A stretch of DNA of 64,000 nucleotides from an uncultured Clostridium sp. Lineage in GTDB: Bacteria; Bacillota; Clostridia; TANB77; CAG-508. The DNA is taken from assembly GCA_900554565.1 (NCBI GenBank), contig USHX01000001.1:15997-79996 (forward strand), given 5' to 3'. Positions 1 through 64,000 of the stretch are shown one piece after another. The notes under the pieces are model-generated. The model saw only the letters and a program-made list of their open reading frames with translations. It ran no database searches and had not been told where the DNA came from. The position numbers were made by a program, and so were the translations under genes. Numbering within the stretch: the stretch's first letter is position 1; every line of letters starts with the position of its first letter.

Positions 1-1576
1 AAAGCCTTCTTTATCTGCATCTAGAATAGCAACTAGTGAAACTTCTGGAATGTCTAGTCCTTCTCTTAACAGGTTTATTCCAACTAAAACATCGAACTCC
101 CCAAGTCTTAAATTACGTATAATTTCCATTCTTTCTAAGGCTTTAGTATCTGAATGCATGTAATTTACTTTTATGTCCAAGCTTTTTAAATATTCTGTTA
201 AATCTTCTGCCATCTTCTTTGTTAAAGTTGTAACTAATACTCTTTCTTTTCTTTCAACTCTTATTCTAATTTGTTCTATTAAATCATCAATTTGATTTGT
301 AACTGGTTTTACTTCTATTTTAGGATCTAATAGTCCTGTAGGTCTTATAATTTGTTCAACTACGTTATTTTTGCTATGTTCTTTTTCATAGTCTGCTGGT
401 GTTGCACTTACAAATACAACCTGATTTATTCTTTCTTCAAATTCTTTAAATGTTAAGGGTCTATTGTCAAAGGCTGATGGTAAACGGAATCCATAATTCA
501 CAAGTGACTCTTTTCTTGCTCTATCACCATTATACATTGCTCTCACTTGAGGTATTGTTGCATGTGATTCATCAATTAATAATAGAAAATCATCTGGAAA
601 ATAATCAAACAATGTATATGGTGGGCTACCCTCTGGTCTGCCGCTTATATGTCTTGAGTAGTTTTCTATTCCAGAACAGAACCCTGTTTCTTTCATCATT
701 TCTATATCAAAATTAGTTCTCTCTTCTATTCTTTGGGCTTCTATCAACTTGTTTTGAGATTTAAAATATTTAACCCTTTCCTCCATCTCTTGCTCAATAG
801 TAACAATAGCTCTATCCATCTTTTCTTTTGTTGTTACATAATGTGATGCTGGTGATATTAATATATGTCTTCTTGTTCCTATTGGTTTTCCTGTTAATGG
901 ATTTATTTGAGTTATTTTTTCAATTTCATCTCCCCAGAATTCGACTCTCACAGCTGTTTCAGATTGGTCTGATGGATAAATTTCAACAATATCACCTTTA
1001 GCTCTAAAAGTTCCTCTTTGGAAGTCTATCTCATTTCTTGTATATTGCATACTTATTAATTTTTTCAAAACTTCATTTCTTGATTTTTGCATACCTGGTC
1101 TTAATGATAACATCATCTCTTGGTAATCTATCGGATCTCCTAAACCATATATACATGAAACAGATGCAACTATAATTACATCTCTTGTTTCAAATAAAGA
1201 TAGTGTTGCTGAATGTCTTAATTTATCTATTTCATCATTAATTGATGAATCTTTTTCTATATATGTGTCTGTTGAAGGAATATAACTTTCTGGTTGGTAA
1301 TAATCATAATAGGAAACGAAATACTCAACATTATTTTCAGGAAAGAATTCTTTAAATTCACTATAAAGTTGCCCTGCTAATGTTTTGTTATGTGCTAAAA
1401 CTAGTGTTGGTTTTTGCACTTTTTGTATTATGTTCGCCATTGTAAATGTTTTTCCTGAGCCTGTAACTCCTAAAAGTGTTTGATATTTTTTTCCTTCTTC
1501 TATACCTTTTGATAAATATTCAATTGCTTGCGGTTGATCTCCTGTTGGTTTATATTCTGAATGTAATTTAAGCATC
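1..1576 (-). CDS. uvrB: Excinuclease ABC subunit B, N-terminal ~525 aa; C-terminus runs off the window start
   Basis: Minus-strand translation from the ATG at 1576 gives [71 protein letters not shown]..., a canonical UvrB N-terminus with Walker A. The ORF is open to position 1. Confidence 0.9.
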
Positions 1577-1669
1577 TATTCTCACCTTTTTTCTTATTTA
1601 TGTATTATAATAAATAAGTCCTTTATCTCTTTTAGAAACAAAGGACCAAAACAAAAATTATTTAAGAAT

Positions 1670-1948
1670 TTATTTTATTGCTATCATCAATTCATTGGGT
1701 TGAACTATTTTTTCTTCACTTCCAATCATATATTTAGCATTTGTAAAATATACATCATAATCCTTATTTTCAAAATAATTTCTACTCATTCTTAAAGTTT
1801 CATCAACTTCTTTCTCAGTCAAATTATATTTTACCCTTAATTCATAAAAAGTATATCTTATAAAATTCTCATTTTCATTAACTTTTTCATTAATTAAGTT
1901 TGTTATAAACATCTTTAGCTCTTTATCTGTCAATTTTCTCAACTCCAT
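1670..1948 (-). CDS. Small hypothetical protein (92 aa)
   Basis: ORF between uvrB and dxs; no recognisable motif. Confidence 0.35.
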   Translation of the reverse strand: MELRKLTDKELKMFITNLINEKVNENENFIRYTFYELRVKYNLTEKEVDETLRMSRNYFENKDYDVYFTNAKYMIGSEEKIVQPNELMIAIK

Positions 1949-2138
1949 TTTTATTTTTACATATTATATCACAAACTTTTCCAAAATTCTCCTATTTCAC
2001 AAAAAAATTACAAATTTATTTTTCCTTCAAAATTTTTAGAAATATAACTCTAATAATCTTTCGAATTGGAATTTCTTAAATTCTGTAATAAGCCGAGAAA
2101 AATTTATTAAAGTTATATTCTAAAGATTTGATTGAATT

Positions 2139-3902
2139 CTATTTTAGACTTTTTTCAACAAACTCAGTAATATTCTCAACAGTAACTCCATTATCTTTTA
2201 GTAACTCATTAACATCATATCTATCAGGGAAAAACTTCTCAATACCAAAATTCTTAACCTTAACATCAGAATCTCCGTAAAAACTTGCAACCTTTTGACC
2301 AAATCCCCCTTCAAGAATTCCATCTTCCAAAGTAAGAACCAACTCATGGTCAGCTTTTAGACTTTCTAGAAGTTCCTTATCAAGACCTGTCAAATATCTA
2401 GGATTAATTAATGTAGCATTTATATTCAATTTTTCTTCTAAAGCTTTTTGAACCGCTTCTCCTAATTGATAAAAATCACCAACTGCAATTATCGCAACTT
2501 TATTACCAGCATGTTCAACTTTAAATTTATTTAAATCACTATAATCTGTTTCAACTTCTCTATTATCATCAATAACACCATTGCAAGGAACCCTGATTGC
2601 AACAGGATGGCTATTTTGTTCAATTGACCAATCAAGCATTGCAAAATATTCCTTTTTAGAGGTTGGAGCAAGATAAACAAGATTTGGTATATTTGACATC
2701 ATAGCAATATCAAACAATCCTAAATGTGTTATATCATTCATACCATATACAGAAGCAGTATTTACAATTAAAGTTGCCGGATTATTATTTATACATAAAT
2801 CTTGTGATATTTGGTCATAAGTTCTTTGCATAAAACTAGAATGTGTAGCAAATATTGGTTTACCAGCATTTTTAGCAATACCAGAAGCTAATGCAACACC
2901 ATGTTCTTCTGCAATACCTACATCAACAAATTGTTTTCCAGCTGCCATTCTTCTATCTTTAGTAAATCCAATGTTAGTTGGAACACCTGCTACAATTGCT
3001 ACAACTTTTTCATCTTTTTTCATTTTTTCTAATAGATATTCTGCTGTTAAATTTCCATAGTCTTCTCCATTAAAAGTAACCTTTGATTTTCCTGTTTCAA
3101 TATCAAAAGGCATTGTCCAGTGCCAATTTTCTTTATTTTCTTCTGCAATTTTATATCCTTTACCTTTTTGAGTATTTATGTGTACAACAATTGGATGATT
3201 TATGTCTTTTACTTTTTCAAAAGTTTTTATAAGCTCTTCTATATTATTTCCTTCATTAACATATACATAATCAAGTCCCATTGCTTTAAATAAATTACAT
3301 TCACTTGTTCCATTTGTCTCTCTTAATAATTTCAAGTTCTTGTATAGTCCACCATGATTTTCTGCAATTGACATATCATTGTCATTTACCACAATAATAA
3401 AGTTTTTATTTTGTTCTCCTGCAAAATCTAGACCTTCTAATGCTTCTCCACCACTTAGTGAACCATCACCTATAACAGCTATTACATTATAGTTTTCGTT
3501 TTTTAAGTCTCTTGCTTTTGCTAATCCTGATGCTAAACTAACAGATGTTGATGTATGTCCTATTTTAAAGAAATCATGTTCGCTTTCATCTGGATCTGAG
3601 TAACCTGTTACATCATCATATTTGTCTTCATATATAAAAGCATCTTTTCTTTTTGTTAAAATTTTGTGTGGATAGCTTTGATGTGATACATCAAAAACGA
3701 TTTTATCAACTGGTGAATTAAATACATAATGCATTGCTATTATAGCTTCTAGCATTCCAAAATTTGGTCCAAAATGTCCACCATGTATACTTAATTTTTT
3801 TAATAATATTTCTCTTATTTCTCCTGCTAGTTTTTCTAGCTCTTCATTTGATAAACCTTTTATATCATTTGGTTCATTTACTTTGTTTAAAATTTCTAAC
3901 AT
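2139..3902 (-). CDS. dxs: 1-deoxy-D-xylulose-5-phosphate synthase (transketolase-like, TPP-dependent)
   Basis: 587 aa. N-terminal IHGGHFGPNFGMLEAIIAMHYVFNSPVDKIVFDVSHQSYPHKILT and GDGSLSGGEALEGLDFAG TPP-binding motifs typical of DXS. Confidence 0.8.
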   Translation of the reverse strand: MLEILNKVNEPNDIKGLSNEELEKLAGEIREILLKKLSIHGGHFGPNFGMLEAIIAMHYVFNSPVDKIVFDVSHQSYPHKILTKRKDAFIYEDKYDDVTGYSDPDESEHDFFKIGHTSTSVSLASGLAKARDLKNENYNVIAVIGDGSLSGGEALEGLDFAGEQNKNFIIVVNDNDMSIAENHGGLYKNLKLLRETNGTSECNLFKAMGLDYVYVNEGNNIEELIKTFEKVKDINHPIVVHINTQKGKGYKIAEENKENWHWTMPFDIETGKSKVTFNGEDYGNLTAEYLLEKMKKDEKVVAIVAGVPTNIGFTKDRRMAAGKQFVDVGIAEEHGVALASGIAKNAGKPIFATHSSFMQRTYDQISQDLCINNNPATLIVNTASVYGMNDITHLGLFDIAMMSNIPNLVYLAPTSKKEYFAMLDWSIEQNSHPVAIRVPCNGVIDDNREVETDYSDLNKFKVEHAGNKVAIIAVGDFYQLGEAVQKALEEKLNINATLINPRYLTGLDKELLESLKADHELVLTLEDGILEGGFGQKVASFYGDSDVKVKNFGIEKFFPDRYDVNELLKDNGVTVENITEFVEKSLK

Positions 3903-4096
3903 TTAAATCTCCTCCTAATAAATTATTTAACAATATTTTTATATCACTTAGAGTGTACTCCATGTCAATACTTTTTTTATTTAATTATGATTTTATTCTT
4001 TCCTAATTCTCATGAACTATCCATAATACTCTATTTACTTGCCATTTCAAACAAATCGTGTTACTATATTAACATATCATATAGGAGGAACTGGTT

Positions 4097-4591
4097 ATGA
4101 ATATTGTGTTCCTAGATGTTGATGGAGTTTTAAATAATCTTAATGATGCAATAGCCTTTAGAAACAAATATAATCGGGCTTTTGGTTCAGGTTTTGACTG
4201 GCCTTTTAACAAAGAATCTATGGAATGCCTTCGCAAAATTGTATTAAAATCTGATGCTAGAATAGTTATTGTTTCTACTTGGAGAAAATCTCCTGAAGGT
4301 CGCCGCATTTTAACAAATAAATTAAAAGAATATGGACTTGCAGACAGGATTGAAGGTTCAGTGTCAGATTTAGCACGTACTTTCACATATTCACGGGGAT
4401 ATGAAATTTATGAATTTCTTACTAAATACCCTAATAGTAATTTTGTTATATTAGATGATGAATCTTATAGAGATTTTACTAATATTGGTGGGCTAGACTT
4501 AACCAAACATTTAGTTTATTTAGATAGATTTGTTGGTTTAAAGAAAAAGCATGTCAAATATGCACTAAAGATTTTAAACTCCAAATTTTAA
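4097..4591 (+). CDS. HAD-superfamily hydrolase-like protein
   Basis: HAD motif I FLDVDGVL at the N-terminus, VIVSTWR (motif II) and FVILDDES (motif IV). RBS AGGAGG upstream. Noticeably GC-richer codon usage (CGG, CGC, GGC codons) than its neighbours. Confidence 0.6.
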   Translation: MNIVFLDVDGVLNNLNDAIAFRNKYNRAFGSGFDWPFNKESMECLRKIVLKSDARIVIVSTWRKSPEGRRILTNKLKEYGLADRIEGSVSDLARTFTYSRGYEIYEFLTKYPNSNFVILDDESYRDFTNIGGLDLTKHLVYLDRFVGLKKKHVKYALKILNSKF

Positions 4592-4619
4592 AAGGGACTT
4601 ATTATAGCCCCTTTTTATT

Positions 4620-6074
4620 CTATATATTTTTAATATTTTTTCTTTTAAATACCATAAATGTTGTAATAAACATTATTGCAAAATAAATTAAACATATTAT
4701 TATTGAAAAGTTTCTTGTCATTCCTTCCAACATTGGTAAATTTCCAAATAAATATTGGCTAAAATCCCAATTTGGTGTTACAAAATATTTTATAAATTTA
4801 ATATTATGGTGTACTGCTAATACATTTATTGTACTAGCACTCATATATCCTAACAATGGTAATGCTATTGATACTGCTGAATTTGTAAATAATGTACTAA
4901 AGCTAAATGCAAGTGTTGCAAGCAATAACACTATAGGTAATTGTGCTAAAACATTTAAACCTAAATACTTAAATATATTCATCTGTTCTAATGCATGTGT
5001 ATTAAAATTATATTGTACTACAGGTATATTAAGACTGCTAGTTCCAAATACAATGCTTCCTACAATTAGTTCCATTAATATTATTGAAACAAAAGCAAAT
5101 ACAATCATAATTAATATAGTTATAAATTTAGCGAACAATATTTTGTTTCTACTATATGGCTTAACTAATAAGAGTTTTATAGTTCCTTTATTAAATTCTT
5201 CACTTACAATTGTACCTGCTATCATTACAACTAATACAATTATAAACAAGCCATATTCACCAAAAAAGCTTTTTAATATTCCTCTTACATCATTTACTTT
5301 ATTTACATCTTGTTTGTTTTCTATTATATATTTACTTACTTCTTTATTCTCTAAGCTTTGATTATATTCTTTTTGTTCTTTAAATGATAATTTTTCATCT
5401 TTTTTATATGAAGCTAATGTTTTTGAATTATTTTGATAATCATCTAAAGCTGTGTTTAAATAATCATTTCCATATTTTATATCTTTGTCTACTCTATATC
5501 TTGCCGCTTCTAAGTCTATTTTAGCAAGTTCTATTGATTGGTTTAAATCATCTAATTCTTGTTTATCTTCTGTATTATTTTTTTGCTCTTCTAGAGTTTT
5601 TAAATTTTCTTCTAGTTTCTTTACTTCCTCATTTGCAAAGTACTTCCAATCATTATTATCCAGCTTTCCTATTATTTCTTCTATTTTTCTATTTACTTCT
5701 TCAGCCTTTTTGGTATCTTTTCCTTCACCATATAAATATGTATTTCTTTCATTTATGTATGTAGCAACATTGCTATTAACTATTTGTGCTTGCCAATCAT
5801 CTTGATTATATTTTTTAGCTAGATCATACACATCAATTTCTGTTTTTAAACTTATGTATGTATTTGTATCACTTGGGTTATTAGGGTCTAATTTAGATAT
5901 TTCTTGTTTTGCATAATCTATGTAATTGTCACTATAATATGATGTAGAGTTATTGTAGAAATATTTATATATACAATTTGTTAGTATAATAAATCCTAGT
6001 ATTACAAATAATGTTATATATACACTTTTCTTTTTAAAGATTTTTGTTAATTCATTTTTTATTAAATTATTCAA
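4620..6074 (-). CDS. ABC-2 type transporter permease with large extracytoplasmic coiled-coil domain
   Basis: 484 aa. N-terminal TM, ~230 aa charged coiled-coil region, then 5 C-terminal TM helices. Start overlaps the stop of the upstream ABC ATPase by 8 nt (translational coupling). Confidence 0.6.
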   Translation of the reverse strand: MNNLIKNELTKIFKKKSVYITLFVILGFIILTNCIYKYFYNNSTSYYSDNYIDYAKQEISKLDPNNPSDTNTYISLKTEIDVYDLAKKYNQDDWQAQIVNSNVATYINERNTYLYGEGKDTKKAEEVNRKIEEIIGKLDNNDWKYFANEEVKKLEENLKTLEEQKNNTEDKQELDDLNQSIELAKIDLEAARYRVDKDIKYGNDYLNTALDDYQNNSKTLASYKKDEKLSFKEQKEYNQSLENKEVSKYIIENKQDVNKVNDVRGILKSFFGEYGLFIIVLVVMIAGTIVSEEFNKGTIKLLLVKPYSRNKILFAKFITILIMIVFAFVSIILMELIVGSIVFGTSSLNIPVVQYNFNTHALEQMNIFKYLGLNVLAQLPIVLLLATLAFSFSTLFTNSAVSIALPLLGYMSASTINVLAVHHNIKFIKYFVTPNWDFSQYLFGNLPMLEGMTRNFSIIICLIYFAIMFITTFMVFKRKNIKNI

Positions 6075-6970
6075 TTATATTACCTCCTGTCTTTTCAAAG
6101 AACGCTTGTTCTAGTGTTTTTTCTTCTTCTTTTATTCCATAAATTAGAAATCCTTTTTGTACAAGTGAATATACAATATCAGGTATTTCTTCTTTTTTTA
6201 CATCTAATTTAAAATGTCCTTTATCTATTACAATTGCTTCTTTTATATAATTTGTTATTTTGTCAGCATTACTTACTTCAAATATTTTATATTCAGCATT
6301 ATTTTTTATTTTTGTTATATCACTTGTTTCAATAATATTTCCATTTTTGATTATACAAACTTTATTACATAAATTATCTAGTTCAGCTAAGTTATGACTA
6401 GAAATTAATATTGCCATTTGCTCTTTTTTGGCAAGTTCTAGTAAAAGTTCTCTCATTTCTTTTATACCTTCAGGATCTAATCCATTTGTTGGTTCATCTA
6501 ATATTAATAGTGATGGCTTATGTAATATTGCTTGAGCTATTCCAAGTCTTTGTCTCATTCCAAGAGAATATTTTGATACTTTGTCATGTATTCTAGTATC
6601 TAGCTTTACTAACTTCACCACTTCATCAATTCTATTTTTGTCTATTCCTTTATATAAGTTAGCTATTAATTTTAGATTTTCATATCCTGATAAGTACATG
6701 TACATATCTGGGCTTTCAACAATTGCACCTACTTTGCTGATTGCTTTTGTAAAGTCCTTTTTGATATTAAATCCATTTATTAATACTTCACCACTTGTTA
6801 TACTTTGAAGACCTAGTATTAATTTTATTGTTGTTGTTTTCCCGTGCACCATTTGGTCCTATAAATCCTAATATGTCACCTTTCTCTATTTCAAATGATA
6901 CATTTTTCAAAATTTGCTTTTTGCCAAAATTTTTATTTAAATTTTTACATCTTAAAACTGGTATTTCCAT
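6067..6970 (-). pseudogene. ABC transporter ATP-binding protein, frameshifted inside the Walker A motif
   Basis: Two overlapping minus-strand ORFs (6788..6970 and 6067..6852). The first ends GFIGPNGARENNNN, the second continues ...GKTTTIKLILGLQSITSGEV. Coding strand reads ggt gca C ggg aaa aca. Removing the C restores the canonical GPNGAGKTTTIK. On the plus strand the extra base is the g at 6844. Confidence 0.8.
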
Positions 6971-7124
6971 TTTTCTCCTCCCTTTCTATTGTCATTTTAG
7001 CACAATAATATCCTAATTACTATTTATTTTTTCTTAATTTTTACTAGACATCGAATTTTGTTTGTGTTATTATTATAATATCATAAACAAAAGAAATGAA
7101 ATTTTTTCAAATGGAGGTTTAAAA

Positions 7125-7547
7125 ATGACAAAATTAAAAAACATAAGAGTAATTACAATAATAGCTATTATAGCTTTATTTTTAGGTTTTAACTGTTGCT
7201 ATGCAGTTGATTTAAATTTAACAGACGATGATTTAACAAGCGGTCTTTCAAATAATAGTAATAACACATCTAATAGTAATAACACATCAAATGACTCAAA
7301 TACATCAAATAATTCAAGTACTAATGAAAATACAAATACTGATAATTCTTCAAATAGCACAAACAACTCTACATCAACAGATAATAGCACTTCAACTAAT
7401 GAATCTTCACCATCAGCTAAGGTTTCAACACTATCATCTTCTGATAATGAATTAAGTTTGTCAAATATTTTAAATATTCTTTTAATTGTAATTGGTGTTT
7501 TATTAGTTTTACTTGCTATAGCAATACTAATAAGATTAAAAAAATAA
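7125..7547 (+). CDS. Small surface/membrane-anchored protein with an S/N/T-rich low-complexity region
   Basis: RBS GGAGG 8 nt upstream of MTKLKNIRVITIIAIIALFLGF (signal peptide). Long N/S/T low-complexity stretch and a C-terminal hydrophobic anchor ending LIRLKK. Confidence 0.5.
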   Translation: MTKLKNIRVITIIAIIALFLGFNCCYAVDLNLTDDDLTSGLSNNSNNTSNSNNTSNDSNTSNNSSTNENTNTDNSSNSTNNSTSTDNSTSTNESSPSAKVSTLSSSDNELSLSNILNILLIVIGVLLVLLAIAILIRLKK

Positions 7548-7696
7548 GATTATATACAAAGCTCTAAGTCAATTAGGGCTTTTATTTTTTCAATTTTTTC
7601 ATGTATATTTTGTCCAATTTTTTAAATACTATTAATAGTATTTATTTTTCTTTGTCTGAAAAATAATATTTTAATTTTTAAATAGGAGGAATTTTT

Positions 7697-8146
7697 ATGA
7701 ACAAGAAAATAGGAATTAGTATTGCTATTATTATTTCCATGATTTTTTCTTTTACTGTTTGTTTTGCAAATGATGGTGGAAATATGGTTCAAGATGCTGC
7801 AAATGGTGTAAGAAATGTAGTTGGTGGAGCAGAAAATGCTGTTGAAGATGCTGCCAAAGGTGTTACTGATGGCGCTAAAAATATAACTAACAACATAGAA
7901 AATGTCGGAAATAAAGCGGAAAACAAAGCTTCAAATATGACAAGTTCAGATAATTCTAGAATGTCTACTAATAATAGTTACACAGCTACTAGAACATCTA
8001 CTGGAACAGAAGCTAATACTTTTATGGGTATGACTGCAACTTCTTGGACTTGGCTAATTATGGGTATAGCTGCTATAGCAATTATTGCTTTAGTTTGGTA
8101 TTACTCTGCTCAAATGCGTTCTTCTAATTATGATGACCGTGATTAA
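7697..8146 (+). CDS. Small secreted/membrane-anchored protein (signal peptide plus C-terminal TM)
   Basis: RBS AGGAGG. MNKKIGISIAIIISMIFSFTVCFA signal peptide and a C-terminal TM helix (WTWLIMGIAAIAIIALVWYY). Confidence 0.5.
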   Translation: MNKKIGISIAIIISMIFSFTVCFANDGGNMVQDAANGVRNVVGGAENAVEDAAKGVTDGAKNITNNIENVGNKAENKASNMTSSDNSRMSTNNSYTATRTSTGTEANTFMGMTATSWTWLIMGIAAIAIIALVWYYSAQMRSSNYDDRD

Positions 8147-8221
8147 TTTTTGTATTTAACTTTTAGTTTTTTTGTGTTATAATAATTTATAGTTTTTATA
8201 ATTTTAGAAAGGTGAATTATT

Positions 8222-8677
8222 ATGAATACAAAATTAATAGCTAAAAATCCCACAGCTCATCATAATTATACTATTGAAGACAAAATAGAAACTGGTATTG
8301 TTTTATCAGGTACTGAAATAAAATCAATTAGAAGCGGAAAAGTCAATTTAAAAGACTCATATGCTATGATAAAAAATGGAGAAGTATTTGTTTTAGGTAT
8401 GCATATAAGTCCATATGAACACGGAAATATTTTTAACAAAGACCCTTTACGTAATAGAAAATTATTACTTAATAGAAGGGAAATAAATAAATTAATAGGT
8501 TTAACTAAGCAAAAAGGATATAGTTTGGTTCCTATTAGTCTATACTTTAAAGGTAGTTTAGTAAAATTAGAACTTGGCATTGGAAAAGGTAAAAAACTTT
8601 ATGATAAAAGACAAGATATGGCTAAAAGAGATGCTCAAAGACAAATTGCTGCTAGTTTAAAAAATAAACAATATTAG
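8222..8677 (+). CDS. smpB: SsrA-binding protein SmpB
   Basis: 151 aa. [30 protein letters not shown]...[11 protein letters not shown]...[14 protein letters not shown], a canonical SmpB. Confidence 0.9.
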
Positions 8678-8690
8678 TTTTAATAATAAA

Positions 8691-8750
8691 TGAGACTAAA
8701 ATATTAAACTTTTTGTTTAACGTTTTAGTCTCATTTCTCTTTTTAGTATA
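8691..8750. terminator. Hairpin plus T-run between smpB (+) and fba (-), likely a bidirectional terminator
   Basis: gagactaaa ... tttagtctc inverted repeat followed by tttctcttttt. Confidence 0.45.
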
Positions 8751-8762
8751 AAATTTTACTTT

Positions 8763-9692
8763 TTAGATTTTATTACTTGAACCGAAAACATCTTTCATTT
8801 TGTGTTCTACTGTTTCTTTTATTAGTTCTCTTGCAGGTCCTAAATATTTTCTTGGATCAAAAACACTTGGATCTTCTGTAAATTCTTTTCTTATTCCAGC
8901 TGTCATTGCTAATCTTAAATCTGTATCTACATTGATTTTTGATACTCCTGATTTACTTGCTTCATGTAGTATTTCATCTGGTACACCTTTTGCTCCAGGT
9001 ATATTTCCGCCATACTCATTGCACATTTGTACTAATTCAGGAATAACTGTTGAAGCTCCGTGTAATACTATTGGAGTATTTGGAATTCTTTCTTTTATTT
9101 CTTTTAGTATATCAAATCTTAATTTAGCTTCACCTTTAAATTTGTAAGCTCCATGGCTTGTTCCAATTGCTATTGCTAATGAATCACAACCTGTTCTTTT
9201 TACAAATTCTTCTGCTTGTGCAGGGTCTGTATACATTGCATCATCTGCTGCTACATTTACATCATCTTCAATTCCGGCTAATTTTCCTAGTTCCGCTTCT
9301 ACAACAACACCTTTAGAGTGTGCATAATCAACAACTTTCTTTGTTAATGCTACATTTTCTTCAAAATCATATTTTGAACCATCTATCATAACAGATGTAA
9401 ATCCGTTATCTATACACATTTTAGCTGTTTCAAAATCTGGTCCATGGTCTAAGTGTATTGCTACTGGAACTTCTGGGTGTTCTTCTACAGCTGCTTCTAC
9501 CATTTTCATTAAATAACCTACTCTAGCATATTTTATAGCACTAGATGAAGCTTGTAATATAACTGGTGATTTGCTTTCTGCTGCTGCATCCATTATTCCT
9601 TGTATTATTTCCATGTTGTTAACATTAAATGCTCCTATTGCATATCCTTCTTTCATTGATTTTTCAAACATTTCTTTTGTTGTTACTAACAT
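8763..9692 (-). CDS. fba: Fructose-bisphosphate aldolase, class II
   Basis: MLVTTKEMFEKSMKEGYAIGAFNVNNMEIIQGIMDAAAESKSPVILQASS...HLDHG, with class II FBA motifs. RBS AAGGAA upstream of the MLVTT start; the first ATG at 9713 has no RBS. Confidence 0.85.
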   Translation of the reverse strand: MLVTTKEMFEKSMKEGYAIGAFNVNNMEIIQGIMDAAAESKSPVILQASSSAIKYARVGYLMKMVEAAVEEHPEVPVAIHLDHGPDFETAKMCIDNGFTSVMIDGSKYDFEENVALTKKVVDYAHSKGVVVEAELGKLAGIEDDVNVAADDAMYTDPAQAEEFVKRTGCDSLAIAIGTSHGAYKFKGEAKLRFDILKEIKERIPNTPIVLHGASTVIPELVQMCNEYGGNIPGAKGVPDEILHEASKSGVSKINVDTDLRLAMTAGIRKEFTEDPSVFDPRKYLGPARELIKETVEHKMKDVFGSSNKI

Positions 9693-9774
9693 ATTATCAT
9701 TCCTTTCTTTCATTTGTTTTTTACTGCATTCATTTTATTTCTATTTTTATAATATGTCAAGTAATTTTTTGCAA

Positions 9775-9942
9775 TTATTCTTCTTGATATTCGTAACTTC
9801 CACACATTGATTCATCAGGGCTACAAGTGTCACAGTCTTCTATTGGTTCTACATTTATTGATTGTAATGTGCATTTAAAATCTTTACTATTATTAAATCT
9901 ACAACTTGTTACTGTACAATTGATTTCTTGATTTTTTTCCAT
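9775..9942 (-). CDS. DUF1540-like small cysteine-rich protein
   Basis: MEKNQEINCTVTSCRFNNSKDFKCTLQSINVEP...CDTC, two C-x-V-x-x-C-type repeats. RBS GGAGG 7 nt upstream of MEKNQ. Confidence 0.5.
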   Translation of the reverse strand: MEKNQEINCTVTSCRFNNSKDFKCTLQSINVEPIEDCDTCSPDESMCGSYEYQEE

Positions 9943-10011
9943 TTTATACCTCCACATTTTAAGAGTATTTGGACAAGAATTGTCCATACTTATATTATAT
10001 AAAATTTTATT

Positions 10012-10722
10012 TTATTTATTCTCTTTTTCTATAGTATTACAATTTTGTTCTTGTATACATTTAGTTTCTGGCTCTTTAAAGCTTAGATACCAACTTATTC
10101 CATTTCGATTTTTTTGAATTTCATCTACTCTAACTTTTAATCCATCATATGTTTTTGGAATTGGTACAATAACAGGATTGTATGGCATCCAGTTTGCAGC
10201 AGTTGAGCCATTTGTACAATCTGCCACTTGTAATGCTCTAACAACTCTTAATATTTCAGGTATAAATCTTCCAACATTCATTGGATATATTAAAATTGTT
10301 CTTACTATTTGTTTATCATCAATTATAAATACATTTCTTACTGTTTGGCTATTACTTACATCACTTGAAATCATTCCATATTTTCTCGCTATTTCACCAT
10401 TTCTGTCTGCAATTATTGGAAATGATATTTGAACTCCTGTTCTACAATATATATCATATACCCATGCTAAATGTGATGGATTGCTGTCTACACTTAATCC
10501 TAATAATTCTGTATTTATTTGTTTAAAGTATGTATGTGCTTTTGTAAATGCTATCATTTCTGTTGTACATACTGGTGTAAAATCTCCTGGATGCGAAAAT
10601 AGTACTAGCCATTTTCCTTTGTAGTCTTCTATATTGACTGTCCCAAATGTTGTTTCTGCTGTGAAGTCTGGTGCTTTTTGTCCTATTTTTACATTTCCAT
10701 TCATCATTAATTCATAATCCAT
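10012..10722 (-). CDS. Peroxiredoxin (1-Cys Prx / Prx6-like, AhpC/TSA family)
   Basis: KIGQKAPDFTAETTFG...WLVLFSHPGDFTPVCTTE peroxidatic cysteine motif. RBS AAAGGAG. Confidence 0.85.
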   Translation of the reverse strand: MDYELMMNGNVKIGQKAPDFTAETTFGTVNIEDYKGKWLVLFSHPGDFTPVCTTEMIAFTKAHTYFKQINTELLGLSVDSNPSHLAWVYDIYCRTGVQISFPIIADRNGEIARKYGMISSDVSNSQTVRNVFIIDDKQIVRTILIYPMNVGRFIPEILRVVRALQVADCTNGSTAANWMPYNPVIVPIPKTYDGLKVRVDEIQKNRNGISWYLSFKEPETKCIQEQNCNTIEKENK

Positions 10723-10778
10723 AAAAAATAAACTCCTTTCATTTTTTATATTTTATGAATAGAGTTTATTTTTAGTTC

Positions 10779-12305
10779 TTATCTATCTTTTTCATTTTCC
10801 ATATATACTCTTCTTTTTAATTCTTTATTTACAATATTTAACAATTGTTCTGTATCTAAATTCATCTCTTTAGATACTCTATCAATAACTTGTTTTTTAT
10901 CCATACCATCTTCCAAATATTCATACATCTTGTCTATACAAGTATTTGCTATATAATTTTCTTCTCTTTGTAACTTTTCACTTACATATTTAGAAACATT
11001 GACACTACTGTCTTTAATTTCTCTTTTTATAATATTTTCTTTTCCAGTTTTGTTCCTTGCCTTTATTTCTGTGTCTATGCTCTGATTTTTTATTGTTTCA
11101 TAATATTTTCGTATCAATACTTTTTTAGCTTCATTCTCAATTTCAGATTTTAAGACCTTTTCTATAGCATCTTTTGTTTTTATATTTTTTTCTATATATG
11201 AAAATCTATTTAATATAATATCCATAGTGTCATCTTCTACATCTTGTCCATATTGTTTGTTTTTAATCTTAGCTTTTAATTGTTTTATAATATATCTACC
11301 ATACTTTTCTACAAATTTATTACTAAGTTTACTTTTTCCAACATATAGTTTTCCTTTTTTGTCTAATACTTTTTGGTATTCTTCAATAGATGTTTCGAAA
11401 GCAATACTCAAAAATTTATTCAAGCTCACGCCTGTTTGCTCACATATTTTATTTATTGTTTCTCTAGAATATACTTCTGCATTATTTTCCACTAAGTATT
11501 TTACTTCATCTTCCCTATTTTTATAAGATTGCATATCCATAGATTTTTTATTTGTCTTTTCTTTTCTATTTAGTACTTCGGGAGTATCTTTACTTTTTGA
11601 GACTTCTAACTTTTCTTTTTTCTCTTTTTCTTTATCCCAATGCTTAAATATGCGCACATTTTTTCCTAGTGTTTTCATATTAGAAAAATTTGAACTACTA
11701 CTTATTTTTAATATTTTAGCAAAATCTGTCTCTTTTGGAACTAAGTTTTTATATTCACTATGAATTTCTTTAAATTCTTGATAATCTATAAGCTTGTTTC
11801 TATAACCCTTTCTTAATAATTCTTTTTGAATTTTTTCAATTGTCTCTTCTTCCAGCTCTTTTTTTAATATTGTTGCTCTTTTTTCTTTGTTTTTCATATT
11901 TAAATATGTTGAATAACTAATATCTAATATTTCTGCAAAAGTTTTTTCTTCTAGTCCAATAGTTTCTAGGTTCATGTCCTTTTTTATCTTTTTATACAAT
12001 TTTTGAAATTCATTATAATTAACAGCTATGTTACTATATCCATCATGAGATACTATTTCTATTATTTTTTCTTTTTCTTCTTGATTTAGTTCCCTTTTTT
12101 GTCCTTTTAAAATTATTGCTTTTGTTTTATCATTTTTTATATGAAAATAATTGGTACGGCTTATTTCTAATATTTCAGCAAAAGTAATATCAGAATAATA
12201 TTTTTTATATGGCTCATATAGTTTTAAAAATTCATTATAATCTATTTTCTTGCCTGCATATTTCTTTTCTATTAGTTTGTATACTATTTCATCTTTAAAA
12301 ATCAT
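10779..12305 (-). CDS. Hypothetical protein with three tandem ~60-aa XRE-like HTH repeats and a C-terminal charged/coiled region
   Basis: Internal repeats: IDYNEFLKLYEPYKK..ITFAEILEISRTNYFHIKNDKTKAIILK / VNYNEFQKLYKKIKK..TFAEILDISYSTYLNMKNKEKRATILK / IDYQEFKEIHSEYKN..DFAKILKISSSSNFSNMK. Confidence 0.5.
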   Translation of the reverse strand: MIFKDEIVYKLIEKKYAGKKIDYNEFLKLYEPYKKYYSDITFAEILEISRTNYFHIKNDKTKAIILKGQKRELNQEEKEKIIEIVSHDGYSNIAVNYNEFQKLYKKIKKDMNLETIGLEEKTFAEILDISYSTYLNMKNKEKRATILKKELEEETIEKIQKELLRKGYRNKLIDYQEFKEIHSEYKNLVPKETDFAKILKISSSSNFSNMKTLGKNVRIFKHWDKEKEKKEKLEVSKSKDTPEVLNRKEKTNKKSMDMQSYKNREDEVKYLVENNAEVYSRETINKICEQTGVSLNKFLSIAFETSIEEYQKVLDKKGKLYVGKSKLSNKFVEKYGRYIIKQLKAKIKNKQYGQDVEDDTMDIILNRFSYIEKNIKTKDAIEKVLKSEIENEAKKVLIRKYYETIKNQSIDTEIKARNKTGKENIIKREIKDSSVNVSKYVSEKLQREENYIANTCIDKMYEYLEDGMDKKQVIDRVSKEMNLDTEQLLNIVNKELKRRVYMENEKDR

Positions 12306-12335
12306 ATTCTTTTACACACCTTTCATAAAGCTATA

Positions 12336-13382
12336 TTATCTTTTCTCTGCTTCTTCTGGCATTTTCTCATATAAAGGTACTATAAAGTTTAGATTTGTGT
12401 CAGTTGAATTAGAATTATCATAAATTTTTCTCATATTTGATGCTTCTGATGTAGCTGCAAGTAGGTTTTGCATATATTGATTTGTATATAATTTTCCATC
12501 TTGTTTTACTACATCGAACTTTTGTAAATACAAAGTATTTTGCCCTTTATTTATATATCCTTCTTTTACAAATTCAACTCCACCTAAAAGACCTTTTTCC
12601 AAAGTATCCCATCCTTGTTCATATGCATATTTGGCAGCGTTTTCTATTATTTCGCTTTGAGAATTTCCACTTGCTTTTATGTTAAATGGATTATATACTG
12701 TTTTTTCTTCATATTCATAACCTTGTGATAAAACCGTTCCTTTTTTTCCTTGTTCTTGAATTAGTCTAGCTGTTATAAAATATGGGTCTACTCCTGCTTT
12801 TTCTCCCGCTTTTATCAATATTTTGGCTGTTTCATCCCCACTTAAAAAGGTATCTTCAGTTATTGTTTTTATACCATTTTCTGTTTGTGCTCCATCTGTG
12901 TATTTTAATTCTAAAAACTGAAAAATTTCATCATCTTTCAAAATATTTCTTGGATCCATTTCATATTTTATAGCTTTGTCTGATGCACATAGCCATGTTC
13001 CATTATCAAAAGTTTTGTCTTTATCAATTTCACATTTCCAATCATCTGGATATTTTGAAGAATCTGGGATTAAATTTAACGGATATTTTACATTATCTTT
13101 GTGTCCTTCATTTACTATTACATCATCCCATTCCAATTTTGTATAAAATAGCGTAAATGTCCAATTTGGATGTTCTTCTTTTAGTTTATCTATTTGTTCT
13201 TTATATCCTGGATATTTCTTCTCATTTATGTTTTTCCCATTATAGGCTACATATTTTGGCTTTTCACTTTCTTTTACTATTAATGTAACAGAAACAATTA
13301 TTATAATTAAAATAGCAATTAATATGCTTATAATTTTTACTTGTTTTATATGACTTTTTAAAAAATCTAATATTTTTTCCAT
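12336..13382 (-). CDS. Membrane-anchored N-acetylglucosaminidase (GH73 / mannosyl-glycoprotein endo-beta-N-acetylglucosaminidase family)
   Basis: RBS AAGGAAGG before MEKILDFLK. N-terminal TM anchor. C-terminal DPYFITARLIQEQG...YNPFNI glucosaminidase signature. Confidence 0.6.
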   Translation of the reverse strand: MEKILDFLKSHIKQVKIISILIAILIIIIVSVTLIVKESEKPKYVAYNGKNINEKKYPGYKEQIDKLKEEHPNWTFTLFYTKLEWDDVIVNEGHKDNVKYPLNLIPDSSKYPDDWKCEIDKDKTFDNGTWLCASDKAIKYEMDPRNILKDDEIFQFLELKYTDGAQTENGIKTITEDTFLSGDETAKILIKAGEKAGVDPYFITARLIQEQGKKGTVLSQGYEYEEKTVYNPFNIKASGNSQSEIIENAAKYAYEQGWDTLEKGLLGGVEFVKEGYINKGQNTLYLQKFDVVKQDGKLYTNQYMQNLLAATSEASNMRKIYDNSNSTDTNLNFIVPLYEKMPEEAEKR

Positions 13383-13461
13383 CGTACCTTCCTTTATTAT
13401 TAAAATCAAGTACCTAAAAAGCCTATTTTATTTAGCTTTCTAAGTACTTTTATATTATTGG

Positions 13462-15192
13462 TTATTTTGTTTTAATCTTAAGTATCCGAAGTTCTTCCCA
13501 TACATTATAGGCTAAGTTTAATCTAAATAGTAATGTTGGTTTTGCCCCAGCTCTGTTTTTATCAACTACACATGCATAATATCTAACATCTGGGTCATCA
13601 TGTTTTTTTAAGTCAAAGAATTTTGTATCAACTTCATTTAGAGAATATTCATAATTTTGTAATGTATCTCTATTAATTTGTTTTATTAAGCATAATGTAT
13701 CTAAAACTTCTTTTACTGTTCTACTAACTGCCAAATCATTTACATTTAAGTTAACCGGAAGTGTTGAACTTTCTGTTAATTGAAGTGTAGAACATATGTA
13801 TATATTAAAGTTTTGAGCTAAGTTTGAAAGTATAGTTGCTGTTTTCTTTAGTTCTTCCCCTATTCCTATATTAGCTGTATCTGTTTTTAATGTATCATAA
13901 AATACATATTCTATTTGTTCCTTGTAGTAATAGTTCATTATTACCTTTTTTAGTTCATCATTTGTGTGATCTGTTATGTTTATAAAGTAAATTGAGTTTG
14001 CTATTTCTTTATTTGCCCATTCTGTAACCGCAATAGTTTTTCTAAATTCTTCTGACTCTTCTGTTAGTCTTTTCACAAAATCTCCTTGTTTTTCTTCTGG
14101 TTTTCTTATTATAAATCCATCTTCATCAACTTTTGTTTTTTTAGGGTCATCTGCTCTGAATTTAAATTCTAGTAATTCTCCTTCTGTTTTTGATAGTTCT
14201 TGTCCATGTAGTTTTTGTATTTCTTTGTTATTTATTATTGTTGTTATCAAACATAATCTCATTTTTTCTTCTGACATTTCATTTGATATAATTAATACTT
14301 TCTTTTTATGTACTAATGCCACATGTGCTGCTATATCTATTGTGAATCTACTTTTACCTGAGTTTGATGGCATTGCATATGCCATTGTTTCTCCTTTTCT
14401 TATTCCTTTAAATACACTTGTTAATATTGGAAATGGTAATGGTAATCCATTTCTTAAGTTGTTATCTCCTCTTTCAAGGAAACTTGTTAAATTTGTATTT
14501 AATATTGCTCTTTTAAACTTCTCAGTATCATTTACTTGAACAATTGCGCTTTCTACTTCTTCAACAGACATTTGGTCATATAAATCATATTTTGTTATTT
14601 CTACAACTTTTTCTTGTATATTTTTTATAGGAATTGCTAAATAGCTTTTTCTTAAGGCAAATATTTTTTTTAGTTCTATATAGATTTTTTCCATATTATA
14701 TCTTTTGCCTTGTACTGCTAATTTTAGTTTACCTTTTAATTTATACACTTCTTCTGAATCTTTTGAAAAGTTAAATCCTGCTTTTGCTATTTCTGGTGTA
14801 TATGCTCCACCTTCTGTGAATAATACACTTTTATATATATTTAATATTTCTGGATCTTCAAAATAACAATCTTGAAATAGAAAATAGAATTTTACTATTT
14901 GTTTTGGGTCATTTAATAATAGTCCCATATATGTATGTTCTAATGGGATATTGCTTAGTTCTGCTGGGTATATACTTTTATTTTTTTCTTCTTTTTCTTC
15001 TCTTGCTTTTACTACTTTTTCTGCTGCCTTTGGTTGTTTCATTGTACTTAGTTTTTCCAACTTTCTTAATGCTTGTATGTAGTCTTTGTTTAATAAGTCT
15101 TGTTTTGTTTCTTCTATTAACATTGCGTTTTCTTTTGTTATTGGTATGTTGTTTATCATTTGGTATATTTGTTCTATTTTATCTTGTTCCAT
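13462..15192 (-). CDS. Divergent DnaB-family (replicative-type) helicase, 576 aa
   Basis: C-terminal RecA-like domain with Walker A AMPSNSGKSRFTIDIAAHVALVHKKKVLIISNEMSEEKM (compare DnaB ARPSMGKT...FSLEMS), TLQLTES (compare SQLNR) and VDKNRAGAKPTLLF (compare AKNRNGPTG). The N-terminal ~250 aa is not a canonical DnaB N-domain. Confidence 0.55.
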   Translation of the reverse strand: MEQDKIEQIYQMINNIPITKENAMLIEETKQDLLNKDYIQALRKLEKLSTMKQPKAAEKVVKAREEKEEKNKSIYPAELSNIPLEHTYMGLLLNDPKQIVKFYFLFQDCYFEDPEILNIYKSVLFTEGGAYTPEIAKAGFNFSKDSEEVYKLKGKLKLAVQGKRYNMEKIYIELKKIFALRKSYLAIPIKNIQEKVVEITKYDLYDQMSVEEVESAIVQVNDTEKFKRAILNTNLTSFLERGDNNLRNGLPLPFPILTSVFKGIRKGETMAYAMPSNSGKSRFTIDIAAHVALVHKKKVLIISNEMSEEKMRLCLITTIINNKEIQKLHGQELSKTEGELLEFKFRADDPKKTKVDEDGFIIRKPEEKQGDFVKRLTEESEEFRKTIAVTEWANKEIANSIYFINITDHTNDELKKVIMNYYYKEQIEYVFYDTLKTDTANIGIGEELKKTATILSNLAQNFNIYICSTLQLTESSTLPVNLNVNDLAVSRTVKEVLDTLCLIKQINRDTLQNYEYSLNEVDTKFFDLKKHDDPDVRYYACVVDKNRAGAKPTLLFRLNLAYNVWEELRILKIKTK

Positions 15193-15335
15193 AGTTTTTT
15201 CTCCTATTTATCTTTTCTTTTTGTTTTCTTTCATATTATATAATGAAACTAGCCTATTTACAATAGATTTTTTTAGAATTTTATGATATTATTATTTGGT
15301 ACTAATTATTAACTTTAGAAAAGGAGAATTTAATT

Positions 15336-17010
15336 ATGGCCTTTGATGGAATCGTAACAAAAGCAATCGCATCAGAATTACAACAACTATCTGGTGCAAG
15401 AATAGATAAAATATTTCAACCTACATCTAATAACATAGTTTTAGGTTTTTATTTAAATGGTACAAACTATGCATTAAATATATGTACAGACTCTGCCAAT
15501 TATAGAATAAATTTAACAACGCACACCAAGCCTAATCCAAAAGTTGCGCCTAATTTTTGTATGGTTTTGCGTAAACATCTTATTGGGTTACACATAAAAA
15601 ATATTATAACCTCAAATTTAGAAAGGATTGTAACTATTGAGTTTGAAGGTCTTGATGAAATTGATGATTTAATATCCAAAAAACTTATAATAGAGCTTAT
15701 GGGTAAACATTGCAATATTATATTATTAGATGATGAAAATATAATAATAGATAGTTTGAGACATATAAACAAAGAAAATTCAAGACATATAGTTATTCCA
15801 CATATAAAATATACATACCCAGAAATTTCAAAACAAAACTTTTTAGAATGTACTAGCTTTGCTGATTTTTCTAGCAAAGTTTCTGATGTAACTTCTATAC
15901 CAAATGTATTTAATCGGAATAAGTAAATTTCAAGTAGAGTCTCTGCATTCTAATAATTTAGAAGATGCATATTTAAAATTGAAAAAACTTGTAAACAATA
16001 CAGACTCATTAAATTTAAAGTTTGAAACTTCTGATAAAAATTATTATTTGGTTGCTAGTCCAAATAATAAATCATTCTCTTTGAACTTTTTTATAGATGA
16101 TTTTTATTTTGAAAAAGAATCAAATGAAGAACTAAAGACTTTTAGAAATAGTGTTTTAAAACTAATTTTAGCTACTCTTAAAAAATATAAAACTAGATTA
16201 AAAAATATTAATGAAAAATTAGAAGCTTGTAATAATATGGATACTTATAGATTATATGGTGAATTAATTACAGCTAATCTATATAGAATTCCTAACAGAA
16301 ATTCAAGTGAAATTGAACTAGAAAATTATTATGATAATAATAATTTGATAACAATTCCTTTAGATAGCAAGTATCTCCCTAGTATTAATGCTAAAAGATA
16401 TTTTAAGAAATACAACAAGCTAAAAAATGCTTTAGAAATTGTTGGCAAACAAAAAGAAGATACTATTAATGAGTTAAACTATATAGAAAGTATTGTTTAT
16501 GAATTAGAAGCGGCTAACTCTATTGATGAAATATCAGAAATATTTGAAGAAATTTCTGAAAATGTTATTTTTGAAAATCAAACTAACAAATACAAAAATA
16601 AAAAGAATAAAAAATCAAAAGTAAAAAAATCTTCACTTACAAAAAATAAAAATGTACAATTTAATCCACATAAATACTCTATTGATGGCTTTACTTTTCT
16701 TGTTGGTAGAAATAATAAAGAAAATGATTATTTGACTATAAAATATGCAAAAAAATCAGATTTATGGTTTCATACAAAAGATGTTCATGGAAGTCATGGT
16801 ATTTTAGTTTTGAATGGCAATGTACCAAGTCAAGAAATTTTGGTTAAGTGTGCACAGATTGTTGCTTATAATAGTAAAGCTCGACTTTCTTCTAATGTTC
16901 CAGTCGACTTTTGTGAAGTTAGATATGTGAAAAAGCCTAATGGCTCTAAACCTGGTATGGTTATTTATACTAACAATTCTACATTATATGTAACACCTAA
17001 TAATAAATAA
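15336..17010 (+). pseudogene. rqcH: Ribosome quality-control protein RqcH / fibronectin-binding protein FbpA (NFACT family), split by a frameshift
   Basis: ORF1 (15336..15926) is MAFDGIVTKAIASELQQLSGARIDKIFQP..., the NFACT N-terminus. ORF2 (15904..17010) carries the central coiled-coil and the C-terminal NFACT-R/DUF814 (FLVGRNNKENDYLT...HTKDVHGSH). The junction reads ttt aat C gga ata agt. Deleting c15915 gives ...PNVFNGISKFQVESLH, which aligns to B. subtilis RqcH HFSGVSPLFAKEAVH. Confidence 0.8.
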
Positions 17011-17051
17011 TAAAAGACTTATAGTGTTTTTACTATAAGCCTTTTTGTTAT

Positions 17052-17519
17052 TTACCAAAACATGATTAATGTAAATACTGTTGCTGTTAATATTTCTGCT
17101 TTACTCCATTCTGATGTAATAAGTTTTATTTCTTCTCCTTGTTTACTATCAACAATTGAAATTTTATATGATGTAATGTCTTTTAATTCAAAATATGCAC
17201 TAAAGTCTTGTGTTTTAGTTGCTTCAGTTGTGTTTATTTCTATATATTTTCTACCTGCCATTACATTTCTTTTTGAATAAAATTCTATTTGCACATATTT
17301 TCCTGTTAGGTAATCTTGTTCAGAATTTTTTATTATACCTTTTATCTTTCCATTTACCAATGTTGATTCAGCTTCTACTATTTCAACTTCTTTTGTGTCA
17401 TCTAATCTTTTAATGTCTTTATATGAAGAGTTTAAGCCTACATTAATTAAGAATTCTGATAGCACAAAAAATAATATTATCCATATTGCATATTTAAAAA
17501 ATGTTTTCATTCTATTCAT
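17052..17519 (-). CDS. Hypothetical membrane protein
   Basis: RBS GGGAGA before MNRMKTFFKYAIWIILFFVL. N- and C-terminal hydrophobic segments. Confidence 0.45.
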   Translation of the reverse strand: MNRMKTFFKYAIWIILFFVLSEFLINVGLNSSYKDIKRLDDTKEVEIVEAESTLVNGKIKGIIKNSEQDYLTGKYVQIEFYSKRNVMAGRKYIEINTTEATKTQDFSAYFELKDITSYKISIVDSKQGEEIKLITSEWSKAEILTATVFTLIMFW

Positions 17520-17659
17520 TTTTATTCTCCCATTTTTGTTTTTTACTATTATATCAGTATTTTTCATATATTACAAGAGTTACATTTGATTTTTTATGTA
17601 AATCGTAGTATAATTAAGATGTATGGAAAAATCCTCAGTAGAAGAAAGAAGGTATGATT

Positions 17660-18010
17660 ATGGCAACGGCAACAAAGGATTTAACTACTAAAGTTTTAAG
17701 AAAGGATTTTCAAAGAAAGGCTACTATAGAAACTATAATTGTTACTGGTAGTCAAGATGATGAAATATGTGATTTTACCAAAAATTTCAAAATTTATTTT
17801 TGTAGTAAAATAGATAAGAAAGTGATAGAAGCTGTAACAAGATTTCTACAAAAGATGTTGGTAGATCTCCACTTATCTTGGGATAAGTTAGATTACATAT
17901 TTCCCGATTTAGATATATTCTCTGAATTGGTTTTTGAAAGAAAAAAAATAGATGAAGATGATAATTATATTATCATTTACATCTACCCAAAGAATATTAA
18001 ACTTCTTTAA
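17660..18010 (+). CDS. Hypothetical protein (~116 aa)
   Basis: RBS AAGAAGG upstream of MATATKDLTTKVLRK. No recognised motif. Confidence 0.4.
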   Translation: MATATKDLTTKVLRKDFQRKATIETIIVTGSQDDEICDFTKNFKIYFCSKIDKKVIEAVTRFLQKMLVDLHLSWDKLDYIFPDLDIFSELVFERKKIDEDDNYIIIYIYPKNIKLL

Positions 18011-18036
18011 AGAAGCAAGCGTACTACTTGCTCCTT

Positions 18037-21000
18037 TTATATTTTTAAACTTTTTCCTAAATATACTGAATAAATATATTTCTTTGATACCTTCTTTTTG
18101 GTCGCAAACTCTAAAGCTCTTTGATAAAGTTCTAACTGTTTCTTATATTTTTTAATCAATTCATTTTCATTGCCTTTTTCAACATAATCAGTTTTATAAT
18201 CAACCAAAACAAGTTCATCATTCTCATTTATATAATACAAATCTATAATTCCTTGTACCAAAATTTCGCTTTCAGTATCTTCTTCATAAATTTCACTTGC
18301 AGGAATATTAATATAAAATGGCCTTTCTTTATATAATTCTTTTGTGTTTTTACATTCTTCATAAATTTCTGATTTAGTAAACTCAAGTATTTTATATGGA
18401 TTAATATTTTCTAATTCTTTTGAGCTTATAATTTCTTTATCACATAGAGCTTGTAAAAATTTCTTTACTTTATCTAAATCATATTCTTGATTATAATCTA
18501 ATTTTTGCAAACACAAATGTATTAAAGTTCCTTTTTGCGCTCCTGTTAGTTTTTCTTTTTTTTCTTCATTTATAAATGCTGGCTCTGGCAACTCTATTGT
18601 TTCATCTTTTCCAATTACGCCTTCTTTTTCTAATTTCATTTGTTTTAAGTTGGTAACAGATGTTTTTGTAGGAATTGTTGTTTCTAGTTGATATCTATAT
18701 TTTTGATTCATTTCTTTTTCTAGTTTTTCTAAGTCCGATTTTTCAGTAGCCCTGCCCTCAAAGACTTTTAAGACATCAACTTCTTCCCTATTTTCTTTTT
18801 TGGTTTCTTCTAAAATGTTTTTCTTTGAATGCACTTTCAAATCAATCTTTTGTGCATTTTCTTTTTCATATTCATATACTAACATTATCCAATCCAAGTA
18901 TCTTTTATATTTTTTTACTAAAATAGGATTTATTTTATTTGAATTTTTTTCATATCGTTCTGCTTGCTCTGAAATTTTTTGATGTTCTTTTTCATAATCA
19001 TTTGAAATTCCTGTTATTATTAGTTTTTCTTTTGCCCTTGTTAGAGCAACATATAATACTCTCATTTCTTCTGACAAGGTTTCTATATGCATTTTGTTTC
19101 TTATCGCTGCTTTAGATAGTGTATCATATTGAATTTGTTTATCATAATCTATGTATTTCACACCTATTCCCATTTCTTGATGTAATAATACATTTTGATT
19201 TAGGTCCATCAAATTAAATTGTTTTCCAGTACTTGATAAAAATACTACAGGGAACTCTAATCCTTTGCTTTTATGAATACTCATAATTCTTATAACATTG
19301 TCATTTTCACCTATTAGCTTAGCAGCTCCCATATCTCCACTGCTAAGTTTTAGCTTGTCTATGAAGTTTATAAAATTGTATAATCCTTTAAAATTTGAAC
19401 TTTCATATTGTTTTGCTTTCTGAAAAAGCATTTTTAGGTTTGCTTGTCTTAATTCTCCATTTGTCATTAAACCAACATAATTATAAAATCCTGTATCACT
19501 ATAAAGTTTCCAAATAAATTCATCTAAAGCCAAATATTCTTGTTCTTCTCTCCAACCTTCTAATTTTTCTAAGAAGTTTTGTATCTTCGTTTTTAGATTT
19601 TGTTCAACTCCAATTATTGATTTTTGCATACATGTATAAAAATCTTCATATGGTGAAGCCAACCTTATTTGAACTAGTTCATCATCTGTAAATCCTCCTA
19701 TAAATGACCTTAGTACTGTAACTAGTGGAATATCTTGTATTGGATTATCTATAATTTTTAATAAACACATTATTGTTTGAATTTCTATTGAGTCTAAATA
19801 TTCTTGTGAACTATCTGAGAATACTGGCATTTCTAAGTTTAGTATTTCTTGTTCATATATAGGTGCAGTATTTGCTGTTGACCTTAATAAAACTACTATA
19901 TCTTTATATTCTATATCTCTATATTTTTCTTTTTTTCTATCCCAAACAGGAAATTTGATTTCAATTAGTTTTTTTATTTTGTTTGCCACAAATCTTGCTT
20001 CAAGTTCTATATTTTCAACTCTTTCTTCTTCCAGCTCTTCTTGTTCTGTTTCTTCTATTTCATCTTGTTCTTTCAAATCTATAATGTTTATCTCTGTATC
20101 TAAATTTTGCCCAATATCTGAATAGCTTGCACCTAAATTTAAGTATTCATCTTGGTTATATTCTATATCTCCTAAAATATTACTCATAATATCTTGGAAA
20201 ATTAGATTTGTAAAATCAAGTACATTTTCTCTACTTCTGAAGTTCTTAAATAATTGAATTTTCAAGTTGTCATCTTTGGCTTTTGTTTCCTTGTTTTTAT
20301 ATGTATTATACTTATCTAAAAATAACTCTGGCATTGCTTGTCTAAATTTGTATATGCTTTGTTTTACATCTCCAACCATAAATATGTTGTTATTTCTTGA
20401 TACTGCCTTTAAAATATATTCTTGTACCAAATTGCTATCTTGATATTCATCTATCGCTATTTCCTCATATTTTTCTTGATATCTTTTGGCTACTTGTGAT
20501 GGTTTTATTTCTCCATTTTCTTCTTTTAATAAAATTTCAAGTGCAAAATGTTCTATGTCTGTAAAGTCTACTATATTTTTATCTCTTTTTCTTTTTGAAA
20601 ATTCTTTTCCAAACTCTAAAATAATTTCTTCTAGTTTTACCAATATTTCATACATATCATAAATGTCTTGGTTAGCTTGTTTTGAGTCACAAAATAGTAT
20701 TTTGTCTAATACTTTGGTTAGCTTTTTCTTTACATCATCTCTTATTATTTTTGCCTCATCTTTTTTTGGTGATTCTACTTTTTGTCTTGGCCATGTAACA
20801 AATTTGAAATCCTGATTTATGGTATATGCCTTATCCCAGCTATGTAAATTATTTTTTAGTCCTTGCATCATGTCTATATCATTTCTGATTGTTTGGTAAA
20901 ATTTTTCTAATTCACTATCATAACTCAATTGTCTTGCTACTTCTTCTAAAGAGGTTATTCCATCTATAAGCCCTTCATCTACTTCTTTTAGTAGCTCTTC

Positions 21001-21650
21001 TCCCCATTTAGTTTTTGCAAAGTCTTCTTCTAACTTTCCTTGTAAATTGAACATTTCTATTTTTTCATTTAACCATTTTTCCGGAAATGGACTGCTTCCT
21101 ATATATGTATAGATTTTTAATATTAAATCTTTTAGTGGTGTATCATCTCTATAACTTGTGTATGTATTTATTAGTTTAGTAAAATTTTCATTTTCTTCTT
21201 CATATTTCTTTTCAAAAATGTCTTCTATTACTTCTTGTTTTAGCAGTTCTATTTCTGTTGTATCCGCAATTCTGAAGTTTGGAGATATGTTCTCCAATTC
21301 GTAAAAGTTATTTCTTACTACTTCTAAGCAAAATGAGTCTATTGTGCAAATACTGGCTTTATTAAGTAATGTTATTTGCCTTTGTAAATGCTCATTTCCT
21401 AAATCTTCATCTAACTTTTTGTATATTGCATCTAAAACTCTTTCTCTCATTTCAGATGCTGCAGCATTTGTGAATGTTACAACTAATAATTTGTCTATGT
21501 CTATTTTTTCATTTATTATTTTGTTTATTATTCTTTCTACTAGTACTGCTGTTTTTCCACTTCCGCGCCGCAGCTGCTACTAATATGTTTGAGCCTTTTT
21601 CATATATTGCATCTTGTTGTTCTTTTGTCCATTTTACTTCGCTCATTTTA
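18037..21650 (-). pseudogene. addA: AddA-like ATP-dependent helicase/nuclease (UvrD-family helicase plus C-terminal PD-(D/E)xK nuclease), frameshifted in Walker A
   Basis: The ATG at 21650 gives MSEVKWTKEQQDAIYEKGSNILVAAAARKWKNSS* (stop). The 1137-aa ORF in the other frame continues upstream as ...TAVLVERIINKIINEKIDIDKLLVVTFTNAAASEMRERV. Coding strand reads gcg gcg C gga agt gga aaa aca. Removing the C gives VAAAAGSGKTAVLVER. The extra plus-strand base is g21565. The C-terminus carries the nuclease motif LVLVDYKTD. Confidence 0.8.
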
Positions 21651-21725
21651 GCTCTCCTTTTTTATTTTTTTCTTTTGATATTTTATCATTTTATACTCTT
21701 AAATGTCAAAAAAAAGAAAGGAAAA

Positions 21726-22271
21726 TTAATTTCCTTTGCTTTGTTCTAAGGCTTCCAATCTTTTCATTAAGAATTTTTGCTTTACTTTTCCATCAATAAT
21801 ATCTGGATACATTTCCTTTAAAAGTTTAAAAACTTTTTTAACTTTTGTAGATTTAATTCCAGATATACCAAAGTTGTAACTCATATAATCAAATTTTGGA
21901 TATAACGCTTCTAGCGCTAAGATCATATTCCCAATTCCTACATATGAAATAAACTTTACTTGATATCCTTTTAAAACTTCAATAATTTCATCTTGTAACG
22001 ACTTTGAAAATTTTTCAAAAAAAGATATATCTGTAGTACTCAAAGAATGGTCGCCTATTAGCTTTGTTTCTTCTTCAACTGCATATTCATTTTTATTTAG
22101 TACTAAATATATTAGCCACATTCTTGCTAGTAACCTATTTTGTGGTTCTGGCTTTTGTAATTTTACAATTGTTCTATATACTGCCTTTGAAACTTCCAAA
22201 TTTTCCTTTCTTTCTTTTTCCACTTTTGCATTTGTTTTAACTTTTGCTGTCATGTTTTTAACTGTCACCAT
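21726..22271 (-). CDS. Hypothetical protein (181 aa)
   Basis: ORF with hairpin terminator downstream (21690-21725). No recognised motif. Confidence 0.4.
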   Translation of the reverse strand: MVTVKNMTAKVKTNAKVEKERKENLEVSKAVYRTIVKLQKPEPQNRLLARMWLIYLVLNKNEYAVEEETKLIGDHSLSTTDISFFEKFSKSLQDEIIEVLKGYQVKFISYVGIGNMILALEALYPKFDYMSYNFGISGIKSTKVKKVFKLLKEMYPDIIDGKVKQKFLMKRLEALEQSKGN

Positions 22272-22357
22272 ACTGTTCTGGCGACTCTCCCTTCTGCATC
22301 TAATGCATATATATTATAACAAATTTTGCAGAAAAAGTCAAGTTATGTAAAGTGACT

Positions 22358-24091
22358 CTATTTTAGTCCCAATTCACTTTTTATCATTTGCCAAACATCA
22401 TCAGATTCCATATCCTTTTGCCAAGAGCCCACACCTGCTAGTTTATTTTCATTAACAAGAGAAACTTTTGCTTGTAAAGATTTAACATCTTCAATCCATA
22501 TTTGTTTTTTATTAGTTCCATCAGAATATTCAACATAATATTGCTTTAATGTATCATCCCATTTTCTCTCAGTACCATCTGGTATAATTGAATCTAAATT
22601 TTTCATTGCTACAGTATTTTTACCAGTTAATTGTCCATTTGAATTTGTTGTCCAAACTCTTGTATAATATGGAATTGCAAGTATTATTTTATTTGATTCA
22701 ATTTCTTCTGTTTGTAAAAATTTATTTAAGCTTAATTTTACCCAGTCATATCCAGCATTTGTTCCTGGTTTTGTACTTGATATTCCATATTCATCATATG
22801 CCATAAATACTATATAATCTGCAACATCTCCAATTACGTTTCTATCGAAGCATAATGACCAAGTTTCTCCACCATCTGGTGCTGTAACATCTACAGAAGT
22901 TACCATTCCTATTTCTTTTAATCGTGGTGTTAATTCTATTATAAATCTTGAAAACATATTTTTATCTTCTTGCTTCATATTTTCAAAATCTATATTTACA
23001 CCATCAAGTTTGTATTCAACACATTTATTTACAATACTTTCAATTAGTTTTTGTCTTTTTTCATAGCTATTCATTATTTCAGATGTTATAGATAAGCTTG
23101 AGCTTGCTGCTTCCGCATTTTGAACCATTGGCCATATTTTGTACCCGTTATTGTGAGCCCATTCTATATAAGCTTTTCCTTTTTGACCAACATTTTCTTT
23201 TAACTCTCCATCTGTGTCCAAATAGAAAAATGCTGGTGAAACAACATTAACTCCATCTATTGTTGTCCCTGATCTATCTGGTGCTGAACCATATTGAGAA
23301 TAATAGTCCCAAGTTAAATTTATTTTTCCAGATATTTGTTTTTCTTCTTCCATATTTTCACGTACAGTAAATTCATTTTCAATTTTTTTAGATTTTATAT
23401 AACCTAATTTTCCATTTGCTGTTCTAATTTTTGTCCACCCTTTATCAGATGATACCACAATTACACAATCGCCTTTTTTTATTCTATCTACTGTTTTTGA
23501 AATAAAGTTTGTTGTTGATTTTACAGATACACTAGAATTTACTATTGCTCTTTTTTGCTCTCTATCTAATGAATCCATTGTTACCACTTTTGTGTCATCA
23601 ATATTTGCTATTTCAATATTATAAACATCTGACATTTCTGATATTGGTAGATATGTTACATTATCCTTTTTTATTGCGTGTGCATAAATGTTTTTGTTTG
23701 AACCATTTATTTCTATTTCATTTTCTTCAAATCCTATTGTTGCAATTTTTTTCTCATATGTTGTAATAACTTTATTTATTTCTGTGTCTTCATATATGTG
23801 TTTATCAAAAAAGTTTGCAATATCTGGTTCTGATAAATATATTGTTCCATTTTCAATTAATACATTATTTTTCAAATTTGATGTTACATTTTTATTATTT
23901 ATAACTAAATTTGTATTTTTATTTTTGTCTAAAATTATGAAATTATTTGCAATTAAAGCTATAATTCCAAGAACTATTATTATAACTATTGTTATAAATG
24001 TTTTTATAATACGTTTTTTCTTTTTTTCTATTTCTTCTGCTGTAAGCCTTCTCTTCGGTTCTTTTCTTGATATTCTTTTTCCTTTTTTCAT
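22358..24091 (-). CDS. Membrane-anchored glycoside hydrolase family 18 protein (YaaH/YdhD-like cortex/peptidoglycan hydrolase) with SH3-like domain
   Basis: 577 aa. N-terminal TM. GH18 catalytic LDGVNIDFE motif; SH3b-like GDCVIVVSSDKGWTKIRTANGKLGYIKS segment. Confidence 0.65.
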   Translation of the reverse strand: MKKGKRISRKEPKRRLTAEEIEKKKKRIIKTFITIVIIIVLGIIALIANNFIILDKNKNTNLVINNKNVTSNLKNNVLIENGTIYLSEPDIANFFDKHIYEDTEINKVITTYEKKIATIGFEENEIEINGSNKNIYAHAIKKDNVTYLPISEMSDVYNIEIANIDDTKVVTMDSLDREQKRAIVNSSVSVKSTTNFISKTVDRIKKGDCVIVVSSDKGWTKIRTANGKLGYIKSKKIENEFTVRENMEEEKQISGKINLTWDYYSQYGSAPDRSGTTIDGVNVVSPAFFYLDTDGELKENVGQKGKAYIEWAHNNGYKIWPMVQNAEAASSSLSITSEIMNSYEKRQKLIESIVNKCVEYKLDGVNIDFENMKQEDKNMFSRFIIELTPRLKEIGMVTSVDVTAPDGGETWSLCFDRNVIGDVADYIVFMAYDEYGISSTKPGTNAGYDWVKLSLNKFLQTEEIESNKIILAIPYYTRVWTTNSNGQLTGKNTVAMKNLDSIIPDGTERKWDDTLKQYYVEYSDGTNKKQIWIEDVKSLQAKVSLVNENKLAGVGSWQKDMESDDVWQMIKSELGLK

Positions 24092-24251
24092 TATATTTCA
24101 AAACTCCTTTGTATTTTTTTTAAACTATATCATAAAAACCTAATTTCTAAAAGTCATTTAAGAAAATTTGTATAAAAAAATCAATATACAATTGTAATAA
24201 CAGCTTACAAATAATTTAGCTTTTCATTACATTATATATTGATTTTATTTT

Positions 24252-26336
24252 CTATTTTAATATTCTAAGTGTATTTACAATTGTTATTAAAGTTGTTCCA
24301 ACATCTGCAAAAACTGCTTCCCACATGTCTGCAACTCCAAATAGGCTAAGTAATAATATTAAAATTTTAACTCCTATTGAGAACATTAAATTTTGTTTTA
24401 TAATTCTATTTGTTTGTTTAGAGATACTGATAGCTTCAACTATTTTTTCTAATTCATCTGTCATTATAACCATGTCAGATGCTTCAATTGCTGAACTTGA
24501 ACCAATTCCGCCCATTGATATTCCTATATCACTTCTAGCTAAAACTGGGCTATCATTTATTCCATCTCCAACGTATGCAACTTTTTTGCTTGTTTTGTTT
24601 GAATTTAACACTTTTTCTAGTTCACTGTATTTGTCTTGTGGTAACATTTCAGATTTTACTTCATCTATTTTTACATCATTTGCTATAACTTCTGCTATTT
24701 CTTTTTTATCACCTGTGAACATTTTTGTTTTTATTCCATATTGTTTTAATTTTTGAATTGTTGTTTTTGCATCTTTTTTAATTTCATCGGTGATTAAAAT
24801 ACTTGCTAATACTTCATTGGCTATTTTTAAGTACAATGTTGTTCCATATTCTGCTTTTGCTTGCTCTTTGTATTCTACAAAATTTGCATTTCCAATTAGC
24901 ACTTGTTTTCCATCATATTTATATTTCAATCCTTTACCAGATACTTCTTCAAATTCTTGAACCTTGCTTGTATCAGGTTTTCCATTTACTTCTTTTAATA
25001 TTGATTTTGCAATTGGGTGGTTTGAAAAGCTTTCTCCCATTGCAAAGTAATTCATTATTTCTTCTTTGCTATATTCATTATTTAAAATATTGATTTTGCT
25101 TACTTTAAAGTTTCCTGTTGTTATTGTTCCTGTTTTGTCAAAGATTATTTGTGAAATGTCTTTTATTCCATCTAAATAGTCGCTTCCTTTTATTAGAATT
25201 CCTCTTTTAGAAGCTTTACCTATTCCACTAAAATAGCTAAGAGGTACTGATATTGCTATTGAACATGGGCAAGATATTACTAAGAATATTAATGCTTTGT
25301 ATATACTTTCCATGTATGTTGTACCTTTTACAACTAAAGGCATAAACACTGCTACTAGTAATGCTAAACCTAATACTATTGGTGTATATATTTTAGCTGC
25401 TTTTGCAACAAATGTTTCTGTTTTTGCTTTTTTATCTGTTGCATTTTCAACTAAATTAAGTATTTGGCTAACTGTACTGTTTTCATATGTTTTAGTTGTT
25501 TGAACTTCTAGTATTCCTTGTACATTTATTCCTCCAGATAATACTTTTGAGTTTTCTTTTACTTTTATTAATTTGCTTTCTCCTGTTAATGCTGAGTTGT
25601 CTATTTCTGCTTCTCCACTTTTTACAATTCCATCTAATGGTATTTTTTCTCCTGTTTTAACTAAAATTGTGTTTCCAATTTCTACTTCTTCTGGAGAAAC
25701 TTGTTTTGTTTCTTCACCTATCTTTAGATTAGCATATTCTGGTTTTATATTCATAAGATCTGATATTGATTTACGAGTTTTTCCTATAGCTTTTGCTTCT
25801 AAGATTTTTCCTATCTCATATAAAGCAATAACCATTACCCCTTCCATCATTTTTCCTACTAAGCAAGCACCTATTACTGAAACTGTTATTAGAGTATTTT
25901 CATCTAATACTTTATTTTTAAATACTTGCTTCCAGCCTTTTATTGCTGTTTTATATAGTAATATAGTTACTGATACTATTGTAAATATTGTCATTGCTAA
26001 ATTTCCTAAATTTAAGTACATTCCTAAGAAATATATAGCTACTCCAATTATTAATCTGTATATATCACTGTTATTTCTTGTGTTTTCTTCGTGTTCATGC
26101 CCCTCTCCAGTTTTGTTTTCATATACTAATACATCTGGTTCTAAAGATTGAACTATTTTTGTTATTTCCTCTTTTGGTTCTTTTTTGTCTGTTTTGAATG
26201 ATAATTTTGATGTTGAAAAATTTACTGTTACATCATTATACCCTTCTGTTTGAGCAATTTTGTCCTCTATTTTTTTTGCACAATTTGCGCAGTCTAATCC
26301 TTCTAAGGTATATCTATAATTCTTCAATATGTTCAC
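24252..26336 (-). CDS. cadA: Heavy-metal (Cd/Zn/Pb-type) translocating P1B-type ATPase
   Basis: N-terminal HMA domain LEGLDCANCAKKIE, the CPC motif (VISCPCSIAISVP), DKTGTITTG phosphorylation site, and the GDGINDSP hinge. Confidence 0.85.
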   Translation of the reverse strand: MNILKNYRYTLEGLDCANCAKKIEDKIAQTEGYNDVTVNFSTSKLSFKTDKKEPKEEITKIVQSLEPDVLVYENKTGEGHEHEENTRNNSDIYRLIIGVAIYFLGMYLNLGNLAMTIFTIVSVTILLYKTAIKGWKQVFKNKVLDENTLITVSVIGACLVGKMMEGVMVIALYEIGKILEAKAIGKTRKSISDLMNIKPEYANLKIGEETKQVSPEEVEIGNTILVKTGEKIPLDGIVKSGEAEIDNSALTGESKLIKVKENSKVLSGGINVQGILEVQTTKTYENSTVSQILNLVENATDKKAKTETFVAKAAKIYTPIVLGLALLVAVFMPLVVKGTTYMESIYKALIFLVISCPCSIAISVPLSYFSGIGKASKRGILIKGSDYLDGIKDISQIIFDKTGTITTGNFKVSKINILNNEYSKEEIMNYFAMGESFSNHPIAKSILKEVNGKPDTSKVQEFEEVSGKGLKYKYDGKQVLIGNANFVEYKEQAKAEYGTTLYLKIANEVLASILITDEIKKDAKTTIQKLKQYGIKTKMFTGDKKEIAEVIANDVKIDEVKSEMLPQDKYSELEKVLNSNKTSKKVAYVGDGINDSPVLARSDIGISMGGIGSSSAIEASDMVIMTDELEKIVEAISISKQTNRIIKQNLMFSIGVKILILLLSLFGVADMWEAVFADVGTTLITIVNTLRILK

Positions 26337-26703
26337 GACCTTTCTTTACTATTTGTGATATATGTTCATCATCTAAGCTATAATAAACTACTTTTCCTTC
26401 TTTTCTAAATTTTACTAGTTTTGATTGTTTTAAAATTCTTAGTTGATGTGATATTGCTGATTGTGTTGTTTGTACTATATTTGCCATGTCACATACACAT
26501 AGTTCGTTTTCCATTAAAGCAAAAATTATTTTCATTCTTGTTGAATCTGCAAAAACTTTAAATAATTCTGCTAAGTCATATATTAAGCCATCTTCTGGCA
26601 TTTTTTGTTTTACATCCTTTACTGTTTCTTTATGAATTACAGTATTTTCGCACATTCCTTCTTCCATGTATTTTCTCCTTTCTTCATATGAATGATTGTT
26701 CAC
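26314..26703 (-). CDS. cadC: ArsR/SmtB-family metal-sensing repressor (CadC-like)
   Basis: 129 aa with ELCVCDMANIVQTTQSAISHQLRILKQSKLV wHTH and a metal-binding Cys pair. Overlaps the cadA start. Confidence 0.8.
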   Translation of the reverse strand: MNNHSYEERRKYMEEGMCENTVIHKETVKDVKQKMPEDGLIYDLAELFKVFADSTRMKIIFALMENELCVCDMANIVQTTQSAISHQLRILKQSKLVKFRKEGKVVYYSLDDEHISQIVKKGREHIEEL

Positions 26704-27332
26704 ATGTTTATATTATGCTTATCTTTTTATTTTGTCAATACTTTTTTAAAAAGTTTTTTATCTATTTTTTGAATCTGTGTAATTGGCTTTATTTCTAGCT
26801 TTTTGATATTAAGCTAATGTTTTAAGCTAAAAAAATAAGCCCTTTTACTAAGCTTATAGTAAAAGAACTCCTTCTTTTATTTAATTCATATTTTCATTGC
26901 ATTTACGCAAAATTAATAATATTCAAAAGTGACCAGTAATTATAATTCTCGATTTATATTATATTATTTTCTTAATGCTTTTATGAAGTGTGTTTATACA
27001 ATATAACATATCCCCTATATTTGTTATTTTCTTTTATTAGTTTGTTGTGATCTTTTTACTTATTATTCCCCCAAATAATAAGTTTTTTACTAGCCTTTTT
27101 GATATTATAATTTTACGCAAATTGTTTTCTTGAGTTTGAACTAGAATATTATTCTTGGTTCAATTTTAAAGATTATTATTTATTAATCTTTAATTCTACA
27201 AAAGAAAACAGTTAGTATTTTATCATATTTCATTATGTTATGTCAAGTTTTTTCAACAAAAAACTCTCCCTAATACAAATAGTTTTAGCCTTGTATTTGC
27301 AATATAGTGTCTTTGGTTGTATAATAAGAGCT

Positions 27333-28340
27333 ATGGAAACTTATATAAATTTAAAAGAAAAAATTGAAGAAGAAAAATTTAAAAATATTGGAAAAGAAAT
27401 AAAAAATGGAAAACTTGTAATATTTCCAACAGAAACTGTTTATGGAATAGGCACAAATGGCTTAAATCCGGAAGCTGTTAAAAAAGTCTTTGCAGCTAAA
27501 GGAAGAAACTTTAAAAATCCTATAAATTTACTTGTAGGAAGTATTGATATGGTTAGAAAATTAGCTAAAGATATTTCACCACTTGAATACAAACTTATGG
27601 AAGCCTTTTTTCCAGGTCCATTTACACTTATTCTAAAAAAGCAAGATATTGTACCTAATATAGTAACTGGAAATTCAGATACTGTTGGTGTACGTATGTC
27701 AAATAACATTATTGTCCAAAAGTTAATTGAATATGCTGGAGTTCCCATTGCTGCACCAAGTGCAAATATTTCTGGGGAATTAAGTGGTACTAGGTCTGAA
27801 GATATTTTTAATGACTTTGAAAATAAAGTTGACTATATTATTGATGGTGGTCAAAGTGACTTAGGAATAGAATCAACTATAGTAAAAGTCATTGATGGAA
27901 TTCCTCATATTCTAAGGCCTGGTAGTATTACTCCTGAGCAAATAAAATCAATTGCAGGAGATGTAATTATAGAAAATAAAAATCTACCTAGTAGCAATTT
28001 GAAACATTATCAAATAAATTCTAAAGCTTTATTAGTTTATGGGAAAGATATGTTAAAAGTAGCTTCCAAAATCAAAGAAATTTCTCTAAAATATGCTTTT
28101 CCAGTAATTATAACTTATAGCGAAAATAGTTCTAATTATAAAGGTTCAAATATTATTGAACTTGGTTCTAAATACAATTTAGAAGAAATATCTAAAAACA
28201 TGTTTAATAAAATAAGACAAGCTGAACTTTTAAATCCTGATATTATTATAATAGAAGGTATTGAAAAAAATGGAATTGGTCTTGCTATAATGAATAGATT
28301 ATTAAATATTTGTAATAATAATTTTATACTAGTAAAATAA
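27333..28340 (+). CDS. tsaC: L-threonylcarbamoyladenylate synthase (Sua5/YwlC/TsaC family, with C-terminal Sua5 domain)
   Basis: GKLVIFPTETVYGIGTNGLNPEAVKKVFAAKGRNFKNPINLLV YrdC motif. Start taken at METYINLK; the ORF-track start at 27240 is a non-homologous extension. Confidence 0.8.
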   Translation: METYINLKEKIEEEKFKNIGKEIKNGKLVIFPTETVYGIGTNGLNPEAVKKVFAAKGRNFKNPINLLVGSIDMVRKLAKDISPLEYKLMEAFFPGPFTLILKKQDIVPNIVTGNSDTVGVRMSNNIIVQKLIEYAGVPIAAPSANISGELSGTRSEDIFNDFENKVDYIIDGGQSDLGIESTIVKVIDGIPHILRPGSITPEQIKSIAGDVIIENKNLPSSNLKHYQINSKALLVYGKDMLKVASKIKEISLKYAFPVIITYSENSSNYKGSNIIELGSKYNLEEISKNMFNKIRQAELLNPDIIIIEGIEKNGIGLAIMNRLLNICNNNFILVK

Positions 28341-28375
28341 AAAAGCCTGGATTTCCAGACTTTTTATTTTTCACA

Positions 28376-29494
28376 CTACCCCTTTTTTCTGTCTTGTTTT
28401 GTTTTTTGTTTATATACATACATTTGCTTATCAGCAATCTCCTGTATGTCACATATAGCATATTTCTCCTTCTCACCTGGATTATATCTAGCACTTCCAT
28501 ATGATATGTATGGAAACTCTTGAAATTTCTTTCTTTCCTCAATAAATGAGTTTATTAATTCATTTTTCAAAGATTCTTCATTAAATTTATCTACATCTTT
28601 TTCTATAATTACTGCAAATTCATCTCCACCAATTCGATAACATCTACCATAGCTTTGATATTTTTCTTTTACTCTTTGACCTACTATCTTTAAAATTTTA
28701 TCACCATATGTATGTCCAAAAGTATCATTAATGTATTTAAATTCATCAACATCAAAAACAATAAGAAGAAAAACTTTATCTTTCAATCTCTCTATATAAT
28801 TGTAATAGCTATTTTGATTTAACAAAGTTGTTAAATCATCTCTTGCCCGAATAAGCTCATTATAATAAATATAGACAAATGTAGATGCTATGGCTATTGT
28901 AAGCCAGCAGCTCTTTACATTTTCATTTGTTAATTGAATAGATACTCCAAAAACAATGAAAATTATTAGTGCTGCAACAATTATTTTGTTTTCATCTTGA
29001 AAACTTTTACTGAAGTTTATCAAATTTGCAAACATGTACAATGTACATATTACAAAGGTTAAGATATATACTTGATAAAAAATTTTATGATAACTCGACA
29101 TTGGATCTTTCATTAAATAGAAAAATTCAATTAGCATACATGTCTCTTCAATTATCAAATATGTCTTTAGTGTTTTATAGAAAATATTGTCTTTTTGTTC
29201 TACTTCAAATAGTGTTTTTGAAGTTATAACTGGCATTATTGGTATTATAGCATATCTTGCAAACTTAGATACTGAACGAATTAAAATATTTAACTCATTA
29301 ATATCCAGCTTTATGCCACTTTCTAACGATACCACTACATATTCGCATGATGCTCCTAATATTATTAGAATATATGTAATAATAAGACCTAGCCGTGCTT
29401 TCATTCCTAAATTTCTATTTAAAAATACCACTGTTATTAGTAATAACGATGTAGAAACTGTTAAAAAATATATTACATGATAATAAAAGTCCAT
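28376..29494 (-). CDS. Membrane-bound diguanylate cyclase (GGDEF domain) with multi-TM N-terminal sensor domain
   Basis: RBS GGAGG before MDFYYHVIYF. The C-terminus has RARDDLTTLLNQ...VFDVDEFKYINDTFGHTYGDKIL...RIGGDEFAVI (GGDEF). Confidence 0.8.
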   Translation of the reverse strand: MDFYYHVIYFLTVSTSLLLITVVFLNRNLGMKARLGLIITYILIILGASCEYVVVSLESGIKLDINELNILIRSVSKFARYAIIPIMPVITSKTLFEVEQKDNIFYKTLKTYLIIEETCMLIEFFYLMKDPMSSYHKIFYQVYILTFVICTLYMFANLINFSKSFQDENKIIVAALIIFIVFGVSIQLTNENVKSCWLTIAIASTFVYIYYNELIRARDDLTTLLNQNSYYNYIERLKDKVFLLIVFDVDEFKYINDTFGHTYGDKILKIVGQRVKEKYQSYGRCYRIGGDEFAVIIEKDVDKFNEESLKNELINSFIEERKKFQEFPYISYGSARYNPGEKEKYAICDIQEIADKQMYVYKQKTKQDRKKG

Positions 29495-29757
29495 TTTATA
29501 CTGCCTCCTCAAAATTAAAATGTTCATATATTTTAAACAAAACAATTATCTATACACTTGAATTAAGCGTAGTTTGTGTGAATTTTCTATTAAGCTTTTG
29601 CTTAATGGCTAATATTATATCACTTCGCACTGTTTATTTCAATGTTTTATGTCTCATTTTTTACAAATCTTATTTCTTCGTTTATATAATTATTAAAAAT
29701 TTTACAAAAAAGAAAAATATTAGTTTTTCAAAGGTAAAAATCTACCTTCTTCATTAA

Positions 29758-30534
29758 CTAATATTTTTTACTATTTATTAATTTATTAAATTCTGCACCA
29801 AGAAAAACTGTATAAAAGCATGCATATGTCCACATCATAATTAACATTAAAGTTGTTAAACTTCCATATGTTAAAGAGAAACCTTTAAAAATATATAAGT
29901 ATTTTGAGAATATATATGATACAACATTAAGTGATATAGCTCCAAAAATTGCTCCATATATTTGACTTCTAAAAGTTACTCTCCTTCTTGGCATATATTT
30001 GTATAATAACAAAAATATTATAAATGTTGTAAACACAAATCCTGCATCTGTTAAAACTCTAGATAATAAATTGTAATTTTCTATTTCGCCAAAATTATTT
30101 TGTAACATTTCTCTTAAGCTATTTCCAAACACTAAAAGAACTAGCCCTGCTACAATTAAAAATATAAATAATATGGTTTCAAAAAATGTTCTAAGTCTTA
30201 AAAATAAATCCGAATACTTTTTGTCATCATTAGTTTTATATACTGTTCTTAAGCCCTTGTTCAACGCAAATAACCCTTTTCCCGCAGACCATATTACAAA
30301 TATTATTGATATTGATACTGTCCCTATTGACTTTGAATATACTTCTTGTACAATTCCTAATACCATTTCGCTCATACTTTCTGGAATAATTTTTGAAATT
30401 ATATCAAATAAATTTTGTGGCGCTAAACCTGTATATTGTATTAATGTTATTAGTAATATTATGAATGGTATAAAAGATAAAATTGTATAATATGAACATT
30501 GGGCTGAAGATTCACTTACATGATCTTCTTTCAT
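29758..30534 (-). CDS. YihY/BrkB (virulence factor BrkB / RNase BN-like) family membrane protein
   Basis: 258 aa. YYTILSFIPFIILLITLIQY... typical YihY TM topology. Confidence 0.7.
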   Translation of the reverse strand: MKEDHVSESSAQCSYYTILSFIPFIILLITLIQYTGLAPQNLFDIISKIIPESMSEMVLGIVQEVYSKSIGTVSISIIFVIWSAGKGLFALNKGLRTVYKTNDDKKYSDLFLRLRTFFETILFIFLIVAGLVLLVFGNSLREMLQNNFGEIENYNLLSRVLTDAGFVFTTFIIFLLLYKYMPRRRVTFRSQIYGAIFGAISLNVVSYIFSKYLYIFKGFSLTYGSLTTLMLIMMWTYACFYTVFLGAEFNKLINSKKY

Positions 30535-30613
30535 GTTTTCAAATAATTTTCCTAATATTGCATACCCGCTTTTTCAAATATGTCATTTTTCTACCCTTTC
30601 TAATAAATTTATT

Positions 30614-30763
30614 TTAAAAAGAAACTACTAATAACATTTTGGATCTTTCTTCTCCATAAACACTATGTGGTATGTTTTTTGGCATTATTATTGTTTGTCC
30701 TTCTTGATATTCCACTAAATTTTTTAATTCTAAAACTTTTTCTTTTTCTATGTTTTTATACAT
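30614..30763 (-). CDS. Mini-cupin: 49-aa ORF matching only the C-terminal half of a cupin barrel
   Basis: MYKNIEKEKVLELKNLVEYQEGQTIIMPKNIPHSVYGEERSKMLLVVSF resembles the G-x-V-x-PGD-x-IYIP-x-PH-x-N-G-E-L-FL-V cupin C-terminus. Strong RBS AGGAGAGG 6 nt upstream. Not in the ORF track (<60 aa). Confidence 0.3.
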   Translation of the reverse strand: MYKNIEKEKVLELKNLVEYQEGQTIIMPKNIPHSVYGEERSKMLLVVSF

Positions 30764-30868
30764 ATTTATCCTCTCCTTGTATATGCTACTATTCTACAAT
30801 ATTATTTTGTTTTTGTCTATCTTTTTGATGAGATATTCCCTAGTATAGTTTACCAAATATTTTACTTT

Positions 30869-31120
30869 TTATAATTCATATATATTGGCTTTTAATATTA
30901 TTTTTTGTATTTTTGTTTTCTCTTTTAGCGATATTTCCCATAAACTCCCCACTATACTTCTTTTTATTTTATATTCCTTTTTTGGTTTTCCAATTAGTTT
31001 GTTTAATTGTTTTTGTAGATTTACTTTGTTAGTATATATGGATATAATATCTTCATTATATAAAACATTTATTGTTGTTTCTGTTTCTGATTTTAATGGT
31101 TCTTTATATATTTTTTGCAT
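30869..31120 (-). CDS. Hypothetical small protein (83 aa)
   Basis: ORF only. Confidence 0.3.
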   Translation of the reverse strand: MQKIYKEPLKSETETTINVLYNEDIISIYTNKVNLQKQLNKLIGKPKKEYKIKRSIVGSLWEISLKEKTKIQKIILKANIYEL

Positions 31121-31271
31121 AACATTCCCCTTTATATTTTTTGAATTTTTTGTCTTTTGTGAATGCTATTTTCTGCTACAGTATATCATAAAATCAGCTA
31201 AAAGTATAGTATTTTAGGTACATACCTATATAAAAAAAATTGGAGCATACTTAAACTGTAGCTCCATTTTC

Positions 31272-31862
31272 TTATTTACAATTTTTCATATAAAATTTTC
31301 TTTCTGCAAGTTTATCTTGAACTCCACGAAGTGCTTCTCCAAATCTTTGGAAGTGAACTACTTCTCTTTCTCTTAAATATCTTAATGGATCTAAAACATC
31401 TGGATTATCACGACATAGGTCTATCAATTTTTCATAAGTTGCCCTCGCTTTTTGTTCAGCGGCCAAATTTTCCTGCAAGTTTGCAATTGGATCTCCTTTG
31501 CATGCTAAACATGTTGCATCAAATGGAACTCCTGCTGCAGATTGTGGATATACATCAACTCCATGGTCTGTATAATAAGGAGATAATCCTGCTTTTTCTA
31601 TTTCTTCTATAGAAGCTCCTTCCGTTAATTGGTGGACAATTGTTCCTACCATTTCTAAATGGGCTAATTCTTCAGTTCCTATATCATTTAATATAGCTTT
31701 GGCTTTTTGATCAGGCATACCAAATCTTTGTGATAAATATCTAAGTGCCGCACTTAATTCTCCATCAGGTCCACCATATTGAGATATTATAACTTTAGCT
31801 AATCTTGGTTCTGGACATTTTATATTAATTGGATATTGAAGTGTTTTATTATAAGTCCACAT
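31272..31862 (-). CDS. cotJC: Spore coat protein CotJC (manganese catalase family)
   Basis: MWTYNKTLQYPINIKCPEPRLAKVIISQYGGPDGELSAALRYLSQRF... Mn-catalase/CotJC signature. Start overlaps the cotJB stop. Confidence 0.85.
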   Translation of the reverse strand: MWTYNKTLQYPINIKCPEPRLAKVIISQYGGPDGELSAALRYLSQRFGMPDQKAKAILNDIGTEELAHLEMVGTIVHQLTEGASIEEIEKAGLSPYYTDHGVDVYPQSAAGVPFDATCLACKGDPIANLQENLAAEQKARATYEKLIDLCRDNPDVLDPLRYLREREVVHFQRFGEALRGVQDKLAERKFYMKNCK

Positions 31863-32164
31863 TAGTAATTCCCCCTTTCCCATGGCCATGGTTCTTCTAA
31901 CCATCTCCACTTATTGCAAGGATAATTAATAGTAAGTGGGCCATAAACCTTTTGATATTTGTCTTTCAATTCTTTTGCTCTTTTGCAATATTTTTTGTGT
32001 AAACAAAGTGCCTTTTCATCCTCTGGATGAGTATCTAAATATAGTGCAAGTTCAGTTATAGCAAAATCATAGCCTCTTATTTCTTGTATCATTTTTCTTC
32101 TTAAATCACAATCTACTGTGTTTTCTTCTTCACAATTGCAATTTCTATTTTCTTCTACTGACAT
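31862..32164 (-). CDS. cotJB: Spore coat protein CotJB
   Basis: ELALYLDTHPEDEKALCLHKKYCKRAKELKDKYQKVYGPLT, typical of CotJB. Confidence 0.8.
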   Translation of the reverse strand: MSVEENRNCNCEEENTVDCDLRRKMIQEIRGYDFAITELALYLDTHPEDEKALCLHKKYCKRAKELKDKYQKVYGPLTINYPCNKWRWLEEPWPWERGNY

Positions 32165-32511
32165 TTGTTACACCCCTTTCCAATTTGGTTTGTTGTTCTG
32201 ATATATTCAATTTCTTCCATTGATTGGCAAGGTACATATGGACTTACTAATTCTGGAAATATTGTTCCCATTTTTAATCCAACTGCTGGTTTAAAAGTTC
32301 TATCCATATATTGAATTGGTACATAGCTTTGTGCTAACATTGGATTTTCTGGAAAGATACTATCTTCTTCTTCAAATCCGCATTGACAGCTGTCATAAAC
32401 GTCTTCATATGATACTACATTGTCACATTGATTTTCCATAATATCATTTTGCATTTCACATGAATCATCATTATAACTATTATTCATGCAATAACATTTT
32501 CTTCTAAACAT
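32155..32511 (-). CDS. cotJA: Spore coat-associated protein CotJA
   Basis: FPENPMLAQSYVPIQYMDRTFKPAVGLKMGTIFPEL, the CotJA signature. First gene of the cotJABC operon. Confidence 0.75.
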   Translation of the reverse strand: MFRRKCYCMNNSYNDDSCEMQNDIMENQCDNVVSYEDVYDSCQCGFEEEDSIFPENPMLAQSYVPIQYMDRTFKPAVGLKMGTIFPELVSPYVPCQSMEEIEYIRTTNQIGKGCNKCQ

Positions 32512-32622
32512 TTCTTTTTTCCCCCTTTATCTACATTATATGATCTTATCATTTTTTTGCTATAATTTTTGGGTAGAAAAAAGGCTATAAATGTATTTCT
32601 ACACTTATAGCTTCTTTATATT

Positions 32623-33156
32623 TTATTCTAAATAATCATCAACTTTTTTTATAAAAATTGCATTTTCAATTATGTCTATAATTCCATATACTATAGTAAC
32701 AATTCCTATTGTTTGAATAACTGAACCAGTATTAGCTAATATATATATTCCAGCAATTATTGTTACTATTGCTAAAATTAATGTTGTTAGCCATAATTTA
32801 GATTTGTAGTCTTTCCAAACTATTGTTGTTTGGAAATTCATTATACCACTATAGATAATCCATACTGCTATTATTGCTCTAAATGCTGACATTATAAATT
32901 CTGAGCAAAACATAACTATAATTCCTACAATTATTAATATTACTGATAATGCAAACATATAATTGTCTGTTCTGTCTCCTGAAAAATAATCAACAAGTTT
33001 TAGTATTCCCATTGCAATAAATATTATCCCAAGTAATATTGAAATGGCTCCCATAACTTCATCTGGTCTTGCAAGCATCATTATTCCTAATAGTACAAAT
33101 ATAAGTGAGATTATGATATCTGTCCAACCTGATTTTTTCAAAAATTTCTTCCACAT
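32623..33156 (-). CDS. HdeD/DUF308-family membrane protein
   Basis: 177 aa, six TM segments. WTDIIISLIFVLLGIMMLARPDEVMGAISILLGIIFIAMGILKLVDYF is a DUF308 repeat. Confidence 0.55.
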   Translation of the reverse strand: MWKKFLKKSGWTDIIISLIFVLLGIMMLARPDEVMGAISILLGIIFIAMGILKLVDYFSGDRTDNYMFALSVILIIVGIIVMFCSEFIMSAFRAIIAVWIIYSGIMNFQTTIVWKDYKSKLWLTTLILAIVTIIAGIYILANTGSVIQTIGIVTIVYGIIDIIENAIFIKKVDDYLE

Positions 33157-33225
33157 ACCTTTTCCCTCTTTTCTTATTTTATTTTCTACAATATAACATA
33201 AAAAAATATAATTGTATATAATTTT

Positions 33226-33828
33226 TTACATTTTTTGCATTCCTTTTTTCAATATTTCTATTTCTCTTTTTAAGGAATATCTTCCTTCTTCTTTTGGCAC
33301 TTTACCTTTCATAGTTTCTATTGCTATGTTTCTTGTTATTGTTCCTAAGATTTTCATTATATATTCTAAATCATCTGGCTCTTCTATTTTTAAAAGTTCT
33401 TGATTTATTTTTTTATTTATTATTTCTCTTTCTTTCTCATCTTCTTGCTTATCAAATATGTTTATATTGTTTTTTCTTAGTTCTTGCAAAATATTTGTTA
33501 TCAATTTTAATTTTTCATTATCTGTTGCTTTTTCTACCATGTAGTCATATATTTTTAATGATGCTTCAAAAATATCACCATTTGTTTCTTCTAAAAAGTC
33601 ACTTAGTTTATTTTTTTCTATTTTGCTATATTTATGTACAACATATTTTACTGCATCTTCTTTGTTTTCAAAGTATTGATAAAAGCTTCCTCTTGGAATT
33701 TTTGCCTCTGCAACTATATTACTTATTGATGCTTTTTCAAATGAGCCTTTACTAAATTCGTTTATTAATGCTTTTTCTATCTTTTCTCTTTTTTCTTCTT
33801 TTAAATGAAAAAATGTATCTTTTGGCAT
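33226..33828 (-). CDS. TetR/AcrR-family transcriptional regulator
   Basis: N-terminal HTH EKIEKALINEFSKGSFEKASISNIVAEAKIPRGSFYQYFENKEDA. Confidence 0.75.
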   Translation of the reverse strand: MPKDTFFHLKEEKREKIEKALINEFSKGSFEKASISNIVAEAKIPRGSFYQYFENKEDAVKYVVHKYSKIEKNKLSDFLEETNGDIFEASLKIYDYMVEKATDNEKLKLITNILQELRKNNINIFDKQEDEKEREIINKKINQELLKIEEPDDLEYIMKILGTITRNIAIETMKGKVPKEEGRYSLKREIEILKKGMQKM

Positions 33829-33969
33829 ATTTTTTCTCCTTTTCTTTATGACATTTTGTCATTTTGAGATTTTACACCTTTTTCTCTTTTTTGTCAATTA
33901 CTTTTATATAACAAAAAGAGACATCTTATGAATTTTATTAATAACTCATATGATATCTCTTTTTAATTC

Positions 33970-34161
33970 CTATGCATTTTCAGTTTCTTTTTTTGCAACT
34001 ACTTCTTTTCCATCATAGTAACCACAGTTTTTGCAAACTCTGTGTGGTAATACTGGTTCATGGCAATGTGGGCATGTTGTATAAGTTGGATTTTCTTTTT
34101 TCCATGTTGATCTTTTTGAGTGTGTTCTTGCTTTTGACCATCTTCTTTTTGGTTGTGCCAT
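33970..34161 (-). CDS. rpmF: 50S ribosomal protein L32
   Basis: MAQPKRRWSKARTHSKRSTWK...CPHCHEPVLPHRVCKNCGYY, L32 with a Zn-ribbon. Confidence 0.85.
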   Translation of the reverse strand: MAQPKRRWSKARTHSKRSTWKKENPTYTTCPHCHEPVLPHRVCKNCGYYDGKEVVAKKETENA

Positions 34162-34289
34162 TCTAATTCCCCCCTTGCTTAAAGATATATGTATATATCT
34201 GTTTCAATTTTATCTAATTTATTTGTGACATTTTTGTCACTATAAAATTATACAAGTATTTTCGTTTTTTGTCAATAGTTACTTTTAGG

Positions 34290-34829
34290 TTATTCACAAT
34301 ATTTTTTGTAAATTACTCTAACATTCTGTTTTGTTAGTGCTTTATCTATTCCATTTTCTGCAACTTGAGTTAATACTTCTGTTACATATTGTTTCATTTT
34401 TGGATTCATTCTAATTTTTTCTTGTTCTTTTTTCCAATATTCTAATTCATATTCTTTAGTAAATTTATCTCCCATATATGTCATTCCAGCTGCTAATTTG
34501 TCACAAATCATTTCAGCTGCATATTTGTATGGAATTATTGGTGTTTGGTCATCTGCGGCTTCATCTACCCAATATTCCGCATGATGTCTGTTTCTTCCTT
34601 TATGATGTAACCAAGCCTTTGAATATCCATTTGCCTTTTTGGCTTCTGTTATTGGTGAATGTGTTCCATTATAATATTTTACACTTTCTATAAATTCTGT
34701 AGGTGAATATTTAGACCAGTCATGCATGAATCCTCTCCATGGCTCTCCTATTTTGCAACATAGTTTAAATACTACCCATTTGTGGTGTGTTATAAGTTTT
34801 GTATGTTTTACTAAATTTCTTAAGTACAT
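34290..34829 (-). CDS. Hypothetical His/Trp-rich protein (179 aa)
   Basis: ORF with conserved-looking WRGFMHDWSKY / WLHHKGRNRHHAEYW motifs. Family not identified. Confidence 0.4.
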   Translation of the reverse strand: MYLRNLVKHTKLITHHKWVVFKLCCKIGEPWRGFMHDWSKYSPTEFIESVKYYNGTHSPITEAKKANGYSKAWLHHKGRNRHHAEYWVDEAADDQTPIIPYKYAAEMICDKLAAGMTYMGDKFTKEYELEYWKKEQEKIRMNPKMKQYVTEVLTQVAENGIDKALTKQNVRVIYKKYCE

Positions 34830-34959
34830 TTAAATTCTTCCTTTCTTACATTTCTAGTTTACTATAACTTTTTTTCAAAATCAATAAATTTTATTTATTT
34901 TTTTGCATATATTATTTAATATAATTAAATTTAAATGACATTTTGTTAGGAGGTATTAT

Positions 34960-36808
34960 ATGTGTGGTTTTGTTGGTTTTGCCAACTTTGAAGAAGATAT
35001 TTCTAAAAGAAAAAATATATTAGAAGATATGAATTCTAAGCTATCTAAACGTGGCCCAGATGAAGAAGGCTATTACATAGATAAAAATGTTGCACTTGCA
35101 CACAAAAGACTTATAGTTATTGATAAAGAAGGCCGGAAAACAGCCTATGATTGAAAAGTTTTCTTTTGGTGCTTATATTATTGTTTATAATGGACAAATT
35201 TATAATACAAAAGAATTAAAAGAAACTTTATTGCAAAATGATTTTACAATAAATACTCATTCTGATACAGAAATTTTATTAAAAAGCTATATTTATTACG
35301 GCCATGATGTTGTTAGACATTTAAATGGTATTTTTGCTTTTGCAATTTTAGATACTAATAAAAATGAAATTTTTCTAGCTAGAGATCATTTTGGAATAAA
35401 GCCTTTATTTTATACTATAAAAGATGGAACTATTATTTTTGGTTCTGAATTAAAAGCCATTTTTGAATATCCAGGAATAGAAAAAATTTTAGATCAACAA
35501 GGTATTTGTGAATTATTTGGAATTGGTCCTGCTCATACTCCTGGAACAACTATTTTTAAAGATATATATGAAATAAAGCCAGCTCATTTCGGCATTTTTA
35601 ACAACTCTGGACTTCACTTAAAACGATATTGGAAATTGGTATCTAAAGAACATACTGATAGCTTGGGGAAAACCTGTGAAAAGCTTAAATTTTATTTGAA
35701 TGATTCTATAACAAGACAACTTGTATCTGATGTTCCATTATGTACTTTTCTTTCTGGCGGATTAGATTCTAGCATAATTACTAAGTTTGCCTCTGATTAT
35801 TGTAAAAAGCAAGGATTACCGCCTTTAGATACTTATTCTATTGATTATGTAGATAATGATAAAAATTTCGTTAAAAGCGATTTTCAGCCTAATTCAGATA
35901 ATTTTTATATTGACCTTATGCAAAAAAGGTTGCACACAAATCATCATAAAATTGTAATTGATACACCTGAATTAGCTACAAGCTTAGAAAATGCAATGAT
36001 TGCTAGAGATATGCCTGGCATGGCAGACATAGATTCTTCCCTATTGTTATTTTGCAAATATGTAAAAAAAGATATGACTGTTGCTCTTACTGGTGAGTGT
36101 GCTGATGAAATTTTTGGTGGATATCCTTGGTTTTTCAGAGATGATGCACTGCAAAGTAATACATTTCCTTGGTCAATTTCTATAAAAGAACGTCAAGATT
36201 TATTAAATCCTTCTATTGGAAACAAAGTAAATTTGAAAGAATATATAGATTATAGATATAATGAAAGTCTTTCTGAAGTGGAAATTTTAAAAACTGATTC
36301 TATTGAAACTGCCGAAAAGAGAAAAATTTCACATCTTACTTTAAACTGGTTTATGCAAACACTTCTAGACCGTTCTGATAGAATGGCAATGTACAATGGC
36401 CTTGAGCTTCGTGTTCCATTCTGTGATTATAGATTAGCTCAATATGTTTGGAATATTCCTTGGGAGTGGAAAGCTTTAAAAGGTCGTGAAAAAGGTCTTT
36501 TAAGATATGTATGTAAAGGCTTTTTACCTTCTGAAATTGTTGATAGAAAAAAGTCACCATATCCTAAAACTCATAATCCAACTTATCTTGCAAAAGTTAA
36601 AGGTATGCTTTCAGATATTATGAAAGATGAATCTGCTCCTATTAATGATTTGCTAAATAGAAATTATATTCTAGATATTTTAAATACTGATGGTAAAAGT
36701 ATAACAAGACCATGGTTTGGCCAACTTATGCAAGGTCCACAATTAATGGCTTATCTTTGTCAAGTAAATATGTGGCTTGAAAAATATCAACCCAAAATAG
36801 AAATTTAA
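34960..36808 (+). pseudogene. asnB: Asparagine synthetase (glutamine-hydrolysing), frameshifted near the N-terminus
   Basis: ORF1 is MCGFVGFANF...LAHKRLIVIDKEGRKTAYD* (N-terminal nucleophile Cys2, GATase II). ORF2 (35120..36808) continues ...KQPMIEKFSFGAYIIVYNGQIYNTKELKE and carries the full synthetase domain (SGGLDSS). The junction reads gaa ggc C gga aaa cag. Deleting one c (35133/35134) gives IDKEGGKQPM, matching AsnB IID..GGQP. Confidence 0.8.
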
Positions 36809-36811
36809 GTT

Positions 36812-36858
36812 TAAAATAGAGGCTTACTTCACATAGCATAAGTAGCCTCTATTTTTAG
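36812..36858. terminator. Bidirectional rho-independent terminator between asnB (+) and metG (-)
   Basis: Perfect inverted repeat aaatagaggct ... agcctctattt flanked by an A-run and a T-run. Confidence 0.6.
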
Positions 36859-37040
36859 CTTAAATTATATACTATACCATATCTTACAAAATCAATACTT
36901 CTTTGAATTTATTCTGAGCAAAATTTTCTTGACATTTAAAGTCTATTCCTATATCTATTATTTTTTTAAGTTTTTTCTTTGCTTCGTCTTTATTTTTATT
37001 ATTTAGTATATTATTCACTCTAAACATAACCTTCCTTTTA

Positions 37041-38669
37041 TCAGTTTTTATTAATTTCAACTCTCTCAAAAAGTATTTCTATATTATCAAGAGATATTTT
37101 TTCTTTTATTTGTATTGGCTCCCATAATGATTTTTCAATTTTCAAATATTCTCTTAGTTTATTAGACGTTTCAGGCATTATTGGTTCAATTAAATTAGAT
37201 AAATTAGCAATTACATTAGCACAAGTATAAATGGTATTATTAAATTCTTTTATATTTTCTCTTTTTTGTATCCATGGTTTTCTCTCATCATAATACTTAT
37301 TCCCCATCTCAATTAGATCAATTATTTTACTACATGCTTTCTTAAATTCCAGATTTTCTATATGTTCAGAAACCGTTTTATAAGTTTCGTTAATCTTCTC
37401 TAGCATATGTACGTCCATAACACCTAAAGGAATTTCATTTAAGCCCTTGAATTTTAAAGTTCTATTTACAAAATTTCCAAATTTGTTTACCATATCAGAA
37501 TTATGAACATTAATATAATTTTCTACCGTAAAGTCCACATCTTTATTTTCTGGTCCATAAGCTATCATATAATATCTTAAGGAATCAACATTATATTTTT
37601 CTACCATCTGTTGTATTGTTATTCCATTGCCTTTACTTTTTGATATTTTTTCAGAATTTATATTTAAATATTGTGTTGCAACCATAACGTCTGGCAAATG
37701 ATAATTTTCTTCTATAGCCATTAATAAAGCTGGTAAAATTATAGTATGGAATGTTATATTATCTTTTCCATGGCACATGTATATTTTATTATTATTATCT
37801 TCTTTCCAAAAATTTTCCCAATCTATTCCCTTTTCTTCACAAACCTTTTGTGTTGCAGTAATATATCCTAGTACAGCATCAATCCATACATACATTTTTT
37901 TATCTCTAAAACCTTCAACTGGAATATCAACCCCCCAAGACAAATCTCTTGTTACTGCTCTATCTTTTAAGCCTTCTTTTAAATATTTTTCAGTTTCATT
38001 TATTGATGCTATTCTCCATTTTTTTTGTTTTTCTCTTGCATATTTTTCTATCTGTTTTTGAAATTTTGACAATGCTATATATAAATGTGTATTCTCTTTT
38101 TGTATAGTTTTGTAGCCACATTCTCTACATGTTGCTCCTATCATATCCCCCTCATTTGGAACATAACCGCAATCACATTGATCCCCTTTTGTGACCAAAC
38201 CACAATTAGGGCAAATTAATTCTAATTCTCTATCAGCTTCAAATTTGCCACAATGTTTGCAATATGGTTGCAAATTTTTTTTAGGATAAATATATTTATT
38301 TTTGTACATTTTTAAAAACATTTCTTCTACATGTTTTTTATGATATATATCATAAGTTTTTGTATATAAGTCATAGGAAAAATTCATTTTATTAAAAATA
38401 CTTCTAAATTCATTATGATACTTTTCTGCAATATCTTTTGGTTCTATTTTCTCACGTTTAGCTCTTTCTGTAATAGGCGTTCCATGGCAATCTGTTCCTG
38501 AAACATATAAAACATTATCCCCTAATAACTCATGATATCTTTTTAAAAAGTCCCCAGAAATTAATGCTGCCAAATGTCCTAAATGTAGCGAACTGTTTGC
38601 ATAAGGCCAAGCTCCACCAATTAATACATTTCTTTTATTTTCCGTCAAGAGTTTAAACTTATTTTCCAA
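37041..38669 (-). CDS. metG: Methionine--tRNA ligase (short form, two zinc knuckles, no C-terminal tRNA-binding domain)
   Basis: GGAWPYANSSLHLGHLAALISGD (HIGH), four CxxC knuckles, KISKSKGNG (KMSKS). 542 aa. Confidence 0.85.
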   Translation of the reverse strand: MENKFKLLTENKRNVLIGGAWPYANSSLHLGHLAALISGDFLKRYHELLGDNVLYVSGTDCHGTPITERAKREKIEPKDIAEKYHNEFRSIFNKMNFSYDLYTKTYDIYHKKHVEEMFLKMYKNKYIYPKKNLQPYCKHCGKFEADRELELICPNCGLVTKGDQCDCGYVPNEGDMIGATCRECGYKTIQKENTHLYIALSKFQKQIEKYAREKQKKWRIASINETEKYLKEGLKDRAVTRDLSWGVDIPVEGFRDKKMYVWIDAVLGYITATQKVCEEKGIDWENFWKEDNNNKIYMCHGKDNITFHTIILPALLMAIEENYHLPDVMVATQYLNINSEKISKSKGNGITIQQMVEKYNVDSLRYYMIAYGPENKDVDFTVENYINVHNSDMVNKFGNFVNRTLKFKGLNEIPLGVMDVHMLEKINETYKTVSEHIENLEFKKACSKIIDLIEMGNKYYDERKPWIQKRENIKEFNNTIYTCANVIANLSNLIEPIMPETSNKLREYLKIEKSLWEPIQIKEKISLDNIEILFERVEINKN

Positions 38670-38765
38670 TTAAAATCCCCCCTATTCAAGTACAATTATA
38701 ATATCATATTAGTAAAATTGTCGCCATTTTTTTGACAATTTTTCCCATGATTTATTAGTTATTTT

Positions 38766-41381
38766 TTATTGCATTTTTTCTTTTATTCTGACTAAAGTAT
38801 TTAAAGCATCAATTGGAGTAAGTTCATTTAAGTTAATTTTATCTATTTCATGAGCAATTTCTGCTAATTTATAATTATACATATCAAATTGACCTTCAAC
38901 TTGTTTTTTATCTTGTTTTTCTTCTTTCTTACCAGTTAAAATATTTTTTCTTTCCAATGAACGTAAAATTTCATTTGCTTTTTTAGTTACTATTTTAGGA
39001 ACTCCTGCAAGTCTAGCTACATGGATACCATAGCTTTCATCAGTTCCACCTTCTACTATTTTTCTTAAAAAGATTATATCTTCGCCTTTTTCTTTTACAG
39101 CTATTGAATAATTTTTTATTCCTTCAAGTTTGTTCTCTAATTCTGTTAATTCATGGTAATGTGTTGCAAATAGAGTTTTTGCTCCACATTTTTCTTTGTC
39201 TGCTATATATTCTGCAACAGCCCATGCAATTGATAAACCATCATATGTTGATGTTCCTCTTCCTATTTCATCTAATATTACTAAACTGTTAGATGTTGCT
39301 TCATTTAGTATGTTTGCCACTTCCATCATCTCTACCATAAATGTACTTTGTCCCATACTTAAATCATCAGATGCTCCAACTCTTGTAAAGATTTTATCAA
39401 CTACTCCTATTTTTGCACTTGTTGCTGGTACGAAACTTCCAACTTGTGCCATTAGAGTAATTAAAGCTACTTGTCTCATATATGTAGATTTACCTGCCAT
39501 GTTTGGTCCTGTTATTATTGCTAGTCTGTTTTCTTCTTTATCTAAATATGTATCATTTTCTACAAAGCTTCCTGCTCCTTGAATTTTTTCTATTACCGGA
39601 TGTCTTCCACCTTTTATATCTATTCGTCCTTCACTGTTTACTTCTGGCATGCAATAATTCATGTCTTCTGCAACTTGTGCAAATGAGCTTATTACATCTA
39701 AGCTTGAAACAACTTCGCTTGTTTTTTGTAAACGTACAACATTCTTGGCTATTAATTCTCTTATTTGAACAAATGCATCATATTCTAAGTTTACAACTTT
39801 TTCTTCTGCTCCTAAAATTTGATTTTCTAGATTTTTTAATTCTTCTGTTATATATCTTTCTGCATTTGTAAGTGTTTGTTTTCTAATATATCTTTCAGGT
39901 ACTTGGTCCAAATTTGATTTTGTTACTTCAATAAAATATCCAAATACTTTGTTAAATCCAATTTTTAAGTTTTTTATACCTGTTTTTTCTTTTTCTTCCG
40001 CTTCTAAAGCTATAAGCCAATTTTTTCCTTCTGTTTGAGCTGTTTTTAATTTGTCTATTTCTTCATCATAACCTAATTTGATTATTCCACCATCTTTTAT
40101 TGTCATCGGTGGGTCATCTACAATTGATGTTTCTATTAATTGATAAATGTCTTGTAATTCATCTAAATTTTCATATAGTTCTCTTAATAATTCTGATTTA
40201 CAATTTGTTAAGATTTGTTTTACTTCTGGCAATTTCATTAATGAGTTTTTTAATGTTACCATATCTCTTGCATTTGCATTACCATATGCCATTTTTCCTG
40301 CTAATCTTTCTATGTCATAAACTTTTTTTAAGTTTTCTATTATTTCTCCTCTTAACATTAAATCATCTTTTAATTCTTTTACAGCATTTAGTCTTTTATT
40401 TATTTCTTTTACATCTATTAGCGGATCATTTAGCCATCTTCTTAAAAGCCTTCCTCCCATTGATGTTGATGTTTTGTCAAGAACCCATAAAAGTGTTCCT
40501 TTTTTTGACTTATCTCTCATTTTTTCTGTCAACTCTAGGTTTCTTCTTGCATTAATATCTAAGGCCATATATTTAGATAAGTTGTAAATTGTTATTTTGT
40601 TTATATGGTCTAAGCTTGTTTTTTGAGTTTCTTCTATATATTCAACTAATGCATTTATAGATGCTACAATTAATGTTTTTTCTTTTATATTTTCTAGTTT
40701 TTTTCCTTCATTATCTACTATATTAAATCTTAAATCTATATTGTTTAATTCTGTTTTGAAAAATTTATCATTAAATTTTGTTACATATACATTTTCAAAT
40801 CTTTCTTTTATTTTTGACATTTCTTCTTCGCAGTTTGCCATCATTGAATTTACAACTAATTCTGATGGTGTATATCTTGCTATTTCATCTAACAATGTTG
40901 GGAAATTGTTTTGTTCTTTTATTTCTGCCGAATAAAATTCTCCTGTTGATATATCACATACACTTATTCCAAAATATATTCCTGTTTTGAATATTGACAT
41001 TATATAGTTGTTTTTTCTTTCTTCTAGCATATTACTATCTACTAGTGTTCCTGGTGTTACAACTCTTATTACTCCCCTTTTTACTATTCCTTTAGTTTTT
41101 TTAGGGTCTTCTAATTGTTCACATATAGCTACTTTATATCCTTTTGCAATTAATCTTGAAACATATATTTCTGCTGCATGATGTGGTATTCCACACATTG
41201 GTGCTCTTTCTTCTTGTCCACAGTCTTTTCCTGTTAATGTCAATTCTAGCTCTCTTGAAGCTGTTATGGCATCATCAAAAAACATTTCATAAAAGTCACC
41301 TAATCTATAAAATAATATACAATCTTCATATTCTTTCTTTGTTTCTAAGTACCTTTGCATCATAGGTGAAAATTCTGCCAT
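38766..41381 (-). CDS. mutS: DNA mismatch repair protein MutS
   Basis: 871 aa. MAEFSPMMQRYLETKKEYEDCILFYRLGDFYEMFFDDA mismatch-binding domain; GPNMAGKSTYMRQ Walker A; THYHEL motif. Confidence 0.9.
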   Translation of the reverse strand: MAEFSPMMQRYLETKKEYEDCILFYRLGDFYEMFFDDAITASRELELTLTGKDCGQEERAPMCGIPHHAAEIYVSRLIAKGYKVAICEQLEDPKKTKGIVKRGVIRVVTPGTLVDSNMLEERKNNYIMSIFKTGIYFGISVCDISTGEFYSAEIKEQNNFPTLLDEIARYTPSELVVNSMMANCEEEMSKIKERFENVYVTKFNDKFFKTELNNIDLRFNIVDNEGKKLENIKEKTLIVASINALVEYIEETQKTSLDHINKITIYNLSKYMALDINARRNLELTEKMRDKSKKGTLLWVLDKTSTSMGGRLLRRWLNDPLIDVKEINKRLNAVKELKDDLMLRGEIIENLKKVYDIERLAGKMAYGNANARDMVTLKNSLMKLPEVKQILTNCKSELLRELYENLDELQDIYQLIETSIVDDPPMTIKDGGIIKLGYDEEIDKLKTAQTEGKNWLIALEAEEKEKTGIKNLKIGFNKVFGYFIEVTKSNLDQVPERYIRKQTLTNAERYITEELKNLENQILGAEEKVVNLEYDAFVQIRELIAKNVVRLQKTSEVVSSLDVISSFAQVAEDMNYCMPEVNSEGRIDIKGGRHPVIEKIQGAGSFVENDTYLDKEENRLAIITGPNMAGKSTYMRQVALITLMAQVGSFVPATSAKIGVVDKIFTRVGASDDLSMGQSTFMVEMMEVANILNEATSNSLVILDEIGRGTSTYDGLSIAWAVAEYIADKEKCGAKTLFATHYHELTELENKLEGIKNYSIAVKEKGEDIIFLRKIVEGGTDESYGIHVARLAGVPKIVTKKANEILRSLERKNILTGKKEEKQDKKQVEGQFDMYNYKLAEIAHEIDKINLNELTPIDALNTLVRIKEKMQ

Positions 41382-41384
41382 TTT

Positions 41385-42233
41385 TTATTCTCCTTTTTCT
41401 TCTTCTTTTATTTCTTCTATTTCATATTTTTCTATTTGTTTTTCTATTCTTCTTAATGTACTTACACTAACTCCCAATACCTTTGCTTTTTGAGCCTGTG
41501 TACCATCTACTTTTTCAACCTTTTTTAACATTTCTTTTAGTTTATTGTATTTACTTTCTCTTTTTGAAATTGTATCTACTATAACTTCTTTTTCATTATA
41601 ACTACTTATTATTTCTTCTGCTAGATAACTTTCAAAAGGTTCAAATCTCTTTCTTTTCATCATTCTATTTGAGTGTTCTTTTGCTATTTTGTATAATGGT
41701 AAATATGTTTCATCTTTCTTCAATTTTTCTATTTCTCTACTTACTGTTCTAGCTGGAATTCCATACTGTTTAGCAATTTCCGTTTGAGTTAAATCTTTTT
41801 GTATCATTTCTATTGTTAATGCTTTAAAGTTTATAAATGAATAGTCTGGATGTATTCTTTTTTGATACTCCACAAATTTTTGTTTTAATTCAGGGTCTCC
41901 ACTTTTATTTACATATTCTATAATTTTCTCATTTAAAGTTTGTTTGTGCAACTTCATAGAATTAGATACTTGATTTAATGTTAGTTCTCCATTTAGAATA
42001 TTTTCTATGTTCTTTCTTAATTCTTCCTCATTAATTATTTTTGTTGCTGAGTTTGCTTTATTAAATGATAGTATTTGTTCAAGCTGTTTCCTTTCTCTAC
42101 TATTTTCTGGAAATCTCTTTTTACATTCTTCACTAAAATCGTTTCTATCAAAGCCATATTTTTCTGAAATTTGTCTTACACTTTTTCCATTTAATAATTC
42201 TTTAAATGCTTTCTCAAATATCTTATTTTCCAT
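41385..42233 (-). CDS. Hypothetical protein with three short HTH-like segments
   Basis: VRQISEKYGFDRNDF / TQTEIAKQYGIPARTVSREIEKLKK / TQAQKAKVLGVSVSTLRRIEKQIEK. Lies between miaB and mutS. Confidence 0.45.
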   Translation of the reverse strand: MENKIFEKAFKELLNGKSVRQISEKYGFDRNDFSEECKKRFPENSRERKQLEQILSFNKANSATKIINEEELRKNIENILNGELTLNQVSNSMKLHKQTLNEKIIEYVNKSGDPELKQKFVEYQKRIHPDYSFINFKALTIEMIQKDLTQTEIAKQYGIPARTVSREIEKLKKDETYLPLYKIAKEHSNRMMKRKRFEPFESYLAEEIISSYNEKEVIVDTISKRESKYNKLKEMLKKVEKVDGTQAQKAKVLGVSVSTLRRIEKQIEKYEIEEIKEEEKGE

Positions 42234-42264
42234 AATTATCTATTCCCTTCTTAAGGTCTAATGT

Positions 42265-43683
42265 TTATTTTAACTCACCCTTTAAATACCACATGTGTTG
42301 TGAAACTATTTTTATATCTACTATTTTATCTTTTAATTCTTTTGGTCCTTCAAATATTACTACTTTGTTACTATCGGTTCTTCCTGAAAGCATTTCTTTG
42401 TTGTTCTTGCTTTCTCCTTCTACTAATACCTTTTGAATTGTTCCTATGTATTTTTGGTTATTTTCTTCAATTTGGCTTTCAACTAATTTTTTTAGTTTGT
42501 CAAATCTTATGTGTTTTATTTCTTCTGGCACTTGATTTTCCATTTTATCTCCTGGTGTTCCAACTCTTCTTGAATATATAAACATATATACTTGCTCAAA
42601 TTTTACTTTTTCTACAACATCTAATGTATCTTCAAATTCTTCATCAGTCTCGCCAGGAAAGCCTACAATTATGTCTGTAGATAGTGTTAAATTTGGTATT
42701 CGTTTTTTCATCTTTTCTACTAATTCTAAATATTGCTCTTTTGTATATTTTCTATTCATTGTTTTTAAAACTCTACTATTACCAGATTGAAGTGGTAAAT
42801 GTACTAATTTGCATACTTTATCACATTCTGCTATTGCTTGAATTACATCATCTGTAAAATCTTTTGGGTGTGGTGATATAAATCTTATTCTTTCTATTCC
42901 TTCTATTTTGTTTATTGCTCTTAATAGAGTTGCAAATGAATGTACTCCTTCATGTTCTTCTATTTCTATGCCTTTTCTATTTTCTTCTCTTAAATATGAA
43001 TTTACATTTTGGCCTAATAGTGTAATTTCTTTGTATCCATCTTTTGCTAGATTTCTTACTTCTTCTATTATGTCTTTTGGCATTCTGCTTCTTTCTCTAC
43101 CACGTACATATGGAACTATGCAATATGTACAGAAATTGTTACACCCATTCATTATTGTTACAGATGCTTTTATTTTACTGTCTCTTTTTATTGGTAAACC
43201 TTCATATACTTTTCCATCTATATCTATTATGTCTTCTAGTTTTCTTTTTTCATCTATTACTTTATATAAGTCTTCTGGGAATTTATGTAATGTATGTGTT
43301 CCAAATAATATATCTACAAATGGATAGCTTTCTTTTATTTTGTCTGTAATGTGTTTTTCTTGCATCATGCAACCACCAATTGCTATTATTATTCCTTTTT
43401 GTTCCTTTAGCTTTTTTAGTTCACCTAGCTTACCAAATAATTTGTCTTCCGCATTTTCTCTTACGCAACATGTGTTGAATAATGCTATTGATGCTTCTTC
43501 TTGTTTTTCTGTTTTTTGATAACCCATTTCTTCTAACATTCCACATAGTTTTTCTGAGTCATTTTCATTTAGTTGGCATCCCATTGTTAGAATTGTGTAT
43601 TTTAAGTTTTTTCCTTCATTTATGTTTTTCATTTTTTCTATGTATTGTTTTTGATTTTCTATTTCTATTGCTTGTTTGTTCAT
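42265..43683 (-). CDS. miaB: tRNA-2-methylthio-N6-dimethylallyladenosine synthase (radical SAM methylthiotransferase)
   Basis: YTILTMGCQLNENDSEKLCG (MTTase N-domain), CNNFCTYCIVPYVRG radical-SAM CxxxCxxC, and a TRAM domain at the C-terminus. Confidence 0.9.
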   Translation of the reverse strand: MNKQAIEIENQKQYIEKMKNINEGKNLKYTILTMGCQLNENDSEKLCGMLEEMGYQKTEKQEEASIALFNTCCVRENAEDKLFGKLGELKKLKEQKGIIIAIGGCMMQEKHITDKIKESYPFVDILFGTHTLHKFPEDLYKVIDEKRKLEDIIDIDGKVYEGLPIKRDSKIKASVTIMNGCNNFCTYCIVPYVRGRERSRMPKDIIEEVRNLAKDGYKEITLLGQNVNSYLREENRKGIEIEEHEGVHSFATLLRAINKIEGIERIRFISPHPKDFTDDVIQAIAECDKVCKLVHLPLQSGNSRVLKTMNRKYTKEQYLELVEKMKKRIPNLTLSTDIIVGFPGETDEEFEDTLDVVEKVKFEQVYMFIYSRRVGTPGDKMENQVPEEIKHIRFDKLKKLVESQIEENNQKYIGTIQKVLVEGESKNNKEMLSGRTDSNKVVIFEGPKELKDKIVDIKIVSQHMWYLKGELK

Positions 43684-43803
43684 TTTTTATTTTCTTCCTT
43701 TTTTCTCTTATTTTCCGCACTTATTTTATAATATTTTCTAAGATTTTTCAACTGTTATAAAAAGAAAAAAGATAAAAGATTGCCTTTTATCTCATTTTGT
43801 GTC

Positions 43804-64000: not shown

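Follow-up and report, generated by a model that had tools for sequence, protein, structure and literature searches.

The locus raises the question of why a gene for a DnaB-family helicase (HEL) lies in housekeeping DNA, outside the rplI-dnaB context, and whether it forms a unit with the two genes that follow it. The 64-kb window, i.e. the whole stretch of DNA that was analysed, contains the three minus-strand ORFs described in the initial annotation, which lie back to back with gaps of 30-56 nt and encode HEL, a glucosaminidase, and a protein with HTH-like repeats (HTH3). They are embedded, as had been described, in housekeeping DNA; the flanking genes are rqcH, addA, prx, fba, and smpB, GC content is uniform (~26%), and no integrase, tRNA, att-like repeats or GC anomaly was found around the three genes.

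13462..15192, minus: HEL, 576-aa DnaB-family helicase of the E3-like (phage/mobile-element) subfamily, lineage core gene (ORF, family matches, fold)
12336..13409, minus: membrane-anchored GH73-type N-acetylglucosaminidase, SagB/Atl-like, 357 aa (NCBIfam, PDB profile matches, hydropathy)
10779..12305, minus: HTH3, 508-aa protein of a rare uncharacterised family (ORF, repeats)
10012..10722, minus: prx (peroxiredoxin), conserved downstream neighbour of HEL (synteny in 44/80 loci)
15336..17010, plus: rqcH (NFACT family), conserved divergent upstream neighbour of HEL (synteny in 63/80 loci)
15235..15263, minus: promoter-like site TTGTAA-17-TATAAT upstream of HEL (consensus scan only)

Across the region, the consensus scan gives no more promoter-like sites than are expected from shuffled sequence. 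Here rqcH is split by a +1 frameshift (an extra C at 15915), the NFACT Pfam domains being present on its intact orthologue. The 5' part of prx is an integration site in relatives (L090 versus L091).

Architecture of the helicase

The assignment of HEL to the DnaB family, as made in the initial annotation, is confirmed by matches to phrog_19 (5.5e-27; aa 26-568, i.e. the full length) and to Pfam DnaB_C (1.9e-9). By contrast, the 250-aa N-terminal region that had been called non-canonical is for the most part a genuine DnaB N-terminal domain, as judged by TIGR00665, the family profile, and Foldseek, with only aa 1-78 being extra.

14959..15192, minus: clade-specific N-terminal extension, a three-helix unit (aa 1-50) and a K/E-rich linker (aa 51-78) (AF2 model, alignment)
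14458..14958, minus: DnaB-type N-terminal domain, helical hairpin, and linker helix (aa 79-245) (TIGR00665, family profile, Foldseek)
13465..14457, minus: RecA-like ATPase domain (aa 246-576) (motif positions, alignment to E. coli DnaB)
14347-14367, minus: Walker A, SNSGKSR, aa 276-282 (motif position)
14272-14289, minus: catalytic-Glu motif ISNEMS, aa 302-307 (motif position)
13999-14229, minus: subfamily insertion in the RecA core (aa 322-398) (alignment)
13885-13902, minus: Walker B, FYDTLK (motif position)
13768-13788, minus: Gln motif TLQLTES, aa 469-475 (motif position)
13540-13560, minus: Arg-finger motif KNRAGAK, aa 545-551 (motif position)

TIGR00665 model positions 4-290 correspond to aa 80-355 (38.5 bits; cut-off, 385), whereas the Pfam search gave no match to PF00772 in HEL. 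The HEL-family profile aligns with DnaB structures from chain residues 4-30 on (4nmn, 4-243; E. coli DnaB, 30-270; best E = 9e-16), the match running from the N-terminal domain through motif H1a. The AF2 model (pLDDT 88.7) returns full-length DnaBs as its top Foldseek folds, with ~500-530 columns aligned (4esv, 4nmn, and 7t22: E ~1e-16, ~500 columns).

The two-domain architecture and fold of HEL are those of the bacterial DnaBs (E. coli DnaB, G. stearothermophilus DnaB, and B. subtilis DnaC; TIGR00665; PF00772 plus PF03796), in which equivalents of its Walker A, catalytic-Glu, Walker B, Gln, and Lys/Arg-finger motifs are present; those motifs that had been quoted for HEL are all found. By contrast, identity with bacterial DnaBs is only 12-16%, and HEL differs from them in its 78-aa N-terminal extension, in an insertion of ~45 aa in the RecA core (77 residues in this region compared with 31 in E. 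coli DnaB), and in having no adjoining rplI. On the basis of sequence and model, HEL is a complete DnaB-family protein, a hexameric-helicase protomer in which a linker helix connects the N-terminal collar with the RecA-like ATPase; the latter carries Lys280 (Walker A), the catalytic Glu305, Asp433 (Walker B), Gln471, and a Lys545/Arg547 finger motif.

In the AF2 model the extension has helices at aa 2-14, 23-34, and 38-50 and a stretch of low pLDDT at aa 51-70; within the clade, the helices have a conservation of 0.48 and the poorly conserved linker one of 0.26. In the alignment the extension (~75-78 aa) is missing from the phage relatives. It varies, in some lineages containing hundreds of acidic residues, a variability that is unusual for a replicative helicase and counts against a role at the fork.

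Relatives and ancestry of the helicase

HEL belongs to a small, discrete subfamily, with 478 phmmer matches at E <= 1e-3 among 1.84e9 representatives; canonical DnaBs were not reached from HEL in this search, and the subfamily was not detected with E. coli DnaB as a BLAST query. Relatives outside the chromosomal clade are located either in phage replication modules of the Geobacillus virus E3 type, in which the helicase is accompanied by a primase, RecJ, and Pol III alpha, or in an integrase-bearing element. Among the helicases that serve replication in large Bacillota phages, the E3 protein GP100 and its metagenomic relatives have 28-38% identity with HEL and have in common with it the insertion and a set of motif variants (SN.GKSR, NEM, YDTLK, QL.D/E, and KNR.G). 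More distant phage relatives include Lactococcus phage 949 ORF60, SPP1 G40P (PDB 3bgw), and T4 gp41, and the phage set also comprises PHROG 19. The phage copies have module partners, whereas HEL has none in its housekeeping surroundings; hundreds of species carry it as a fixed gene, and it has acquired the N-terminal extension.

In a neighbour-joining tree the chromosomal clade is monophyletic in 200/200 bootstraps and is nested among phage and mobile-element relatives; the tree has a single, very distant outgroup and is weakly rooted, so that the direction of transfer, from mobile element to host, is in part based on parsimony. Sequence comparison places the ancestry of HEL in a phage or mobile element. 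The helicase would have been captured, without its partner genes, by an ancestor of this low-GC lineage of uncultured gut Clostridia, and would since have passed on by vertical descent as one core gene under strong constraint.

Conservation in the lineage

Some 434 HEL-related loci are present in a collection containing one genome per species, and the rqcH/prx locus, the same or rearranged, is that of all 80 of the 80 loci fetched. The ORF is intact, and the catalytic residues are invariant, in 81/81 orthologues; the latter are also invariant across the family, and the RecA core is ~90% conserved. The dN/dS of HEL is 0.065 (fba, 0.079; GH73, 0.094; prx, 0.12) and its median identity, 74%, is comparable to those of AddA (67%), RqcH (64-72%), and Prx (76%). 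Purifying selection on HEL is strong, and HEL belongs permanently to the core genome of hundreds of species of uncultured gut Clostridia.

In other lineages the contexts of HEL are unrelated, all of them being housekeeping and several being linked to DNA metabolism: ftsZ-(sigE)-HEL-(sigG)...rpsF-ssb-rpsR-dut-carD-dnaG in one, and HEL-recJ-relA-hisS, clpX-HEL, ligA-folD-x-HEL, and recQ/HEL/topA in others. No helicase loader or primase gene was consistently adjacent to HEL in the loci examined, which counts against a role at the fork.

The neighbouring genes

The description of the second gene as coding for a signal-anchored glucosaminidase holds, the product being of GH73 type with one N-terminal membrane helix. 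Its NCBIfam SagB match has an E-value of 9.5e-22 (77.5 bits against a cut-off of 425), and its PDB matches, 6fxp (SagB, 1.2e-14), 6u0o, and 6fxo, range from 1e-14 to 5e-13; Pfam Glucosaminidase was not detected in the 357-aa protein.

~13272-13340, minus: TM helix (Kyte-Doolittle peak at aa 26-44; one N-terminal helix)
~12402-13010, minus: catalytic domain
12747-12764, minus: putative catalytic Glu, in LIQEQG (ETG of the PDB matches aligned to EQG)

The true start is probably Met10 (13380-13382). S. aureus SagB and the Atl glucosaminidase domain likewise combine GH73 with an aligned catalytic-Glu motif and one N-terminal anchor; compared with SagB, the neighbour has an additional segment of ~85 aa between anchor and catalytic domain and a sub-cut-off score.

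The third protein had been described as a triple XRE-HTH repeat protein. The three internal repeats are present (~73-81 aa each; visible in the DNA with a period of 219-243 nt), but the XRE-HTH label is weak, the Xre-like-HTH match (E = 5e-4) being below the Pfam cut-off.

12090-12305, 11847-12089, and 11628-11846, minus: three HTH-like repeats (internal repeats)
10782-11516, minus: helical C-terminal domain, after a disordered linker

As in XRE/Cro-type HTH proteins (Pfam HTH_3, Xre-like-HTH), each repeat has a FAEILxIS..tY..IKN-like segment with weak HTH matches, all of which, by contrast with that group, are sub-threshold. A search of 5.8 billion proteins gave only 29 homologues. The family has three to seven tandem units followed by a conserved helical C-terminal domain of ~245 aa, an arrangement without a match among described families or solved folds; for HTH3 itself (AF2 model, pLDDT 79) there was no significant fold or profile match. 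HTH3 is probably a DNA-binding regulator, a guess from its weak HTH similarity.

In the initial annotation the trio was read as what is left of a replication-and-lysis module from a phage or plasmid or, alternatively, as an undescribed helicase-associated system. The common orientation and short gaps are consistent with such a module, as is the occurrence of GH73 domains in phage tail lysins too (phrog_759), and the phage/mobile-element type of the helicase stands. The module itself fails because the trio is not found together elsewhere: the HTH3 gene adjoins HEL in 0/80 and the glucosaminidase gene in 2/80 related genomes. In a 93%-identical sister genome (L001) a PP-loop ATPase gene replaces 10797-12304, and HTH3 homologues sit in other contexts without a helicase. 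The glucosaminidase gene, itself under purifying selection, is lineage-wide (1932 homologues of equal length) and usually located elsewhere than HEL. The intactness and constraint of HEL, the lack of mobile-element signatures including the att-like repeats that the initial annotation had suggested looking for, and the presence of a primase rather than a lysin as the partner of the helicase in phage relatives likewise argue against a module, which we regard as highly improbable. The cluster is a chance, species-specific juxtaposition, not a system, with HTH3 as a species-specific, variable cassette; the glucosaminidase is predicted to be a SagB-like housekeeping enzyme of the lineage, trimming cell-wall glycan strands, with no functional tie to HEL.

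Possible roles of the helicase

We consider, with some reserve, that the domesticated mobile-element helicase probably now works at the replication fork of the chromosome in place of the ancestral canonical DnaB, which it would have displaced or replaced. HEL would then assemble as a ring on single-stranded DNA, move 5'->3' powered by ATP hydrolysis at subunit interfaces, and recruit host DnaG via its N-terminal collar. To our knowledge DnaB is nearly universal in bacteria, such that a lineage lacking it would be exceptional; this favours a reading in which canonical DnaB is kept elsewhere. HEL would then be an additional DnaB-like helicase, likewise conserved, that was domesticated from a mobile element and has an accessory task, e.g. 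in restarting replication, in recombination or repair, in a DNA transaction specific to sporulation, or in blocking E3-type phages as they enter. The unusual, variable extensions and the placement of HEL in some lineages, where it is flanked by sigE and sigG or adjoins recJ or recQ, are in accord with such a task, which we see as possible, with an appreciable but lesser likelihood. It would, however, have to account for retention in ~434 species under the constraint described, with invariant ATPase residues, in genomes of ~1.5 Mb; in a sister species the longest contig measures 1.56 Mb, suggesting a small genome in which redundancy is less likely. There is no PADLOC defence match; canonical dnaB and rplI were not found in the window or in ~180 fetched loci, a set that covers HEL neighbourhoods only, and in the lineage that shows rpsF-ssb-rpsR, this run of genes does not continue into rplI-dnaB in the classical way.

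It might also be that HEL is the lineage's ancestral DnaB, inherited vertically and evolving very fast, from which the phage and mobile-element copies were taken. The architecture and the full set of DnaB motifs are compatible with this, as is the weak rooting of the tree. Such an origin is nevertheless unlikely, given that HEL evolves slowly within its clade, which does not befit a fast-evolving orthologue, that the chromosomal clade is nested inside diverse sequences including phages of Geobacillus and other Bacillota, that the subfamily-specific insertion is common to HEL and the phage members, and that HEL is at the rplI position in no lineage examined.

Viral replacement of replication-initiation components is exemplified by the phage-derived DnaC/DnaI loaders. 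The VdhL1/VdhL2 helicase loaders of the Vibrionaceae are likewise cases of such replacement (PMC11087808). These proteins are loaders, whereas HEL is the helicase itself, and the loader cases rest on presence/absence patterns and biochemistry. If HEL is the fork helicase, it would represent the same process as in these cases, i.e. a mobile-element replication protein taking over an essential role in its host.

Genomic context of the helicase gene

The three genes considered here encode a DnaB-family helicase (HEL), a glucosaminidase (GH73) and an HTH-repeat protein (HTH3), as follows:

13462-15192, minus strand, 576-aa ORF, HEL
12336-13409, minus strand, 357-aa ORF, GH73
10779-12305, minus strand, 508-aa ORF, HTH3

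The ORFs are separated from each other and from the next gene by gaps of 30-56 nt. On one flank lie divergent rqcH (NFACT) and then addA, and on the other prx (peroxiredoxin), a DUF1540 gene, fba (fructose-bisphosphate aldolase) and smpB. The GC profile of the window is evenly AT-rich (GC ~26-29%) with no compositional island, and scans of it for tRNA genes and Rfam families gave no hits.

The initial annotation proposed that the trio forms a module. With each GTDB species represented by one genome, a scan gave ~434 loci encoding a HEL relative; the best 80 of these (68-96% identity to the window HEL; Clostridium sp. CAG:343 included) were compared with the window proteins by tblastn. HEL was present at all 80 loci, with rqcH nearby in 63, prx in 44 and fba in 30; GH73 was near HEL in only two (the sister genome L001, and L035) and HTH3 in none. 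The trio is thus not conserved among the best 80 of the ~434 loci, and the proposed module is unsupported. Because HEL directly abuts prx in 13 of the 80 genomes (gap 83-302 bp) and rqcH in 27, the ancestral order is rqcH<>HEL>prx, with variable insertions of 1-8 kb accepted at both junctions. L001 is collinear with the window at ~93-95% nucleotide identity except at window 10797-12304, which is exactly the HTH3 gene and where L001 has a PP-loop ATPase gene. Att-like direct or inverted repeats flanking the trio were also sought, and only internal repeats of HTH3 and chance matches were found. Given the swap in L001, the lack of flanking repeats and the synteny over the 80 loci, the trio is a species-level juxtaposition; HEL is unlinked to its two window neighbours.

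The PP-loop ATPase of L001 (275 aa, 10893-11720, PF01171) has an SGGKDS motif that suggests a TtcA/TilS-like enzyme, and the breakpoints of its exchange with HTH3 are clean, falling at gene borders without repeats. PADLOC defence models gave no match at E <= 0.01 for HEL, GH73 or HTH3, and a defence role for these proteins was rejected on that basis. A 640-aa gene upstream of HEL in 37 loci was considered as a primase or loader and rejected, since its translated sequence looks, by eye, like a DUF2207-like membrane protein.

GH73 was originally described as a membrane glucosaminidase, and this assignment stands: it has a predicted GH73 catalytic domain with a conserved Glu and one N-terminal membrane anchor. 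Matches to the PDB entries for SagB/Atl (6fxp, 6u0o, 6fxo; 1e-14 to 5e-13) cover aa 134-336, with LIQEQG aligned to LLETG, the catalytic-Glu motif of S. aureus SagB and the Atl glucosaminidase domain. The match to the NCBIfam SagB model (9.5e-22) falls short of that model's cut-off, and Pfam PF01832 has no match in the protein. The single N-terminal membrane helix lies in the segment IISILIAILIIIIVSVTLIV, with a hydropathy maximum of 3.4 at aa 26-44. With 1932 homologues, at least 120 clusters of the same length and 65-80% identity, and a dN/dS of 0.094, GH73 is a lineage-wide housekeeping enzyme, encoded mostly elsewhere in the genome. That it might be a disguised phage primase was also considered, the primase beside phage helicases having the same length of 357 aa, but the two lack similarity.

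HTH3 is rarer, with only 29 homologues among 5.8 billion proteins. The family has three to ~7 tandem units of ~75 aa (consensus ...IDYxEFLxLYEPY...EFAxILGISY...IKN...ILK) and a conserved helical C-terminal domain. HTH3 itself matches Xre-like-HTH weakly (E = 5e-4; 20.7 bits, the cut-off being 25.8), and precomputed Pfam domains of some homologues include HTH_3, HTH_26 (PF13443) and Xre-like-HTH. A PDB fold search with the AlphaFold2 (AF2) model (pLDDT 79) gave no significant neighbour, and a profile search was empty. The homologues in other genomes have either two-component, FBPase and uvrB genes or WYL and MCM-like genes in their vicinity, and none adjoins a helicase gene. A second multi-HTH protein (282 aa) is encoded at window 41385-42233 (minus strand), between a miaB-like gene (42265-43683) and mutS (38766-41381); its matches to HTH_23, HTH_28, Xre-like-HTH and HTH_3 are all sub-threshold per domain.

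Several observations concern the surrounding genes. The rqcH gene (15336-17010, plus strand) is present as 196-aa and 368-aa ORFs owing to one extra C at 15915 (AAT-C-GGA), without which it reads ...NVFNGISKFQ..., matching intact orthologues. The same frameshift is present in L001, purifying selection still acts on the downstream half (dN/dS 0.073), and the upstream half has 23 synonymous versus 10 non-synonymous codon changes, which suggests that rqcH is split yet functional, or recoded, rather than a dead pseudogene. In the window addA is a single 1137-aa ORF (18037-21450); in the CAG:343 species (3371-7119 of L090/L091) it is called as two ORFs that overlap, of 762 and 494 aa, which may be another lineage-specific frameshift or split. 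In relatives, the 5' part of prx, which lies downstream of HEL and close to it, serves as an integration site; comparison of two loci from the CAG:343 species (L090 11790-20114 versus L091 11789-12481) reveals a ~7.6 kb element, ending in a 524-aa large serine recombinase, that splits prx in L090 into pieces of 58 aa and 185 aa. At many other loci only prx residues 1 to ~50 remain beside HEL, followed by kilobases of foreign genes; the window prx (10012-10722) is intact. Two small proteins (7062-7547 and 7697-8146, plus strand) have hydrophobic segments at the N and C termini and a Ser/Asn/Thr-rich low-complexity middle; their position is kept across the clade at an identity of only 35-66%.

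Domain structure and catalytic motifs of HEL

The RecA-like ATPase with a Walker A motif ascribed to HEL at the outset is confirmed by a match to Pfam DnaB_C above the gathering score (1.9e-9, aa 249-363) and by SNSGKSR at aa 276-282, and the other helicase motifs then quoted are all present. The description of the N-terminal region as non-canonical, by contrast, applies to little of it. TIGR00665 aligns with aa 80-355 from model position 4, the profile of the HEL family (an alignment of 41 sequences) matches DnaB chains from chain residue 4 (9e-16), and the AF2 monomer model obtained with that alignment as input (pLDDT 88.7) has as its top PDB matches full-length DnaB-type helicases, including those of G. 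stearothermophilus (4esv), Aquifex (4nmn) and E. coli (7t22), T4 gp41 and SPP1 G40P (E ~1e-16 to 1e-13, ~500-530 aligned columns). Because the family profile starts at DnaB residue 4 and the model aligns with full-length DnaB, the N-terminal region is assigned as a DnaB N-terminal domain plus helical hairpin, i.e. of the primase-binding collar class, even though Pfam PF00772, the DnaB N-terminal domain, has no match in HEL and a PDB search with the single sequence found nothing. Only aa 1-78, a three-helix unit and a K/E-rich linker, are extra relative to DnaB.

Predicted catalytic residues of HEL, from alignment to E. coli DnaB

Walker A, K280: SNSGKSR, aa 276-282
Catalytic Glu (H1a), E305: SLEM-like motif
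Walker B, D433: aligned with IDYLQL
Motif H3, Q471: aligned with SQL
Lys/Arg finger (H4), K545 and R547: GKQRNG-like

Across the family and in 81/81 orthologues, G279 and K280 do not vary, nor do E305, D433, Q471, K545 and R547, for which the alignment implies catalytic roles. The RecA core also has an insertion, the region counting 77 residues where E. coli DnaB has 31. As judged from sequence and model, HEL is complete in structure as a DnaB-family protein and has its catalytic residues intact. It scores 38.5 bits against the TIGR00665 cut-off of 385.25 and at most 27 bits against every NF00xxxx DnaB model, and so lies below the equivalog cut-off (TIGR00665/NF004384) that marks the canonical replicative helicase; the match to phrog_19 spans aa 26-568 (5.5e-27).

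Relationship to helicases of mobile elements

Of 1.84 billion cluster representatives searched exhaustively with phmmer, only 478 matched HEL at E <= 1e-3; canonical DnaBs were out of reach of this search, and BLAST with E. coli DnaB does not find HEL. The helicase GP100 of Geobacillus virus E3 is 28% identical to HEL (2e-24) and, when used as query, matches HEL orthologues in the fetched loci (best ~3e-33). Reciprocal similarity, motif variants, the insertion and a neighbour-joining (NJ) tree together place HEL in an E3-like, DnaB-like subfamily, which forms part of PHROG 19 and is without a curated model.

Full-length relatives below ~54% identity to HEL (23-38% identical, 470-620 aa) are on mobile elements. 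Two of them (P0168, on 23 contigs, and P0191) are in replication modules on phage-type contigs with genes for a Sak4-like ATPase, the helicase, a Toprim primase, a RecJ-like exonuclease, UDG, Pol III alpha and RecD2, and another (P0166) has a primase fragment a short distance downstream. Gene order is the same in Geobacillus virus E3 (141 kb), the cultured representative: helicase-(HNH)-primase-RecJ-Pol III alpha. A member of the nearest sister group (P0190) is on an element with tyrosine integrases, and its contig repeats after ~15.7 kb, suggesting a small circular element. Whereas these phage and mobile-element members adjoin replication or integrase genes, no primase, RecJ-like, Pol III alpha or integrase gene is adjacent to HEL in the window or the 80 genome loci. 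The NJ tree, with E. coli DnaB as its root, groups the chromosomal sequences in a single clade (200/200 bootstraps) nested among mobile-element sequences. HEL is thus assigned by its sequence to a mobile-element subfamily.

Among deposited phage genomes, HEL matches only three records, two of Geobacillus virus E3 and one of Lysinibacillus phage LC76P1, and in a plasmid collection only a few large Bacillus and Vagococcus plasmids; a viral contig scan with a phage-type member as query gave no matches. Repeated stretches of the P0190 contig are at 549-5920 and 16254-21625 of L101 (also in L102 and L103); the element has genes for two or three tyrosine integrases, for a HEPN protein, for DUF6076 and for the helicase, and directly downstream of the helicase it encodes an unannotated 677-aa protein that may be a primase or initiator. 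In phage contigs with an E3-like helicase (L086-L088, 2016-4745 and 16220-19677), a UvrD-like helicase contains an intein with a LAGLIDADG endonuclease, and in two of these three variants the Pol III alpha gene is split by a homing-endonuclease-like ORF. Three 'viral' contigs from IMG/VR (UViGs L094-L096) start exactly at a chromosomal-type HEL gene of 64% identity. Probably HEL was counted as a viral hallmark at the edge of a provirus, which in this lineage may lead to proviruses being called falsely.

Conservation and chromosomal locations of HEL

Close homologues of HEL number in the thousands and come from gut metagenomes and from MAGs with the label 'Clostridia bacterium' or 'Clostridium sp.'. 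The ORF is intact in 81/81 orthologues, the RecA core is ~90% conserved, and dN/dS between the window and L001 is 0.065, comparable to that of fba (0.079). Throughout a large lineage of uncultured Clostridia, HEL is a fixed gene, passed on vertically and under strong constraint.

Chromosomal members that diverge further (52-71% identity to the window HEL) were traced in metagenome contigs and have varied housekeeping neighbourhoods, which fits an old core gene moved by genome rearrangements and not a recent insertion.

Chromosomal contexts of HEL in metagenome contigs

ftsA-ftsZ-(spoIIGA-sigE)-HEL-(sigG)...rpsF-ssb-rpsR-dut-carD-dnaG
clpP-clpX-HEL
rpoA-rplQ...HEL
ligA-folD-x-HEL
recQ/HEL/topA
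HEL-recJ-relA-hisS

Several of these divergent members have very long acidic N-terminal extensions. The extensions, of 100-370 aa, are nearly all Asp/Glu with recurring (F)LPG(L/M) motifs (P0152, encoded at 9001-11670 of L093; also P0150, P0153, L147 and L157) and loosely resemble acidic SSB tails.

The initial remark that HEL lies outside the usual rplI-dnaB context is borne out. Within the HEL neighbourhoods covered, i.e. the window and ~180 loci, tblastn with E. coli DnaB found no canonical dnaB and a motif search found no L9 (rplI). In place of the rplI-dnaB neighbourhood of Bacillota, HEL loci have rqcH/prx, ftsZ...rpsF-ssb-rpsR, clpX, recJ, ligA or topA, and where rpsF-ssb-rpsR is visible, the usual rplI-dnaB continuation is missing.

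Possible role of HEL in replication

DnaB is regarded as a universal, vertically inherited core component of the bacterial replisome. HEL would act as a ring helicase at replication forks, and the odds that it has taken over the role of canonical DnaB in the lineage seem to us even or slightly better. The full proposal, that an uncultured, reduced-genome lineage of gut Clostridia (hundreds of species, related to CAG:343) has lost canonical DnaB and copies its chromosome by means of a DnaB-like helicase acquired from a phage or integrative element, is evenly balanced. The clade-specific N-terminal extension would then be an adaptor to the host loading and priming machinery. The main rival, to which we assign a lower though substantial probability, is that HEL is a conserved accessory helicase coexisting with a canonical DnaB, in which case dnaB would lie outside the HEL neighbourhoods searched. 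What speaks for a role at the fork and for takeover is that the conservation of HEL matches that of essential neighbours, that HEL is present wherever looked for although the genomes are small (1.56 Mb for the longest contig of the CAG:343 species), and that its neighbourhoods often contain DNA-metabolism genes. The report that only ~80% of Clostridiales marker genes are recovered from complete genomes of the uncultured order TANB77 (PMC9606305) would point the same way if the window belongs to that order. Viral replacement has precedents among helicase loaders (PMC11087808).

A literature search returned no reports on the HEL helicase or on missing dnaB in these lineages. Phage takeover is documented for helicase loaders; we know of no case for the helicase itself. 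HEL alone is a new, well-delimited DnaB-family variant of unusual evolutionary status: a DnaB homologue that derives from a mobile element and is conserved in gut bacteria that are uncultured, prevalent and discussed in medicine. Its deposited names are 'putative uncharacterized protein' (CAG:343) or 'DnaB-like helicase C-terminal domain-containing protein', and annotation or completeness tools that rely on markers fitted to canonical DnaB will overlook it; virus-prediction pipelines can mistake it for a viral hallmark, as probably happened with the three IMG/VR contigs. If takeover by HEL is correct, it would represent xenologous displacement of the replicative helicase itself; if a canonical DnaB coexists, HEL would be a second, strongly conserved ring helicase.
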